A DNA stretch of 64,000 bases, taken from Cenarchaeum sp. (GTDB taxonomy: Archaea; Thermoproteota; Nitrososphaeria; Nitrososphaerales; Nitrosopumilaceae). The DNA lies in assembly GCA_963692915.1 (NCBI GenBank), contig OY843584.1, positions 960,001-1,024,000 on the forward strand. Reading direction: 5' to 3'. Within the stretch, counting starts at the first letter, position 1; each line of letters begins with the position of its first letter. Positions 1 to 64,000 of this stretch are shown in pieces. The position numbers and the translations under genes are program-made. The notes under the pieces are model-generated. The model did not search any database. It saw nothing but the letters and a program-made list of their open reading frames with translations, and was not told where the DNA came from.

Positions 1-274
1 TTGCTCCAGCATAGAGCTGATCAAGGGTGTGGCGTATAGGATAATTTCTTCCTTTAATTTCAATTACGCCAATATGTAATAATTCAGTGTGATGAAATAT
101 TATACAGTCGTTAATCACCCCAGTTTTCAATATACTTTTTTTGATTTGATCACAATTGAGAATTATGGAATTATTGCTAGAACGAAATTTGCAAGCGTGA
201 ATCTTGCTAGTGCTTCGACAACAATCATCTCTAAACACGCTCCACCGAGCAGGGAGTGAGAAAGGAGTCATCAT
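1..274 (-). CDS. PD-(D/E)xK-like nuclease, partial (runs off left edge); partner of the upstream ATPase
   Basis: Not in the ORF track. Manual translation from ATG at 274, which overlaps the ATPase stop (ATGA): MMTPFSLPARWSVFRDDCC...INDCIIFHHTELLHIGVIEIKGRNYPIRHTLDQLYAGA. Shows the D...ExK...QL pattern; AT-rich. Confidence 0.6.
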   Translation of the reverse strand, partial: MMTPFSLPARWSVFRDDCCRSTSKIHACKFRSSNNSIILNCDQIKKSILKTGVINDCIIFHHTELLHIGVIEIKGRNYPIRHTLDQLYAGA

Positions 275-1785
275 TGTTCAAGATATTGATCAATTTTCAG
301 ATCTTCTTCGTACATTATCTCTGTAACGCGGTTAAATTCATCTTGTGGTATTCCGTAAGCAGCAGAATGATCCATTTCGTGAATAGTGTAGCCCCCACAA
401 GAATCAGATTTAAATGTGTAAGGAGCAACATAATCATCGTCAATATAGTCGTTAACGTCATATCCAAGCTTTTTTCGTTGTTCGGGTTTTAATTTACTCA
501 TTTTTACAAACATGCTGAGTTGTTCAAGAAAGAACACACTATGAGTTGTCAAAAGCACGCACACGCCACTGTTAATTAATCTGATTATGTGTTTAGCTAG
601 CTTAGTTTGATTGGCCGGGTGCAAATGCGCTTCTGGTTCTTCAATAATTATCAGATCAGAATAGGGCAGTCTTTTCTGAATAAAAAGCTGTAGGGGGACG
701 GTTTCTGTTATGCTCGACGAGGATCTGTTTAGCGGAATATTTATGCCTTTAATTTTAAATGAAAATCGCGGCAGTCCGATTTTTTGTTTTGACACAGATA
801 TTCGACCTCCAAACATTTCCTCCATCATGGTAATGGCACTTTTTTGAGAAGCGGGCTGCTGTTTCCTAGTTGTTCCAATAAGAGATGCAATAAAGTCCGA
901 CACAACACCATTAAACTGTTCAATATGAAGGAGGTCAGCTCCCCCATATTTTGCACTTTGAATAATGCTCGATGCTATCGTATTGGATGAAGACAGTATT
1001 CCAGCACGTGCGGCAGGAAGATAATAAGATTTGTGTAAAGAGGTATCAAACGAGTATGACATATGTAGCATAAGAGATACCAATGCAGACAATCCCAGAT
1101 TAGTAGATAGTTTAAGATCGGGGGAAAGGAAATGTAAATCATCATAGACTAGCCTATCTATGAAATCTACATGGTTTTTTGGTTGTGTGTGATGATCATG
1201 AAGTTTTATGATTGGTGCAGATTTAGGAGAGTGTTTAACAGCATATTGAATGTTATGGGGACGGAGTTTTATTGCGGGTGGTTTTGTTTTAAATATAGAA
1301 ATTTTCGCCTCTATCGGATGTGTTACTTGAATTGTAGAAGAGCGGGATCCTATACGCACAAGATCACGTAATTCAGAGCTAAAATTAGTTTTAAGAGTGT
1401 TAAAAAAATGATTGCCAAAGATGTGTGTGAGAGTGAGATCATAAATTTTATTGGAATGGGCAACTGGCACTTTGGAAAGTTCTTTAGACCTAGGAGTAGA
1501 TGAAACAATCTTGTTCATGCCGCTAACCAACTTTTGAAATTGACTTTGTTTAGATTGAGTATTAAGCCAGTCTTCAAACCCCCACGGAAGTAAATTAGCA
1601 TCTGGGGAACCAAGTAGCGAGTGAGCCAGCGTGGCAGCATATGTCTTGCCCGAGTTGTTTGGGCCCACAAATATTGTCAGTGGCTTTATCTTGAACTTGC
1701 CCTTGGATATCGGGCCAAAATTGGTGATCTCTACCTCTAGGGGCACATACGGCTGTGCGGGAGCTGACACCTTTTTCTTGGCCAT
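271..1785 (-). CDS. ABC-family (AAA_15/AAA_21, AbiEii/OLD-like) ATPase
   Basis: NFGPI...TIFVGPNNSGKT Walker A, SSS signature-like segment, IIIEEPEAHLHP Walker B/D-loop, TTHS H-loop. Start placed at MAKKK (1785). Confidence 0.85.
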   Translation of the reverse strand: MAKKKVSAPAQPYVPLEVEITNFGPISKGKFKIKPLTIFVGPNNSGKTYAATLAHSLLGSPDANLLPWGFEDWLNTQSKQSQFQKLVSGMNKIVSSTPRSKELSKVPVAHSNKIYDLTLTHIFGNHFFNTLKTNFSSELRDLVRIGSRSSTIQVTHPIEAKISIFKTKPPAIKLRPHNIQYAVKHSPKSAPIIKLHDHHTQPKNHVDFIDRLVYDDLHFLSPDLKLSTNLGLSALVSLMLHMSYSFDTSLHKSYYLPAARAGILSSSNTIASSIIQSAKYGGADLLHIEQFNGVVSDFIASLIGTTRKQQPASQKSAITMMEEMFGGRISVSKQKIGLPRFSFKIKGINIPLNRSSSSITETVPLQLFIQKRLPYSDLIIIEEPEAHLHPANQTKLAKHIIRLINSGVCVLLTTHSVFFLEQLSMFVKMSKLKPEQRKKLGYDVNDYIDDDYVAPYTFKSDSCGGYTIHEMDHSAAYGIPQDEFNRVTEIMYEEDLKIDQYLEQ

Positions 1786-1893
1786 GACGCAGGAGCAAAC
1801 AGGGGGCACATTTATGAATTTAGCACATCCACGCCTAGCGCCCCCCACGCTAGGCAAGTTAGAAATAGACGGGGCACGAAGGCGTGGATCATC

Positions 1894-2922
1894 ATGGAAA
1901 AGATGCGCGCGATGGTGCTCAAAAAGTGCGCCCCCATCGAGACCAACCCGCTAGAGCTGACCGAGATATCACGCCACCGCGTGACTAGACCCGTCGACGT
2001 CCTTGTAAAGATAGATGCGTGCGGCGTGTGCCACTCGCAGCTCCACAGCATAGAGGGTGACTGGAAGGACCTAGGCATACCGCCAAGCCTTCCGACGGTG
2101 CCGGGCCACGAGGTCATCGGAACCGTCGTAGAGGTGGGCAACGACGTGGCAGCAATTGCAGTAGGCGACAGGGTCGGCATATCGCCGCTCCTCGAGTCGT
2201 GCCTGGCGTGCCGCTACTGCAACGAGGGCAAGGAGCAGCTCTGCGAGTCGATGAAGGTCCTCGGCGAGTCGATGAACGGTGGGTATGCCGAGTATGTCAC
2301 AGTCTCCGAAAGGTTTGCCACGCGCGTCCCGCAGACCATGAAGCCCTCGTATGCGGCACCGCTCTTTTGCGCCGGCGTGACTGCGTACGGCGCAGTCAGG
2401 GCGTGCGACGCAAAGGAGGGCGACAAGGTCGGCATATTCGGGATTGGCGGCGTTGGCCACATGGCAGTCCAGTTCGCAAAGAGAGAGGGCCTCGAGGTCA
2501 CGGCAGTCTCGCGCAACGCCGGACACCTCAGCGTGGCATCAAGACTCGGCGCCGACAGAACAGTCGGGTACTCGGGGAGGGATGCGACATCAACAGAGGT
2601 CGCCTCTCGCGGACACCTTGATTCTGCCATGGTCTTTGCGCCCAATGACGACGTCACGCGCGAGGCGCTCGCGTCGATAAAGAGGGGAGGAACACTCGTA
2701 GTCGCCACCGTGGGCGGCATTCCAGACTTTGTGGCATTTGAGGAAAAGACCGTGCGCGGCACGCTCATCGGATCGAGGGCAGACATGGCCAACGTTGTCA
2801 GGATTGCGCACGAGGACCACATCGAGGTCGTCCACGAGACGTTCCCCCTAGAGCGCGCAAACGAGGCGCTCCAAAAGCTAAAGAACTCGAGAGTCGAGGC
2901 GAGGGCCGTACTTGTCCCATAA
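1894..2922 (+). CDS. Zn-dependent alcohol dehydrogenase (MDR family, AdhP-like)
   Basis: CGVCHS, GHE, CxxCxxCx7C structural Zn site, GIGGVG Rossmann motif. Confidence 0.9.
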   Translation: MEKMRAMVLKKCAPIETNPLELTEISRHRVTRPVDVLVKIDACGVCHSQLHSIEGDWKDLGIPPSLPTVPGHEVIGTVVEVGNDVAAIAVGDRVGISPLLESCLACRYCNEGKEQLCESMKVLGESMNGGYAEYVTVSERFATRVPQTMKPSYAAPLFCAGVTAYGAVRACDAKEGDKVGIFGIGGVGHMAVQFAKREGLEVTAVSRNAGHLSVASRLGADRTVGYSGRDATSTEVASRGHLDSAMVFAPNDDVTREALASIKRGGTLVVATVGGIPDFVAFEEKTVRGTLIGSRADMANVVRIAHEDHIEVVHETFPLERANEALQKLKNSRVEARAVLVP

Positions 2923-3151
2923 GCCAGCGCGCGGCTCGCCGGCCGAGCGCATGCGAGAGGAGCTCGACGCGGTGCGCTCAAAGGCCAACGCGCTAGAGGC
3001 GGTGGCCACTGACGAGTTCCAGCTAGGCGTCGCGCGCGCGATTCGCGCCCTAGCCGAGCATCAGATCCACACGCTAGAGGAGAGCGAGCACCTCAAGAAG
3101 GCCATGGACCTGCTCCTAGAGCAGATCTTCAAGGCGCAGCGCAGGGACTAG
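2912..3151 (+). CDS. Small helical hypothetical protein
   Basis: 79-aa coiled-coil-like ORF overlapping the adh stop; host-like codon usage. Confidence 0.6.
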   Translation: MSHKPARGSPAERMREELDAVRSKANALEAVATDEFQLGVARAIRALAEHQIHTLEESEHLKKAMDLLLEQIFKAQRRD

Positions 3152-3155
3152 TGCG

Positions 3156-3605
3156 CTACCCGTGTATGTTTACCGTGACAGAGGCCCGTGCGGCCTCGCC
3201 GTCCCCCGATGCGCCCTCTGAGACGATGCGGTACGTTCCCGGATGGACCGGCGTTCCATCAGGGCGCCCCTGATCCCAGGTAAACTCTACAGAGTCGCGC
3301 GGCCCTAGTGGGCCGGCCGTGTCTTGCGGTGGTGCGGCATATACATGCGTGCCATCAAGGAGCATCACCTCGAGGCCATAGTGCGTCCCGTCGGCAAACT
3401 CGACAGTCACGCTTCCCGTGTTTATGAGCCTAGCATGGATATCCTCGCCGAGGCCATGGTCGGCGCTCTCCACTAGGAGCGACAGCGAGACGCCCTCGAC
3501 GTACACCGGTGCGGCATCGCGCGCATATGGCGACATTATCACGCCCAGTGCGGCCGCGACTGCGACACCGGCGGCCGTTGCGATCGCAAGTCCGCGCGGT
3601 ATCAC
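3156..3605 (-). CDS. Membrane-anchored Ig-like (BsuPI-like) protein
   Basis: N-terminal hydrophobic helix; LxPxxSVEFTWDQ...GTPVHPGTYRI motif; coupled to the cbf5 stop. Confidence 0.6.
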   Translation of the reverse strand: MIPRGLAIATAAGVAVAAALGVIMSPYARDAAPVYVEGVSLSLLVESADHGLGEDIHARLINTGSVTVEFADGTHYGLEVMLLDGTHVYAAPPQDTAGPLGPRDSVEFTWDQGRPDGTPVHPGTYRIVSEGASGDGEAARASVTVNIHG

Positions 3606-4702
3606 GTGGTGGCGCCTCCGGCCTCGGCGGCAGGCTCGCGCGTGCCGTCCGGCTCGCCGTCCCCTGCGCCATCCGGTGCGCCGTCACTTGGGCTGGCCGG
3701 CTCGCCGTCTTTAGTCGTCGTGCGCGTGCGCCATTGCTTGGGGTACGTGCCGGGCTTCATTATGATCCTGTTTGTGCGAAACGCGTTTCCGTGCGAGGCA
3801 TCGGCAATCTCGCGCGCTCCAAGCTCGGCAGAGGCGAGGGCGACGACCTCGCCCTTTTGCGTGTATACTCCCACCGTGTCCCCCGCGTGGAGGTCAGATG
3901 AGACGCGCAGGACCCCGGGAACGGCAAGCTGTGCGCCATGGCACAGCGCGTCGACTGCCGAGTCGCGAATGACGACGGACTTTAGGCCCTCAAAGGTGTC
4001 CTCGACCGGACGGATCATGCGCACGAGGCGCGCAGAGTCGCCACTCTCCTTCCACCTCGCGTGCGCGTCGGCGAGCTCGTGCATCGTGACGAGGCCGCAC
4101 GTGCGCTCCTCAAAGTGGTCCACGCGAGTGCGGCGCAGCTCTATCATTGTCGCGCCGGGGCCCATGAGCTCCCCCATGTCATAGAATAGCTTGCGTATGT
4201 ACGTGCCGGCCTCGCACACGACGCGCAGCAGCGCAAGCTGGCCGCGCCGCTCGAGGAGGTCCATCTCGTGGATCGTGCGCGTGCGCGTGCGCCTGCTCAC
4301 CGCAGAGCGTTGCGGCGGCTTTTGGTATATCTCGCCGGTGAACAGGGCCATCGTTTCTTCGAGTGAGTGCTTGCCCTCGCCGTGGATGCGCCCTAGCGCA
4401 TGGTACTCCTTTGGCCCGAGGAGGAGGACGCCGAGGGCCTTTGTCGCCTCGCCGAGGCCCAGCGGCAGGACGCCGGAGACCTGCGGATCCAGCGTGCCGC
4501 TGTGGCCGATCTTTGGCAGGTCGAGCATGCGCTTTGTCCACGCGACGACCTCGTGGCTAGTCGGCCCCGGTGGCTTGTCAAGGAGTATGAGGCCATAGTC
4601 GAGCATCTGCTCGACTGTCCTTGACTCTGGCCTCGTCCCGTACGATTCGTCCGTCTCGTCCTCGTCGATGACCATGAGGCCCTCGAGGCGCGACGGGCTC
4701 AA
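3602..4702 (-). CDS. cbf5: H/ACA RNA-guided pseudouridine synthase Cbf5
   Basis: LDKPPGPTSHEV, GHSGTLDP, GTYIRKL, PUA domain; acidic low-complexity tail. Confidence 0.95.
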   Translation of the reverse strand: MSPSRLEGLMVIDEDETDESYGTRPESRTVEQMLDYGLILLDKPPGPTSHEVVAWTKRMLDLPKIGHSGTLDPQVSGVLPLGLGEATKALGVLLLGPKEYHALGRIHGEGKHSLEETMALFTGEIYQKPPQRSAVSRRTRTRTIHEMDLLERRGQLALLRVVCEAGTYIRKLFYDMGELMGPGATMIELRRTRVDHFEERTCGLVTMHELADAHARWKESGDSARLVRMIRPVEDTFEGLKSVVIRDSAVDALCHGAQLAVPGVLRVSSDLHAGDTVGVYTQKGEVVALASAELGAREIADASHGNAFRTNRIIMKPGTYPKQWRTRTTTKDGEPASPSDGAPDGAGDGEPDGTREPAAEAGGATT

Positions 4703-5256
4703 GCGTGCGCCTCCACTGCGCGCACGGCCGCCTCGATGACTGCGTCGGCGTCAAGCGAGTCCGTCTGTATCACGCTGTCAAAGACTGACAGGTCGGCCCC
4801 AAAGTCAAACCCATAGAGGCGCTTGTAGAGGGCGACGTTGGACCTGTAACGCCTCTGCGTGACGGCGAGGGCCTCGTCGTGGTCCATGCTGTCGCGCGCT
4901 CTCATGCGCCTGGCGCTGCTCTCATGCGAGCCGGCAAGCCATATCTTTGTCCCGTCCTTTACGAGCCAGGGGAGCGTATAGCTCGTGATGACTGCGCCGC
5001 CGGCATCAAATATCTCGGCGAGCCGGCCGTCGACCTCGCGGTCAAACTTGTCATCGTGCATGCGCTGCTCAAGAAACGCCATGCCCTCTGGCCTGTCCCA
5101 CCAGTCATCGCCGCCGCCAGCCGAGCCGCTGCGCTGCGCTATCTCCTTGAGGACATCGCCGCCGCTCACGTGGCGCATGCCGAACTTGCTGGCGAGGGCG
5201 AGGGCGACTGTGGTCTTTCCGACAGCGGGCGGGCCTGAAATCACTATGGATCTCAT
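4699..5256 (-). CDS. cmk: Archaeal cytidylate kinase
   Basis: ISGPPAVGKTT P-loop; conserved position between DUF106 and cbf5. Confidence 0.9.
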   Translation of the reverse strand: MRSIVISGPPAVGKTTVALALASKFGMRHVSGGDVLKEIAQRSGSAGGGDDWWDRPEGMAFLEQRMHDDKFDREVDGRLAEIFDAGGAVITSYTLPWLVKDGTKIWLAGSHESSARRMRARDSMDHDEALAVTQRRYRSNVALYKRLYGFDFGADLSVFDSVIQTDSLDADAVIEAAVRAVEAHA

Positions 5257-5879
5257 CAGCCCATTTCCATCGACGTCTTTGTCAACTTCATGATAATGCC
5301 GCTAAAGGCGACAGATGACAAAAAGTACCACGCCCAGAAATAGACGGCGTTCTCCTCCTCACAGACGTGTTCTGGATCGGTGGCCTGTTCGGCGGTGCAC
5401 GTGAGCTGGAAGAAATCGCCCGGTATGACGTTTAGCGGTATTGGCGAGAGCGCGACGGTGAATGAGAAGAGCGGCGGGAGGACAAAGTAGAATATGAGGA
5501 TGAGCGGGACAAACGTTATCATCATTGGACGCATGTTCATCTGCATCATCTCCATGTTGAGCTTGCTCATGTAAGAGGACTTTTTTGAGAGGTCTGCGAG
5601 CTTTTTCTCGTCCTTTGCGCGAAAGGCCGCCATGCGCTCCTTTTGCCATGCGCGCGTCTCGCGCATTATCCGCTTTAGCTTTGACTGGTCAACGAGCTTT
5701 CTGCGTATGAACGCGTTGAACATGTTTAGCATGATCGCAAAGCCGAGTATGCCGCCCATCGAGGCCACCGTGCCGCGAATGAGCGGATCCGCACTGCCGA
5801 GTGGCCCGCCCGAAGACACGCCAAAGAGATCCCCCTGGAGCGCAAAGTGCGAGAGTGCCATGATGACTCCCTCTAGCAT
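5256..5879 (-). CDS. EMC3/TMCO1 (DUF106) membrane insertase family protein
   Basis: TM, coiled coil, MRPMMITFVP, WYFLSS; conserved position after adk. Confidence 0.9.
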   Translation of the reverse strand: MLEGVIMALSHFALQGDLFGVSSGGPLGSADPLIRGTVASMGGILGFAIMLNMFNAFIRRKLVDQSKLKRIMRETRAWQKERMAAFRAKDEKKLADLSKKSSYMSKLNMEMMQMNMRPMMITFVPLILIFYFVLPPLFSFTVALSPIPLNVIPGDFFQLTCTAEQATDPEHVCEEENAVYFWAWYFLSSVAFSGIIMKLTKTSMEMG

Positions 5880-6457
5880 AGCAGACCCACGCTCCTGAGG
5901 ATCGCCTCGGCGGCCTCGGCGGCCTGGCCGTCGGCGTTAAAGACGGGCATCACCGGCGAGCCCGAATGGACCGAGCATGCCGAGAGCATGGCGTCCTGTA
6001 TGGCAAGCTCGCGCTTTATGCCCGATATCGAGTTCCGGTCGCGCGTGCGCGACGTGTCGCTCTCACGGCGGCTGAATATCCTCTCTGGCTTTGCAGTCAG
6101 CGAGATGAGGTGCGTGGGCCGCACAATGTCGAGGATCGGCGAGGGGAGGCCCGGATAGTAGCCTGAGGGCGTGGCGATGAAGGCGTGCGTGTCTATGACG
6201 ACGACCTCGGAGGCTATGCGCGCTATCGACTTTGCGGCCTCGCGCTGCAGGAGCTCCTGCTCGTCGCGGCCCTCCTTGCGAAGCTCGTCACGGTCGTCGA
6301 TTCCGCGCTTTTGCGCCTGCTCTAGCATCTCGGTCCCAAAGCTCACAACGCGCACGTCCTTGTCCATGCTCTTTAGAATCCTGACGACGTGTTCGACTAC
6401 GGTGGTCTTGCCCACGCCTGGTATTCCCACGATCACCACCCGCCTAGTGCCGTCCAA
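5873..6457 (-). CDS. adkA: Archaeal adenylate kinase
   Basis: GIPGVGKTT, DRDELRK, IDTH, GYYPGLP. TTG start at 6457 overlaps the secY end. Confidence 0.92.
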   Translation of the reverse strand: MDGTRRVVIVGIPGVGKTTVVEHVVRILKSMDKDVRVVSFGTEMLEQAQKRGIDDRDELRKEGRDEQELLQREAAKSIARIASEVVVIDTHAFIATPSGYYPGLPSPILDIVRPTHLISLTAKPERIFSRRESDTSRTRDRNSISGIKRELAIQDAMLSACSVHSGSPVMPVFNADGQAAEAAEAILRSVGLLC

Positions 6458-7874
6458 GTATAGCACCGAGCCTTGGCATGACAACCTCGACTTGTTCGCG
6501 GACGAGCTGGTTGTAATAGTTGATGAGAATGTCGACCATGAGTAGCACGCCGATTCCGGATCCAAACACGCCAAGAACGTCAGATATGCCGGCGAGGAGC
6601 CCGAGTATGACAGAGCCGAGTATGGTGACTGACGGGATGTACTTGTTCAATAGCGCCTCCACTGGCTTGTTTGAGCGGCGGAATCCCGGTATCTGCACGT
6701 CGGCATCAAGGAGGTTCTTGGCCGCGCTGCGCGGCGAGAGGCCGCCGAGCTCGACCCAGAGGCGGCCAAATATTACGACAATGCCGACCATAAAGAGCAC
6801 ATAGAGCACGGCGCGCGACGGGTCGAGGGCCGCAATGTCCAGGCCGCGTGGCGGCGTGACATAGTAGACCAGACCCCCGATCGGCGTTGACGGGTTTGTC
6901 GGGTCAAACTGCGCAAGGAGGTTCATAAACACATTATTGTTGAGGGGATTGGCGTTTGCCCATAATATCTGCCCGATAAACACGGCGTTTGCCGTAAGCG
7001 CAGAGGCGAGTATGACAGGGATGTTTGAGACGTACATTAGCTTTATCGGGTAGACTGCCGAAAAGCCCCTGTACTTTGTCGAGACTATGGGGATCTCGAC
7101 CTTCATGCCCTGCGTGTAGACAAGTATGAGCAGGACGATTCCTGTGAGAATGAGGCCAAATATGCTTGGCAACTGGTTTGATCTAAAGAACACGTCAGAG
7201 AGGTCGCCGGCGGCAATTGACTGGCCGAGGAAAGGTATGATTCCGATAGTCCCGCCGTCGCCGGCCGGCAGCGGGCTGAAGAGGCTCCAGAGTATCTGCT
7301 GGGCGACTCCGGCCATGATAAAGAGGCTGATTCCGCTTCCGAGGCCCCATCCCTTCTGGATGAGCTCGTCAAGAAACATGATGATCACCGAGGCTGCCAT
7401 GAGCTGTCCCACGAGGATATAGAGGACGTTGGGGTCAGTTATGCCGGGGCCGTACACGGCAATGCCATACACTATGGACTCGGCTACGATAACAACATAG
7501 GTCACAAGCTTTGTGGCCGTCTGAAAGACACCACGCTCCTCGGGTTTTTTAAAGTTGAACTTTATGATCTCTGATCCGCGCAATAGCTGCATGAGCAGGC
7601 CGGCCGTGACTATGGGGCCGATGCCAAGCTCGACGAGGGTGCCCTGCTGCGACGCAAATATCACGCGCGCAAACGCCAAAAAGTCAAACTCGGGCGTCGT
7701 CGCGCCAAAGAGCGGCGTCTGAGCCATGACCATGTAGATGAGGAGCGCAAGGCCTGACCAGAGGAGCCTAGACTGGAGCGGGAGCTTGCGCTTTGGCTTT
7801 GGAACCTGCGGCAGGTACGGCTCGGCGACTGCCACGACGCGGTATATTGTGGAGGTGAGTGACCCCTCAGCCAT
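6444..7874 (-). CDS. secY: Preprotein translocase SecY (Sec61alpha)
   Basis: ELGIGPIVTAG, GWGLGSGISLFI, YPIKLMYVSNIPVIL, IPGFRR; start MAEGS at 7874. Confidence 0.97.
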   Translation of the reverse strand: MAEGSLTSTIYRVVAVAEPYLPQVPKPKRKLPLQSRLLWSGLALLIYMVMAQTPLFGATTPEFDFLAFARVIFASQQGTLVELGIGPIVTAGLLMQLLRGSEIIKFNFKKPEERGVFQTATKLVTYVVIVAESIVYGIAVYGPGITDPNVLYILVGQLMAASVIIMFLDELIQKGWGLGSGISLFIMAGVAQQILWSLFSPLPAGDGGTIGIIPFLGQSIAAGDLSDVFFRSNQLPSIFGLILTGIVLLILVYTQGMKVEIPIVSTKYRGFSAVYPIKLMYVSNIPVILASALTANAVFIGQILWANANPLNNNVFMNLLAQFDPTNPSTPIGGLVYYVTPPRGLDIAALDPSRAVLYVLFMVGIVVIFGRLWVELGGLSPRSAAKNLLDADVQIPGFRRSNKPVEALLNKYIPSVTILGSVILGLLAGISDVLGVFGSGIGVLLMVDILINYYNQLVREQVEVVMPRLGAILGRH

Positions 7875-8328
7875 CCTCGTCCACCGTGCCGCCGGACTGT
7901 GCCCCTGTGTCCTGCGAGACAATCTCGCCGCCGGCGTCGCCGACCTTTTTGGCCGCAGACGGCGTAAACCTGTCGACGATGACGGCGTACGCGCCCTGAA
8001 CAGAACCGCCGCCTAGGAGCTTTTCATATCCGCCGGCGCGCAGGTCAACTATGCGCTTGCCGCCCTCCTCGCGGCCATGGTGCGCATAGAGATCCCCGAG
8101 ATCCCGCACGGATGCCCACTTTTTGGCGTCATTCGAGTATGGTGGGTGCGTCGAGTCATGGCCAAAGTGGTCGGGATCGTCGCGCAGCATAGAGCTAAAG
8201 TGGTGCTTTAGCTGCCCTGATGCGCCAAGGCCGCCCTTGTGGCCGCTGGCCCTGTGCTGTCCAACCTGGCCCCAGCCGTGCGTGCGCGACCCTCGAAGCT
8301 TTCTTGTCTTGCGCATCCTTGTGGCCAT
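7867..8328 (-). CDS. rpl15: 50S ribosomal protein uL15
   Basis: RKLRGSRTHGWG, KLLGGG; position before secY. Confidence 0.95.
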   Translation of the reverse strand: MATRMRKTRKLRGSRTHGWGQVGQHRASGHKGGLGASGQLKHHFSSMLRDDPDHFGHDSTHPPYSNDAKKWASVRDLGDLYAHHGREEGGKRIVDLRAGGYEKLLGGGSVQGAYAVIVDRFTPSAAKKVGDAGGEIVSQDTGAQSGGTVDEDG

Positions 8329-8330
8329 GT

Positions 8331-8798
8331 CTATCCCATCATCCTCCGCACAATCTCCTCGAGGTCGGGGTTTTTGCCGAGTATGCCGTTCTGGCCGCGC
8401 ATCTTTTTTGTGCTCCGCCTAAACCCATGGCGCGGCGGGGCCAGCGCAAACCACGGCTTGAGGCCCTTGACGTTGCGCATGGACACGCTTCCGGAGGCGA
8501 GGGACTCGGCGAGCTCCGTGGTGCTCGTGTATCCCTCTGGCATTGGGCCGCCCTCGAGCCGGCGGTAGCCGCTCGTGTGGCCGCGCGAGTCGAGGAGCTC
8601 GCGCGTGAGATCAGCATTTGCGTCGGTCCAGGAGACATAGTGCTTTACCTTGTTTAGCATGCCCAGCGTGTTCTCGCGTGCCGGAACTATGGTCGCGCGG
8701 AACTTTTTCTCGAGGCGGAGGAGCTCGAGCGTGCGCGATGCCCAGTGCGGCACGTCGGCCTGCCCCTTTATTCGAACCACGAGATACGCTCCTGCCAC
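8331..8798 (-). CDS. rpl30: 50S ribosomal protein uL30
   Basis: VVRIKG, TLELLRL, KPWFALAPPRHGF. Confidence 0.95.
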   Translation of the reverse strand: MAGAYLVVRIKGQADVPHWASRTLELLRLEKKFRATIVPARENTLGMLNKVKHYVSWTDANADLTRELLDSRGHTSGYRRLEGGPMPEGYTSTTELAESLASGSVSMRNVKGLKPWFALAPPRHGFRRSTKKMRGQNGILGKNPDLEEIVRRMMG

Positions 8799-8805
8799 TA
8801 TACCA

Positions 8806-9432
8806 TCAACCCTGGCTGAACGTCTGCCTAAGGCACGCGAGGAGCGCCTTTGACGTTGACGTCATTGTTGTCGTTGAGCCCTTTGCCGATGTCCACGCGT
8901 CCTTTAGGCCGGCGAGCTCGAGCAGTCGGCGCATCTTGCCGCCTGCGACGAGGCCGAGACCGCGCGGTGCGGGAAATATCTCGATCGTCACGCTGCCCCC
9001 GCGTCCGCGCACCTTGAATGGTATCGAGTGGTTCTGGTCACACCTGCACTCCCAGCTCCCGCATCCCAGCCTTATTGGGCTGACATTGAGGTATGCGTGG
9101 CTCGTCGCCTTTTCTATGGCGACGCGTATCTGCTTTGACTTGCCCTGACCTATTCCAAGCCAGCCATTAGAGTTACCGGCTGCGACTATTGCCTTGAAGC
9201 GCGTTGACTGGCCGTTGGCAGTCATCTTTTGTATGATTCCAACATCGACGACCTCGGTCTCAAGGTCAGGGAGGAGCTTTTTGATGATGCCGGCCTCCTG
9301 TATGCGCAGGCCGGACTCGAGTATCTCCTCCATCGAGGTGACCTCGCCGGCGGCCACGCGCTTTCCAAGCGAGGTCTTTGGAACCCACGGCTCCTCCTCC
9401 TCGCGCGAACGTCTCTGCTGTGGGCGATTCAG
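8806..9432 (-). CDS. rps5: 30S ribosomal protein uS5 (probable CTG start)
   Basis: GCGSWECRC, PAPRGLGLVAG. The conserved N-terminal EEEPWVPKTSLG lies upstream of the GTG at 9357. In-frame CTG at 9432 overlaps the rpl18 stop and follows GAGGTG. Confidence 0.93.
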   Translation of the reverse strand: MNRPQQRRSREEEEPWVPKTSLGKRVAAGEVTSMEEILESGLRIQEAGIIKKLLPDLETEVVDVGIIQKMTANGQSTRFKAIVAAGNSNGWLGIGQGKSKQIRVAIEKATSHAYLNVSPIRLGCGSWECRCDQNHSIPFKVRGRGGSVTIEIFPAPRGLGLVAGGKMRRLLELAGLKDAWTSAKGSTTTMTSTSKALLACLRQTFSQG

Positions 9433-9917
9433 GATTGTGGCACCTCGGAGTCTATGGCAGACTTTATCGCCGCAATGTCGTTCTTTACGCGAAGGTGCGC
9501 GCCTTCGAGGCGCTCCTGCGGCGGGAATGACTCAGCCGAGGACGGCACGTCAAGGCCAGCGTCGACTAGGCCCTTTAGGGCAGCGGCCATGCGCTGCGTG
9601 TAGCGACGCGTGCCGCTATAGAGTATCGCAGTGGCCGTGCCTCCGGCAGCGGCCCTCTTGCCGGCAAGGTATCCGGTCATGTAGGCTGCCGGGATGCTCT
9701 TGCGCGAGCCCTTCCAGCCCTTGCCTAGGAGAAAGCGCGAGTGGGCCGAGGCGACGACGAGGTCGCCGGTCATGCCTGCCTTGAGAACCTGCACCTGTGC
9801 GTTCTCGTTGGATATGTGAACGGTCACGAACGGCCTCTTGCCCATGAGCATGGCTCTGCGCTTGCGATAGTTGGTCTTCTCCTCGCGAAGCCTTCGAAGT
9901 ATCCTAGCGTGGCCCAT
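9429..9917 (-). CDS. rpl18: 50S ribosomal protein uL18
   Basis: REEKTNYRKR, SIPAAYMTGYL, LKGLVDAGL. Confidence 0.95.
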   Translation of the reverse strand: MGHARILRRLREEKTNYRKRRAMLMGKRPFVTVHISNENAQVQVLKAGMTGDLVVASAHSRFLLGKGWKGSRKSIPAAYMTGYLAGKRAAAGGTATAILYSGTRRYTQRMAAALKGLVDAGLDVPSSAESFPPQERLEGAHLRVKNDIAAIKSAIDSEVPQS

Positions 9918-10102
9918 TACGAGACGCGCGTGCCCAATCTGCTCTTTTTAAGCCTACCCCGCCATGGGAGCGCGACCCCCATGGGGCCGACTAGACAGGC
10001 GCAGCCTCACCCTGCCCATTTGCCACGGCATGCCCGCAGTGCCGGCCACACCTCACCGATCCACGTGTCCTGAGCCCCAGACTGGATGTCTCCCAGAGCC
10101 AG

Positions 10103-10507
10103 TCAGGGCACACGCGAGACGTGCATGTGGGCAACCTTCCAGGAGCCCTCCCTGACGAGCGCAAACGTTGCGCGCGAGACTGTCGTGACGTGCTCGCCGC
10201 TAAACGTCTTGTTGTCGACTAGCATCCCGCTCTGCTCCAGCGTAAAGGCGGCCACGGCCATGTCCCCACGGGAGATAACACGCTCGTCGCGCACGCGATA
10301 GTCATAGTCCGATATGGCCGCCAGGCGCATCTCGGCGAGCACCGAGGTCGTCTCGGCGTCATGCATGCCATACGGCGGCACGTCAGCAAAGCTCGAGAAT
10401 GCGGAATCGTCGGCATGCATGAGGCGCATCGCCGCAAAGTCCCTTGACTTGCCCGCATCAAGGTACGCGCGCACGGCATCCATGACGGCACCCTCCTCTG
10501 TGACCAT
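10103..10507 (-). CDS. NTF2/SnoaL-like (DUF4440) protein
   Basis: C-terminal RATFALVREGSWKVAHMHVS pattern. Confidence 0.75.
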   Translation of the reverse strand: MVTEEGAVMDAVRAYLDAGKSRDFAAMRLMHADDSAFSSFADVPPYGMHDAETTSVLAEMRLAAISDYDYRVRDERVISRGDMAVAAFTLEQSGMLVDNKTFSGEHVTTVSRATFALVREGSWKVAHMHVSRVP

Positions 10508-10605
10508 GTCTCGCGTGGCGCTTCATCAGGGTTAAATCTCTAGCTTGCGCGCCACTCCCCATGGGCGCGTTGGGTTAAATAGTTGCGCGGGTTGGTGGCG
10601 AATCC

Positions 10606-11760
10606 ATGAGGCATGACGTAGTCGTCGCCGGCGGGAGCATTGCAGGCCTCCTGTGCGCAAGGGAGGTGGCACGTCAAGGCCACAGCGTCATGGTGGTAGA
10701 GCGTAATGGTGAGATAGGGTCACCTGACCACTGCGGCGGACTCGTCAGCGCCGATGCGCTAGATTCCCTCGGCGTGGGTGGCATGCAAGAGTATGTCGGC
10801 AACGCAATAGAGCGCGCAGTCGTTTGCTCTCCCGGTGGGCAGAGTTTTGAGATCTGTGTTGGAAGTAGCGTTGTGGAGCTGAGCCGGCGTGCACTTGACA
10901 GGAGGATCGCACGCGAGGCTCAGGACTGTGGGGCACACATCCGCACGTCTGTGCGCTGCACGGGAACAGGTGACGGCACCATCCACACTAGCGCAGGGGA
11001 CATTGCGTGCAAGGTCATAGTGGACGCCACGGGCATCGCCTCGCTCGTCTCCAGGGGAATGCGCGACGGCGTTGTGGCCTCGGCGCAGGCCGAGGTTCTC
11101 GCTCCGTGGATAGAGCATGGACGCGTCGAGATCATGCTTGACGCAGCGAGATATCCCGGATTTTTTGCGTGGGTCATAGCGTCAGAGGACGGGCGCGGCA
11201 AGGTTGGCGTCGCCGGCTCTGGCATCGACGCCACAGGCACGCTGCGCTCACTGCTCGACTCGAGGGGGACGCACTCGGAGCTCAGGACGGTCAGCGCGCC
11301 CATATGGGTCGGGGGGCACGCCGGCGAGTTTGTCGACGGGCAGACCGTGTACGCAGGCGATGCCGCAGGCCAGACAAAGCCGACGACTGCAGGCGGGATA
11401 CTCTCTGGCGGCATGGGCGGCATAATGGCCGGCGCGGCAATATCCTCGTTCCTCGAGTCCGGCGACCCCTCAGACCTTGGCGCATATCGCGGCACGTGGG
11501 AGGCCATGTTTGGGGCAGAGTTTGGCAGGCAGCTCCTCGCGCGCCGCGTCCTGGGCGCCCTGGACAACGCCGCCCTTGATGCGCTCGTGGGAGCCGTGAC
11601 GCCGGGGGTCGCAGCATCAGTGGCAGAGGCGGGCAGCTTTGACTTTCATGCCGGCGCCATAGCGAGGATCCTGGGCGCCAGGGGCGCAATAGGCCTGCTC
11701 AAAAGGCTCCCGGCAGCCGACGTGGCTCGCCTCATGGCCTCTATGGCCGGCAAACTATAA
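10606..11760 (+). CDS. Geranylgeranyl reductase family FAD-dependent oxidoreductase
   Basis: DVVVAGGSIAG, CGG, VDATG, GDAAGQTKPTTAGGI. Confidence 0.88.
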   Translation: MRHDVVVAGGSIAGLLCAREVARQGHSVMVVERNGEIGSPDHCGGLVSADALDSLGVGGMQEYVGNAIERAVVCSPGGQSFEICVGSSVVELSRRALDRRIAREAQDCGAHIRTSVRCTGTGDGTIHTSAGDIACKVIVDATGIASLVSRGMRDGVVASAQAEVLAPWIEHGRVEIMLDAARYPGFFAWVIASEDGRGKVGVAGSGIDATGTLRSLLDSRGTHSELRTVSAPIWVGGHAGEFVDGQTVYAGDAAGQTKPTTAGGILSGGMGGIMAGAAISSFLESGDPSDLGAYRGTWEAMFGAEFGRQLLARRVLGALDNAALDALVGAVTPGVAASVAEAGSFDFHAGAIARILGARGAIGLLKRLPAADVARLMASMAGKL

Positions 11761-11785
11761 ATCTCCACGCGCGCGGGGTGCGACC

Positions 11786-11968
11786 ATGTCGTCGCTGTCG
11801 CTGCCCGTGTGCAGTTGCTGCCATAGGCACATCATGCCAAATGACAAGTGCGTAAAGTTTAGCTGCCCCGAGTGCGGAAACGAGGCCGCAACGATCTGGC
11901 GCTGCCAGAGCTGCCGCGAGGCGGCCACGCCGTACAAGTGCACAGCATGCGGCTTTGAGGGACCCTGA
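11786..11968 (+). CDS. Small Zn-finger protein (DUF1610)
   Basis: CSCC, FSCPECG, IWRCQSCR, YKCTACGFEGP; standard neighbour of EF-1beta. Confidence 0.92.
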   Translation: MSSLSLPVCSCCHRHIMPNDKCVKFSCPECGNEAATIWRCQSCREAATPYKCTACGFEGP

Positions 11969-11974
11969 AGAGCC

Positions 11975-12256
11975 ATGGCAAAGCTGGTCATAGCCGCAAA
12001 GATACTCCCGACGGACATCGATGTAGACCTCGATGGCCTAGCCACCGGCATAGGCGGTGCGCTCAAGGACGGCATAACGATGAAGAGGCACGTAAAGGAG
12101 CCGATCGCCTTTGGCCTGTTTGCGCTAAAGGCCGAGTTTGTCTGTGAGGACAGAGAGGGCCAGATGGACTCACTCGAGTCATCCGTGAGGTCAGTCAACG
12201 GAGTGAGCGAGTTTGAGGTGCTAAATATGAGCCGCTCCTCGGTGGAGATGAAGTAG
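11975..12256 (+). CDS. ef1b: Translation elongation factor aEF-1beta
   Basis: [10 protein letters not shown] motif. Confidence 0.93.
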
Positions 12257-12265
12257 GGTTCTGCA

Positions 12266-14440
12266 TTGGCACGCAAGCCAGGCGAGCCGCTGTCCATGAA
12301 GATAGGCGAGGCAAAACAGCGAGATGTTGGAAAAAAGCGCGCACGCATAGGGCCTGACGCAATGGACTACCTCGGTGTCACGCCGGGCGACTTTATCGAG
12401 ATATCTGGAACAAAGTCCAGCTGCGCAATTGTGTGGCCCGCAGACGAGGACGAGCGATCCCCGGAGGTCATCAGGGTTGATGGCCAGATGCGCAAGAACA
12501 TTGGCGCAGCGCACAGTGAGATGGTTCGTGTCAGCAAGGGCACGGCAAAGACGGCGCGCATGGTGGAGATTATGCCGGCCAATGACGCGATAACAGTTGA
12601 TGCCGAGTTTACCGACTTTGTCAGGAGCCGCATATCCGGAATGCCGCTGATTCAGGGAGACGAGGTGTCCGTGATGGTTCTAGGCAACACCATAGCCTTC
12701 AAGGTCAGCAAGGTCATGCCAAAGGGCATGGTGGAGATCGACAAGACAACTGCAATAAACATACTCACAGAGACTGCACGTGACAAAAAACCGCACGTCA
12801 CGTACGAGGAGGTCGGCGGGCTTGGCGCCGAGATAAAGGCAATGCGCGAGATAGTCGAGCTTCCGCTGCGCCATCCCGAGCTCTTTGCGAGACTCGGCGT
12901 GGAGGCCAACAGCGGCGTGCTCCTCTACGGGCCGCCGGGGTGCGGCAAGACGCTGATCGCAAAGGTTCTAGCAAGCGAGTCAGATGCCAACATGTACCTC
13001 ATAAACGGGCCGGAGATTATGAACAAGTACTATGGCGAGACTGAGGCGCGCCTGCGCGACATATTCAAGGACGCAAAGACCAACGCGCCGAGCATAATAT
13101 TCATCGACGAGATCGACGCCATTGCGCCAAAGCGCGAGGATGTCTATGGCGACGTCGAAAAGCGCGTCGTCGCACAGCTCCTGGCCCTCATGGACGGCCT
13201 GACTGACAGGGGCAATGTGATAGTCCTTGGCGCAACGAACAGGCAGGACAGCGTGGATCCCGCACTGAGGCGTCCCGGCAGGTTTGACCGCGAGGTCGAG
13301 ATATCCGTTCCCAACGAGGACGGGCGACTCGAGATACTCCAGATACACACGCGCGGCATGCCAGTTGACACGGGGTTTGACATTAAAGAGATGGCATCTG
13401 CGCTCCACGGGTACACTGGGGCGGACATAAAGTCGCTGTGCAGAGAGACGGCCATAAAGGCGATAAGGAGGTACCTGCCAGACATTGACCTCGAGACCGA
13501 GCAGATACCTTCCGGTGTCCTCCAGGCAATGCGCATAAAGACAATTGACTTTTACGATGCGATGCGCGAGGTGGTTCCCACGGCGATGCGCGAGTTTTAC
13601 GTCGAGCGGCCAAAGGTGTGGTGGGTCGACGTAGGTGGACTAGGGAACGCAAAGCACACACTGCAGGAGAACGTCATACGCGCAATGTGCGAGCCCGAAA
13701 AGTTCACGAGCATGGGCGTTAGGCCACCGCACGGCGTGCTCATATACGGGCCGCCGGGCTGCGGCAAGACAATGCTCGCGCGTGCGCTAGCCGCCGAGAG
13801 CGGCGCGAACATGATAGTCGTAAAGGGTCCGGAGATACTCTCAAAGTGGATCGGCGAGTCCGAAAAGGCAATACGCGAGATATTTCGCAAGGCCGTGGCT
13901 TCTGCGCCATGCGTGATCATACTCGACGAGCTCGACGCGCTAGCGCGCCACAGGGATGGTGGGGACGGTGGCTATGGCGACACAATCCTAAGCCAGCTGC
14001 TCACGGAGATAGAGGACAGCCCTGCTGCAAGCGTCGTGGTAGTCGGAATCACCAGCCGGCCGGATCTCCTTGACGGCTCGCTTTTGAGAACCGGTCGCCT
14101 CGACCTCTCTGTATACACTCCTCCGCCAGACGAGGCCGGAAGGCTAGAGATCATGGAGATCCTCTCGCGAAAGATGCCCCTTGATGATGACGTCAACCTC
14201 GGCGAGGTGTCCATGATCACCAGGGGGTGCTCGGGCGCCGACCTCGCCGCGCTGTGCAGGGAGGCCGCCGTGGCGGCAATCCAGCGCAACTCCAAAAAGA
14301 TCGGCGGGCAGGACATCACAGCCGGACTAAAGCGCATAAACCCCTCAATAACCGGAGATGTCGACAAGTGGTACGAGTCGATGAAGGAAAAGATCACCAA
14401 CGCCGTGCCAAATACGCATGACAGGGAGATATACGGTTAG
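12266..14440 (+). CDS. cdc48: CDC48/VCP family AAA+ ATPase
   Basis: N domain; two GPPGCGKT Walker A motifs; IDEID and LDELD Walker B; RPGRFD. Confidence 0.96.
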   Translation: MARKPGEPLSMKIGEAKQRDVGKKRARIGPDAMDYLGVTPGDFIEISGTKSSCAIVWPADEDERSPEVIRVDGQMRKNIGAAHSEMVRVSKGTAKTARMVEIMPANDAITVDAEFTDFVRSRISGMPLIQGDEVSVMVLGNTIAFKVSKVMPKGMVEIDKTTAINILTETARDKKPHVTYEEVGGLGAEIKAMREIVELPLRHPELFARLGVEANSGVLLYGPPGCGKTLIAKVLASESDANMYLINGPEIMNKYYGETEARLRDIFKDAKTNAPSIIFIDEIDAIAPKREDVYGDVEKRVVAQLLALMDGLTDRGNVIVLGATNRQDSVDPALRRPGRFDREVEISVPNEDGRLEILQIHTRGMPVDTGFDIKEMASALHGYTGADIKSLCRETAIKAIRRYLPDIDLETEQIPSGVLQAMRIKTIDFYDAMREVVPTAMREFYVERPKVWWVDVGGLGNAKHTLQENVIRAMCEPEKFTSMGVRPPHGVLIYGPPGCGKTMLARALAAESGANMIVVKGPEILSKWIGESEKAIREIFRKAVASAPCVIILDELDALARHRDGGDGGYGDTILSQLLTEIEDSPAASVVVVGITSRPDLLDGSLLRTGRLDLSVYTPPPDEAGRLEIMEILSRKMPLDDDVNLGEVSMITRGCSGADLAALCREAAVAAIQRNSKKIGGQDITAGLKRINPSITGDVDKWYESMKEKITNAVPNTHDREIYG

Positions 14441-14442
14441 CC

Positions 14443-14727
14443 ATGGCCATTCCCCTGCGAAACACCATAGTCGAAAAGGTCACCTCGCACGGCACGCTGA
14501 CTGACTCGGAGCTCACAAAAATGCTTGCAAAGGACGACATAGACTTCACGCCGGCCACGATCGAAAAGGCGCTTCTTGACCTAGAGATACTCGGTCTCAT
14601 ATCCGTCTCCGTGCTCGCAAAGGGCACTAGGAGGATAGAGGCCGTGGTGGCCGACGAGGATGCAGTGGAGGACGAGTCTACGCGCGAGCATGACTATGAG
14701 GCAAGCTTTCCAAATGTCGATGGCTAG
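14443..14727 (+). CDS. Small winged-helix protein downstream of cdc48
   Basis: LLDLEILGLISV wHTH-like segment; acidic tail ending YEASFP. Confidence 0.75.
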   Translation: MAIPLRNTIVEKVTSHGTLTDSELTKMLAKDDIDFTPATIEKALLDLEILGLISVSVLAKGTRRIEAVVADEDAVEDESTREHDYEASFPNVDG

Positions 14728-15602
14728 ATTCTAAAGTGGAACGCAGCGTCGAGGGCGACTGCGATGAATATTATGGTGAGGTATGGCGCAGTCACCTTGT
14801 AGGCCTTCCACGCAAACTCTGGGGTCGGATCGCGCGTAAGGCGATAGTGGTACGCAAGCATTAGTCCACCAGAGGCAGCAGCTATTGCCATGTAGACAAG
14901 GCCGAGGCCTGCCGCATACAGCGCAAGGGAGTAGGGCAGGAGTATTGCCGTGTTGGCGAGTATGTACCTCGATGTCCTGTGCATGCCGATCGTAACAGGG
15001 AGCATCGGGACGCGTGCGGCAGCATACTCGTCCCTTATCTTCATCGCGAGGCACCAAAAGTGCGACGGTGTCCACACAAACACCAAAAACCCGACGAGAA
15101 ACCCCAATAGATCCATCGAACCAGTCGCGCCTGCCCATCCGGCCATTGCCGCGCAGCTTCCGGCAAACCCGCCAATGACAATATTGCTAGAGTTTAGGCG
15201 CTTTAGCCATATTGTGTATATGACAACGTAAAAGAATATGCCAAGCGCGACAAATAGAGCTGATGCGATATTGAGCGCAATGGCCGCATAGATGACAGAG
15301 AATGAGCTTGTCGCCAGGCCATACACGAGTGCCACGCCTGAGCCGATCCGCCCTGACGGTATGGGCCGCGAGCTCGTGCGGCGCATCAACGGGTCAATGT
15401 CACGGTCGTAATAGTGGTTTAGCGCGCTAGAGCCGGCTGACGCGAGCGCGCCGGCGACGATGATGTGGACATATAGCCACACGCCAGGCTCGGAGGCAGG
15501 CGTGCCCAGGACGCCTCCGGCATACATCGAGGTGACAGCGGTGATCACCAGGAGGACGACTATGCGCGGCTTTGATATCTCGTAAATCTCCCTGAGGGCC
15601 AA
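14724..15602 (-). CDS. cyoE: Protoheme IX farnesyltransferase (heme O synthase)
   Basis: KPRIV, NHYYDRDIDPLMRRTSSRPIPSG, WTPSHFW. Start estimated at TTG 15602, about 30 bp after a TATA-like TATTAAA. Confidence 0.93.
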   Translation of the reverse strand: MALREIYEISKPRIVVLLVITAVTSMYAGGVLGTPASEPGVWLYVHIIVAGALASAGSSALNHYYDRDIDPLMRRTSSRPIPSGRIGSGVALVYGLATSSFSVIYAAIALNIASALFVALGIFFYVVIYTIWLKRLNSSNIVIGGFAGSCAAMAGWAGATGSMDLLGFLVGFLVFVWTPSHFWCLAMKIRDEYAAARVPMLPVTIGMHRTSRYILANTAILLPYSLALYAAGLGLVYMAIAAASGGLMLAYHYRLTRDPTPEFAWKAYKVTAPYLTIIFIAVALDAAFHFRI

Positions 15603-15790
15603 TTCTGGCAGGGCGTGCACGCGCGTCTGATTTAATACCTTTGGCGCGCCGGTGCGCGTGCACCGGCGGTGCCTGGCAGCATGGCCGGCGTTCTGGCCAT
15701 TTGGCCCCGTCGCAGGCCACGTCCGGCGCGCAGTATGACCCATATGCCTACAAAAGGATTAAGTACGCTGTTCAAGCGGCCACGGCGCAG

Positions 15791-16603
15791 ATGAGCAACT
15801 GGGATCTCATGATGCCGGGTATGGGGCTCACGTCGATCGGCCTTGCAGGCGTCACGGTCTCCTATTCGGGCATAGCCCACACCTTTATCGACGGCATGCA
15901 TGCGCTGACTGGCCTGACGATGTTCATCGGCCTCATATTTCTCGCCGCCGGCATACTCGAGGGGGGCGTCTCGACGAGCAACAGGGCAAAGGCCACGGTT
16001 CTCGTCGTCGCCTCGATATCGCTGGCATTTGGCATGTTTGCCTTTACGCTAAACACCGTGAGCACGACGGCGACGTTTGCGGGCATACTAGTCGGCATTG
16101 CGTTTCCGGCGATCATGCTCGCATACGTGATCACAAAGATGCCAATGTATGCCAGGCCCGTGGGCACGATATTTGGGCTGGCCGCCGCGACCGGAATAAT
16201 CGCATTTGTCGCCTTTGGCCTCGTCTCGCCAGACACGTACCTCATCAACGAGGAGGAGGACGTGGCAGAGCCTGACGTGCCAGATGCTGCGCCCGCACAG
16301 CCTGATGCGCCAATTGTGGACATTTCCATATTGGAGGGCTCGGCAGTCTCAGGGGCGCCAGACTATGATCCTGACTCGATAGACGTCGAGCGCGGCAGTG
16401 TCATACGCTGGACAAACGACGACTCTATGCTGCACACCGTGACGAGTGACGGTGACTTTGGAGAGACGTTTGACTCTAGCCTCATGAACGCCGGAGAGGT
16501 GTTTAGCCTCAACACTGCCACACTAGAGCCTGGAGCGTATGAGTATATCTGCGTGGTTCATCCGTGGATGCAGTCAAGCTTTGCCATAGTCGACGGCAGC
16601 TAG
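15791..16603 (+). CDS. Membrane-bound blue copper (cupredoxin) protein
   Basis: About five N-terminal TM helices; WTNDD..HTVTS and CVVHPWM type-1 Cu ligands. Confidence 0.9.
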   Translation: MSNWDLMMPGMGLTSIGLAGVTVSYSGIAHTFIDGMHALTGLTMFIGLIFLAAGILEGGVSTSNRAKATVLVVASISLAFGMFAFTLNTVSTTATFAGILVGIAFPAIMLAYVITKMPMYARPVGTIFGLAAATGIIAFVAFGLVSPDTYLINEEEDVAEPDVPDAAPAQPDAPIVDISILEGSAVSGAPDYDPDSIDVERGSVIRWTNDDSMLHTVTSDGDFGETFDSSLMNAGEVFSLNTATLEPGAYEYICVVHPWMQSSFAIVDGS

Positions 16604-16759
16604 CAGGGCACCTGGCCATCGCAGAATAGGCGCGCATCCTCTGCCCACGTGGCATCGTTGATGGTTGTGCGTGTGCATGGCGTGCCCAATGTGCGGCATA
16701 TTCAGGCCAAATGCGCCACAGGGATAAAATAAAACCACATTGCCGCCAGAGGCAGAGAC

Positions 16760-17182
16760 TTGGAACCCCATGGAACCATCATAATGACCGCAGGACAGTT
16801 CGACGAGCTTGCCGACCATGCGGCAAGCTGCATGCCCAATGAGTCATGCGCGCTCTTGATCGGGCGATATGTTGCGAGAGACGCCGTGGTCGAAAAGGTC
16901 GAAGTCGTGAAAAACATTGACGCAAGGCCAGAGAGGCAGTTTAGCGTGGGGGCCGAAGAGCTCATCAGTCACTATAGGAAGGCAGAGAGTGGCGGAGCCG
17001 AGGTGGTCGGCATATTCCACAGCCATCCCACCTCTGGCATGCATCCCTCGCCCACAGACGAGCGCTACATGGAGGTAAACCCCGTCGCGTGGGTCATATA
17101 CTCGGTTCGCGATGACGATTTTTGCGCGTATGTCCGAGACGGCCATGGCAAGAGCATCGAGGTCGGCCTCGGCATGGCCTAG
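16760..17182 (+). CDS. JAMM/MPN+ (Mov34) metalloprotease
   Basis: PNESC...HSHPTSGMHPSPTD (E, HxH, S, D motif). Confidence 0.9.
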   Translation: MEPHGTIIMTAGQFDELADHAASCMPNESCALLIGRYVARDAVVEKVEVVKNIDARPERQFSVGAEELISHYRKAESGGAEVVGIFHSHPTSGMHPSPTDERYMEVNPVAWVIYSVRDDDFCAYVRDGHGKSIEVGLGMA

Positions 17183-17836
17183 CGCGGACGCGCGGACGCA
17201 AGAACCCACGACGGCAGGCCACCCCTCCGCACATATGGGATCTACGGACAACGCATCCAGGGAGACGAACATACGCGTGACAGAGCGGTCAGTCAAGAGT
17301 ATAACTTCCATATATTTACGATCAAGACACGTATCGGGAGGACTCCAATCGACCCGCTTGTATTTTTGGCGGTTTTTAGTGGTATTTGTGGCCTATTTCA
17401 AATGCATAATCAACTACTGAGATCTCTCCCACATATCACTGCCAATGCACAGGAGATCACTGACCATAATATTCGAGAACGCGGTATGGATCGCAGGCAT
17501 TTCATGTAGCATAAAATTGTTGAGTTTAGGAGACACGGGATTGTCGCAATATTCAAGATGCAAGGTAATCAAACCAATATGAAATTCAATGTGCATGTTA
17601 TGAACCTGTCATGTAATGACGGCGATTCTCATTGTGTCATCTTCTACGCCTCACCGTAGATGGCAATCATATTAACAGCTATTGTGTCGTGTTACTACAT
17701 ATGTCAAGATCCCACATGACCATAATAATCCACAATAGGAACGCCATGGTGACGAAATTCCAACATCACAACAAAGATTTATGCGTATCAGAAAACAGCC
17801 AGTAAGGACGATAGTGTCCAGAATGAATAAATGCTA

Positions 17837-18574
17837 TCAACTTAGAGCAATTTTGTGACGGGTGGAAAAACATTGATCAAGATTGTTCACATCTAATCGA
17901 AATCCAGTACCATGATCATGAATCTTGCCATCGTCACGTGTACCAATACGGATATCCACATAAATGATCCGGGCCGCGAGTAAATTTAAGAATTTTTTAA
18001 AGCTAAACCCCGATAGAACATACGCCTCATTAAAGAAAAACTCTTCGTTTGTTCCCGTGCCACGAGAATCTGCACGAACATAGAGAAGTCGACGCGGATA
18101 TTTGGTCGTGAATCTGTCTTCTAAAGATTTTTTGGTCCAATACGGTGTAGGAATATTAGCGTATGGGATTTTATGCACGAGCTTTATTGCGTCGGGCAAC
18201 ATTGATATTTTAAATCCTGGTTTTTCATATAATGAGTTAAAATCATGAGCGTCAACTGTAGTATGTAGAATTTTTTGGTTATGGTGTTCGCTGCTAGGCT
18301 TGCCGTAATACTCAACAAGTTTTCTGTTGACACCACGTGGAGATGGCGATTTAGTAAACAGTGTTAACATTCCAGCAGATTTCTTTCGTTTAGATTTTAA
18401 TTCAGTCTGATCTCCGTTAGGACCAGCGATGTTATTTTCCTTGATGCCTAGTAGTGACTCAAGAGTGGCTCCAACTCCGGTATTGCCAGACCGTACTGTC
18501 TTATGATACCCCTGTTTCTTGATTCGGCGGAGGTCATTCACAATATCCTCAAACTGTCGGAGTTCTGCCAACAC
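17837..18574 (-). CDS. MvaI/BcnI family type II restriction endonuclease
   Basis: GNTGVGATLESLLGIKENN, ELK, LTLFTKSP, VDIRIG, HDHGTGFR; AT-rich. Confidence 0.9.
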   Translation of the reverse strand: MLAELRQFEDIVNDLRRIKKQGYHKTVRSGNTGVGATLESLLGIKENNIAGPNGDQTELKSKRKKSAGMLTLFTKSPSPRGVNRKLVEYYGKPSSEHHNQKILHTTVDAHDFNSLYEKPGFKISMLPDAIKLVHKIPYANIPTPYWTKKSLEDRFTTKYPRRLLYVRADSRGTGTNEEFFFNEAYVLSGFSFKKFLNLLAARIIYVDIRIGTRDDGKIHDHGTGFRLDVNNLDQCFSTRHKIALS

Positions 18575-18581
18575 ACAGCGC

Positions 18582-19904
18582 TTAGTAGGACATGATAATA
18601 ACCATTTCCCTCGTCATCGTGGCACATGTATTATTAGTAATATTTTCAGGGGCGTTTTTGGACGGCAATACTTTGTTTGGTATAGTACGCGGGATCTGCA
18701 ATATCGTCTTTAGACCATATTTTTTCCCAAGCTCAATCGTTATTTGATCGGTGGGTATGCTCACACGCCTAACCGTCCTGTTGGCAACAACAAAACAGCA
18801 ATGACTTTTGCGAGGTACAAGATTAAGAGACAGTTCGTGCATGCACCGATCTAGATCATAAAAGAACGAATACACCTCATTAGCGCGATGAGGGTTATTG
18901 TTACGTGTAATCACAAGATCATTTTTATGTACTCTGTTTAACGTTTTGTTAAGTGTAGGAGAGTCCAGATCACCAAAATCACGTTTTGTGCCACCCAGAC
19001 CATTTCTATCCACATGCAACACATCATCTAGAGGAAGATCAAGCCAGAGTCCAAGATGACGAGAAAATTGTCCGTACGCCACAGTTGTTTTATGATCTCC
19101 ATACGGAGGAGATGTCACAACCAAATGCGCTTTTTTATTGTCTAAAATTCTGGATAGAGGCGAAAACTGACTCGTAATATCCTTTGAATCTCCGCACAGT
19201 GGATAAGCGGCGCCTTTGGGACAAGCAGCCACCAGATCATTCATGCGCAATATGTTCGACTCAGAGATCTTTTGGAATATTGGCAAAGGATCTGGAGCAA
19301 ATCGTTTGCGTTCATCAATTCCCATTCTGTGTAGTTTCCAAGAGCCATTTCTTTGATAGCTCACCTTACGCGAGGTCAGAGAAAAACAGATTTTAAAAAA
19401 ATCCCTAACATCAGCATCACGCAATCGAAATAAATGGTGTCTCAGCGCAACAAGAGCATTAAGTGTAGCACGATTATACCATCCAGGCAGGTCTAAATGC
19501 TCAGGAAGTTCATCCGAGTAGAGTGTTTTACGTGATTGATCAGCTCGTGACTTGGCCAGTATATTTTCCAATGTTTTCGAAAGGTTTTTGCGCACTGCTG
19601 TGGTCTTTACTTTAGAGAGAAGCACTGCAAACGGGTTGATGTCTATGCCAATCGCAGTATTTCCCCGCAATATGGCCTCTAGGAGCACACCGCCGGATCC
19701 CATAAATGGATCAAACACCACATCATATGGGTCTTTGGCATATTTGGTGATCACGCGGCGCGCTATTTCTGGATGCATACGGGCAGGGTAGAGGTGCATT
19801 GCGTGTGTGTACTTGGTAGTGCTCTTGTTCATAAATGTCCATTCTGGTCGTGGAGATGTATGTCCAGCGGAGCGAGGAAGCGTCTGTGCGATCAGGCTTG
19901 TCAA
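18582..19904 (-). CDS. DNA N4-cytosine methyltransferase (alpha group, M.MvaI-like)
   Basis: YPARM, DPFMGSG (motif I) before VTSPPY (motif IV), VANRTV; directly upstream of the REase. Confidence 0.9.
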   Translation of the reverse strand: MTSLIAQTLPRSAGHTSPRPEWTFMNKSTTKYTHAMHLYPARMHPEIARRVITKYAKDPYDVVFDPFMGSGGVLLEAILRGNTAIGIDINPFAVLLSKVKTTAVRKNLSKTLENILAKSRADQSRKTLYSDELPEHLDLPGWYNRATLNALVALRHHLFRLRDADVRDFFKICFSLTSRKVSYQRNGSWKLHRMGIDERKRFAPDPLPIFQKISESNILRMNDLVAACPKGAAYPLCGDSKDITSQFSPLSRILDNKKAHLVVTSPPYGDHKTTVAYGQFSRHLGLWLDLPLDDVLHVDRNGLGGTKRDFGDLDSPTLNKTLNRVHKNDLVITRNNNPHRANEVYSFFYDLDRCMHELSLNLVPRKSHCCFVVANRTVRRVSIPTDQITIELGKKYGLKTILQIPRTIPNKVLPSKNAPENITNNTCATMTREMVIIMSY

Positions 19905-20020
19905 CAGACCAACAACGACTCATGCGGTATATATCTATTCACAGCGAACCTAAAAGAACAAGCGCAGTATAGCGTAGAACACGATCCACGATGTGGACAC
20001 ATATGAGCGATTGTGCAACA

Positions 20021-20281
20021 TCATTCTTGTTTTGCGCATGAGCACACTATACACCGCGTAAACGTGTGAGAAGGCGCCGCGCTTTTACCCGCACCGACAA
20101 CAAATTCCTCGTATGTCATCTCGCCTGGATCGCACTCGTCGGTGCATTCCATATAGCCCCCATCATATCCGGGGTGGTTTTTGACCTCTTCCAGGAGACC
20201 ATGTGGGACATACTTGCAGAATGGCACCACGACCACAGTCTGGGTAGTTTTCCTGCAGTGAAAGCACATAGAGATGGCCAT
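20021..20281 (-). CDS. Small Cys-rich hypothetical protein (possible Zn-binding)
   Basis: CFHC, CTDEC and CIVCSC motifs in 86 aa. Confidence 0.5.
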   Translation of the reverse strand: MAISMCFHCRKTTQTVVVVPFCKYVPHGLLEEVKNHPGYDGGYMECTDECDPGEMTYEEFVVGAGKSAAPSHTFTRCIVCSCAKQE

Positions 20282-20582
20282 ATTTCCAAATATGACGGGT
20301 AATTTTACTTAAAAGGAGGATCCCTGTCGAAATTCAATATAGAAGGCTTATAAAGTAAGGTAATAACTGTTGTGGATGGCGTAAGGGTGATGTGCCCGTG
20401 TGCTGTTTGACAACCGATGGTATGCGTGGCACCTGCGGACACGCCTATGCCGGCCTGCCACGGATCACCAGCCATATCGCTCAGCTGACTGCACGTACGC
20501 CATGAAGGGCAGTTCATGGCACATAACCAACTACTGCATTTCTGATCCAAGATATATAGCCCCATTTTTGGCAATGCGCGCA

Positions 20583-20843
20583 ATGGAAATCCACGTGTAC
20601 GACACGTACGTCAAGGCAGCAGATGGACACACAATGCACTTTGACGTCATAACCAAGGAAAAGAACCACGACAAGGCAATCGAGTACGCCAAGGAGTGGC
20701 TCTCAGCCGTTGGCGAGGGCGACTCAAAGGTGACTACCGAAGAGTGCAGCTTTTGCCACTCGCAGGGAGCCCCCGAGCCCGTAGAGAAGGCCATAGCGGA
20801 GAAGGGGTACTTTATCCAAAAGATGGAAGGCTGCCCACAGTAG
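20583..20843 (+). CDS. DUF2024 family protein
   Basis: MEIHVYDTYV...MHFDV...ECSFCHS...GYFIQKMEGCP; TATA-like GATATATA at about 20551. Confidence 0.85.
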   Translation: MEIHVYDTYVKAADGHTMHFDVITKEKNHDKAIEYAKEWLSAVGEGDSKVTTEECSFCHSQGAPEPVEKAIAEKGYFIQKMEGCPQ

Positions 20844-20865
20844 GCGCCTCCACCCACATTTTTTC

Positions 20866-22911
20866 CTATATTGTTGGAAGCGGCACGATGGCCACAAACG
20901 TGGACACGAAGACTATTGCTATCGTGTTTAGGAGCTTTATGACCGTGTTTAGCGCCGGACCGGCAGTGTCCTTGTAGGGATCGCCGATAACGTCACCGAC
21001 CACGGCGACCTTGTGCTCCTCGCTGCCCTTTTGGCCGTTCATCTCGACGAGCTTTTTGGCATTGTCCCAGGCGCCGCCCGTGTTTGCGAGGTGGTACGCA
21101 AGCACTATACCGGTGACGACGGAGCCCATGAGGAGGCCGGCTACGGCCGTGGGTCCGAGGAGCACGCCGAGTGCGATCGGCGCGACGATGGCAATTACGG
21201 CAGTCTTCCAGAGCTCCTTTAGCGAGGCGACAGTCGCAATGTCGACGCATCGCGCATAGTTTGGCTTTGACGTGCCGGCCAATATGCCCGCATCGGCCTT
21301 GAACTGGCTTCGGACCTCGTCGACCATGCGAAATGCCGCGCGCGAGACGCCGCTGATGAGCTGCCCCGTGATGAGAAACGGCAATAGGCCGCCGACGAGA
21401 AGGCCGATGATCACCGTCGGGCTAGTCAGGGTGTAGTTTAGCGCCGTGTGGAACACCTCGGCGGCCTCGAACTGGAACGCCTGTATCATGGCTAGTGCGG
21501 CGAGGCCGGCACTGGCGATCGCAAATCCCTTGGTCACAGCCTTTGTCGTGTTGCCGACTGCGTCGATCTTGTCTGTCACCTTGCGGCGCTCCTCGCTCAT
21601 TCCAGTCATCTCTACGATCCCGCCCGCATTGTCTGCGATCGGCCCAAAGGCGTCAATGCTGAGCACGATTCCGGCAAGGCTCAGCATCGACATTGCCGTG
21701 AGCGACGTGCCAAATATCCCATAGAGCAGTGCGCTCTCGGCATCGGGGGCCGCTGAGGCCGACACGGCAAACGACAGGATGATCGCCACGATAAGCGCGA
21801 TCATGAACGGTCCGGTTGACTTCATTCCCTTGATGATTCCCATGAGAATGAGTGACGCGTATCCCCACTTGGCAGACTCGGCTATCTCCCTCACTGCACC
21901 ATAACGATAGCTCGTATAGCTGTCAGTTATCTTTTGTATTACGGGAACTAGCGCGACGCCGATGATGGTTGACGCAAAGAGCGCCATCGAGGCGTCCGAG
22001 TCCCCAAGAAACATCGACGTTAGCACATAGTTTAGCGCGACGGCGACGGCCGCTGACACATAGAATGCCTTGTTGAGCGGCCCCATGACGTCATCCATTC
22101 CGCCCTTTGCGCGAATTGTCGCAACGCCGACCATCGAGGCGAGCATTCCAGACGCACCAATGAGTATCGGGTACAGCGCGTACTCGGTGAGGCCGATGAG
22201 CGCGGCGATGAGTATCGAAGCCAGCATTGTCACAATGTACGACTCGTAAATGTCCGAGCCCATGCCGGCCGCATCGCCGACGTTGTCGCCGACATTGTCC
22301 GCAATGGTAGCGGGGTTTCGCGGGTCATCCTCGGGAATGTTGGCCTCAACCTTGCCGACGAGGTCTGCGCCCATGTCAGCAGCCTTTGTGTATATGCCGC
22401 CGCCAATCCTCATAAACAGTGCAATGAGGCTAGCGCCTATGCCGACTCCGGCGATGGTTATGGGGTCAGGATAGACATAGTACAGGAGCGCCATGGCAAG
22501 CAGGGCCATCGCCGGCACGGCCAGACCCACGGTGGCGCCCCCGCGAAACGCGAGGACGAACGTCTTGCCCAGGCCGCCCTCTGTGGCGTTGGCCGAGCGC
22601 ACGGCGGCCTTTACCGTTATCTTTAGCGATATGAGGCCAGAGACTGCCGAGAGCGTCGCGCCGACGGCAAAGGCTATCCCGTTGGACGCCCCGATAAAGT
22701 AGCCTATTATGACGGCCATGCCTATCGATATAGGCACGATTATCTTCATCTCACGCCTAAGAAAGGCCGACGCGCCGACGCGCACGGCCTCGGATATCTC
22801 CATCATCTCCTTTGTGCCGGCCTTTTGCTTCACGACCCAGGCGGCAAAGCCGGCTGCCATGGCAAACGACGCCACCGCTGCGATGACGGGTAGGAGCTCG
22901 TAGGCGTCCAT
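20866..22911 (-). CDS. hppA: Membrane H+-translocating pyrophosphatase, probably K+-independent
   Basis: DMGADLVGKVE, EDDPRN, DNVGDNVGD, GGAWDNAKK, GDPYKD. GNTTKA has Lys at the site that determines K+ dependence. Confidence 0.96.
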   Translation of the reverse strand: MDAYELLPVIAAVASFAMAAGFAAWVVKQKAGTKEMMEISEAVRVGASAFLRREMKIIVPISIGMAVIIGYFIGASNGIAFAVGATLSAVSGLISLKITVKAAVRSANATEGGLGKTFVLAFRGGATVGLAVPAMALLAMALLYYVYPDPITIAGVGIGASLIALFMRIGGGIYTKAADMGADLVGKVEANIPEDDPRNPATIADNVGDNVGDAAGMGSDIYESYIVTMLASILIAALIGLTEYALYPILIGASGMLASMVGVATIRAKGGMDDVMGPLNKAFYVSAAVAVALNYVLTSMFLGDSDASMALFASTIIGVALVPVIQKITDSYTSYRYGAVREIAESAKWGYASLILMGIIKGMKSTGPFMIALIVAIILSFAVSASAAPDAESALLYGIFGTSLTAMSMLSLAGIVLSIDAFGPIADNAGGIVEMTGMSEERRKVTDKIDAVGNTTKAVTKGFAIASAGLAALAMIQAFQFEAAEVFHTALNYTLTSPTVIIGLLVGGLLPFLITGQLISGVSRAAFRMVDEVRSQFKADAGILAGTSKPNYARCVDIATVASLKELWKTAVIAIVAPIALGVLLGPTAVAGLLMGSVVTGIVLAYHLANTGGAWDNAKKLVEMNGQKGSEEHKVAVVGDVIGDPYKDTAGPALNTVIKLLNTIAIVFVSTFVAIVPLPTI

Positions 22912-22948
22912 TAATGCGCGCACGCCTCTTACGCATGAATATAAACCA

Positions 22949-23326
22949 TCAATCGGCGGCGGCCCGCGTTCGCCGCCGGTAGGGCAGGAAGCGCCTTCCG
23001 GCCAGCCCGCGGCGCACAAGGCGGTTAAAGCGCCTCCCGTGCGACAGGTACGGGAACCTCATGTGAACCAGCTCGTGGACTATGGTGTTCTCGAGGGTCT
23101 TTTCGTCAGGGATCTTGCGCACGTTGATGAAGACGAGGTTCTGCTCTAGGTACGAGACGCCATAATACTTGTAGGCCGTTGTGCGCCTTCCGTCGGTGAT
23201 CTCACGCGGCATGGAGAGGACCTCGCGCGAGGTGAGCAGGACGACAGGGGCAGGAATCGAAAAGCGGGCCGAGTATATGCCGACCTTTTCAAGAATCGCC
23301 AGGCGGAGGTCGTCATCAAGCCTCAT
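22949..23326 (-). CDS. SprT/M48-like zinc metalloprotease domain protein
   Basis: TIVHELVH...HGRRF. Confidence 0.75.
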   Translation of the reverse strand: MRLDDDLRLAILEKVGIYSARFSIPAPVVLLTSREVLSMPREITDGRRTTAYKYYGVSYLEQNLVFINVRKIPDEKTLENTIVHELVHMRFPYLSHGRRFNRLVRRGLAGRRFLPYRRRTRAAAD

Positions 23327-23416
23327 GGCAGGCAATGCGCGTACGAGTGTATATCATCGTGGGTCAGCTCTTGCTCGTCGCCGAGTCGAGCAATGTTGAA
23401 CGCGGTTCCCGTGTTA

Positions 23417-23428
23417 AGTTATTATACG
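23417..23428 (+). promoter_or_regulatory. TATA box of tRNA-Gly
   Basis: TTATTATA about 28-35 bp upstream of the tRNA 5' end. Confidence 0.55.
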
Positions 23429-23453
23429 CGTGGGGCATCGCATGCAGAATAGC

Positions 23454-23530
23454 GCGAAGTTAGTATAGCCTGGTGGTACACCAGCTTCCCAAGCTGGGAG
23501 TCGCGGGTTCGAATCCCGCACTTCGCACCA
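23454..23530 (+). tRNA. tRNA-Gly(CCC), CCA encoded
   Basis: Acceptor stem GCGAAGT/ACTTCGC; anticodon arm CCAGC-TTCCCAA-GCTGG; T arm GCGGG-TTCGAAT-CCCGC; ends ACCA. Confidence 0.96.
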
Positions 23531-23570
23531 TTCACATGCATTTAAAACATCACACGTTTTGGGCTTGACC

Positions 23571-24107
23571 ATGGACGAATGGGAAGCGCGCGTGGTCGTC
23601 AAGCACCTGGCCGATGAAGAGGAACGCGAGGTCGGCTCGCTCCTGCTGGACATGGGACTAGAGCTTGTCGCCGTGCATTCGCCTGTTTCGCTAAGTGATG
23701 AGAGAAACAACAGGGAGGGTGAAGTCGACCTGCTCCTCAGGCTGGGGGACACGGCGGTAATTGCCGAGGTGAGTGTGCAGAAGAGCAGAGGTTCCAAAGT
23801 AGATCATTTTTTCAGTGTGTTTGGGACAAAAGACGTGTTGGATGAATTAAAAAGAAAGCATGTGAAGATAAGAGATGCACGCAACTTTAGAAGGATTTAT
23901 TTTGATATGCATCACAGCTATAATATGAAGGAATTTGACGACATTAAAGAGCAGCTAAAGTTGGAAGGGAACTTTATGGTGCTAAAGGACGAGTTTGGCG
24001 CCATAAAAGAGTGGGTCGGCGAACGCAAGAGAACGCAGACACAGCAGCTCTTTGACGTCATGGTGTCAAGAAACGGCAATGAGGCCATATCGTGCCCCAA
24101 AGCCTAG
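23571..24107 (+). CDS. PD-(D/E)xK-fold nuclease-like hypothetical protein
   Basis: EWE...GEVDLLLRLGDTAVIAEVS; AT-rich 3' half; immediately after the tRNA. Confidence 0.55.
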   Translation: MDEWEARVVVKHLADEEEREVGSLLLDMGLELVAVHSPVSLSDERNNREGEVDLLLRLGDTAVIAEVSVQKSRGSKVDHFFSVFGTKDVLDELKRKHVKIRDARNFRRIYFDMHHSYNMKEFDDIKEQLKLEGNFMVLKDEFGAIKEWVGERKRTQTQQLFDVMVSRNGNEAISCPKA

Positions 24108-24155
24108 GACGTCGGCAAGATGGTCACAGTCAGAAATTGGTAGCAAATCACTGGA

Positions 24156-24680
24156 TCATTCAGCCACCGGTTCATCATCCCTGTGTTTCATCGAGCCCAT
24201 GATGCGGCGCGCTTTATCCCTTACCCCCGCACCCACGACCACGATCACCATGCCCTCACCAGGCTGTCCATAGGCCACAACAGAGCCGTCATCGCACATG
24301 TCACATAGCGGAACCGTGAGTAGATCCTCCTCGCCATCAACGGTGATGCGCACCGGTCGCGGTGCGTCGAGTGCGGTGCGCAGCGCGCAGAGTGCGCCAT
24401 CTGATATGGTGCCTGCTGCGTTTGAGCATGACAGGGACGTTGCCGGTGAGCCGTCCGGATATGTGCGCGAGGTGCGCCTCTCGTAGCCGTCAACGACCTG
24501 CACGCCGGCCTCCATGCCAAGCTGCGCGAGGCGGCCCGTGGTCGCATCTCCGACTGCAACGACTAGCGCGCCGTCAGGAATCTCAGAGCGCACTCTTACT
24601 GCAGTGATCTCGCGATCCGGAACAAGGACTCCAAGTGGCTCCTTTAGCGCAGCACGCATGGCCTCCGGGAGGACTAGCAT
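24156..24680 (-). CDS. GTP-dependent dephospho-CoA kinase (DUF359)
   Basis: LKEPLG, AVGDAT, VDG, NAAGTI, VDGEEDLL, YGQPGEG. Confidence 0.9.
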   Translation of the reverse strand: MLVLPEAMRAALKEPLGVLVPDREITAVRVRSEIPDGALVVAVGDATTGRLAQLGMEAGVQVVDGYERRTSRTYPDGSPATSLSCSNAAGTISDGALCALRTALDAPRPVRITVDGEEDLLTVPLCDMCDDGSVVAYGQPGEGMVIVVVGAGVRDKARRIMGSMKHRDDEPVAE

Positions 24681-24690
24681 GGTGGCGCAC

Positions 24691-25848
24691 CTAGGGCGAG
24701 GCCGCCGTTCCTAGTGCCTGCCCCGCCTGCTGTGGCTGGGCAACTGGCTCGGGCTCGGCGGGCTCGGCGCCCGTAGCCTCCTCGCCGGCTGCAAGGCGCG
24801 CGGCAATGATGCTGCACTGCGCGGCGACATTCTTGGCGGCGGCCTCAAACGCGCGTGCGCTAGGCGATTCGGGATCCGTCAGCATGACAGGCTTGCCCGT
24901 GTCCGAGCCGGCCATTATCCCCGAGTTGAGCGGTATGTCCCCAAGGTTTGGTATCTTGAACTGCTCGCTTATCCTCTCGGCCCCGCCGGTTCCGAACACG
25001 CGATGGCGCTCCCCGCACTTTGTGCACTCAAATGCGCTCATGTTCTCTATAATACCGAGTATTGGCACATTGAGCTTTGTGAACATGCCAAGGGCTTTTA
25101 CTGCAACGCTGCTGGCAACTTGCTGTGGCGTGGTCACCACGAGAATTCCCGTTATTGGTATGGTCTGGGCCAGCGTGAGCGGGATGTCCCCTGTGCCCGG
25201 CGGCAGGTCCACGATAAGATAGTCAAGATCGCTCCAGTCAGTGTCCACAAGAAACTGGCGCAGTATTCCTGAGATGATCGGACCCCTGTATATGGCCGCC
25301 TGGTGCTCTTGCTCGCCAAAGAACCCAAATGACACAACGTCAATCCCGTTGGACTTTGTGGGGCGCAGCTTGTGCTTTTCCTCGTCTACCTCCATAAACC
25401 CCTCTGTGATCCCGAGCATGAGCGGTATGGACGGACCGTAAATGTCAGCGTCAAGGAGACCAACCTTTGCGCCGGTTCGTGAGAGCGCCAGTGCGAGGTT
25501 TAGCGCAACTGTAGACTTGCCAACGCCGCCCTTGCCGCTAGCCACGCCAATGATGTTCTTTACTGTCTTCATGCCCATGTCATCCTCAAGCGAGCGACCC
25601 TCCATGACCTTTGCCGTCACGTTTAGGTCGAGCTTTGAGACCCCCTCGATCTCCGAGACGGCGTTTCGCACGTCACGCTCAATGTCATCATTGAACGGGC
25701 ATGCCGGAGTCGTGAGCTCTAGCGTAAACTTTAGGTTTCCGGCATCAAGCTCTAGATCCTTTATCATTCCCATCGAGACGATATCCTTTTTCAGATCAGG
25801 GTCTATCACGGTTGCGAGCTTTTCTAGCACCTGATCAACGCCAACCAT
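24691..25848 (-). CDS. Mrp/NBP35 (ApbC) Fe-S cluster carrier ATPase
   Basis: N-terminal DUF59 (TTPACP), SGKGGVGKST, DLPPGTGD, CxxC. Confidence 0.93.
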   Translation of the reverse strand: MVGVDQVLEKLATVIDPDLKKDIVSMGMIKDLELDAGNLKFTLELTTPACPFNDDIERDVRNAVSEIEGVSKLDLNVTAKVMEGRSLEDDMGMKTVKNIIGVASGKGGVGKSTVALNLALALSRTGAKVGLLDADIYGPSIPLMLGITEGFMEVDEEKHKLRPTKSNGIDVVSFGFFGEQEHQAAIYRGPIISGILRQFLVDTDWSDLDYLIVDLPPGTGDIPLTLAQTIPITGILVVTTPQQVASSVAVKALGMFTKLNVPILGIIENMSAFECTKCGERHRVFGTGGAERISEQFKIPNLGDIPLNSGIMAGSDTGKPVMLTDPESPSARAFEAAAKNVAAQCSIIAARLAAGEEATGAEPAEPEPVAQPQQAGQALGTAASP

Positions 25849-26046
25849 GAGCAAAATTGCCGACGCACATTATTTAAAGATAGACAGATTTTCGTCACCG
25901 TTACGCGCCACAGGGCGGCACGGGTCGCGCCGTCCATGGTGCGCCATTGTACCGTACACCACGATAGTACGTGAAATCGCCGGCGTGATTTTGCGCATAG
26001 GGTGGCAAACGTTCATAAACTTTGGATCGTGCGTTGGCACAACAAG

Positions 26047-26679
26047 TTGTTCTCCATATCGAGCCTAGTCGATGTCGTGCGCATACCTCCAAACCTCTTT
26101 GGAACGACGATGAAAAAGGCCGCGATGAATATACTCAAGGAGAAATACGAGAGCATGATAAACGCCGAGCTCGGCTATATCATCATGATCCTCGACGTAA
26201 AGGTAGAGGAGATGGGAAGGCTGATTGCCGGTGACGGCGGGACGTTTCACAGGGTCGAGTTTGATGCGCTCACGTTCTATCCAAAGCTGCAGGAGATCGT
26301 GCGCGGCGAGATTGTAGACATTACGGACTTTGGCGCGTTTGTGAGGATAGGCCCGACTGATGCCCTCCTACACCTCTCGCAGGTCATGGACGACTATCTA
26401 AAGAGCGACGTAAAGGCCGGCACCATATTTGCAAACCAGAGCGAGAGGACACTAAAGGTCGGCTCGACTCTGCGAACAAGGATAACTGCCGTGTCCCTCG
26501 GCAAGGCCGCATCCATGGGCAAGATTGGAATAACGTGCAGACAGCCGTTCCTTGGCGCCGATGAGTGGGTTGCCGAGGAGGTAAAGGGCTCAACAGGTGG
26601 CGCAAAGGCCAAAAAGCCCGAGGGCAAAAAGGCAGAGGCGGCTGCCCCCAAGGCCAAAGCCAAGGCGGGATCAAAGTAG
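26047..26679 (+). CDS. rpo7: RNA polymerase subunit E' (Rpo7)
   Basis: DVVRIPP, GDG, FGAFVRIGPTDALLHLSQ, KIGITCRQPFLG; TTG start. Confidence 0.95.
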   Translation: MFSISSLVDVVRIPPNLFGTTMKKAAMNILKEKYESMINAELGYIIMILDVKVEEMGRLIAGDGGTFHRVEFDALTFYPKLQEIVRGEIVDITDFGAFVRIGPTDALLHLSQVMDDYLKSDVKAGTIFANQSERTLKVGSTLRTRITAVSLGKAASMGKIGITCRQPFLGADEWVAEEVKGSTGGAKAKKPEGKKAEAAAPKAKAKAGSK

Positions 26680-26681
26680 CC

Positions 26682-26870
26682 ATGGCTCGCGAGATGGCAT
26701 GTCGCAAGTGCAAGTTCGTGACGACTGGCAAGGTCTGTCCCAGCTGCAAGTCATCTGACCTTACGCCGGACTGGAACGGGATCGTGCTCGTCGTGGATCC
26801 CGAGACTTCCAACATTGCCAGCACGCTAGGCATAACTGGAAAGGGCAAGTATGCCCTAAAGGTAACATGA
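26682..26870 (+). CDS. spt4: Transcription elongation factor Spt4 (RpoE'')
   Basis: ACRKCK...CPSC...WNG...GKYALKV. Confidence 0.95.
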   Translation: MAREMACRKCKFVTTGKVCPSCKSSDLTPDWNGIVLVVDPETSNIASTLGITGKGKYALKVT

Positions 26871-26871
26871 G

Positions 26872-27708
26872 TTGCCGCAAAGCCCAAGGGGCCAGATTGC
26901 GCGATTTCTAGCCGAGGACATTGGCAGGGGCGACATTACCAGTGCGCTCCTTCCGCGCACGCGACTTGATGCCACTCTGATCACAAGGGAGGCGTGCGTG
27001 ATCGCCGGCGCAAAGTGGGCGCGCGTGGCCTTTGAGCTTCGCGGGTGCGCCGTGCGCGCTCACGTGCGTGACGGCCGGCGAGCGCGCGCCGGCCAGGCCA
27101 TAATGGATGTGCGCGGCACGGCACAGGGCGTCCTCTCCGCCGAGAGGACTGCGCTCAATGTCCTCTCTCGCATGAGCGGAATTGCGACACAGACGCGGGC
27201 GCTCACGGCCATGCTGCGAGGGACACGTGCGCGCATCTATGCGACGCGCAAGACAGCACCCGGCATGGGGTTCTTTGACAAGGAGGCAGTCGCTACTGGC
27301 GGCGGAATGAGGCACAGGATGGACCTGGGCGAGGCGATTCTCATAAAGGACAACCACATCCTTGCCGCAGCAGCCTCTGAAATCGGCATGGAGGAGCTCG
27401 TGAGGCGCGCCGTGCGAAGGCACAGGAACGTAGAGGTCGAAGTCGAGGACGTGCGCGATGCGCTGGCCGCAGCGCGCGCCGGCGCGCGCATCATAATGCT
27501 TGACAATTTTACACCGGCGCGCGCGAGGAGTGCCGTGGAGTCGATCAAGCGCGAGGGGCTTCGCAGGCGCGTGAGGCTAGAGGCCTCTGGCGGCATTGGC
27601 GCGCGCAACATTGCCGCGTACGCAAGGGCCGGCGTTGACATGATATCAGTGGGATCGATAACGTCATCCGTGCGCTCCATAGACATGAGCCTCGAGGCGC
27701 GCGTCTAG
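26872..27708 (+). CDS. nadC: Nicotinate-nucleotide pyrophosphorylase (QPRTase)
   Basis: EDIGRGDIT, TRKT, HR, IKDNH, EVEVE, MLDN, EASGG. Confidence 0.95.
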   Translation: MPQSPRGQIARFLAEDIGRGDITSALLPRTRLDATLITREACVIAGAKWARVAFELRGCAVRAHVRDGRRARAGQAIMDVRGTAQGVLSAERTALNVLSRMSGIATQTRALTAMLRGTRARIYATRKTAPGMGFFDKEAVATGGGMRHRMDLGEAILIKDNHILAAAASEIGMEELVRRAVRRHRNVEVEVEDVRDALAAARAGARIIMLDNFTPARARSAVESIKREGLRRRVRLEASGGIGARNIAAYARAGVDMISVGSITSSVRSIDMSLEARV

Positions 27709-28664
27709 CCTATCTCAAGCATACGCCGGATGGCACGCCGCGCGAGCTCGGCAGTTCGCGCCGGAACCCTCACCTCGTGCTGCGAATGGAGGAGTGAGTC
27801 ACGGACCTTTTCGAGCGTTATCATCTTCATGTACTGGCATTCAGCAGTGTCAGAGGCGGCAACAAAGCGCTTGTCAGGATTTTGGCGTGCAAGGCGGTAC
27901 ATCATGCCAGTCTCCGTTGCAACAACAAAGCTGTTAGAGTCAGACTCGGCGGCGCGCCTCATCATGCCTTCTGTGGACAGGACGCTTGCTCGAATGTTCC
28001 CGTACCCGCCAGTGGCGACATCGTGGAGTATGGGAGTTGTGCAGCTGCATTCGGGGTGCACGAGAAACTCGGCATCGCGCATTGAGTCCATCTTTTTGGC
28101 AACATCCTCTGGCCGTATGCCGGCGTGAACATGGCACTCACCGGCCCAGATTCGCATGTTCTTGCGCCCCGTCATCTTGGCGACGTATGCGCCAAGGAAC
28201 ATGTCAGGGAGGAACAGTATCTCGCGCGAGGGGGGGATCGCGTTGACCACGGCAACGGCGTTAGATGACGTGCAGCAATAGTCGAGCTCGGCCTTTATCG
28301 CCGCCGTCGTGTTGACATATCCCACGGCCACCGCACCCTCGTGGCGTGCCTTCCACGACCTGAGATCATCGACTGTTATCGAGTCAGACAGCGAGCATCC
28401 CGCATCAAGATCAGGTATCAGGACACGCTTTTGGGGCGATATTATGGCCGCAGTCTCGGCCATAAAGTGGACGCCGCAGAACAGTATGGTCGAGTGCGGG
28501 GTTTGCGCCGCCTGCCTGGCGAGCCCAAGCGAGTCGCCGACATAGTCGGCCACATCCTGCACGCCGGGAACCTGATAGTTGTGGGCCAGTATGACCGTGT
28601 CCGTCTTGGCCTTTAGGCGCATGACCTCCTCTGTGAGCGCCTGTTGGGCCGCATTGCCAACCAT
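27705..28664 (-). CDS. nadA: Quinolinate synthase
   Basis: ILAHNYQ, FCGVHFMAE, GCSL, CHVH, HPEC, CQYMK; start uncertain. Confidence 0.95.
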   Translation of the reverse strand: MVGNAAQQALTEEVMRLKAKTDTVILAHNYQVPGVQDVADYVGDSLGLARQAAQTPHSTILFCGVHFMAETAAIISPQKRVLIPDLDAGCSLSDSITVDDLRSWKARHEGAVAVGYVNTTAAIKAELDYCCTSSNAVAVVNAIPPSREILFLPDMFLGAYVAKMTGRKNMRIWAGECHVHAGIRPEDVAKKMDSMRDAEFLVHPECSCTTPILHDVATGGYGNIRASVLSTEGMMRRAAESDSNSFVVATETGMMYRLARQNPDKRFVAASDTAECQYMKMITLEKVRDSLLHSQHEVRVPARTAELARRAIRRMLEIG

Positions 28665-28755
28665 TGCGCAGGGGACTGCCGCGTCCCGCATTTAAAGAGT
28701 GGCGAGACGGCATTTTGTGCGCAATGCTGCGCACAATGTGGCAATTATTGCCCGC

Positions 28756-29565
28756 TCAGGCGCCCAGTCTAACCGAGCCGCGCGTGCCACACACGCGCGC
28801 GAGCAGGTCGAGTGCCGAGAGGGCGGCCAGTCGGCTCGTCCGTGGGTTTGATGCGTCAGGCACATTGGAGACGGTAATCTCCATGGAGCCAAACGCGCCG
28901 TGGGCCTCAATCCTGTGCGTATTGGATGATGTGGCACAGTCTGCAACGATGCGCACCCTAGTGCGGTGTGCGCCCAGAGTCGCGAGGCTCAAGAGTGCGG
29001 CAACGTTGATGTTTTTCGGAAATCTCAAGACGGCATCAATGGCACTGCCTGAAAAGATTTCAGCCGATCCTGCAGTGGGCAACTCACTTGCGCCGGGTGC
29101 GCCGCGCAGCGAGTCAGGATGCTTTGTGGTCGTCAGCGTGACTGCGTCAAGCTCGTTGCGTACTGCACGCAACGCGTCAAGACCTGCCATGGCGCCTGAC
29201 GGCAGGTAGATGAACCGGCCGAACTCGGCACATGCCTCAGAGAGCACCTCAAGGATCGACTCGTCTAGCAATGCGCCGACGCTCATGACCACAAGGTCAC
29301 GCCTGTTCTGTATGACGCTTAGAGCATAGTCACGCACTGCATTCTGCGAGGCGGCCTCGACGACCATGTCGACCGGGTACGAGGAGAGCATGTGCGCGTT
29401 CTCGGCAATGGCCGGAGGCGAGGAGAGCGAGGAGACGAGTCGCGCAGAGGCCTCTGGAACCTCGTCATACACGTGCGTGAGGCGCGCATCGACTGCGCCC
29501 GAGTCGATTGCGCGCGCGATCTGGCTCCCAATTGCGCCACACCCAAGGAGGGCTACCCGCTTCAT
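28756..29565 (-). CDS. nadX: L-aspartate dehydrogenase
   Basis: GCGAIG, VEAAS, PSGA, FPKNINVA, NPRTS. Confidence 0.93.
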   Translation of the reverse strand: MKRVALLGCGAIGSQIARAIDSGAVDARLTHVYDEVPEASARLVSSLSSPPAIAENAHMLSSYPVDMVVEAASQNAVRDYALSVIQNRRDLVVMSVGALLDESILEVLSEACAEFGRFIYLPSGAMAGLDALRAVRNELDAVTLTTTKHPDSLRGAPGASELPTAGSAEIFSGSAIDAVLRFPKNINVAALLSLATLGAHRTRVRIVADCATSSNTHRIEAHGAFGSMEITVSNVPDASNPRTSRLAALSALDLLARVCGTRGSVRLGA

Positions 29566-29694
29566 GGTCGGGGCGCCGCCGGCGTGGCGCAATTAATCCT
29601 ACGCATTGCGGCAACCCATGCCACACATGCCACGTGCGTCGGCAAGGGAGAGTGGGCAAAGAGCCTTTAATAGAGAATTTCCGGCGGTTGTGAG

Positions 29695-30531
29695 ATGCTC
29701 AACGAGGTATACCGGCACGCCATGGAGAACAGGGAGAGGCTAGTCGGCTCGCTGGGCAACTATGGCGACATTGTCGATGAGGCAAGGCGCCGCTGGGTGT
29801 GCCACGAGGCGCCCCGCAAGGAGCACCCCGAGACGCTCGGCGTGGACGGGAGCTGCAACAGGGTCTCGTATCAGGGCATGGAGCTGTGGGTGTCCACCGC
29901 AGTGGCAGCATCAGCGGACGGCCGTACCGTGGTGGGCATGGAGCCGAGGATGGGCATAGGGCGCAACACGAAACTGCATGACACGATGCGCCATATGGAG
30001 GCCGACGCGTGCGCCAAGGCGTCTGACATGGCCGAGATTGTCCTCATGGACGGCTCGCTGCGCACGGTCTTTATCGCCGATGACGAGCGCGCAAGAGATG
30101 AGCTCCTGCGCCTCCTGCGAGGCAACGAGACGCGGATCATATTCGTCTCAAAGACATCCGAGGTCGACTTTGAGTTTGGCGACATGGGCGCAATGGCAGG
30201 TGACATTTACTATTATGGGCTAGCGAGCTCCGAGCCCGGATTTAGCGACATTTTAGTAAAAGAGGCGCCACGCACAAGCATGTCGATATCCTCGACATAC
30301 GCGCGACTCGCGCATTCGACACCGCTAATGAAGGTGGAGATGCTCGGTGACGGCATAGACGAGGGCGACGTTCGCGGTCTCCTCGAGCAGCTGGGAGCGC
30401 AGTGCGCAGGCGGGTACCCGCAGGCGCTACGGCAGGCCCACAACGAGTGCACGATCACCAATGACACGATGGACACCATTGCGGCGATATTTGGCATCAA
30501 CGCAGTCGGCTCGAGGGCGATTCTGCAATGA
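29695..30531 (+). CDS. nurA: DSB repair nuclease NurA
   Basis: GVDGS, LMDGSL, VSKTS, GYP..L..AH; first gene of the repair operon. Confidence 0.9.
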   Translation: MLNEVYRHAMENRERLVGSLGNYGDIVDEARRRWVCHEAPRKEHPETLGVDGSCNRVSYQGMELWVSTAVAASADGRTVVGMEPRMGIGRNTKLHDTMRHMEADACAKASDMAEIVLMDGSLRTVFIADDERARDELLRLLRGNETRIIFVSKTSEVDFEFGDMGAMAGDIYYYGLASSEPGFSDILVKEAPRTSMSISSTYARLAHSTPLMKVEMLGDGIDEGDVRGLLEQLGAQCAGGYPQALRQAHNECTITNDTMDTIAAIFGINAVGSRAILQ

Positions 30532-32081
30532 GTGATGAACGCCGTGGCTATGTGACCGGTGAGCCGATCTCATCGAGGGTGGAGGCCATAACGTCCAGGC
30601 CATTTGCAGTGGGCGAGTATGTCATAATTGACCTTGGAGACACGCGCGTTCTTGGCATGGTCGAGGAGTCAGTCGTTCGCAGCGCGACGCTCTCGGATGT
30701 GCCAAACTTTGAGCACGCAGACGAGCTTGTGGGCATTGTGCGCTCCAACACGCGTGACAAGCGCCACACGGCGTCAATATCCATAGTCGGCTCACTAGAC
30801 GCCATCAGGCACGGGCGGCCCGAGATACCGGCGATCCCGCCGCTTCCGGGCAGCAACGTCGGCATAGCTAGCGCAAGTAGCCTAGCTGAGGTCTTTGCGC
30901 CAGACGGAAGCCAGTGGGCAAGGGTCGGCACGCTCTTGCGCAACGATGGCGTGGCCGTAAAGATAAACCTCGACAAGGCAGTCTCCAGGCACGTCGCAAT
31001 ACTGGCAATGACCGGAATGGGCAAGAGCAACACAGTCTCGCTGCTAACGCGCGAGATAGCATCGCGCGGCGGAACCGTCGTCATATTTGACTATCATGGC
31101 GAGTATTCCGCGCTGCGCATACCCGGCATAAACATACTAGACGCAAAGATAAACCCGCGACGACTCGGCGCCGATGAGCTCGCCGAGATGCTCGACTTTA
31201 GGGCCAACGCCGACAAGCAGCGCGCCATCATCTCAAGGGCGCTCACGACTGAAGTCAGGGGGGCAAGGGACTTTTGGGCCGCGCTAATAGACTCGATACA
31301 GGTTAGCGCCGATGACGCAAAGTCAAAGCACGTCATCCACAGGGTCACCGAAAAGGTCAAGTATGCAGTAAAGAGGATGGGCGACATACTCGATCCAGAG
31401 ATAGACGATCCCATGGCCCTCATAAAGCCCGGACGCGCCAACGTGCTCGGAACATCCGAGTTTGGCGAAAAGCAGGCCAATATTGCGCTCGCATTCTATA
31501 TGAGGAACATGCTAGAGGACAGAAAGGAGGCGACCATTGCCAGCAGGCATGGAAGGGGCGCAGACGTCAGGTTTACGGCCCCTGTCTTTATCGTGATAGA
31601 GGAGGCCCACGTGTTCGTGCCAAGGGACCGTGACACGGGCGCAAAGGACATGGCCGCAAAGATAGCGCGCGAGGGCCGCAAGTTTGGCGTCGGGATGTGC
31701 ATAGTGTCACAGAGGCCGCGCGCGCTGGATCTCGCCGTCCTGAGCCAGATGAGCTCGTTTGCCGTCATGCGCATGATACAGCAGGACGACCAGAGGCAGG
31801 TCGAGGCCGCGTCCGAGTCGGCCGGAAAGGCACTCATTGCACAGCTCTCCACGCTCAACGTAGGCGAGGCTGTCCTGACTGGCCAGTGGGCGCCGCTCAA
31901 CGCCATGGTTCGCATTGATGAGATAAAAGAAAAAATGTCCGGCGCAGACCAGAGCGCAACGGCGGATTGGGCTGCAGAGTCAAAAAAGCAGAGTGCGGGC
32001 GTCGAGAGAGTCAGCGAGATGATCCAGACGGACAAGCTAAGGCCACGTAGGCCAGACAAGGCAGAGCAGAGACGGGCATGA
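30528..32081 (+). CDS. herA: DSB repair helicase/ATPase HerA
   Basis: RHVAILAMTGMGKS, DYHGEY, IEEAH, REGRKFG, SQRP. Confidence 0.93.
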   Translation: MSDERRGYVTGEPISSRVEAITSRPFAVGEYVIIDLGDTRVLGMVEESVVRSATLSDVPNFEHADELVGIVRSNTRDKRHTASISIVGSLDAIRHGRPEIPAIPPLPGSNVGIASASSLAEVFAPDGSQWARVGTLLRNDGVAVKINLDKAVSRHVAILAMTGMGKSNTVSLLTREIASRGGTVVIFDYHGEYSALRIPGINILDAKINPRRLGADELAEMLDFRANADKQRAIISRALTTEVRGARDFWAALIDSIQVSADDAKSKHVIHRVTEKVKYAVKRMGDILDPEIDDPMALIKPGRANVLGTSEFGEKQANIALAFYMRNMLEDRKEATIASRHGRGADVRFTAPVFIVIEEAHVFVPRDRDTGAKDMAAKIAREGRKFGVGMCIVSQRPRALDLAVLSQMSSFAVMRMIQQDDQRQVEAASESAGKALIAQLSTLNVGEAVLTGQWAPLNAMVRIDEIKEKMSGADQSATADWAAESKKQSAGVERVSEMIQTDKLRPRRPDKAEQRRA

Positions 32082-33226
32082 GGTTTGCGCACATATCTGA
32101 CATGCATCTGGGCCATACACAGTACGGCAGGTCAGAGCGTGAGGATGACATGTATGACGCCTTTGATGAGGCAGTGGACATCTCGATCAAGGACAGGGTC
32201 GACTTTGCCGTACTCGCCGGCGACCTGTTTGACAAGCCGGTGCCAAGCGGCCGTGCCATAGTCTCCCTTGGCAACTCGCTCAAGAGGCTAAAGGACGCCG
32301 GCATAAAGGCGTACTTTATACTCGGTGAGCACGACGTCAGCAGGGTCAGGGCAACACCGGTCGCACAAGTGTACCACAACCTCGAGGTCGCCGATTACAT
32401 TGGCAACGGCACGCCAGTGATGCACGGGGACACGCTTCTAGTCGGCATGGACAAGAAGCGCCGTGATGAGATGCCCGAGCACGCCGAGGTCATGGCCAGG
32501 GCAGATGCGGCCGCAAGGGCGCACACTGGTCGCAGCGTGCTAGTCATGCACCAGGGCCTCATGGAGTTCAACAAGTTTGCCGGCGAGATCGCCGTCTCGG
32601 AGATGCCAAGGTCATTCTCTTACTATGCGATGGGCCACCTGCATGACAGGCACGAGAGGAACTTTGAGGCCCTCGGCGGCCCCCTTGCGTATCCCGGCTC
32701 GACGGAGGTCACGTCAGTTGAGGGCATACGAGGCACGACAAAGGGGTTCTATGAGGTCGACATCTCTGGCGAGGAGGCGTCCATGGACTGGATCGCCCTA
32801 GACACGCGCCCGCACGTCTCATTTGACACAGAGTACGACAGCATGGGCTCGCGCGTCGCCGAGATCGTCGCCGAGATAGGACGCCTCAAAAAGAGTCCAG
32901 TCGTCAGGCTCAACGTGAGCGGCCCAAAGGTCGACGTGGGCACAGCGCACGAGCAGTCCGCACCTATTCGTGACGCGTCCCTCCACCTGCAGGTCATCGC
33001 AAACCACACCGGAGGCTCAAGGGGCTCCGGCGAGGTCATGGACGAGAGGCCGGCGCACATGGACACAGAACGCGCACGTCTAGTCGAGAAGGCCATAGGC
33101 GACAAGTCGCTCGCTGAGCTTGCGCTAAAGTCCCTCCTTCCCCTGCTCTCGGCAGACAAGATGGACGAGGCACTAAGGGTGGTACTAGACGACTATGAGA
33201 GCTTTAGGAAGGGGCGCGCAGCATGA
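32078..33226 (+). CDS. mre11: Mre11 nuclease
   Basis: SDMHLG, AGDLFD, GEHD, HQ, GHLH, YPGS. Confidence 0.93.
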   Translation: MRFAHISDMHLGHTQYGRSEREDDMYDAFDEAVDISIKDRVDFAVLAGDLFDKPVPSGRAIVSLGNSLKRLKDAGIKAYFILGEHDVSRVRATPVAQVYHNLEVADYIGNGTPVMHGDTLLVGMDKKRRDEMPEHAEVMARADAAARAHTGRSVLVMHQGLMEFNKFAGEIAVSEMPRSFSYYAMGHLHDRHERNFEALGGPLAYPGSTEVTSVEGIRGTTKGFYEVDISGEEASMDWIALDTRPHVSFDTEYDSMGSRVAEIVAEIGRLKKSPVVRLNVSGPKVDVGTAHEQSAPIRDASLHLQVIANHTGGSRGSGEVMDERPAHMDTERARLVEKAIGDKSLAELALKSLLPLLSADKMDEALRVVLDDYESFRKGRAA

Positions 33227-35802
33227 TTATCGAAATAGAACTCGTGGATTTTTTGTCGCATAGGATGACGGATATAAAATTTGAACCTGGGATGAACGTC
33301 ATAGTGGGACCCAACGGTGCGGGCAAGTCAAGCATTGTTGATGCGGTAACATTTGCGCTTTTTGGAAAACATATGCGCAAGGTCAACAAGTTGCTCATAC
33401 GACATGGTGCCACTTCGGGATACGCAACGGTGATCTTTGAGTCCGGCGACAGGCGATTCAAGGCCACAAGAAAGCTAAAGGCCGGTGGTGCCGCAACACC
33501 CACGCTGTACGAGCGGTCAGGCGAGTCATGGGTCAATGTGGCCGCAGGAGAGCGAAGGCAGATGGACGAGTCAACTACACGCGAGATCGAGGGCATTTTG
33601 GGGATGAACTTTGAAAAGATGCAGATAGCGTCAATAATAAGGCAGGGCGAGCTGGCAGACATAGTACGCGAGTCGCCCAAGGAGTTCAAGACACGCATCA
33701 ACGACATTATCGGGAACAGCGACCTCGATGTGGCAGACGGGAACATGGCCGACTTGCTTGCGGGATTTCGCAATAACATCCGTAACAGGTTTGGACACGA
33801 TGACACGCAGCTTTCCACGATCACTGCCACGCTAGAGAGCGACAAGGCCGAGTCTCGGGATGTCAAAGCCAAGATGCGCACACTGTCCGCCGAGCGTGCA
33901 AAAGGCGAGGCGGGAATAAAGACGCTAGAGGCCGAGCTGGCTCGCGCCGAGGAGGGAGCAAGGGCGCAAGACGCGCTAGAGGCTAGGAGTGCCGAGCTCG
34001 CCGAGTACGCGAGGCAGAGGGGCGAGGCGGCGGCGGCCGACAGGGACAAGATCTCCGGCGAGGCCGCCGAGTGCCGCAGGCGTCTGGGCGAGTACGAGGC
34101 CGGCGGGGGTGTGGCAGGTGGCGGGGCGGCGGCCATGAAGGCACGCGTGGTGTCTGTAGAGGCCGAGCTGGCTCGCGCCGAGGAGGGAGCAAGGGCGCAA
34201 GACGCGCTAGAGGCTAGGAGTGCCGAGCTCGCCGAGTACGCGAGGCAGAGGGGCGAGGCGGCGGCGGCCGACAGGGACAAGATCTCCGGTGAGGCTGCCG
34301 AGTGCAGTAGGCTTTTTGATGTTGCCCGGACTGCCGGAGAGGTGAGCACAAGTCTCAAGGAGGCGCGACGTGAGTTAGAGGCAGAGTCCGAGCTTGTGGC
34401 AGCCGGCGAAAAAACCATGGCAGTTCTGAAGGAACAGACGACTATTGCAGGCAAGCTCACCCTAAAAGATGGCAAGTGTCCCGTGTGCGACTCGCGCGTA
34501 AGCAACCTAAAGCCACTGTTCGTAATAGAGCACATCAAGGACGAGATAGAGCGTGCCTCAACAGACATGAAGGTTCACAAGGAGGCCGTGAGGAGACACG
34601 CATCAAAGATTGACGAGCTCAAAGAGCTGGAGAGAAAGGCAATGGAGGCGAAGAGCACACTTGATGCGCACAATGTGAGCAGCATGGATGACATTGAGGC
34701 CATGTCCAAAAGAGCCGCCACGCTAGAGGAGATGATCAGCATGGCCGAGGCGTGTGCGCGCGGCGACTGGCAGGCCGGCGCGGGCATCGACTCGCAGGCC
34801 AGGGCGCACTGCAAGGCCATCGCGGCCCTGGAAAAGACCGCAGGCGCAGGCGGGAGGCCAGTAGAGGAGCTTGAGGTCGAGCTCGCATCCGTGCGGCACG
34901 CGATCGGCGCAGCGGCGTTCCTGGAGGCTCACTCGGTGAGCAGCGCAGCAGACATTGAGGTCATGGAGCGCAAGGCCGGGGAGCTCAGGGCCGTAGTAGA
35001 GATGGCCGAGGCGTGTGCGCGCGGCGACTGGCAGGCCGGCGCGGGCATCGACTCGCAGGCCGGGGCGCACTGCAAGGCCATCGCGACCCTAGAGGAGAGG
35101 GTAAGACGCTCCGGCGGGAGGAGCGTCGCGGAGATCACAGCAGAGCTCAAAGATGCAAAGTCTGCACTAGATGGCATAAACAAGAGGCATGGGGGTGCCG
35201 AAGAGCGCGCAAGGGCACTCGCCGACAGCATCTCGCAGAACGACAGGCTCTTCACGGAGCTCGAGACGGTCAGCGCGTATGTCAAGAGGCTAAACTCGAT
35301 CAGGGACGCCTTTAGGCGCGACGGGTCGGTTGCAACTAGCCTGAGATCATGGGCGCTAAACGAGATATCAAGGGGGAGCACCGAGCACCTCAGCCTCCTT
35401 GACACGAGAATAAACAGAATTACGCTCACAGAGAAGGACAGAAACGTGACAATAACATGCCATTCCGGAGTCACCACAAGTGACGTCTATGCGCTAAGCG
35501 GCGGCGAGCAGGTGTGTATTGCGCTGGCGTTGCGGCTCGGAATGGCCAGGCTACTCGGGCCGAGCGGGCCAAGGTATGTCATACTTGATGAGCCAACTGC
35601 ACATCTTGATGAGGAGCGCAGAAAGGCACTGGCGTACGTGCTCACAAACCTGTCGGGGGCATCAAGGGGAAAAGCCCCCATGCAGTTTATCATGATAACG
35701 CATGATGCCGAGATATTTGACGAGGTTCCAGTGGAGAAGTGCTACAAGTTTGAGCCTGGCGAGCGCGGAACTGTCGTGTCCGAGCTTGGTCATGGGGACT
35801 AG
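33223..35802 (+). CDS. rad50: Rad50 ATPase with internally duplicated coiled coils
   Basis: GPNGAGKSS, RQGE, CPVC zinc hook, LSGGE, LDEPT, ITHD. Confidence 0.94.
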   Translation: MIIEIELVDFLSHRMTDIKFEPGMNVIVGPNGAGKSSIVDAVTFALFGKHMRKVNKLLIRHGATSGYATVIFESGDRRFKATRKLKAGGAATPTLYERSGESWVNVAAGERRQMDESTTREIEGILGMNFEKMQIASIIRQGELADIVRESPKEFKTRINDIIGNSDLDVADGNMADLLAGFRNNIRNRFGHDDTQLSTITATLESDKAESRDVKAKMRTLSAERAKGEAGIKTLEAELARAEEGARAQDALEARSAELAEYARQRGEAAAADRDKISGEAAECRRRLGEYEAGGGVAGGGAAAMKARVVSVEAELARAEEGARAQDALEARSAELAEYARQRGEAAAADRDKISGEAAECSRLFDVARTAGEVSTSLKEARRELEAESELVAAGEKTMAVLKEQTTIAGKLTLKDGKCPVCDSRVSNLKPLFVIEHIKDEIERASTDMKVHKEAVRRHASKIDELKELERKAMEAKSTLDAHNVSSMDDIEAMSKRAATLEEMISMAEACARGDWQAGAGIDSQARAHCKAIAALEKTAGAGGRPVEELEVELASVRHAIGAAAFLEAHSVSSAADIEVMERKAGELRAVVEMAEACARGDWQAGAGIDSQAGAHCKAIATLEERVRRSGGRSVAEITAELKDAKSALDGINKRHGGAEERARALADSISQNDRLFTELETVSAYVKRLNSIRDAFRRDGSVATSLRSWALNEISRGSTEHLSLLDTRINRITLTEKDRNVTITCHSGVTTSDVYALSGGEQVCIALALRLGMARLLGPSGPRYVILDEPTAHLDEERRKALAYVLTNLSGASRGKAPMQFIMITHDAEIFDEVPVEKCYKFEPGERGTVVSELGHGD
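33926..34304 (+). repeat. Direct repeat of about 148 bp x2 (period 231 bp) in the rad50 N-terminal coiled arm
   Basis: TAGAGGCCGAGCTGGCTCGCGCCGAGG...GAGTGC at 33926 and 34157, nearly identical. Confidence 0.9.
34741..35090 (+). repeat. Direct repeat of about 89 bp x2 (period 261 bp) in the rad50 C-terminal coiled arm
   Basis: ATGGCCGAGGCGTGTGCGCGCGGCGACTGG...GCCATCGCG at 34741 and 35002. Confidence 0.9.
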
Positions 35803-36287
35803 CCGCCCGTGAGCTTTGCAAATTTTGGGTTCTTGCTCAGGTTCTCCATGAACTCAATGTTGGATAGCGCGACTACTGCAGAGTCGACTACTGGCTTGTC
35901 AGCATCGCCCAGGGCAGACTCTAGGGCCTTGCGCGACTCGGGTGAGCCGATCACGCCAAGGGCAATGGCGGCCTCGTGGCGCACAAACATGCTAGAGTCC
36001 CCAAGGGTTGCGTCGGCTAGCGGCGCCACGCATGACGAGTAGCACATCTGACCTAGCGAAAAGGCCGCCTCGTGGCGCACGAGCTCGTTTGTGTCATCCT
36101 TGAGCACGCGCGCAATGTGGGGAACCTTGTCCTCGCCCCCAAAGTCCACGAGGATGCAGGTTGCGCGCGTGCGAACCACATAGTCATCGTGGTCTAGAAG
36201 AGCCACAAAATAGCCCGTGTCCTTGGCCTCATACCGTGACTCCATCTCGGCGAACGTGCGCATCCTCTCCTCGGTTACTGCCTGCAA
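35799..36287 (-). CDS. HEAT/PBS-lyase repeat protein resembling half of deoxyhypusine hydroxylase
   Basis: VRHEAAFSLG and VRHEAAIALG repeats; TTG start about 25 bp after TATAATA. Confidence 0.85.
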   Translation of the reverse strand: MQAVTEERMRTFAEMESRYEAKDTGYFVALLDHDDYVVRTRATCILVDFGGEDKVPHIARVLKDDTNELVRHEAAFSLGQMCYSSCVAPLADATLGDSSMFVRHEAAIALGVIGSPESRKALESALGDADKPVVDSAVVALSNIEFMENLSKNPKFAKLTGG

Positions 36288-36732
36288 CGGCGCGCGTCGT
36301 CTAGCGCCCCGTATTATACATTGGCAGGCCCGCGTCCAAAACACCCGTGCAGAACAGATCGATCCATCTTGCAACGATCCTGCCGCAGCAGCCACTGCCA
36401 CGATGGCGCGCATGGCAACATCTCGTGCCGTGTCAGCCTCCCGCCCGTGTGCTGCCACCTCCCACAATTGCCAACTAGCGGATCATCAACGTTGTGTCAC
36501 GAGTGTGCCCTGAGGAGATCGCATGGGCATTGGCGTCAGGGGAGCCAATGTGCCAGGCGCTGCTAGCCATGGTATGCCACGCTGACAGGCCAGAGCGGCA
36601 TTTCCAAATTGGTCTAGCGCACCACCTGCCAGACAGCACACAGATGATGACACAGGGGCAACTGTTGTCCAACGAGTCTTCAATGAATTCCTAAACCAGT
36701 CAGTCGCCTTTGTGATTTTAGCAGCACGTTAG

Positions 36733-37320
36733 CTATGACGCAACAGAGGGCAATCCCATACGCGAGAGAATCATGTCCCTAACCTCATCAAACCGTCCGT
36801 CAAGATGAGCCTGACTCTTTTCAACATTCGCAAGTCTAGAATCAACCACCTGCATTTGATCTGCCCGTTCCTTTCGATCCTGCGCACGCTCGGCCTGGCG
36901 ATCCTTGAGATCCTGCGCACGCTCGGCCTGGCGCGCCTTGATATCCGCCTCACGTTCGTCCTTGTGTGCCTTGAGATCCTTCTCGCGCTCGGCCTGGCGA
37001 TCCTTGAGATCCTGCGCACGCTCGGCCTGGCGATCCTTGAGATCCTGCGCACGCTCGGCCTGGCGATCCTTGAGATCCTGCGCACGCTCGGCCTGGCGAT
37101 CCTTGAGATCCTTCTCGTGCATGACATTTCTGTTCGCGATCTCGCCGTCGAGCTTGTCGCATATCTTGTTGAGCGCCCCAAGGAACTCCTTCCGGTCTTC
37201 CTCACGGTCTTTCTTGCGCTGCTGTTCTGTTGCGCGAGCCCACTTTCGCGTCTCTATTGCGACGTACGTGATGACTCCGAGCAGCGACAGCGCTATTGTG
37301 AGGAATGTTGCCTCGATCAC
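36733..37320 (-). CDS. Membrane-anchored hendecad-repeat coiled-coil protein
   Basis: N-terminal TM helix; about 7 copies of (AQ/EK)DLKDRQAER; TATA-like TTATAT about 25 bp upstream. Confidence 0.75.
   Translation of the reverse strand: MIEATFLTIALSLLGVITYVAIETRKWARATEQQRKKDREEDRKEFLGALNKICDKLDGEIANRNVMHEKDLKDRQAERAQDLKDRQAERAQDLKDRQAERAQDLKDRQAEREKDLKAHKDEREADIKARQAERAQDLKDRQAERAQDRKERADQMQVVDSRLANVEKSQAHLDGRFDEVRDMILSRMGLPSVAS
36876..37117 (-). repeat. 33-bp coding tandem repeat, about 7 copies
   Basis: Unit GATCCTGCGCACGCTCGGCCTGGCGATCCTTGA; head-to-tail, no spacers. Confidence 0.92.
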
Positions 37321-37562
37321 GTCAAGCCTTGAGCAATTTTCAATATAAGCATATCCGGGGCATCAGGCGTGGACTCGCAGAATATCGGCAGGCGGCAGGA
37401 AATATCCCAATCTTGCCCACGGGGCACCCCGTGGCAGCCACGCCCACGCACTCCCTGATCCCCGCTAGGCAGGCGCCCCCACACAGCCTGCCAGTCACAC
37501 AGGGGGGAATAGGAGTAGGCCCATTAAATTTATCAATGAATAGGTTGTGAGACAGGGCAGGC

Positions 37563-38372
37563 ATGGACACGCACATGGAGTCCCACGAAGGCGCCGCAGG
37601 GCAGCACCCACAGACGAGGGATGCCAAGTGCGTGTATCATGGGACAAGGTGCCTAGTTCCATGCGACGGCGAGATTGTGTGCAGGCTCTTTGGCAATGTC
37701 GTGGGCAGGGTGGAGGAGTCAGACATGGCCCACAGCGATTCGCACGAGTTCCCCTCGGCCAGGTTTGGCGTTGGTGCAGTTTCTGAGTCCCTGGGAACCG
37801 CAAGCCCCAAGATTGGGGGCAAGGCTCGAAAAGTCTACACAAAATATGATGGAGACCGCATTTGGAGATATAGGATAGGCCATATCGCCGACCATTTTGG
37901 CATAGGAAGATCAGTCAGGAGCGAGATAGAGTTTGTCTTTTCTCAACTCAGGCGCAAGACCAACCGCAGGCCATCGCACATACTATTTTTCGCAGTTTAC
38001 AACACGTGCAGGGAGAGAGGGGCATGTGTGGTGAGTGAGCACGAGTTGCGCAAGGTAATGTGCCATTGCTGCAACCTTCAAAGCATGCACAGCGCATTAA
38101 AGATATACGGGATGTTTGCCGTGGACGCAAGGAGGCTTGGGCTGTACAGTGGACACAACACGTCTGGATTTTACTTTAACACGTTCCTCAACACGACTGC
38201 CAGGGCACTCGACCTAGACGAGTCAGACAGGCAGGCCCTGTGGAGAAAGGCCCACCAGCGATACTTGCTGCTTCCTGCATCCATGAGTGAAAAGTACCGC
38301 ACGAGAAGCACGTTTCGCGCAGTGCTAGGAAAGCGCGTGTTTGAGTCCATAAAGGGCGAGGTGAAATACTGA
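37563..38372 (+). CDS. Highly divergent transcription factor B (TFB/TFIIB)-like protein
   Basis: Zn-ribbon-like CVYH...LV..DGEIVCRLFGNVV; cyclin repeat IGHIADHFGI..SVR....VF....AVYNTCRERG; partial second cyclin FLNTTARALDL. Confidence 0.65.
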   Translation: MDTHMESHEGAAGQHPQTRDAKCVYHGTRCLVPCDGEIVCRLFGNVVGRVEESDMAHSDSHEFPSARFGVGAVSESLGTASPKIGGKARKVYTKYDGDRIWRYRIGHIADHFGIGRSVRSEIEFVFSQLRRKTNRRPSHILFFAVYNTCRERGACVVSEHELRKVMCHCCNLQSMHSALKIYGMFAVDARRLGLYSGHNTSGFYFNTFLNTTARALDLDESDRQALWRKAHQRYLLLPASMSEKYRTRSTFRAVLGKRVFESIKGEVKY

Positions 38373-39496
38373 TGAAAAAGGCAGGCATTGAGAGTGGCGA
38401 GATACGCATGTTGAGGATAGATGAGCTGATTCACGCGCCGGTGCCCATACACGTGCATTCACAAAAGCAGATGAACCACATTTCAGCCAAACTGCTCAAG
38501 AATGAGCAAGAAAAGACCATACTAGTTGCGGCCCTAGGCGATCAAATGTACATAATAGACGGGCACCTAATGGCCGAGGTTTACCGCAGAAATGGCAGGG
38601 AGGCCATAGCGGCGAGGGTCTGCACCGCCAAAAACGAGCAGGAAGTCATAGCCATGCACATACGCCATAACATGAGCAACCCTCCCAACCCCGTACAGCT
38701 CCTCGAGGCAATAATGTACATGAGGGAACGCAGTGAGACTGACGAGGAGATATGCGACAGCCTAAACATGAACAAGGGCACAGCAGGGATACTCAAGCTG
38801 AGCGTCAATGCGGATGCGCTAAACGAGATGAGGGGAGTTATCAAGGACGTCTCAACGGTCTACTATTCGATCCACCACACATTTCCCATGTATCTCCTAG
38901 AATGGGTCTTCAAGCAGCATATAGAACGCCAGCACGATGCCGCAATTGCGCTGCGGCAGGTAGTCGTAGATTCCTGCAGGGGGCTTGAGCACAAGTTTGT
39001 CTGGCCCACAATAATGGAGGTGCGCATCAGGCAGAGCTACAACGGTGATGACAGGGATGCAGACGCCGGACCAGTTGGAATACCCCTGAGGGTCCATAGC
39101 GACGGAGCCAGGGGGAGGCCTTTGGGGAGCAGCAGCGCATCTGACATCATAAAGGAGGCGCCAGGCACAAGCGAGTTGAGCCACATAAACGACAACACCC
39201 CCACATCGCGCAGGAGGGTGGTGTTCAAGTGCCCGCACGGCTCGGTGATGTATGTCGACGGCAAGTCGCGCGCGTACCATTTGGACGATGAGGGCGCCGA
39301 CAATGTCACCTACATGCGGCGCCTAGACGGCGAGGAGGGCGTGTACCAGATATCCGGCAGAACGCTGAGGTTTCTGCGCGCAAAAAATGGCAAGGTGTGC
39401 CTTAAGGAGTGCACGCCGGCGCAGCTTGCAAAGCTGCTCACAAAGGTCAAGAAGGGACGGATAAATGTCTGCATTCTTTCCTCAGAGAACCTATGA
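38372..39496 (+). CDS. ParB/Srx-like domain protein with HTH
   Basis: LRIDEL...ILV....MYIIDGHLMAEV....EAIAARV...HN followed by TDEEICDSLNM HTH; stop/start coupled to the TFB-like gene. Confidence 0.7.
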   Translation: MKKAGIESGEIRMLRIDELIHAPVPIHVHSQKQMNHISAKLLKNEQEKTILVAALGDQMYIIDGHLMAEVYRRNGREAIAARVCTAKNEQEVIAMHIRHNMSNPPNPVQLLEAIMYMRERSETDEEICDSLNMNKGTAGILKLSVNADALNEMRGVIKDVSTVYYSIHHTFPMYLLEWVFKQHIERQHDAAIALRQVVVDSCRGLEHKFVWPTIMEVRIRQSYNGDDRDADAGPVGIPLRVHSDGARGRPLGSSSASDIIKEAPGTSELSHINDNTPTSRRRVVFKCPHGSVMYVDGKSRAYHLDDEGADNVTYMRRLDGEEGVYQISGRTLRFLRAKNGKVCLKECTPAQLAKLLTKVKKGRINVCILSSENL

Positions 39497-39533
39497 TAGC
39501 GGGATATTTGCCCCACAGGGGCAATGCCGCAGC

Positions 39534-40313
39534 GTGGCTGATCAGGCAAACGCGCTTGTGAACCTGCGGGCGATCAAGCGCAATGGCCGGATGCACAACC
39601 TGCTCTGCCTTTTGCATCTCGCAAACGAGCACTCTGGGGGGCCTAGTGTGGTCATACCCCAGGGGGACGTGCGAAATTTTAGGAATTTTCGCGGTCTAGC
39701 GTACTCGACGAACCTAGTGGACGTAAGGCTGTGCGCCACGGAGGGTGCGGCCCCATACGGGTTTACGCGCCTCACGGACACGCGTGGAGGCGGGATTGTC
39801 GCATCAGACACAGGCGGGAGATTTGTCTGCATGCGGCTCACAACCATCGGGCGCTGGATGGCATTTGGCCTGTTGTGGGACATGAGTCCATTTGCGATGT
39901 GTGTGGCAGCAGTAATCAACGTGGCCATTACGCAAAGTGCGAAAAACTGGACAATCTGCAAGGACTCTTGCACGTGCCATGGCACACGGATAATCGGAGT
40001 GCATGAAAAGAGAAACTGGAATCCGAGCCCGTTAACTGCACTAATGTGCTCACGAAAGTTTCCCGAATGCAGCAAAACCAAGATTATGCGCGCGCTGAGG
40101 GAACTTGAGAATTGCGAGATGATCACAATTAGCAAGAAAATGCGCTGCGCCATCATAAGGTCAAATCCCGATCATCCCCTATTGTCCTGCCATGCGCACA
40201 TACTTGCCAGGCTAGCAACGGTCATTAACGACCAGGACACCCTAGAGAACGCAACACGGCACGTAAAGTTTGTTCAGCCGACGCCGAGGAGATCGAGTTG
40301 TCAGAGATCATAG
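39534..40313 (+). CDS. Hypothetical protein with C-terminal winged-helix
   Basis: SKTKIMRALRELENCEMITI wHTH-like segment; start uncertain (39465 or 39534). Confidence 0.5.
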   Translation: MADQANALVNLRAIKRNGRMHNLLCLLHLANEHSGGPSVVIPQGDVRNFRNFRGLAYSTNLVDVRLCATEGAAPYGFTRLTDTRGGGIVASDTGGRFVCMRLTTIGRWMAFGLLWDMSPFAMCVAAVINVAITQSAKNWTICKDSCTCHGTRIIGVHEKRNWNPSPLTALMCSRKFPECSKTKIMRALRELENCEMITISKKMRCAIIRSNPDHPLLSCHAHILARLATVINDQDTLENATRHVKFVQPTPRRSSCQRS

Positions 40314-40975
40314 CCGATACGGCAGGTGCCATCCTGTCAGCTGGAATGGTCGGCGCGGCGGCATGGTTTGACCTGCGCGAAAGGGGCATCCCGTATGGCA
40401 TGCTGGCAGTCATCGGCATTGCAGCGGCAGTGTTTATGGCCGTCCGGTGGATCGCGCTAGGCATGTGGCCATCAGGCCACGACATTGTGTGGATGGCCAT
40501 CGCGTGTGCCGTGTCCCTCACAATGCTCTTTCGTGGCACGCTAGTTGCGCGTGGCGACGCGCTGATGATCATGATAACAGGCACCCTAGTTCCGAGCATA
40601 GTCGGGGTTCCGGCCCTTCCCATGACAATGGGAATCGCCCTAGGAGTGGCCATCGTGGCGCACATTGCAGGCACCATAGTGCCAAACTTGGCAGAGCTAG
40701 CGCGAACCGGCCGCGTGTTTGCGGGTGTGGACGAGCCGGCGATCCGCAAGGCCGCAGCGTTTCTTGTGGTGCACAGGAGAAGGAGCGGCGAGAGGTTTTG
40801 CTTTGCGGCCGAGGCGACTAGGGGCGGGCGCAGGAGGCTCGTGCTCCTGCCCGGCTCCCTCGATGATGCCGACATTGGCGCGCAGACCGTGTACGTGATC
40901 TCCGCAATACCGTTCATGGTTCCGTATCTTGTCGGCGCAGTCGCCGTCGCCGCGCTTGCCATTGTCGCCATTTGA
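40298..40975 (+). CDS. A24 family prepilin/preflagellin peptidase (PibD/FlaK-like), divergent
   Basis: AAWFDLRERGIP (first Asp), VARGDAL (GxGD-like second Asp), C-terminal IPFMVPYLVG; multiple TM helices. Confidence 0.8.
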   Translation: MSEIIADTAGAILSAGMVGAAAWFDLRERGIPYGMLAVIGIAAAVFMAVRWIALGMWPSGHDIVWMAIACAVSLTMLFRGTLVARGDALMIMITGTLVPSIVGVPALPMTMGIALGVAIVAHIAGTIVPNLAELARTGRVFAGVDEPAIRKAAAFLVVHRRRSGERFCFAAEATRGGRRRLVLLPGSLDDADIGAQTVYVISAIPFMVPYLVGAVAVAALAIVAI

Positions 40976-41983
40976 GTCAGTGCAGTTTAGCTCATGCGCA
41001 GTGGTGAGTATTAGCTCGAGCACGTCACCGACCCTGTCTAGCACGGCCATTGCGAGTCGAAGCACTGCGCGATCATCAGACCCCTTGGTGTACCGGCGAA
41101 TATAGTCACGCGTGAATGCCCTAGTGGATCCCGTGCCATACATCTCAGACAGTACACATGAGGAGAGCTGTGCCACTGCCTCCTGTATTGGATCCTGGCA
41201 AGCCTTTAGCCGTTTGCCAGAACGCGCTAGCACCATATTGTCAGCTGCGTGGCTTATCTCGTGAAAGAACACCCCGGGGTCTTCGGTTCCCAGGCGTATG
41301 ACATGCAAGTTTGTGTCATAGCTTCCCATGGTCGTTTCACTGGGATCCACCTGGTAGCGTATGGGAATTCCCCATTTTTGTGCCACATTGGAGAGTGGTG
41401 GTGCCTGTGCGGGCATGTACTCGGGCAATGATGCGCCCACCGTGTCCTCCACTCGAAACTCCGGCTGGCAGCCAAACCCCCGAAGGGTGCGAGTCACGCG
41501 GGATTCTGGTTCGCGCCCAATCGCGCCCGGTGAAAGGGAGAGGCCGCATGCGTTGCAAACAAACTCGCGTGCGGCCTTTTTGTACCAAAGGCGCACCTTG
41601 CGCGTCGTCTTGTCAGAACATTTTTTGCACGAGTACAAATATAGCGGCTTTATGATATAGATCGCCGATCTGCGCGCAATGATCTTTCGGTCTACACGGT
41701 TCCACTGGGAAATGTTGCGCGCGTCAAACGTTCCCTGTCCCACCATAAGAACACGGTTCTTGAGTGACCATTTCATGCACGGACGATCGTCCTTCGGATC
41801 CCCGATAAAGCTGATTTTGCTGATCGTCTCCGTTATTTTGCCGCTCTTGAACTCATCGACGATCCTTTGGAGGATAAGGTCAGCGCGTTCGGTGTTGCCC
41901 GAGCGCCGTCCACCTGCGCGCGCACTGTTGCGCCGTGCGCCCTTTGCTCCCCTTGCCCCACCAGCGATCCCGCTCACGCCCAA
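40697..41983 (-). CDS. ArdC-like ssDNA-binding plus zincin protein
   Basis: KWSLKNRVLM..Q...DAR.ISQWNRVDRKI....AIYIIKP, FRVEDT.G..LP, FFHEISH, QEAVAQLSS; inserted CKKC...CNAC. Confidence 0.8.
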   Translation of the reverse strand: MGVSGIAGGARGAKGARRNSARAGGRRSGNTERADLILQRIVDEFKSGKITETISKISFIGDPKDDRPCMKWSLKNRVLMVGQGTFDARNISQWNRVDRKIIARRSAIYIIKPLYLYSCKKCSDKTTRKVRLWYKKAAREFVCNACGLSLSPGAIGREPESRVTRTLRGFGCQPEFRVEDTVGASLPEYMPAQAPPLSNVAQKWGIPIRYQVDPSETTMGSYDTNLHVIRLGTEDPGVFFHEISHAADNMVLARSGKRLKACQDPIQEAVAQLSSCVLSEMYGTGSTRAFTRDYIRRYTKGSDDRAVLRLAMAVLDRVGDVLELILTTAHELNCTDSNGDNGKRGDGDCADKIRNHERYCGDHVHGLRANVGIIEGAGQEHEPPAPAPSRLGRKAKPLAAPSPVHHKKRCGLADRRLVHTRKHAAGSR

Positions 41984-42155
41984 AGAGGGGCAATTTTTGA
42001 TTTAAGGAGGCACATGCCCTGCAGGTCAGGCCGCCATGCAGTGGCAGTGCCGGCCATGAACACGGTCACGGGGCCGGCATGGCCAAACTGCACCGGCCAT
42101 AGTCGCGCTCACGTGCGATCAGTTTTATAATTCCCAAATTGGTGTCGGCTTCACC

Positions 42156-43187
42156 ATGAAAAAGGGGTCCATTGCAAAAAGGCTGTGGTCGGGGAGAAGG
42201 CGCTCCAAGGAGGATCACGCGTCTGATGAGCGCAAAGTCGAGGAGATCAACGGCAAGAATTTTGTGTGGATTGACCTCCAGAATCCGGACAGGGAGAACG
42301 TCGAAAAGCTTGCCTCAAAGTACAAATTTAACACGCTAAACGTGGAGGACTGCCTGACAAAGTTTGAGCTTCCCAAGCTCGATGCGTATAATGACCACAT
42401 GTTCCTGATATTGCACTTTCCCCCGCTTGTGGCCAGGCAGGCAATTCCAAAGCACAACCAGCTCTCGATATTTGTGGGAAAGGACTTTCTCATAACTGTC
42501 CACCAGGGAAACCTAAAGCCGCTCGTTGACCTAGTCAAGACGTGCAAGACCGGAATTGATCCTGAAAGGCGAGATCGACTCATGTCAAGCTCCACTGCGG
42601 TCTTGCTCCACGAGATAATTGACGTGCTAGTTGATGACCTGCTCCATACGCTCAGGCGCGTCATGGCAAATCTTGATGACATTGAGGATGATGTCTTTGA
42701 TGAGAGCAAGTCTGTCGCAAAGAACATCCACGTGTTGAGGCGCGAGATCACCGTGCTGCGCAGGATAGCCAGCCCACTAAAGCGCATAGTGCTCGGCGCG
42801 GCCAAGAACATAGCGAGCTATTCGCCAGAGGAGGATCTGACGCTATACTTTGATGACGTGATCGACCACATAGACAAGGCCATAGACACGCTAGAGGAGT
42901 CAAAGGAGACCATGGAGATATACAAGGACACAGACTTTGTGCTAAGCACCGAAAAGGCCAGCAAGGTTCTAGCAGTCCTGACGATCATATTCACGCTCGC
43001 AATACCGGCCACGGTGATAGGAACCTTTTACGGCATGAACGTTAGCCTTCCCGGAGGCATTGGCGATGCGGGCGGAACGGCCGCTGATGGATCATACAAC
43101 ACGTTCTTTGTCGTCATTCTAGCATCCATAGTGCCTGCAGGGATTATGTACCTTTATTTTAGAAAGCTCGGATGGATGAGCGGCTAG
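42156..43187 (+). CDS. corA: CorA family Mg2+ transporter
   Basis: WIDLQNP, PKLD, LITVH, YGMN between two TM helices. Confidence 0.93.
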   Translation: MKKGSIAKRLWSGRRRSKEDHASDERKVEEINGKNFVWIDLQNPDRENVEKLASKYKFNTLNVEDCLTKFELPKLDAYNDHMFLILHFPPLVARQAIPKHNQLSIFVGKDFLITVHQGNLKPLVDLVKTCKTGIDPERRDRLMSSSTAVLLHEIIDVLVDDLLHTLRRVMANLDDIEDDVFDESKSVAKNIHVLRREITVLRRIASPLKRIVLGAAKNIASYSPEEDLTLYFDDVIDHIDKAIDTLEESKETMEIYKDTDFVLSTEKASKVLAVLTIIFTLAIPATVIGTFYGMNVSLPGGIGDAGGTAADGSYNTFFVVILASIVPAGIMYLYFRKLGWMSG

Positions 43188-45970
43188 GGGTCAGGGCAGC
43201 CGTCCAAATCAGAGACGCCATCACGATCTTCAGGCACAGTCGGGCACATGTCAGCCGTGTCTGGTATGCCATCAGAGTCGGTGTCTAGGGAGTGCCTAGA
43301 CTGCTCTGGAGTGGTGTCTGGACATCCGTCATGGTCACGGTACTTGTTCCACGTTTCAGGCGCAGCAGGGCAGAGATCCACGATATCGGCAATGTTGTCA
43401 TTGTCAATGTCCGATCTTGTTGGCTCAAGCGGCCCGTCGGGAATCTCATCAGGGCAGCCGTCAGTGTCAAGATAGTCGTTGAACGTCTCGGGGGTAAGGA
43501 TGCACTGGTCGAGCCTGTTGTCGATCCCGTCACCATCAGTGTCGGGGTACGAGTAGACCGTTCGCTCCTCAACTACTGTGTCAGGGCAGCCGTCGCTGTC
43601 TTCAAACCTGTTGTATGTCTCGGGATCTAGGACGCACTCATCGGCCGCATCAGGCACGCCGTCAGAGTCTGAGTCAAGCTGCGGAGCCACATCATCGGGG
43701 CAGCCGTCACCGTCGTCTACGCCGTTGACAGTCTCACGCGCCGTAGGGCACACGTCAATTATGTCAATTATGCCATCACCATCAGTGTCTGGTATCGAAG
43801 TCCCGCTGAGAACCACATCGGGGCAGCCGTCCTCGTCTTCATGCATGTTGTACGTCTCAAACTGGTCCGGGCACCTGTCAACCGTGTCAGGTATGCCATC
43901 AGAGTCAGAGTCGAGAATTGCGGCAGTAGAGCGGGCAGTGATGTCAGGGCAGCCGTCTTCGTCATAAAACCCGTTGTATCGCTCGCTGGCAGTGGGGCAC
44001 CTGTCCTCGTGGTCAGGTATTCCGTCATTGTCAGTGTCAAGCACCGGCAGGGTGCGCTCAAGCGTCGTGTCTGGGCAGCCGTCCCAGTCAAGGTACCCGT
44101 TGGTCGTCTCGAGCTCGTCAGGACACTGGTCACGCATGTCAGGAACTCCATCCCCGTCAAGGTCAGACGGCACATATGCAGGAATCTGCGCGATTGAGCT
44201 GTCATCCGGGCAGCCGTCGGTGTCATCTACTGCGTTGTATGTCTCAAATTCTGTGGGACACTCATCAGACACGTCATTGATCCCGTCGCCGTCCGTGTCC
44301 GCAGAGATCGCATCAGAGTCTGGGCAGCCGTCAGTGTCGCTTATGCCGTTTACCGTCTCGGCCCTGGTGGGGCACGAGTCCATCGCGTCAAGTATCCCAT
44401 CACCGTCAGTGTCAGGTGCGACAAACTCAATGTCCACGCCGTCAGGGCAGCCGTCACCATCGTTTATCCGATTGAACGTCTCGCGCTCCTCAGGACACTC
44501 ATCAACGTGATCGAGGATGCCGTCAAAGTCCGAGTCTCCGCTGTGCGCAACCTGCGGAATGTCAGGGCAGCCGTCGCTGTCCATAAACCCGTTGTAGCGC
44601 TCCCCAACACCGGGGCACATGTCATATTCGTCAGGCACGCCATCATAATCCGAGTCAGGCGCCGTGCTTTGCGTGTCGTATCCTTCCGTGTCAGGGCAGC
44701 CGTCCCAGTCGAGGTAGTTGTTACGGTTCTCGGCCTCGTTTGGGCACTGGTCCCACCTGTCGTCTATGCCGTCAGAGTCCGAGTCTGGAAACTCAAACGC
44801 GACCGTTGACGTCACGACAGCATCAGGGCAGCCGTCGGCATCCTCAAACTTGTTGTAGGTCTCTGGTTGTGTCGGGCACAGGTCATTGGGGTCAATGATC
44901 CCATCGGCGTCACGATCGCCGGCCACGCGATCCATGTCAGGGCAGCCGTCAGTGTCCATGTACCCGTTTATTGTCTCTGGCGTTATCGGACACACGTCAA
45001 CAATGTCAAATATCCCGTCACCGTCAGAGTCTGGGGTGACCGAGCCTACTGCCACTGTGTCAGGACACCCGTCATCGTCATCAACCATGTTGTAAACCTC
45101 ACGGCTTAGTGGGCATAGATCTACATTGTCCGCAACGCCGTCACGGTCAATGTCTCCAGTGAGCTCGACGGCGACCTCGTCTGGACACCCGTCAGAGTCC
45201 AAGTGCTTGTTAAAGATCTCGCGCTCCTGTGGACAGTGATCCTCCGTGTCCGGAATGCTGTCATAGTCGCTGTCGATGGCGCCTCGTGCCGTGACGCCGG
45301 GTCTGTCAATGCAGCCGTCCCAGTCAAGGTAGTCGTTGCGGTTCTCGGCCTCGTTTGGGCACTGGTCCCACCTGTCGTCTATGCCGTCGCCGTCGGTGTC
45401 CGGAAACTCGTACACTGTGCGCTCGATTTCGACATCATCGGGGCAGCCGTCGGCGTCCATGAACCGGTTGTACGTCTCCTGCTCAAAGGGGCACAAGTCG
45501 ACGCTGTCGGGAACTGCGTCCTCATCGTTGTCGGTGATCGGGATATAGTCATCAGGGCAACCGTCGCGATCGAGAACGCCGTTGGGCGTCTCGGGCTCAT
45601 CAGGGCACGAGTCGAGGCCGTCAATAAACCCGTCACCATCCGAGTCCTCAAGGAAGGCGCGATTCTCCGCCACTACCACATCAGGGCAGCCATCCTCGTC
45701 GAGGTGCTTATTGTAGCTCTCCTTGACAGTTGGGCAGAGATCGAAGCGATCCTCAATTCCGTCATTGTCCGTGTCATACCACGGAACAAAGTCCGACGGG
45801 CAGCCGTCGATCTCCCCCACATGGTCCTCGAGAACGTAAGGGCACTCGTCGATCGAGTTGGGGACGCCATCAGAGTCGATATCGATGTCAGTAGTCTGTC
45901 CTAGCGCGCCGGCGGGCAACGACATTAGCAGCGTCGCGGCCATGGCCATAATTGCCCAATACCTGCCCAT
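43184..45970 (-). CDS. Secreted thrombospondin type-3-like repeat protein (22 repeats)
   Basis: Signal peptide MGRYWAIM...; DxDxDGxxDxxDxCP...DxDGCPD units. Confidence 0.9.
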   Translation of the reverse strand: MGRYWAIMAMAATLLMSLPAGALGQTTDIDIDSDGVPNSIDECPYVLEDHVGEIDGCPSDFVPWYDTDNDGIEDRFDLCPTVKESYNKHLDEDGCPDVVVAENRAFLEDSDGDGFIDGLDSCPDEPETPNGVLDRDGCPDDYIPITDNDEDAVPDSVDLCPFEQETYNRFMDADGCPDDVEIERTVYEFPDTDGDGIDDRWDQCPNEAENRNDYLDWDGCIDRPGVTARGAIDSDYDSIPDTEDHCPQEREIFNKHLDSDGCPDEVAVELTGDIDRDGVADNVDLCPLSREVYNMVDDDDGCPDTVAVGSVTPDSDGDGIFDIVDVCPITPETINGYMDTDGCPDMDRVAGDRDADGIIDPNDLCPTQPETYNKFEDADGCPDAVVTSTVAFEFPDSDSDGIDDRWDQCPNEAENRNNYLDWDGCPDTEGYDTQSTAPDSDYDGVPDEYDMCPGVGERYNGFMDSDGCPDIPQVAHSGDSDFDGILDHVDECPEERETFNRINDGDGCPDGVDIEFVAPDTDGDGILDAMDSCPTRAETVNGISDTDGCPDSDAISADTDGDGINDVSDECPTEFETYNAVDDTDGCPDDSSIAQIPAYVPSDLDGDGVPDMRDQCPDELETTNGYLDWDGCPDTTLERTLPVLDTDNDGIPDHEDRCPTASERYNGFYDEDGCPDITARSTAAILDSDSDGIPDTVDRCPDQFETYNMHEDEDGCPDVVLSGTSIPDTDGDGIIDIIDVCPTARETVNGVDDGDGCPDDVAPQLDSDSDGVPDAADECVLDPETYNRFEDSDGCPDTVVEERTVYSYPDTDGDGIDNRLDQCILTPETFNDYLDTDGCPDEIPDGPLEPTRSDIDNDNIADIVDLCPAAPETWNKYRDHDGCPDTTPEQSRHSLDTDSDGIPDTADMCPTVPEDRDGVSDLDGCPDP

Positions 45971-45989
45971 TATCAACGATCTGCGCATG

Positions 45990-46006
45990 TGCGTCTTTAT
46001 TAAACT
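45990..46006 (-). promoter_or_regulatory. TATA-containing promoter, identical to 47866-47882
   Basis: AGTTTAATAAAGACGCA at the same distance from the ATG in both paralogs. Confidence 0.75.
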
Positions 46007-46088
46007 TCGCGGCAAGGCCACGAGAACCGCAAGAGTCACATGCGGCATGAGAGCGCCGGGGCTAGTGACACGGGATTGCATTACGAAG

Positions 46089-47846
46089 CTACCCTACCGG
46101 AAACGAGTCTGGGCACCCGTCCATGTCGTCAAACTTGTTCCATGTCTCGGGCTCATCTGGGCACTCGTCGTGGGCATCACGCAGGCCGTCATTGTCGGTG
46201 TCAGTATGAGCGGGCGAGAGTGTGAGCTCGTCAGGGCAGCCGTCATAATCCATGTATCCATTGCGCGTCTCATCAAGGTCAGGACACACATCAGACGCGT
46301 CGGGCACGCCGTCAAAGTCCGTATCTAGTGGCGGCCGCACGTCTGGGCAGCCGTCAGTGTCAAGGTACTCATTGTATGTCTCGGCGTTCAGCGAGCACTT
46401 GTCAGATATGTCCGGTATGCCATCACCGTCGGCATCGTTGACTTCCGTTGTGGGCGCCGCGTCTGGGCAGCCGTCAGTGTCATCGACCATGTTGAACGTC
46501 TCGATTTGCGAGGGACACTCGTCTACCGAGTCTGGAATGCCATCACCATCGCCATCAGTGACTGATTTCCTGTCTGGGCAGCCGTCAGTGTCGAGTATGC
46601 CATTGAGCGTTTCGGGAACTGACGGGCACAAGTCGAGGCGGTCAGGCAGCCCGTCGCCGTCTGAGTCAGGGTTTTGGTCACGCGAGTCGGCCACAAAGTC
46701 AGGGCAGCCGTCGGAGTCCTCGAACCTGTTGTATGTCTCCGGATCTAGCGGACACTCGTCATCGGTGTCAAGCACACCGTCAGTGTCTGCGTCTCCCACA
46801 ATGGGATCCGAGTCAGGGCAGCCGTCAGTGTCGAGTACGCCGTTTATCGTCTCTGGCGTTATGGGACACGTGTCAACTGCGTCAAATATGCCATCACCAT
46901 CAGAGTCTGGCGTGTCTAGTCCATATTGCGCCACGTCAGGACACCCATCGGTGTCATCGACCATGTTGTAGACTTCGGGAAGCAGAACGCACAGGTCCAT
47001 GCTGTCCAGTATTCCATCAAGATCAGTGTCGGCGATGGTGGAGAGCGTCAACGTGTCAGGGCAGCCGTCAGTGTCAAGATAGCGGTTAAAGTTCTCACGT
47101 TCCTGCGGACAGACATCCTCCGTGTCCGGAATGCTGTCATAGTCGCTGTCGATGGCGCCTCGTGACGTGACGCCGGGCATGTCAGGGCAGCCGTCCCAGT
47201 CAAGGTAGTCGTTGCGGTTCTCGGCCTCGCCGGGGCACTGGTCCCACCTGTCGTCTATGCCGTCGCCGTCGGTGTCCGGAAACTCGTACATTGTGCGCTC
47301 GTCTTTGACATCATCGGGGCAGCCGTCGGCGTCCATGAACCGGTTGTACGTCTCCTGCTCAAAGGGGCACAAGTCGACGCTGTCGGGAACCCCGTCCTCA
47401 TCGTTGTCGGTGATCGGGACATAGTCATCAGGGCAGCCGTCGAGATCGAGCATGCCATTAAAGGTCTCAGGCGACGTAGGACACACGTCGAGTATGTCAA
47501 TTATCCCGTCGCCGTCGGTGTCGACTGTCATCGAGTTGCCAGTGCCCGCAACGGTGTCGGGGCAGCCGTCCTCGTCCATGTACCTGTTATAGTTCTCCTT
47601 GACTGTGGGGCAGCGGTCAAGCCTGTCCTCCACGCCATCGCTGTCCGAGTCATACCACTGGACAAAGTCCGATGGGCAGCCATCGATCTCCCCCTCAAAG
47701 TCCTCTCGCACGTGCGGGCACGCGTCCATCGCGTTGGGCACGCCATCAGAGTCGATGTCAGCATCACCATATTGCGCAAGGGCACCGACCGGAGTGGCGA
47801 CTAGTAGAGTCGAGGCCATTACCATGAGCGCCCAATGACTGCGCAT
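46089..47846 (-). CDS. Secreted thrombospondin type-3-like repeat protein (14 repeats)
   Basis: Signal peptide MRSHWALM...; same repeat unit. Confidence 0.9.
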   Translation of the reverse strand: MRSHWALMVMASTLLVATPVGALAQYGDADIDSDGVPNAMDACPHVREDFEGEIDGCPSDFVQWYDSDSDGVEDRLDRCPTVKENYNRYMDEDGCPDTVAGTGNSMTVDTDGDGIIDILDVCPTSPETFNGMLDLDGCPDDYVPITDNDEDGVPDSVDLCPFEQETYNRFMDADGCPDDVKDERTMYEFPDTDGDGIDDRWDQCPGEAENRNDYLDWDGCPDMPGVTSRGAIDSDYDSIPDTEDVCPQERENFNRYLDTDGCPDTLTLSTIADTDLDGILDSMDLCVLLPEVYNMVDDTDGCPDVAQYGLDTPDSDGDGIFDAVDTCPITPETINGVLDTDGCPDSDPIVGDADTDGVLDTDDECPLDPETYNRFEDSDGCPDFVADSRDQNPDSDGDGLPDRLDLCPSVPETLNGILDTDGCPDRKSVTDGDGDGIPDSVDECPSQIETFNMVDDTDGCPDAAPTTEVNDADGDGIPDISDKCSLNAETYNEYLDTDGCPDVRPPLDTDFDGVPDASDVCPDLDETRNGYMDYDGCPDELTLSPAHTDTDNDGLRDAHDECPDEPETWNKFDDMDGCPDSFPVG

Positions 47847-47865
47847 TACTGCCGATCACGCACTA

Positions 47866-47882
47866 TGCGTCTTTATTAAACT
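47866..47882 (-). promoter_or_regulatory. TATA-containing promoter, identical to 45990-46006
   Basis: 17-bp identity upstream of the second TSP3 paralog. Confidence 0.75.
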
Positions 47883-47955
47883 ACGCGGTGGATCCTAGAT
47901 TGACACGCCGCAGAGATCACGTCCATCATGTGATCGCAGCTTTTGCGCCAGGGTC

Positions 47956-50895
47956 CTATTGACCCGGCAGCGTGTCAGGACAGCCGTCGGCGTCCATGTA
48001 CCTGTTGACCGTCTCGGCCTCAGTCGGGCACGAGTCGACGCTGTCAGGCACGCCGTCGCGATCAGAGTCCGGCGGTCCTGGCGCGTCGGGGCAGCCGTCC
48101 TGGTCACGATCCCCGTCATAGTCTTCGGCATCAGTCGGGCACGAGTCCCGTGCGTCGACGATGCCATCAGAGTCGGTGTCCACAGTGGGTGGGCCGGCCT
48201 GCTCGATGCCGTCGGGGCAGCCGTCCTGGTCTCGTATGAGGTTGAACGTCTCCTCCTGCAGTGGGCACAGGTCGCGTGAGTTCGGTATGCCGTCACCGTC
48301 GGTGTCATCAACCGTAGAGCGCTCATCAGGGCAGCCGTCCTGGTCGTTGATTCCGTTAAACGTCTCAGGCTGCGTTGGGCACCTGTCGACCGAATCAGGC
48401 ACGCCGTCGTCATCCGAGTCCGCAACCCTTCTCTCGTCTAGTACAGAGTCCGGGCAGCCGTCATCGTCCTCAAACCCGTTGTAGCGTTCAGGCTGGAATG
48501 GGCACGTGTCGACGGTGTCCGGAATCCTGTCAAAGTCAGTGTCCTTGGAGGTGATCGACTCGACCGTATCTGGGCAGCCGTCATCGTCCTGGAAGTTGTT
48601 AAAGAGCTCGCGAATGTCAGGGCACTCGTCTATGATGTCCGGTATGCCATCATAGTCGGCATCGTACGTCTTGCGCTCATCAGGGCAGCCGTCAGAGTCA
48701 AGGTAGCGGTTCCACGTCTCGGCCTCGTTGGGACACATGTCGAGCTCGTCGGGCACACCGTCAGAGTCAGAGTCCGGCGCGGGTATCGTGTCGGGGCAGC
48801 CGTCATCGTCCTCATATCCGTTGGTCGTCTCGGCCTCAAGCGGGCACGTGTCTACAAGGTCGTTAAAGCCATCGCCGTCGGCGTCATTGACGCCGCCAAT
48901 GACCACTTCCTCAGGGCACCCATCGGTGTCATTCACAAGGTTGAACGTCTCAGGCTCGTCTGGACACTCGTCAAGCGCGTTGGGCACACCGTCACCGTCT
49001 GTGTCACCCGTGACTCCTCTGTCAGGGCAGCCGTCGTTGTCCATGTAGCCGTTGCGCGTCTCCGGAATTGACGGGCAGAGATCCAGGCGGTCAGGCAGCC
49101 CGTCACCATCCGAGTCTGGGTTTTGGCTTCGCGAGTTGGCCACAAAGTCAGGGCAGCCGTCGGCGTCCTCAAACTGGTTGTACGTCTCGGCCACGCCGGG
49201 GCAAATGTCAGCCGAGTTTGGTATTCCATCGTTGTCAATGTCAATGATTGGGCTGGAGGCCGGAAGCTCGTCGGGGCAGCCATCAGAGTCAATATACCCG
49301 TTTATGGTCTCGGCCTCTTCGGGGCAGAGATCCATGCGGTCAGACAGGCCGTCAGAGTCAGTATCAAATATGGTGATTGCGTCCGGGCAGCCATCAAGGA
49401 CACCGCCTATTCCGTATGTCTCGGCCTGGTCTGGACACGCGTCCATTGCGTCATGTATGCCATCAGAATCCTCATCTGCAAACGGCACGGCATCAGGGCA
49501 GCCGTCAGTGTCCTCAAACCCGTTGAGCGTCTCGGCGGCTAGCGCGCAGCTGTCAGCAATGTCCGGAATTCCATCATTGTCGGCATCGCGTGGGGACATG
49601 ACGGGAACCGCGTCAGGGCAGCCGTCATCGTCATCGATGAGGTTGTATGTCTCAAACTCCGATGGGCATGCATCGACGCTATCCTCTATACCGTCGCCGT
49701 CGGTGTCCAGCTTGAACGTGCTTTTCTTGTCAGGGCACCCGTCAAGCGATCCTCCAGTGGCAGTCTCGGCTTGGTTTGGGCACAGGTCCAAAAAGTCTGC
49801 AATTCCGTCACCATCAGAGTCATGAACAGTGCTCTGCGTCCCGATAAAGTCGGGGCACCCATCATCGTCCATGTGTCTGTTGTACGTCTCGGGTGAGCTG
49901 ACGCACTCGTCATTAGAATCAAGTATCCCGTCAGAGTCTCTGTCGGCGTCAGTTACGTAGGGAGGTATGTCAGGACATCCGTCAGCGTCCTCAAACCCGT
50001 TGTAGCGCTCAGGCTCGTCGGGACACAAGTCCACGTCATCTGCTATGCGATCACCATCAGAGTCTACGCCTATGCGTGAGGATGTTGCGGGTCGCACGTC
50101 AGGACAACCGTCAGAGTCAAGAAATCGGTTGTATGTCTCGGCGTCATCTGGGCATGCGTCGATCTCGTCATGCACGCCGTCACCGTCACCGTCAGGAAGC
50201 GCGTCGGCCTGTGAATCCGGGCACCCGTCGGAGTCCATGAACCCATTGCGCGTCTCGGCTGCAAGTATACACTGGTCATTCACATCGAGAATGCCGTCAC
50301 CGTCAGAGTCTGGAGCCGACGTCGTTACAAACGCGCCGGTGTTCTCGGGGCACCCGTCGGCGTCATCAATCCTGTTGAACGTCTCCTCGGCTAGCGGACA
50401 CTCATCAAGCGAATTGGGTATGCCATCTCCATCAGTGTCATGGTCGCGCTCTGGATCGTCTGGACAACCGTCTGTGTCCATGTACCCGTTGAGCGTCTCG
50501 GGACGCGTTGGGCACGTGTCGATCCCGTCAGGGATGCCATCATTGTCAGAGTCCGCCGGCGTCGTAGGTCCGGCATTGTCGCTAGCGCTGTCAGGGCATC
50601 CGTCAGAGTCGTCTATCCCGTTGTAGACCTCTACGGAGAGTGGGCACTCGTCATCGACATCTGCTATCCCGTCCCGATCCCTGTCATGCCACTGAACCCT
50701 CGTGGACGGACACCCGTCATCGGCGTCACCACGATGATCCTCGGGCAGGTTGGGGCACATGTCTGACGCGTCTGGCACGCCGTCACGGTCAAGATCTGAT
50801 GCGACCTGTGCGTGCGCTGGGAGGTAGGCCGGCGCGCTAGCCATCACGGATAGCAGCAGGATCACGATGCCTAGCCTACGGCGCACTACTGACAT
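47956..50895 (-). CDS. Secreted thrombospondin type-3-like repeat protein (24 repeats)
   Basis: Signal peptide MSVVRRRLGIVILLL...AHA; same repeat unit; AGTTTAATAA upstream. Confidence 0.9.
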   Translation of the reverse strand: MSVVRRRLGIVILLLSVMASAPAYLPAHAQVASDLDRDGVPDASDMCPNLPEDHRGDADDGCPSTRVQWHDRDRDGIADVDDECPLSVEVYNGIDDSDGCPDSASDNAGPTTPADSDNDGIPDGIDTCPTRPETLNGYMDTDGCPDDPERDHDTDGDGIPNSLDECPLAEETFNRIDDADGCPENTGAFVTTSAPDSDGDGILDVNDQCILAAETRNGFMDSDGCPDSQADALPDGDGDGVHDEIDACPDDAETYNRFLDSDGCPDVRPATSSRIGVDSDGDRIADDVDLCPDEPERYNGFEDADGCPDIPPYVTDADRDSDGILDSNDECVSSPETYNRHMDDDGCPDFIGTQSTVHDSDGDGIADFLDLCPNQAETATGGSLDGCPDKKSTFKLDTDGDGIEDSVDACPSEFETYNLIDDDDGCPDAVPVMSPRDADNDGIPDIADSCALAAETLNGFEDTDGCPDAVPFADEDSDGIHDAMDACPDQAETYGIGGVLDGCPDAITIFDTDSDGLSDRMDLCPEEAETINGYIDSDGCPDELPASSPIIDIDNDGIPNSADICPGVAETYNQFEDADGCPDFVANSRSQNPDSDGDGLPDRLDLCPSIPETRNGYMDNDGCPDRGVTGDTDGDGVPNALDECPDEPETFNLVNDTDGCPEEVVIGGVNDADGDGFNDLVDTCPLEAETTNGYEDDDGCPDTIPAPDSDSDGVPDELDMCPNEAETWNRYLDSDGCPDERKTYDADYDGIPDIIDECPDIRELFNNFQDDDGCPDTVESITSKDTDFDRIPDTVDTCPFQPERYNGFEDDDGCPDSVLDERRVADSDDDGVPDSVDRCPTQPETFNGINDQDGCPDERSTVDDTDGDGIPNSRDLCPLQEETFNLIRDQDGCPDGIEQAGPPTVDTDSDGIVDARDSCPTDAEDYDGDRDQDGCPDAPGPPDSDRDGVPDSVDSCPTEAETVNRYMDADGCPDTLPGQ

Positions 50896-51005
50896 GCAAG
50901 AAGCGGGTCGGCAATTGGGTTATTAAACTTAATACCGAATTCAGGCGTGGGATCGGCCATGTGGCACGATAGGTTAAATTGAAGCGGCACGACCATGGCG
51001 AACCC

Positions 51006-52019
51006 TTGAGTTGCTCCGGCGAGACCGTAGAGCCTGATGGCGTGATCCAGATCGACACGCTCAAGGCAGCAAGCCTGAGGCGGGCAAAGTACGGCATATC
51101 AGACCACGGAACCGTCGGCATCTGCCACTGGACCAAGAGGTCATTTAGGCACCGCGGCACATGCTACAAGCACTCGTTCTATGGCATATCGACGCACAGG
51201 TGCATGGAGTTCTCACCGGCCGGAATGCACTGCCAGAACAGGTGCGTCTACTGCTGGCGGCCAGTGGAGTTTTACGACTCGATGGCCATGGAGCCCTCTC
51301 GCGTGGCGTCTCCCGAGGAGATGATGCGCGGGCTAATGGCCGAGAGGCGCCGTCTCCTCATGGGCCATTACGGTGATGTCGAGTCAGACGCGTCGCTAAT
51401 AGACGAGTCACAGCTGCCAAGCCACTATGCGATATCGCTGTCCGGCGAGCCGACAATGTACCCGCTCCTTCCAGAGCTCATCAGGCACCTAAAGTCACTC
51501 GAGGCGACAAAGTCCGTGTTTCTAGTCACCAACGGGCAGGAGCCCGACATGATTCGCCGTCTGCGCGATGAGGACGCGCTTCCGACGCAGATTTACCTTT
51601 CTGCAAATGCGGCTGATCGTGAGTCGTTCATGCGAATCAACCGTCCGCGCTATGCCGATTCCTGGGAACGCTGGAACGAGACGCTTGGGATCATGGGGGA
51701 GCTTGACACGCGCACCGTGATTCGCGTGACGCTGATACGCAACCACAACACACAGGCCTCAATGCGTGGTGCCTTTGCGCGCATGCTAGACTCCTCGAAT
51801 GTTCACTTTGTGGAGACAAAGTCATACATGCATATCGGACGCTCTACGGGGAGGCTAGAGCGCGAAAACATGCTAGAGATGGACGAGGTTCGTGAGTTTG
51901 CATCAGACATGGAGTCATATGGCGTGTTTGGGCACATGGATGAGAGTGAGATATCGAGGATCGTCGTTATGCAGAACCGTCGTCGTCCTATTGAGCGCAT
52001 GATTGAGGCGTACGCGTAA
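51006..52019 (+). CDS. taw1: 4-demethylwyosine synthase (radical SAM, TYW1/Taw1)
   Basis: CHW, CYKHSFYGISTHRC, CQNRCVYCWR, SLSGEPT, VTNG. Confidence 0.95.
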   Translation: MSCSGETVEPDGVIQIDTLKAASLRRAKYGISDHGTVGICHWTKRSFRHRGTCYKHSFYGISTHRCMEFSPAGMHCQNRCVYCWRPVEFYDSMAMEPSRVASPEEMMRGLMAERRRLLMGHYGDVESDASLIDESQLPSHYAISLSGEPTMYPLLPELIRHLKSLEATKSVFLVTNGQEPDMIRRLRDEDALPTQIYLSANAADRESFMRINRPRYADSWERWNETLGIMGELDTRTVIRVTLIRNHNTQASMRGAFARMLDSSNVHFVETKSYMHIGRSTGRLERENMLEMDEVREFASDMESYGVFGHMDESEISRIVVMQNRRRPIERMIEAYA

Positions 52020-52563
52020 ACCAGGCGGCAAACTTTTCTAGCGCGGCTGCCCTGTGTGACACGTCATTCTTGTTGCGCATCTGCGCATATGTCTCCTCAA
52101 ATCCATCCGGAACAAAGATTGGGTCATATCCCCACCCGTCACCGCGCTCAGTCTCAGATATCATGCCGCGCACGCATGACTCGAATATGCGCGGCTCTGG
52201 AGTGTGCGGTTCGGCATACGCAACGGCCGCACAAAAGCTTGCGCTGCGACCCATCTGTCCCAATGCGCGAAGCACGCCGGCGCAGCCTATAGTGCCGTAG
52301 ACAAATGCCGAATAGGGGCCCGGAAAGCCGCCGAGCGCATCAACGAACAGGCCCGCGTCCTCCACTATAACGGGGCGCGCGCAGAGCGAGAGTGCGCCTG
52401 TGGCCTTTTTTGCCGCAATGGCACCTAGTGAGTCAGACTGGATCTCCTCAAGGTCACACTCGAGATGGCCAAGGTCCACGCCGTGGCGCGCAAGTATCAC
52501 GCGCGCCTCATCATACTTTTTTCTGTTTGATGAGGCAAGAAGGAGCTCACGTGACTGTCGCAT
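51988..52563 (-). CDS. rdgB: dITP/XTP pyrophosphatase (RdgB/HAM1)
   Basis: SSNRKK, EDAGL..DALGGFPGPYS, GWGYDPIF, SHR. Confidence 0.93.
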   Translation of the reverse strand: MRQSRELLLASSNRKKYDEARVILARHGVDLGHLECDLEEIQSDSLGAIAAKKATGALSLCARPVIVEDAGLFVDALGGFPGPYSAFVYGTIGCAGVLRALGQMGRSASFCAAVAYAEPHTPEPRIFESCVRGMISETERGDGWGYDPIFVPDGFEETYAQMRNKNDVSHRAAALEKFAAWFTRTPQSCAQ

Positions 52564-53167
52564 ATCGCCCCCTCCGCTCAATGTCAGCAACTATGCCCAG
52601 CACGCGCGTAAAGCGCGCCCTGCCAAGGGCAGGCCCGTATGATGACACAAAGGCATCCCATGACGAGTCGACATCATCGGCATGGACGCTGTTTAGAACC
52701 TCCCTGAACAGGCGCAGGTCCACGGCGCAGTCCTCATCGCGCACTGATCTAGAGGAGAGGCCCAGGTCGATCACAAATGTCCTCCCGCGCGATACGATAA
52801 AGTTTGACGTGGTCATGTCACCGTGAACTACGCCGTTGCTGTGGAGCCTTGCGGCGATGAGTCCAATCTCGGCACATGCCGACTTTAGGCGCGCAGCGCG
52901 CATTGTGCCGACGATCGTGCCGCGTATGCGCTGCATGACTATGCGGTGGCGTCCAACGTCGAGATCCAGGACTAGTGGGGCCGCGACGCCAAATTCCTTG
53001 ATCGTCGAGATCATCTGCGCCTCGCGGATCGTGCGAGACCTGCGTATCCGCGCATCAAGGCGCGCATTGATGTACTTTCGTGGCCTGCGCGCCTTTAGGA
53101 TCGCCGGACGCCCCTCATGCGACGTGGCATAGATGTCAGCCTCTGCGCCCCTACAAAGCAGCCTCAT
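52547..53167 (-). CDS. bud32: KEOPS kinase Bud32
   Basis: GAEA, HGDMTTSN, IDLGL, AVDL, RGRY. Confidence 0.93.
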   Translation of the reverse strand: MRLLCRGAEADIYATSHEGRPAILKARRPRKYINARLDARIRRSRTIREAQMISTIKEFGVAAPLVLDLDVGRHRIVMQRIRGTIVGTMRAARLKSACAEIGLIAARLHSNGVVHGDMTTSNFIVSRGRTFVIDLGLSSRSVRDEDCAVDLRLFREVLNSVHADDVDSSWDAFVSSYGPALGRARFTRVLGIVADIERRGRYATVT

Positions 53168-53203
53168 TGCAGCAGTTCGGTCGACACGGGCAATTTAACG
53201 ATT

Positions 53204-56200
53204 CTAGCGGCGCTGCGGCGCATAACGCGTGCGAGCACGTCGCACAAGCTCGCCGAGTGCCCACAGTGGGGACACGCCACCGGTGTGCCGCAGGCGCCGC
53301 CAGATCACAAGGGCAGCCATTGTGGCCAGGGCCATGGCCAGCGCGCCAGAATAGTCCTGGCGGTATGACGCGTGAACCTCAGTGTCGCCGCTGGCGACAA
53401 AGCGTGCAATGTTGTCCTCGTGTGTGGCACTGTCCGGAAGGGCATCCCAGCGCTCAAAGACGCTGTATGCAAGGAACGGCACGATCTCTGTGGGCTCGGC
53501 GACGAGCTCGACGCTTGTGCCGTACGCGTGAACGCCGGCGCCAGAGACTCCGCGAGTGGCGCTTACCGTAACGCTGCCCTCATAGACTGCGCGCACGACC
53601 ATGTCGCCGCTAGCCGAAAAGTGGACGCTGTCGCCGCCGTACTCACGGCCGTTGACCGTTGTGCCGGACAGGACGTAGCCCCCGCCGTGCTCGTGCGGAA
53701 ACTGGATCTCGACGGAGGCGATATTCCCGTACTCTCGGCTCCACGGGAGCGCTATTGTGGACTCGGTTGTGCCCGAGTCATGCGCGTGCGCTACAAGGCG
53801 CACGCCCTCAATGGCAAGACGCTCACCGTCTGTTCCGGCCGCCGAGACGTCTAGGAGCGCATACTCTTCGGCAGTGACGTGGATTGTCTCGTGCGAGGGC
53901 TCGTACCCGCGCTTTGATGCGGATATCGTGACCGGGAATGTGCCCGGCACGTCGGCAGTCACGTCTATTGACGGCGAGTCGCCCACTTGTGCCCACGGGA
54001 TTGTGGAGCTCACGTCAATGTCAATGTCATCTGCTGCTGTAATGACATCAATGCGAAACGGCACGCCTGTTCGCGCAGTGGCCGCCGAGGCACGCACATC
54101 AAGGCCAAGCACGTTTGAGAACACGCTGATTGAGCGCTCATGGGCGCCGTGATCCGCCAAGACGGACATTGTGATCTCACCGGCGCGCTGGGCGCTCATG
54201 CGGTGCGTGTCCCAGTACGCCTCAATGCCGCTTGCTGCAATCTCTGTGGAGTCTACAGTTGAGAGGGGCGTGCCAAGTGAGTCGACAAGGTGCATCGCAA
54301 ACGGAAACTCTTCGTGCAGGTGAACGCGCGGGGGGATGTCAAGGGCCACGCCGGCGACAGTGCCCGGAAGCGAGATCTCGGCAGTCCCGCGCCCAAGTCC
54401 CTGTGCCGTAGCGGTGATCGTCGTGCCGACCCCAAGGTCAGCACGAAGACGTGCCGAGTCGTCCACTATCATCAGGGTGCGCTCGACGAGTCCGTCTCCG
54501 GCCACGGTCACCTCCTTTGGGCGCCCAAAGGCCCCGCGTGCGTCAATTAGGGTGCCGTCTGCATCGTGTATGGATACTAGCGCAATGTCCTGCACGCCGC
54601 CGCCCGGCGCTATGCGCAGAGGCTCGATGTGCAGCTCATACTCGCCAGAGTTTGGCGGGATTGCGCTAAAGTTTGCCAGTGACGTCCCGACGTTCGTTGC
54701 AGTAGCCGCGAGCGTATAGTTTCCCACATCATGCGCCACAATCCCATAGCTGGCCGCAAATGATCGAATCGTCCCCTGCGTGAGCTCCACAGTCGCGTCA
54801 TACTCGGTGCCCGGTGGGGATACGGATAGCGACACTCGCCGGCCGTCAACTTCCATCGGGTGTCGCAGTGTAAAACACGCTCCTTCCGCTTCACGGCCGT
54901 CTCCACACGCAATGTCTGCGCTCGTGCCCTCCATCTCTCCAATCGAGGACGCACACGCGCCGCGCGCATCCGTATCATGGTATGGGGAAATCATAATGCT
55001 TGCCGCACCTGAGGTCACAAGCGGATGAACCCATGCTCGTATCGAGTTGACATTGGCGTCCGGACGCGCCGTTGCGCATGCAGCCGGGACAGGCTCAATG
55101 TTGACATCACTCATGGCTGCAAGCCCGCCAAGATCGCCGATATTGTCCAAGTATGCCGAACCGACCACAATCCGGCCAGTCGCCGTCCCGACGTCGGGAA
55201 CCGACACGGTTATTGTGGCCACGCCGGCTCCGCGCGTGTACACGAGTCCGCTTGCCACGCCGTTGCGCATGTAAAGTGCGGCGTGTTCAGAGTTCTCAGA
55301 GGCGACTGGCAAAAACCCCGCCACGGCCGTGTTGTCTGTGTGAACATTCCCAACGAGCACACCGGGATGCGCGTACGGGCGGCCTCCCTCCTCGAGCCAC
55401 GCGTGATACGTTGCATGGCTGCTCTCGCCGGCCGGACTTGGGGCGACTTCCATGCTGATGTCCACGTCGCGCGTAACCTTTGCAATCTCGGCACTGGCCG
55501 ACTCGAGCCCTCCGGTGTGCGCACGAAGCGTGCCGTTGCCGTACACGCGCAGGGCAAACCTGGCGTGAAACTCGTCCTCGGGTATCACGGCCTCAGCGGG
55601 GGACACTAACGCACTGTCTGACTCTAGGCGAACCGTCGTCTCTGCGGGGACGCGAGTCGGCGTGCCGTTGGAATCGAGCGCAAAGACGTACGCCGTGACG
55701 CTGCCTGACATTGTCCTGTTTGAGGCAAGGATCACCTCGAGCCTCGAGGGGACGCTCTTTTGCGAGTATATGCGCGACTCGGCGCTGACTAGGGGGCCGT
55801 TGATCGACGCAAATACGCCCACGGCATCCCTTCCGGCCGCAAGCGGACGCAGCTCAAAGATTGCGTGGTTGTCCCCTGCCTGCACAGTCGCCTCGCGCTC
55901 TACTGCAAGTGCGGCAGGATCACTAGACGTGATGAGTATGCGCGCACCCTGTGCATGCGCGTCCTCGGTCACGACGATGCCCTCGTACGTCCTGCCCTCG
56001 AGCATCGCCGGCGGTATCCACAACGATGCTCGCGCCGGTGCGCTGTCAGCCTGCGCCGCAGTGAGCGCAAACTGTCCGGTCGTGGACAGGTGGCCCTCGG
56101 CCTCGGCATCAACGCGCAGCGTCATTGCTCCAGGTTCAGCAGAGCCCCACTCGATCGCAAACGTGCCGTCATCTAGCGCCGTGGCCTCGCCGCATGTGCA

Positions 56201-56446
56201 GTATGCCCCACCGGGGGCGCCGACGAGCTCTAGGCCAAGCTTTGCGCCGGCGACCGGAGAGCTGCCCGAGACTGCGCTGATGGTCAACGTCTGCGGATCA
56301 GAGCCCACGACATGCGAGCGCGAACCGGCGACTGTCACCGAGAGCGGCAGGTCTGCGCCATCGACCTCGTCCTGCGCGAGTGCCACCGGAGCCACACACA
56401 GGAATGCCACGAGTGCTGCTCGCGCAATGTGTGGCGCCCTAGCCAA
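53204..56446 (-). CDS. Large surface protein (signal peptide, Ig-like beta repeats, C-terminal TM anchor)
   Basis: ALA signal peptide; beta-rich modules; InlB-B-like GAGVHAYGTSVELVA...FERW; TM helix followed by WRRLR. Confidence 0.75.
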   Translation of the reverse strand: MARAPHIARAALVAFLCVAPVALAQDEVDGADLPLSVTVAGSRSHVVGSDPQTLTISAVSGSSPVAGAKLGLELVGAPGGAYCTCGEATALDDGTFAIEWGSAEPGAMTLRVDAEAEGHLSTTGQFALTAAQADSAPARASLWIPPAMLEGRTYEGIVVTEDAHAQGARILITSSDPAALAVEREATVQAGDNHAIFELRPLAAGRDAVGVFASINGPLVSAESRIYSQKSVPSRLEVILASNRTMSGSVTAYVFALDSNGTPTRVPAETTVRLESDSALVSPAEAVIPEDEFHARFALRVYGNGTLRAHTGGLESASAEIAKVTRDVDISMEVAPSPAGESSHATYHAWLEEGGRPYAHPGVLVGNVHTDNTAVAGFLPVASENSEHAALYMRNGVASGLVYTRGAGVATITVSVPDVGTATGRIVVGSAYLDNIGDLGGLAAMSDVNIEPVPAACATARPDANVNSIRAWVHPLVTSGAASIMISPYHDTDARGACASSIGEMEGTSADIACGDGREAEGACFTLRHPMEVDGRRVSLSVSPPGTEYDATVELTQGTIRSFAASYGIVAHDVGNYTLAATATNVGTSLANFSAIPPNSGEYELHIEPLRIAPGGGVQDIALVSIHDADGTLIDARGAFGRPKEVTVAGDGLVERTLMIVDDSARLRADLGVGTTITATAQGLGRGTAEISLPGTVAGVALDIPPRVHLHEEFPFAMHLVDSLGTPLSTVDSTEIAASGIEAYWDTHRMSAQRAGEITMSVLADHGAHERSISVFSNVLGLDVRASAATARTGVPFRIDVITAADDIDIDVSSTIPWAQVGDSPSIDVTADVPGTFPVTISASKRGYEPSHETIHVTAEEYALLDVSAAGTDGERLAIEGVRLVAHAHDSGTTESTIALPWSREYGNIASVEIQFPHEHGGGYVLSGTTVNGREYGGDSVHFSASGDMVVRAVYEGSVTVSATRGVSGAGVHAYGTSVELVAEPTEIVPFLAYSVFERWDALPDSATHEDNIARFVASGDTEVHASYRQDYSGALAMALATMAALVIWRRLRHTGGVSPLWALGELVRRARTRYAPQRR

Positions 56447-59400
56447 TTATTATGCTCCCGCCGTGTATGTTTGCCGTTGCGCTCGCGTCACTTGACACGT
56501 GCGTGCGAATCGTCCCCGTGCCGCACCATGTTCTTCCTTCCGGTGACGGAAATGCGCTCTCGGCGTATATGTTGGCGTGTATGTAAAACTCCACAAAGTC
56601 TCCAGGGCTGACATTGCTGACATTGACCGTGTTGCTGATTGTTGTCCTATCATACGTGAATGTCGTCTTTGTGCTTCCATTTCCGTTGGCCAGTACCTTG
56701 CTAGTCGCCGAGATTTCAGGCGCATAGTTGCTCATGCGCTCGCTTTCATAGACAAGATCGCCATTCCTGTATGCTGCGACCCAGCCCGTTAGTGGATCGC
56801 GCGCGCACCGCGGCATCTGCGACTCCCTGTGCGTGTGCTCAATGTGCGCATGTCCGGACACCGTGCCGCTAACTATGGCAAGTATTGGCCTGTCTGATGT
56901 CGCAATAGTGTATGCTGATGCGCCTGCTGAGGCATCAATGTGATCGATCGGCTGCTCAAAGGAGACGCGTGACACGGTGCTAGTCGAGGACGGAATCACC
57001 CTCACGTTGCTGCCACCGAGCACGTCAGAGTAGCGCAAGACCGCATCAACACCGTTTACCTTCATGTGTATGGAAAAGTATCCCGGCACCACCGGAACCC
57101 ACATGCGACCCTCGTCATCCTCGCTTGCCGAATACTCGCCGTCAAGGTACTCAAGGCGCATGGCCGTGCCATCCCTTGCGCGAACCTCAACGTCGCTGAC
57201 AGTCACGCTGCCGGCCACGGGTATCTGGGCCCATGTGTGAACCGTGTAGATGTGATCCTCTGGCGTCGCGATCCTCATGCTCTTGCCGGCTCGCGGGTCA
57301 AAGATGATCGTGCTAAAGCTTCCGCGATACGACGCAGCGTCCGGATACGTGTGTAGCGTGAATGACTCTGGCATGGACTCGATGAACGGAATCGTGCCAT
57401 GCTTTGTGGTAAATCCGAAATGGAGCGTCTTGCCGTCGATCGCAAACCTGTATGGGACAGAGGGCGCCAGGCCCACAATGCCCTCATCTGAGACGGCATC
57501 AAGCGTGACTGTCGAGCCGCGGGTATGAACCAACGCGTAGAGGTTCCGCGCATAGACACTGTCACGCTCTGGCATCTCCACCCTGTGCGCAGCAGAGTCC
57601 GAGGAGATGACGGTATCCACGACGTATTGCCGCTCGGCAATGACACAGAGCGTGTCGCCCCACGTGAATATGGCAGTGCTTTGCGCCCAGGAGGTCTGTG
57701 GGTGGCGCTCGATTGACGTGCTGTTGGAGCTCTTTGTGGTCAGCGTGTTGAACTTTATTCCCGCCAGGCTAGCATAGTCGTCATTTCCTCCCGTGCCCTC
57801 GGTAAACATCATGGACGGCACACCATAATGCGTGTGAACCTTCCTGAGAAAATAATCAGACGAGGGGTTATTTAGCGCAAAGCGCTCCTCGCCCGAGTTG
57901 GACGCAATGGCGTGTGCAGGTGCCGTAATGTAGACGTCAGGGTAGGACGTGGCATAGCGCTCAAAGGCATAGCCGATCGGGGTGCCATAGGAAAAGCGCT
58001 TGTTAGTCAAGGTCAATGGCTCATCAAGCGTGACGCCGGAATTCGCAATGATGTTGTCACTGCCCTTTTGGATCACGTGCATACGCGATTCGAGCGTGGG
58101 CTCATACGCCACATGGAACCGTGCGCCGTCACGCAGCAGCAGTCCAGTGCCCGGAAAGGCCATGGATGTCGAATTGTGCTGAATCTCGTACTGTCCCGGA
58201 TGCTCATAGTATGGAAACTGTGTGCCAAGGAGTGGGAGGCTATATCGATGATCCTCGGGATGCGATATGTCGTGTGAGTGTGCGCGCGAGTACGGGTGCG
58301 ATGCGGGGAGATGGTGGCTAAAACCCCAGTATTCGGCGTGCAGCTCTCTCATCGGCGTCGCGCTCTCCTTGGAGTACGTAATAGTGTCCTTGGAGATGCT
58401 TGATGTGGGCAGCGTTCCCGCATAGATCAAAGAGTTTTCTGGCTTGTTGACGTCAATGATCCATCCTGTCGAAATTGCGATCGGAGATTCTTTAAGGTGA
58501 TCTTTTGGATTGGCCTTCCACGCGAGTCCACCACATTGCCCCTTTAGCTGCGCAATGCTTATCGTGTCAGCAAGCGTGGCGTACGGGGACGTGAGTATCT
58601 CCACGCTTCCACCGCCAAGTGTGGCGTTGAAGAGCAGCGTCTTGCCAAGCATTGCCGAGTCGAGCTTTAGGAGCGCGCTCTGGCCGCCTGAGACGGTCGT
58701 GGTTCCCCCCTCCGAGCTCACCGTGGCGCTCCCGCGCGAGGCAGTATAGGAGGCGAGATCCGGCTTTGTGGTGTTCCTCGCCGTGCCGTCTGGCGCAACG
58801 GTGATGAGCGCCTTGCTCGAGTATCCCGATATTGCAGTCGATGTCCTTGTGTCCGAGTCAAGCAGGAGCGACGCAAAGTTCGGCGCGGCCTCTGTTGCGT
58901 CCACGTCCACTTCAATATGCGGCCTGAGCGAGGCTATGTTGATCCACGTGTCCGAGCCGTATATGACGTGGCCAGAGTGCTCGGCCTGCTCGAGTCGGCT
59001 TCCAATGCCCATGCCGCTCACCGTCTCCCTTGCGGGGTTTGCCGGGCCTGACGTGTCGATCTCGGCGCCAAACGTGTTGCCCATGCGTGTAACGGCGACA
59101 ATTGAGACGCTGCCGTTCACGTCCTCAGGCACGTCATAGCCGATGCTCGCCTCGCCAAATCCCGCAAGCGGCATCCGGCCGGCAAACTCGGGCAGGCGCG
59201 CGACTGTCCCGTTTTGGAGCATCGACCTGACCTCGATGATCTCCACGGGATCGGCGCGCTCGTTGCTGACATGAACCGTGTATGACCGGCCGTCGCCTCC
59301 CGTCACTCCAACGCCGAGGCTCTCGTGAACCGCGCGTCTCTGCGAGTCAGCCGCGTCGGCTGCGCGCCTATTGTACTCGTCGACGCCCTCGAGGTGCGCA

Positions 59401-59492
59401 TGGAGGAGCGCCATCGAGGCGCCCATCACCGCAAAGACGATGATGGCCGCCAGGATCGCGCCCACTACCGGCCACACCCCTGGGCTGCCCAC
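56439..59492 (-). CDS. Giant pilin/archaellin-like protein (class III-like N-terminus fused to a large extracellular region)
   Basis: G-VWPVVGAILAAIIV, ESLGV, VSN..ADPVEIIEV, VAVTRMGNTF typical of archaeal pilin/FlaF-G domains. Confidence 0.65.
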   Translation of the reverse strand: MGSPGVWPVVGAILAAIIVFAVMGASMALLHAHLEGVDEYNRRAADAADSQRRAVHESLGVGVTGGDGRSYTVHVSNERADPVEIIEVRSMLQNGTVARLPEFAGRMPLAGFGEASIGYDVPEDVNGSVSIVAVTRMGNTFGAEIDTSGPANPARETVSGMGIGSRLEQAEHSGHVIYGSDTWINIASLRPHIEVDVDATEAAPNFASLLLDSDTRTSTAISGYSSKALITVAPDGTARNTTKPDLASYTASRGSATVSSEGGTTTVSGGQSALLKLDSAMLGKTLLFNATLGGGSVEILTSPYATLADTISIAQLKGQCGGLAWKANPKDHLKESPIAISTGWIIDVNKPENSLIYAGTLPTSSISKDTITYSKESATPMRELHAEYWGFSHHLPASHPYSRAHSHDISHPEDHRYSLPLLGTQFPYYEHPGQYEIQHNSTSMAFPGTGLLLRDGARFHVAYEPTLESRMHVIQKGSDNIIANSGVTLDEPLTLTNKRFSYGTPIGYAFERYATSYPDVYITAPAHAIASNSGEERFALNNPSSDYFLRKVHTHYGVPSMMFTEGTGGNDDYASLAGIKFNTLTTKSSNSTSIERHPQTSWAQSTAIFTWGDTLCVIAERQYVVDTVISSDSAAHRVEMPERDSVYARNLYALVHTRGSTVTLDAVSDEGIVGLAPSVPYRFAIDGKTLHFGFTTKHGTIPFIESMPESFTLHTYPDAASYRGSFSTIIFDPRAGKSMRIATPEDHIYTVHTWAQIPVAGSVTVSDVEVRARDGTAMRLEYLDGEYSASEDDEGRMWVPVVPGYFSIHMKVNGVDAVLRYSDVLGGSNVRVIPSSTSTVSRVSFEQPIDHIDASAGASAYTIATSDRPILAIVSGTVSGHAHIEHTHRESQMPRCARDPLTGWVAAYRNGDLVYESERMSNYAPEISATSKVLANGNGSTKTTFTYDRTTISNTVNVSNVSPGDFVEFYIHANIYAESAFPSPEGRTWCGTGTIRTHVSSDASATANIHGGSIIIG

Positions 59493-60874
59493 GCGTGCAG
59501 GGCAAACTCGGAGCTAGCGCACTGCGACTCGTCGAGCTCGGCCCCGCCCGAGTCCACAAGGAGCGCGTTTACCGGCGCGTCCGGAGCGCAATAGACGGCG
59601 CCCGTTGGCCTGCCCCCATGGTCAATTGGCATCATGTCATCAATGTCCACCGTTGCCCACGAACCGGGCGCACACTCGGAGAGCAGGAGGGCATCTGCTG
59701 CGTCATGTGCGCCTTCTGCCATGCGCACAAGCGAGAGGCGCGTCTCGGTTCCGTTAATGCCAATCATGCCTGCCCCCGCCGAGGTGACTATGCCGCGATA
59801 GCACGTCTCCTTGAAAAGGCTGCCCGAGCAGAGACTGTCATCATGCAAGTCGTTCAAGTCATGCAAGTCGTTCAAGTCGCGCAAGTTGTGCAAGTTGCTC
59901 AAGTCGTGCAAGTCATCATGCGGAACCTGCGTGTCGGCCCATGAGCCCCGCAGGGAATTGTCGAGAAGCGCACTCGAGCAGAGCTCTGCAATGCTTTGTG
60001 CGCCATCGGCGTCCCCGCACACGCTAGACAGCATGGCTGCCGCACCGGCCGGATCAGAGGCCACAAGGCGCTCAGTTGCGGACATGTCATCCAGAAGGCG
60101 CTCCGCAGGCGGGTCTGCTGCGCCACTGCCTTCCGTAGAATGCCCAAGGAGGTCAAGCTCAAAGAGCAGGCGCGAGCTAGGCCCGAGCTGCCTGTGAACT
60201 GTCGCATCGAGTGGAAACGGAAACCCGTCAAGTATCGTGATGCGCGTGCTAGGGGTGTCCGGATACCCCACGTATGCCACCTCGACGTCCTCCCCGCCGA
60301 CTGTGGCCATGTCCATCGCAATCACGTGCAGCGCACCATCACCGTCTCCCCACCTTGCGCCGACCTCTAGATCCCGCGGTGTTCTGCTGTTCGCGTGCGC
60401 ATCAATCCAAAAGAGCGTCTCGCGCAGGACCGAGACCATGACGCCATGCTGCGCATCAGCAGACACGTCAAGCCTGCCCCCTGCGCCGATTCGCAGTATT
60501 GCGTCCTGCCAGGCAGGCTCGTGGTCTCCGGTAACGCCAAACCTGGCCTGCACGACCCACACGGGGCCATGCCACTCCTCGAGCATGCCGATAAACTCGA
60601 GCTCGGCTGTGACGCACTCGGAGCCGACTGAGGGCAGCGTGTGGGCCACGCACATCCTGTACGCAAACGAGTCTAGCGCGCTGAGGCCTTCGCCAAGGTG
60701 CCATGTTGGCACCCCGGCGTCGGACGCTGCGTTGGCCGTGGCATCAGGCGGCGACGGAGCCGGTGCGAGTGCGACTAGCGCGAGTATCCAGGCATACCCC
60801 ACAAGGCGGTCAAAACCATGTCGGATTGCCGACTGCGCCAGTGCCTGCACCACACTCTTCATTCTGCCGACCAC
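59465..60874 (-). CDS. Secreted protein with C-terminal degenerate thermonuclease (SNase-like) domain
   Basis: TRLSLV...CAPGSWATVDIDD...DHGGR..GAVYC....VNALLVDSG......C..SEF...WA. Confidence 0.65.
   Translation of the reverse strand: MVGRMKSVVQALAQSAIRHGFDRLVGYAWILALVALAPAPSPPDATANAASDAGVPTWHLGEGLSALDSFAYRMCVAHTLPSVGSECVTAELEFIGMLEEWHGPVWVVQARFGVTGDHEPAWQDAILRIGAGGRLDVSADAQHGVMVSVLRETLFWIDAHANSRTPRDLEVGARWGDGDGALHVIAMDMATVGGEDVEVAYVGYPDTPSTRITILDGFPFPLDATVHRQLGPSSRLLFELDLLGHSTEGSGAADPPAERLLDDMSATERLVASDPAGAAAMLSSVCGDADGAQSIAELCSSALLDNSLRGSWADTQVPHDDLHDLSNLHNLRDLNDLHDLNDLHDDSLCSGSLFKETCYRGIVTSAGAGMIGINGTETRLSLVRMAEGAHDAADALLLSECAPGSWATVDIDDMMPIDHGGRPTGAVYCAPDAPVNALLVDSGGAELDESQCASSEFALHAWAAQGCGR
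59844..59915 (-). repeat. 9-bp coding tandem repeat x8 (xLx units, D/N-L-H/N/R/S)
   Basis: TGCAAGTCG/TTCAAGTCA-type units encoding DLHDLSNLHNLRDLNDLHDLNDLH. Confidence 0.85.
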
Positions 60875-60928
60875 ACCATAGCACGCGTGGGACTCACGTG
60901 AATTTTGAATAAAAGGCGCGCAGCGGCC

Positions 60929-63400
60929 CTATGAAACGCTGATCATGCGCGCAAGGCGATGCGCGATGCGCCATGCCACGAGGGCAGCGACTGCCACGAT
61001 GAACGCCAAGAGTACCGCATCGACATCAACGTCAAGGCCGTCTGTGGCATCAGGGAGCCCCACGCCCACCGTCGCGCTAGCGGTTCCCCCCCACACGTTT
61101 GTGAGCATCACCGTGTTCGCAATTCCCTGGATCGCAGACACCGTGCAGCCATGTATCGACGAGCACACGCGCTCCATGGGCACGCCGTTGCGCTCGACTG
61201 ATGCGATATCGCCAAACGCCTCGCGTGGGCGCGCCTGCAGCGTCGTGTGCGCGCACGAGGGGCACGAGACCGCATAGTCCATCGCGTTGTCCGTGGCGAC
61301 GTTGGCGATCTCGAGGATCGGCGTCGTAAAGAGGACCTCGGCAGTCATGTTGCGCGAGTGGGCAGCCGTGCCGTCGGTGACACCGTAGGAGAACTCGTAT
61401 GCCGATGGGGCCTCGTATATCGTGTTTGAGCCAAGCTCGGCGACGCTGTCGGCCATCAGCGCATACACGTCAGTAAAAGAGACGCCGGTTCGATTCAGGA
61501 TATAGTCCACACGCCCACCACCAGTCGATTCGGCTGCCATCTTGCGCGGATACATGTCCGAGACGACCATGTTGGCGATCTCGGCGTCATCGGCCTCGAG
61601 CTCGACACTCTCACATATGCGGTCATGCAGGTATGACGGTCCCACAGTTGCGGCAAACGCGCCGACTCCAACAGTTGGGACTATCTTGACGGATGCGCTG
61701 CCGTCGGCGACCGGACCGCTGCCGTCGACCATGACAAGGCTTGCCGGAACGGCAAAGCGTGCACGCGGGTACGTATAGTCGTACGAGACCAGGTCGCGCA
61801 GCTCGTGACCGGCAAAGTCCTCGGTTCGCACCGTGTTGCGCAGGCTCGCAACGTCTGCACCGCTCTCTGCCATGAATGCCGATATCGGATACTCCATGTA
61901 GAGGCGCCCGTATGCGGCCTGTGTGAACATTGCCGAGGCCGCATGCCTCCCAAGCCGGAGCGCGCCGTCGATGAGGCTCGCATCATGCACGGTGCAGCGT
62001 TCGGCATCGTGCGCAGACGGGCCGGCCGTCGCGTTCCATGCCAGGCTCGCATCAAGGGGGATCGAGCCTGTCAGGTAGCGTGCCGTGCCCTCGTGGTCCA
62101 TCTCGTTGAGCAGCGCGCGGCGCATCTCGTGCGGGCCGGCATCCGCATCATCCCTTCCGCCCCCCAGGGATCCATCATACCTCACTGCCATGACGTGCCT
62201 CTTTGACCATGCCCAGTCGCCATGCTCGGGAACCGAATCGGCCAGCGAGACGTACGCGTAGGGCTCGCCGAACTGTGGGTCATACCTCACTATGAGCGGC
62301 TCGATGGACTCGGTGACGTCGTGTGCGCGCGCCTCGCCCGTGCGCACGCGCGCATGAGCGTGGATGTTGTGGAGCGTTGCGGTGTAGTCGATCTCGTGGC
62401 GCTCGTGGTATCGGGCGCACGCCGGCTCGGCAGCACCGTGCGCCGTGCCTACCGCACACGACGAGTTGTACACGGCCGAGCCGCCCGTGTAAGAGTGCGC
62501 GATCGCCTGCGCGTCATACCCGCCAATTCCCCCCGCGGCCAGGACACATGAGGACTCGTCACAGTCAAGCTCCTGCACCAGCTCAAGGATTCCGTGGTTC
62601 TTTGTGTGAGTGGCATAGATCGTCCCAATGCGCTCCTCCTTCCACGCATAGTCGATCTCGTGTACCACGTTTATAGGATCCCACACATAGTACGTCCCAT
62701 CAAGGTTTGCCGCCGTGTGGCCCGCCGAGTCTGTGAGCGGCTCGTATGAGAGGCTCACCGAGAGGCCTGGATCGATCACGCGTGCCGGAAATGCCGACTC
62801 GGAGACAAACGCGTGGTACCCCGTGTACAGGTGGCCTCCTAGCATGACTATGACCTTTGCCATCACATGCGCCTTTTTTGCCACGCGGTACGACTCGTCA
62901 GGCCCATAGATGTCGTGCGGCAGCACCACGCTGCCCTCCTCGCTGCGCGGCCCGCTGCCGCCGTATCCCTCGAATCCCGACGGTTGGCATCCCCCACGGC
63001 GGCTATAGGAGCACTTTACCTTGAGCGGCGTGCACTCACCACCGCCTCCCGGAACCTCCACGGGGCACACCTTTACGGCGCTGCACCCCTCGACGCGCAT
63101 GTTGGTGTGGTATCCGAGCGCGTCGCCCGGATAGAACGTGCGGTCGGGGTTGTTTCTCCTGTGGCCGTTGTGGAGCACGGGCGTCACCGCGAGCTCTGTG
63201 TGAACCTTGCACTTTTCGCGAAGGTACATGTAAAGCTTTGAGCTATGGTACACCTGATCGCTTCCGGCCGTGTTTTTTTGCGTGGAGAGGGCACCATCTG
63301 TGTCGTGCCTGGCGTCAGCCTCCCCCATTGCCGCCGACATTGCAAGTGCTGCGGCAAGTGCCATTGTGAGTGACAGGAACGCCAGGGGCGCGCCAGTCAT
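60929..63400 (-). CDS. Large surface protein with signal peptide and C-terminal TM anchor
   Basis: ADA signal peptide; Cys-rich N-terminal region; C-terminal LLAFIVAVAALVAWR; coupled to the pilin stop (ATGA). Confidence 0.75.
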   Translation of the reverse strand: MTGAPLAFLSLTMALAAALAMSAAMGEADARHDTDGALSTQKNTAGSDQVYHSSKLYMYLREKCKVHTELAVTPVLHNGHRRNNPDRTFYPGDALGYHTNMRVEGCSAVKVCPVEVPGGGGECTPLKVKCSYSRRGGCQPSGFEGYGGSGPRSEEGSVVLPHDIYGPDESYRVAKKAHVMAKVIVMLGGHLYTGYHAFVSESAFPARVIDPGLSVSLSYEPLTDSAGHTAANLDGTYYVWDPINVVHEIDYAWKEERIGTIYATHTKNHGILELVQELDCDESSCVLAAGGIGGYDAQAIAHSYTGGSAVYNSSCAVGTAHGAAEPACARYHERHEIDYTATLHNIHAHARVRTGEARAHDVTESIEPLIVRYDPQFGEPYAYVSLADSVPEHGDWAWSKRHVMAVRYDGSLGGGRDDADAGPHEMRRALLNEMDHEGTARYLTGSIPLDASLAWNATAGPSAHDAERCTVHDASLIDGALRLGRHAASAMFTQAAYGRLYMEYPISAFMAESGADVASLRNTVRTEDFAGHELRDLVSYDYTYPRARFAVPASLVMVDGSGPVADGSASVKIVPTVGVGAFAATVGPSYLHDRICESVELEADDAEIANMVVSDMYPRKMAAESTGGGRVDYILNRTGVSFTDVYALMADSVAELGSNTIYEAPSAYEFSYGVTDGTAAHSRNMTAEVLFTTPILEIANVATDNAMDYAVSCPSCAHTTLQARPREAFGDIASVERNGVPMERVCSSIHGCTVSAIQGIANTVMLTNVWGGTASATVGVGLPDATDGLDVDVDAVLLAFIVAVAALVAWRIAHRLARMISVS

Positions 63401-63888
63401 GGCTTGCCCACCAGCCGCATAACGTTGCCAGGTCCGGTGACCAGGAGTATTCCCACATCCTCGCCATCATGGCCGTCTCCAAGTGTCGGACTAAAGCGCA
63501 TGTCAGTTATCTCGCCGGCTGGCAGCGTGCATGCGCCAACGTGATCCTGTGTGGTGATCTTTTGCATCGTAGAGCATCCGGCATCTGAGACGACCGTGTC
63601 AGCATACACATAGTGGATCCCGGCAATCTCAATGTCCGCATCGCCGGCGTTGACGATCTCGATCCTAGCAGTCCACGCCGACGGTGAGGCGGCCTCTGGC
63701 GCACTTGAGTGTATGACGCGCAGCGACTCGCCGAGCCGCGAGATCTTTTGCCGTATGAGCGACTCGCCTGCCTCGCCGGCCGAGTCGAGTCCCTCGCCCA
63801 CAAAGTGAAGGAGTGCGGCACCGGCTGCAGACACGATGCCAAAGAGCATGGCAAACCCGATAATTTCTGAGGCGAGGCGGGCACGCAT
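63397..63888 (-). CDS. Archaeal pilin-like (FlaF/FlaG-like) protein
   Basis: MRARLA-SEIIGFAMLFGIV class III-like N-terminus, ESLRVI, IVNAGDADIEI, LVT..GN; GAGGTG upstream. Confidence 0.7.
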   Translation of the reverse strand: MRARLASEIIGFAMLFGIVSAAGAALLHFVGEGLDSAGEAGESLIRQKISRLGESLRVIHSSAPEAASPSAWTARIEIVNAGDADIEIAGIHYVYADTVVSDAGCSTMQKITTQDHVGACTLPAGEITDMRFSPTLGDGHDGEDVGILLVTGPGNVMRLVGKP

Positions 63889-63892
63889 GCTC

Positions 63893-64000
63893 TCACCTCG
63901 CGAGGACTCCCACGGTCATCACGATTGAGCCGCCAGAGAGCGGCTCGGCGAAGACCGAGATCGCATACCTTGCGGATGGGGTCACAGACAGGGCGTGAAC
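63893..64000 (-). CDS. C-terminal end of an upstream gene, possibly another pilin (partial)
   Basis: Open frame VHALSVTPSARYAISVFAEPLSGGSIVMTVGVLAR* ending 4 bp before the next ATG. Confidence 0.5.
   Translation of the reverse strand, partial: VHALSVTPSARYAISVFAEPLSGGSIVMTVGVLAR

Follow-up and report, generated by a model that had tools for sequence, protein, structure and literature searches.

A chromosomal cluster of pilin, pilus-motor and VirB4-type genes in a Cenarchaeum genome, putatively encoding a cell-contact machine

The genes described here, at the end of a 64,000-nucleotide stretch of a Cenarchaeum sp. genome (the window; contig OY843584.1, positions 960,001 to 1,024,000), make up the distal half of a set of chromosomal genes, about 25 kb long. 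On evidence that tilts slightly in favor of this reading, the set encodes a machine in which a type IV pilus is combined with a secretion system of the conjugation (VirB4) type. Judging from its genes, the machine probably acts in contact between cells, and possibly in the exchange of DNA. The sequence-only reading of the window, which had proposed an uncharacterised envelope machine for DNA uptake, mating or host adhesion, is partly supported; the machine is not wholly uncharacterised, as a module of VirB4, FlaI, TadC, prepilin peptidase and pilins has been described at the level of gene content on thaumarchaeal integrative-conjugative elements (ICEs) (PMC6563490; passages of PMC5797428).

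An ORF check of the window recovered the six co-oriented, mostly overlapping genes of that reading, all on the minus strand and with the same coordinates (Table 1), the partial ORF at the window edge being the 3' end of the gene for a 166-aa protein. By their coordinates, the 163- and 823-aa genes overlap by 4 nt, the 469- and 1017-aa genes by 28 nt and the 1017- and 1080-aa genes by 8 nt, and gaps of 54 nt and 4 nt separate the 823- from the 469-aa gene and the 166- from the 163-aa gene, respectively. The 163-, 166-, 823-, 1017- and 1080-aa proteins each have a hydrophobic N-terminus. An assembly ATPase had been predicted beyond the window, and the operon indeed runs on, just outside, into two of them, a VirB4-type ATPase of 636 aa and a FlaI-type pilus ATPase of 521 aa. 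Restriction-modification genes are located 20 kb upstream of the cluster, and three thrombospondin-repeat surface proteins are encoded in its vicinity.

Table 1. Coordinates, in window positions, of the genes, domains and repeat of the cluster and of the nearby peptidase gene
Feature	Coordinates	Strand	Description
1080-aa surface protein	53204-56446	-	signal peptide, C-terminal hydrophobic anchor and basic tail (read from the translation)
1017-aa modular ('giant') pilin	56439-59492	-	pilin module, then beta-rich passenger of ~870 residues
Conserved C-terminal domain of 1017-aa protein	56439-57545	-	about residues 650-1017, common to the whole family
Pilin module of 1017-aa protein	59049-59492	-	residues 1-148
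469-aa protein	59465-60874	-	secreted or N-terminally anchored, genus-restricted
SNase-fold domain of 469-aa protein	59465-59809	-	residues 356-469, catalytic set not conserved
9/27-nt tandem repeat within 469-aa gene	59844-59916	.	encodes DLHDLN-type peptide repeat
823-aa surface protein	60929-63400	-	signal-like N-terminal segment, C-terminal membrane anchor 791-809
163-aa small pilin-like protein	63397-63888	-	hydrophobic N-terminal helix, C-terminal hairpin
166-aa pilin-like gene, 3' end in window	63893-64000	-	whole gene at window-equivalent 63893-64393 (L001:893-1393)
225-aa divergent prepilin (class III signal) peptidase homolog	40298-40975	+	12 kb downstream of the cluster

The 636-aa ATPase matched the TraG P-loop (4.2e-15) and AAA_10 (2.6e-13) families, VirB4-like NCBIfam models (4.4e-27 to 8.6e-18) and the VirB4 structure 4ag5 (8.2e-10), whereas its match to the CedB model (6e-8) covered ~70 residues, the cut-off of that model being 700 bits. 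The 521-aa ATPase matched T2SSE (5.8e-27), the FlaI model (2.1e-59), BasE (6e-57) and the FlaI structure 4ii7 (3.6e-48). Walker A is intact in the FlaI-type ATPase, as are Walker A and B in the VirB4-type ATPase. A TadC-like platform, a 711-aa polytopic ORF with two T2SSF matches, is encoded 8 kb upstream; its orthologs scored E 3e-5, 3e-4 and 0.0019, and two-domain TadC-like homologs occur within the related loci of G022, G017 and G019. Pfam PF01478 (prepilin peptidase) found no match anywhere in this genome. The 225-aa protein downstream is, by sequence comparison, a divergent A24 peptidase homolog: orthologs were detected in G002, on the contig of the cluster, and in G003 (22-24 bits), and the ortholog group aligned with four canonical relatives at an hhalign probability of 97.6% (E 4.8e-12, 198 columns) with both Asp motifs matched. 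Further, a 546-aa protein with seven TM segments in the VirB6 position and a 114-aa, 2-TM hairpin protein are conserved together with VirB4. Profile searches with these two returned nothing relevant in the PDB and no match in Pfam, NCBIfam or PHROGs, and topology and position make them candidates for VirB6-like and VirB2/VirB3-like roles. A VirD4-type coupling ATPase is missing from the locus; the sole candidate in the genome is encoded at a distance of 390 kb and does not share the distribution of VirB4 among relatives.

The AF2 model of the 1017-aa protein, built from an alignment of 60 sequences (mean pLDDT 80.8, pTM 0.70), predicts a complete type IV pilin fold of the archaeal kind in the first ~148 residues, with a helix at residues 7-55, a beta sandwich at 59-146 and a last hairpin, VAVTRMGNTF. 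The structure closest to this module was the archaeal type IV pilus of P. calidifontis, 8fk7_A (Foldseek E 1.7e-5, TMt 0.65; VIA Z 10.1, rmsd 3.5, 132/136 residues aligned, model 13..148), and matches to the archaellins 5tfy_I (Z 8.9) and 9eq7_A (Z 8.6) covered both helix and sandwich. A pilin fold at this N-terminus, the absence of which the sequence-only reading had named as grounds for rejecting its proposal, is thus confirmed by the model and the fold matches. The family to which the protein belongs comprises 99 representative clusters; the C-terminal domain was the top-scoring stretch in nearly all 99 matches, and about a third of the members (31/99) carry a signal peptide instead of the pilin module, starting at the module's last hairpin. 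Most members of the family, the G004 ortholog among them, begin directly at the hydrophobic helix, as do several orthologs of the 166-aa protein. Since orthologs do not consistently retain the class III leader, proteins of the 1017- and 166-aa types may stay membrane-anchored like FlaF/FlaG and not polymerise.

The 163-aa protein, which had also been read as a pilin, appears related to the pilin module of the giant protein by profile comparison with the N-module of that family (hhalign E 5.2e-5, probability 67%, 89 columns). Its hydrophobic helix spans residues 9-27, the C-terminal hairpin carries the motif LVTGPGNVM, Pfam DUF7289 matched the N-terminus weakly (E 0.0039) and only 6 homologs were found in a large database. 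The 166-aa protein, with a hydrophobic helix at its N-terminus and a Cys-rich, beta-rich remainder, has orthologs in all four congeners, and profile comparison did not link it significantly to the other pilin-like genes.

Family searches with the 823-aa surface protein, present in 10 of 41 relatives, gave no match; its homologs adjoin VirB4 in G022 and G032. The 1080-aa protein is present in 11 of the 41, and its G022 homolog adjoins the 1017-like gene, as here. It had been labelled Ig-like, a label that found no confirmation in Pfam, NCBIfam or PHROGs, and its Atlas match is only an unnamed cluster (score 0.79). The description of the 469-aa protein as a degenerate SNase-like protein holds. 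Its model (mean pLDDT 49) is confident only at the C-terminus, where the SNase domain reaches a pLDDT of about 88; all 50 Foldseek matches listed for this domain are staphylococcal nucleases (best E 2.2e-5, TMt 0.53-0.66), all 54 profile matches in the PDB are thermonucleases (best E 0.076), and column analysis showed a degenerate active site. The N-terminus carries a hydrophobic, signal-like segment, and the DLHDLN-type repeat is longer in G001. With 6 homologs among 5.8 billion clusters, the protein is restricted to the genus and is therefore not part of the conserved core. A surface nuclease had been taken as a sign of DNA uptake or transfer; the fold stands, but as evidence for DNA handling a protein so narrowly distributed is weak.

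All four congeners (G001-G004) have the cluster, and the same Bud32, Ham1 and Tyw1 flanks were seen in G001 and G002, at 62-98% protein identity. Intact orthologs of the 166-, 163-, 823- and 469-aa genes occur in all four; the 1017- and 1080-aa genes have complete orthologs in G001 and G002, the loci of G003 and G004 being interrupted by contig ends, and a search of the entire genomes detected the 1080-aa protein and the C-domain of the 1017-aa protein in 4/4. The genes are under purifying selection: dN/dS lies at 0.05-0.15 in the two ATPases and at 0.15-0.55 in the pilins and surface proteins, compared with 0.12-0.22 in the flanking Bud32 and Ham1. Orthologs in congeners together with dN/dS of 0.15-0.55 mark the pilin and surface-protein ORFs as genuine genes that did not arise by chance. 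The 1017-aa C-domain, detected in 9 of 41 relatives, coincides with VirB4 in its distribution over the genomes of the family. VirB4, this C-domain and the 1080- and 823-aa proteins all occur, within the family, in the four congeners and in G011, G017, G019 and G022; in the other 16 family genomes none of the four was detected at E <= 0.001, save one weak match to the 1080-aa protein in G023. The order in G022 is 1080-like, 1017-like, TadC-like, 823-like, VirB4, FlaI. The three surface proteins and VirB4 are therefore a linked gene set that travels together across genera, kept in four genera beyond this one. The cluster is chromosomal and not mobile: integrase PF00589 had 0 matches in this 99.86% complete genome (control positive in 14/14), no tRNA lies beside the cluster, and cluster GC is in line with that of the genome. 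A GC of 59% is atypical for the family, but related loci are also found in relatives that combine low GC with an ammonium transporter.

Considering these parts, we suggest that the FlaI/TadC motor would use the N-terminal helices of the giant pilin and of the small pilin-like proteins to build from them a short pilus or pseudopilus, on which the beta-rich, fast-evolving passenger would be exposed at the surface for recognition or adhesion. VirB4, the 7-TM protein and the 2-TM hairpin protein would form a translocon, the 823- and 1080-aa anchored proteins would surround the machine, spanning the envelope or decorating it, and the SNase-like domain may bind nucleic acid without cutting it. The most likely role would be same-species cell contact followed by DNA exchange, in a one-locus analogue of the Ups pilus and Ced importer of Sulfolobales, probably derived from the conjugation module of thaumarchaeal ICEs and since domesticated. 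Taken as a whole, this explanation is one that we hold with a little over even confidence.

Distinctly less probable is a pilus, built by the FlaI/TadC machine, for adhesion or biofilm formation only, on surfaces, particles or a host, with the giant pilin and anchored proteins tipping or decorating it and VirB4 co-opted as a second assembly or extraction ATPase, nothing being translocated. Such a role would suit the three thrombospondin-repeat proteins, the lack of VirD4 in the locus and the far faster evolution of the extracellular proteins (38-52% identical to those of G004, vs 70-75% for the ATPases); bacteria are known to have modular pilins onto which adhesive modules are grafted (passages on S. 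sanguinis PilB), and ammonia-oxidising archaea are reported to carry several 'adhesion-like' type IV pili of unknown function (passages of PMC7554672). However, VirB4 is the mark of a type IV secretion or DNA-transfer apparatus in every described system (established knowledge; PMC4027160 in part), it is conserved here together with the 7-TM and hairpin proteins, and the system is also found in low-GC relatives in ordinary chromosomal contexts and so is not tied to one lifestyle.

We regard as improbable a protein-secreting type IV system, in which the VirB4 translocon would deliver effectors, for example the genus-specific 469-aa protein, to neighbours or a host, with the pilus as contact device. 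Bacterial type IV secretion systems have repeatedly changed from DNA to protein substrates (passages of PMC12857230), and an SNase-fold protein restricted to the genus does lie within the operon, but its own signal-like segment means that it needs no such system, the locus holds no recognisable effector or coupling protein, and the archaeal VirB4 systems studied so far transport DNA (passages of PMC9905601). Very unlikely, and disfavoured, is a decaying, functionless remnant of an integrated conjugative element: although the integrase and the coupling ATPase are missing from genome and locus, respectively, parts are dispersed among housekeeping genes (the peptidase and the TadC-like gene) and most proteins lack a family assignment, every gene is intact in each examined congener locus uncut by a contig end, dN/dS (0.05-0.55) stays within the flanking housekeeping range even at dS above 1, the ATPase motifs are preserved and the set persists in the four further genera. 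Hardly credible at all is a presently mobile ICE, which would match the part list and the restriction-modification genes upstream and is contradicted by a location that is unchanged in G001 and G002, with the same housekeeping flanks, at 62-98% protein identity, and by the lack of integrase, flanking tRNA and compositional contrast.

The putative pilus-VirB4 hybrid, probably domesticated and serving contact and DNA exchange, can be compared with known systems at several levels. Like the bacterial modular pilins in the passages on Streptococcus sanguinis PilB, the giant pilin bears a bulky functional module, displayed there on a filament, behind an N-terminal pilin module, but here that module is archaeal (archaellin/Aap-like), the ~870-residue passenger is all-beta, the leader is not conserved and a signal peptide replaces the module in many family members. 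The archaellum stator proteins FlaF/FlaG (PDB 5tug, 5tuh) match the sandwich (Z 9.1-9.6) and likewise combine an uncleaved N-terminal membrane helix with a pilin-like beta sandwich; however, ~90 residues align, vs 132-141, long helix included, for true filament subunits, and archaellum genes are absent here. With the pilus types covered in passages of Abby et al. 2020 (PMC7554672) and Makarova et al. 2016 (PMC4858521), the cluster shares a FlaI/BasE-like ATPase and a TadC-like partner, whereas a VirB4 partner, a giant pilin and an anchored-protein trio go unmentioned in those passages.

As described in passages of Beltran et al. 2023 (PMC9905601) and PMC11868833, the Ced/Ted DNA-import systems of Sulfolobales and Thermoproteales, of which Ced functions jointly with Ups pili, resemble the locus in a chromosomal, non-mobile VirB4-family ATPase, a polytopic membrane partner with small hairpin membrane proteins, the lack of VirD4 and relaxase, and, putatively, cooperation with a type IV pilus giving species-specific contact. 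Here, in contrast, pilus and VirB4 genes share one operon, the ATPase scores as VirB4 and not CedB, any VirB2-like pilin is putative and the organism, an ammonia oxidiser, is mesophilic. Closest is the conjugation module of thaumarchaeal ICEs, a pilus plus VirB4 (Krupovic et al. 2019, PMC6563490; passages of Abby et al. 2018, PMC5797428), with the same part list, including the polytopic protein in the VirB6 position, and no relaxase. Integrase, att site, tRNA target, replication module and VirD4 distinguish those elements from the locus, and the 823/1017/1080-aa surface trio goes unmentioned in section 12 of PMC6563490 and in the passages of PMC5797428. The TFIIB-ParB pair, a marker of thaumarchaeal ICEs, is not detectable at the locus, so that descent from ICEs is suggested by shared parts, not by a tree. 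Keeping in mind that an integrase-less 'immobilized' element has been proposed to be vertically inherited (passages of PMC5797428), the locus, which holds its place among housekeeping genes throughout a genus, has the appearance of a chromosomally fixed form of this conjugation module.

The genes reported by the sequence-only reading, an operon of pilins, a giant pilin, anchored surface proteins and a degenerate nuclease, correspond precisely to the minus-strand open reading frames that head the table below. The window spans G000:C1:960001-1024000 of the source genome (G000), which is 1.645 Mb long, has 59.4% GC and consists of one contig. Neighboring genes either overlap, by 4, 28 and 8 nt, or are separated by gaps of 54 and 4 nt. 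Hydrophobic N-termini are present in the 163-, 166-, 823-, 1017- and 1080-aa proteins; the 823-aa protein further carries a membrane segment at its C-terminus, and the C-terminal stretch of the 1080-aa protein is hydrophobic and leads into a basic tail. No significant family was found in Pfam, NCBIfam or PHROGs for the five complete window proteins, the sole family trace being a weak match of the 163-aa N-terminus to DUF7289 (E 0.0039). In the ESM Atlas, the 1080-aa protein was matched to an unnamed Nitrososphaerota cluster alone (score 0.79) and the 823-aa protein had no usable match, and single-sequence PDB searches with the 163- and 469-aa proteins, as well as with a 114-aa protein encoded further upstream, retrieved nothing relevant. 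A scan for bacterial promoters and terminators gave counts at shuffle level, its models being bacterial and not applicable to archaea.

Positions of the cluster genes and of other features discussed in the text
Feature	Position	Strand	Remark
1080-aa surface protein	window 53204-56446	minus	
1017-aa giant pilin	window 56439-59492	minus	
469-aa SNase-like protein	window 59465-60874	minus	
823-aa surface protein	window 60929-63400	minus	
163-aa pilin-like protein	window 63397-63888	minus	
166-aa pilin-like protein	window-equivalent 63893-64393	minus	partial in window
9/27-nt tandem repeat in 469-aa gene	window 59844-59916		encodes DLHDLN-type peptide repeat
619-aa plastocyanin-like copper protein gene	L001:8925-10784	+	between 546- and 145-aa genes; same place in congener G001
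Solitary 845-aa VirD4/TraG-like ATPase	G000:C1:635597-638131 (L029:79-2616)		TrwB_AAD_bind 1e-9, TraG-D_C
Prepilin peptidase homolog	window 40298-40975		
Orphan genes flanking peptidase homolog	window 37563-40313 and 40697-41983		
374-aa ORF	window 38372-39496		
Thrombospondin type 3 repeat proteins	window 43184-50895	minus	
Restriction endonuclease and methylase	window 17837-19904	minus	
NurA-HerA-Mre11-Rad50 operon	window 29695-35802	+	
Methylases and Big_5 protein	L002:3841-5532 and L002:5958-9989		
TFIIB and ParB_N genes	G000:C1:1304700-1307830		
Nearest tRNA genes	window 23454; L003:10304		
Low-GC start of window	window 1-2000		GC 0.41

AlphaFold2, run on an alignment of 60 members of the 1017-aa family, returned a confident model (mean pLDDT 80.8, pTM 0.70) consisting of a long helix at residues 7-55, a beta sandwich at residues 59-146 and a remainder that is almost all beta. 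Foldseek matched this model to the archaeal type IV pilus of Pyrobaculum calidifontis (8fk7_A; E 1.7e-5, probability 1.00, target TM 0.65), the rows ranked above it being giant multi-Ig proteins with TM < 0.1, which are uninformative. In VIA-align, 132/136 residues were aligned with 8fk7_A across model residues 13-148 (Z 10.1, rmsd 3.5), and archaellins also matched both helix and sandwich (5tfy_I, Z 8.9, 141 aligned; 9eq7_A, Z 8.6, 140 aligned); coverage was confined to residues 55-150 for FlaF/FlaG (Z 9.1-9.6) and for the many generic Ig-like matches. Since the pilus and archaellin matches extend across helix and sandwich, the N-terminus is predicted to fold as a pilin, the feature whose absence the sequence-only reading had named as grounds for refutation, and the model together with the 8fk7_A match bears out a pilin head on this protein.

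The 1017-aa sequence, searched against 1.84 billion representative proteins, matched 99 at E <= 0.001 (37 at <= 1e-30), and the region common to the family is the C-terminal ~350 residues. When 54/60 proteins of the alignment were scanned with Pfam, the query and five others being left out, no family was found in 51/54; the remainder comprised a P_proprotein insert in 2/54 and a weak, sub-threshold beta-propeller match in 1/54. Judged by these searches, the giant pilins form a large, unannotated family that comprises 99 clusters at 50% identity. Of its members, 21/99 have a pilin-like head, 110-140 residues long, that ends in a hairpin with the motif VTxxGNxF, while 31/99 carry a classical signal peptide instead and start at the same pilin-module hairpin. 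The latter arrangement may, speculatively, hint at cargo that could be plugged into pilin subunits via strand complementation. The 1017-aa protein would define a sizeable unannotated family of archaeal modular pilins, for which the confident model can guide experiments.

A hairpin motif of the VTxxGNxF type also closes the 163-aa protein, and its family aligned with the N-module profile of the giant pilins over 89 columns (hhalign E 5.2e-5, probability 67%), giving moderate support to its being an independent copy of the pilin module. This link emerged from the deeper N-module profile alone; when the three pilin-like proteins were compared with one another by shallow profiles, nothing significant resulted, and the 166-aa protein had no significant profile link to the other pilin-like proteins. 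A class III signal peptide has a short charged leader with a small residue preceding the cleavage site. As judged by the general rule for this motif rather than by a program, such a leader is not conserved here, leaders being variable or missing among orthologs: the giant-pilin ortholog of congener G004 begins at the helix, immediately preceded by a stop codon, 166-aa orthologs start with MTAMVS, and the pilin-headed family members mostly start 1-5 residues ahead of the helix. Because the leader is not conserved, the pilin-like proteins could stay membrane-anchored like FlaF/FlaG and never join a filament.

Among 5.8 billion clusters, just six homologs of the 469-aa protein were found, each 39-54% identical to it. 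Its model was poor as a whole but good at the C-terminus and reached a pLDDT of 49 overall and ~88 for residues 356-469, and all 50 of the Foldseek rows listed were staphylococcal nuclease variants (best E 2.2e-5), with target TM of 0.53-0.66 and 19-25% identity. Thermonuclease likewise accounted for 54/54 of its PDB profile matches, none of which was significant alone (best E 0.076). The model thereby upholds the earlier suggestion of an SNase-like fold, which is predicted for residues 356-469. In the HMMER alignment, the D-T-P-E segment of the enzyme lies opposite columns reading RMAE, QAGP, RAEP, RPDS and similar; the first-Asp column is acidic in 0/10 sequences, and the Glu column and later Arg column are kept in 2/10 only, those of the source genome and of congener G001. 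Taking the D-T-P-E, Glu and Arg columns to be the metal-binding and catalytic residues of staphylococcal nuclease, we did not find the conserved residue set in the 469-aa protein in this alignment. "Degenerate nuclease" is a fair description, and the protein of this strain may have residual nuclease activity. The gene also contains a tandem repeat, and its DLHDLN-type peptide repeat is several-fold longer in G001, the 98%-related genome.

The operon runs on upstream of the window into the stretch L001 (genome 1023001-1040000), and the assembly ATPase predicted to lie outside the window was found there, together with a second motor. The gene for this second motor, a 636-aa VirB4-type ATPase, lies 6 nt beyond the 166-aa gene; the protein matches the TraG P-loop (4.2e-15) and AAA_10 (2.6e-13) families of Pfam and the VirB4-like models of NCBIfam (4.4e-27 to 8.6e-18, all under the equivalog cut-offs), its best PDB match being the VirB4 of entry 4ag5 (8.2e-10). 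The 521-aa FlaI-type ATPase gene follows 24 nt further on, with matches to Pfam T2SSE (5.8e-27), the BasE model (6e-57), the FlaI model (2.1e-59, under the equivalog cut-off) and PDB FlaI 4ii7 (3.6e-48). Walker motifs are kept in both ATPases, the Walker A of the 521-aa protein reading GVTSSGKT, and the latter is the only FlaI/GspE-family ATPase of the genome besides a KH-domain type.

Beyond the ATPases lie genes for a 377-aa orphan, a 546-aa protein with ~7 TM segments, the plastocyanin-like protein, a 145-aa protein with four TM segments, a conserved 114-aa protein forming a two-TM hairpin and, next to it, a 227-aa single-TM protein. No significant family was found for the 377-, 546-, 114-, 145- and 227-aa proteins in Pfam, NCBIfam or PHROGs; against the PDB, the 546-aa family profile gave no match and the 114-aa family profile three irrelevant ones. 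By topology alone, the 546- and 114-aa proteins are candidates for VirB6-like CedA and VirB2-like CedA1/TedC. A 711-aa polytopic ORF on the opposite strand gave two weak T2SSF matches (14.9 and 13.7 bits, under the cut-off). We nevertheless read it, with some reserve, as a TadC/FlaJ-type platform, because its orthologs score better (E 3e-5 in G003, 3e-4 in G004 and 0.0019 in G002, all congeners) and because two-domain T2SSF homologs lie within the related loci of G022, G017 and G019, same-family genomes of other genera, that of G022 being above the cut-off at 26.2 bits. A 1343-aa Big_5 surface protein and two N6_N4 DNA methylases, whose genes are neighbors, are encoded some 20 kb upstream of the cluster.

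Pfam PF01478, the prepilin peptidase family, had no match in the source genome; two congeners were matched weakly, and the G002 match lies on the contig that also carries the cluster. The window nevertheless contains an ortholog of these PF01478-matching ORFs, 65-68% identical to them, and when the three sequences were combined into a profile and compared with four canonical peptidases from relatives, hhalign aligned 198 columns (probability 97.6%, E 4.8e-12), including both aspartate motifs. On the basis of this profile alignment, the genome does encode a divergent A24 (GxGD) prepilin peptidase homolog, located 12 kb away from the cluster. Orphan genes flank it; among them, a 428-aa ORF has an HEISH zinc-protease-like motif and a 374-aa ORF a weak ParB-like PHROG match (E 0.004), both ORFs being conserved in G003. 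In the interval separating the cluster from the peptidase homolog, three tandem secreted thrombospondin type 3 repeat proteins (965, 585 and 979 aa), conserved in G002, are encoded. Elsewhere in the window are a DNA-end resection operon (NurA-HerA-Mre11-Rad50) and, in a low-GC stretch (0.43 vs 0.59 for the genome), an MvaI/BcnI-type restriction endonuclease with an N6/N4 DNA methylase; the start of the window is also low in GC.

Four markers were searched across 41 genomes, the source genome included, with a match defined by E <= 0.001. The VirB4-like protein was found in 15/41 genomes, the 1017-aa C-domain in 9/41, the 1080-aa protein in 11/41 and the 823-aa protein in 10/41. In the family to which the window belongs, the four markers occur together in eight genomes (G001-G004, G011, G017, G019 and G022), and the remaining sixteen family genomes have none of the four, save one weak 1080-aa match in G023. 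Keeping in mind that relatives are not independent samples, we count this co-occurrence as a pattern and attach no statistic to it. The gene order in G022 is 1080-like, 1017-like, TadC-like, 823-like, a small gene, VirB4 and FlaI, the set being placed among ordinary genes (ammonium transporter, V-ATPase subunit, thymidylate kinase), and homologs of the 546- and 377-aa proteins adjoin VirB4 in G011 and in a further relative, G032. The locus has no VirD4/TraG-type coupling ATPase; the solitary 845-aa VirD4/TraG-like ATPase lies 390 kb from the cluster and occurs in 11/41 relatives with a distribution unlike that of VirB4.

A locus with a VirB4-type ATPase might be a mobile element, and several observations oppose this explanation. 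The VirB4 gene is present in 4/4 same-genus genomes at 76-98% identity, and by local tblastn and blastp the cluster order is the same in G001, G002, G003 and G004 up to the contig ends. Bud32, Ham1 and Tyw1 bound the cluster in G001 and G002 as in the source genome, so that variable presence or position among these close relatives was not seen. The PF00589 integrase had no match anywhere in this 99.86% complete genome, the control being positive in 14/14 genomes; no tRNA gene flanks the cluster in L001-L002, the stretches on its upstream side, and cluster GC equals genome GC. Further, identity to G004 is 70-75% for the ATPases and 38-52% for the 469-, 163-, 166-, 823- and 377-aa proteins, the motors being far better conserved than the exposed proteins. 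Nei-Gojobori dN/dS lay in the range 0.05-0.15 in the ATPases, 0.15-0.55 in the pilins and surface proteins and 0.12-0.22 in the flanking Bud32 and Ham1, values that indicate purifying selection on every cluster gene. Cumulatively, synteny, the missing integrase, matching GC and purifying selection argue that the locus is neither a mobile element nor a decaying remnant.

We interpret the locus as a variant of the thaumarchaeal pilus-plus-VirB4 module that is chromosomal and maintained by selection, and that carries a previously unannotated giant modular-pilin family and two conserved anchored partners. The machine likely mediates cell contact and, reasoning from its VirB4 and the Ced precedent, we infer that it may move DNA. 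That it is a domesticated conjugation-derived machine of mesophilic ammonia-oxidising archaea, in which fast-evolving giant pilins and anchored proteins would provide same-species recognition and the VirB4 translocon would exchange chromosomal DNA, seems to us unlikely; if true, one operon would unite what Sulfolobales divide between Ups pili and the Ced importer. Few microbes on Earth are as abundant as the ammonia-oxidising archaea, and we know of no experimental work on their DNA exchange or partner attachment. Inherited vertically, conserved in several genera and under purifying selection, a VirB4-plus-pilus machine would offer a concrete candidate for the two processes.

The core combination of parts, including a VirB4/TrbE-type ATPase, is shared with the thaumarchaeal integrative and conjugative element (ICE), from whose module a relaxase is also absent (Krupovic et al., PMC6563490). 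In contrast to that element, the present locus has no integrase, no local VirD4 and no detectable TFIIB-ParB pair, and is fixed genus-wide; an element without integrase has been portrayed as immobilised and vertically inherited (Abby et al. 2018, PMC5797428). PF00382 and PF02195 match elsewhere in the genome only, and the 374-aa ORF gives the only ParB-like trace near the locus, through its PHROG match; ParB_N gave no match to this ORF, and a TFIIB-like assignment made by eye for window 37563-38372 was dropped as unsupported by PF00382. TFIIB and ParB_N genes, a pair described as a thaumarchaeal ICE signature, do occur 2.4 kb apart elsewhere on the chromosome.

Modular pilins exist in bacteria, S. 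sanguinis PilB being an example. Four pilus types have been counted in ammonia oxidisers (Abby et al. 2020, PMC7554672), and the excerpted text of that study mentions neither VirB4 nor large pilins; literature searches on pilins and VirB4 in ammonia-oxidizing archaea found no further paper on this gene set, and supplements or figures may bear on its novelty. In Ced/Ted (PMC9905601), a conjugation machine has become a chromosomal importer of DNA and operates jointly with a type IV pilus. The 636-aa ATPase differs from that of Ced/Ted in scoring as a VirB4, the CedB model matching residues 513-581 with 6e-8 and 31.8 bits against a cut-off of 700 and being outscored by far by the VirB4 models. 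The present machine would be, after Ced/Ted, a second, independent conjugation apparatus turned cellular organelle.
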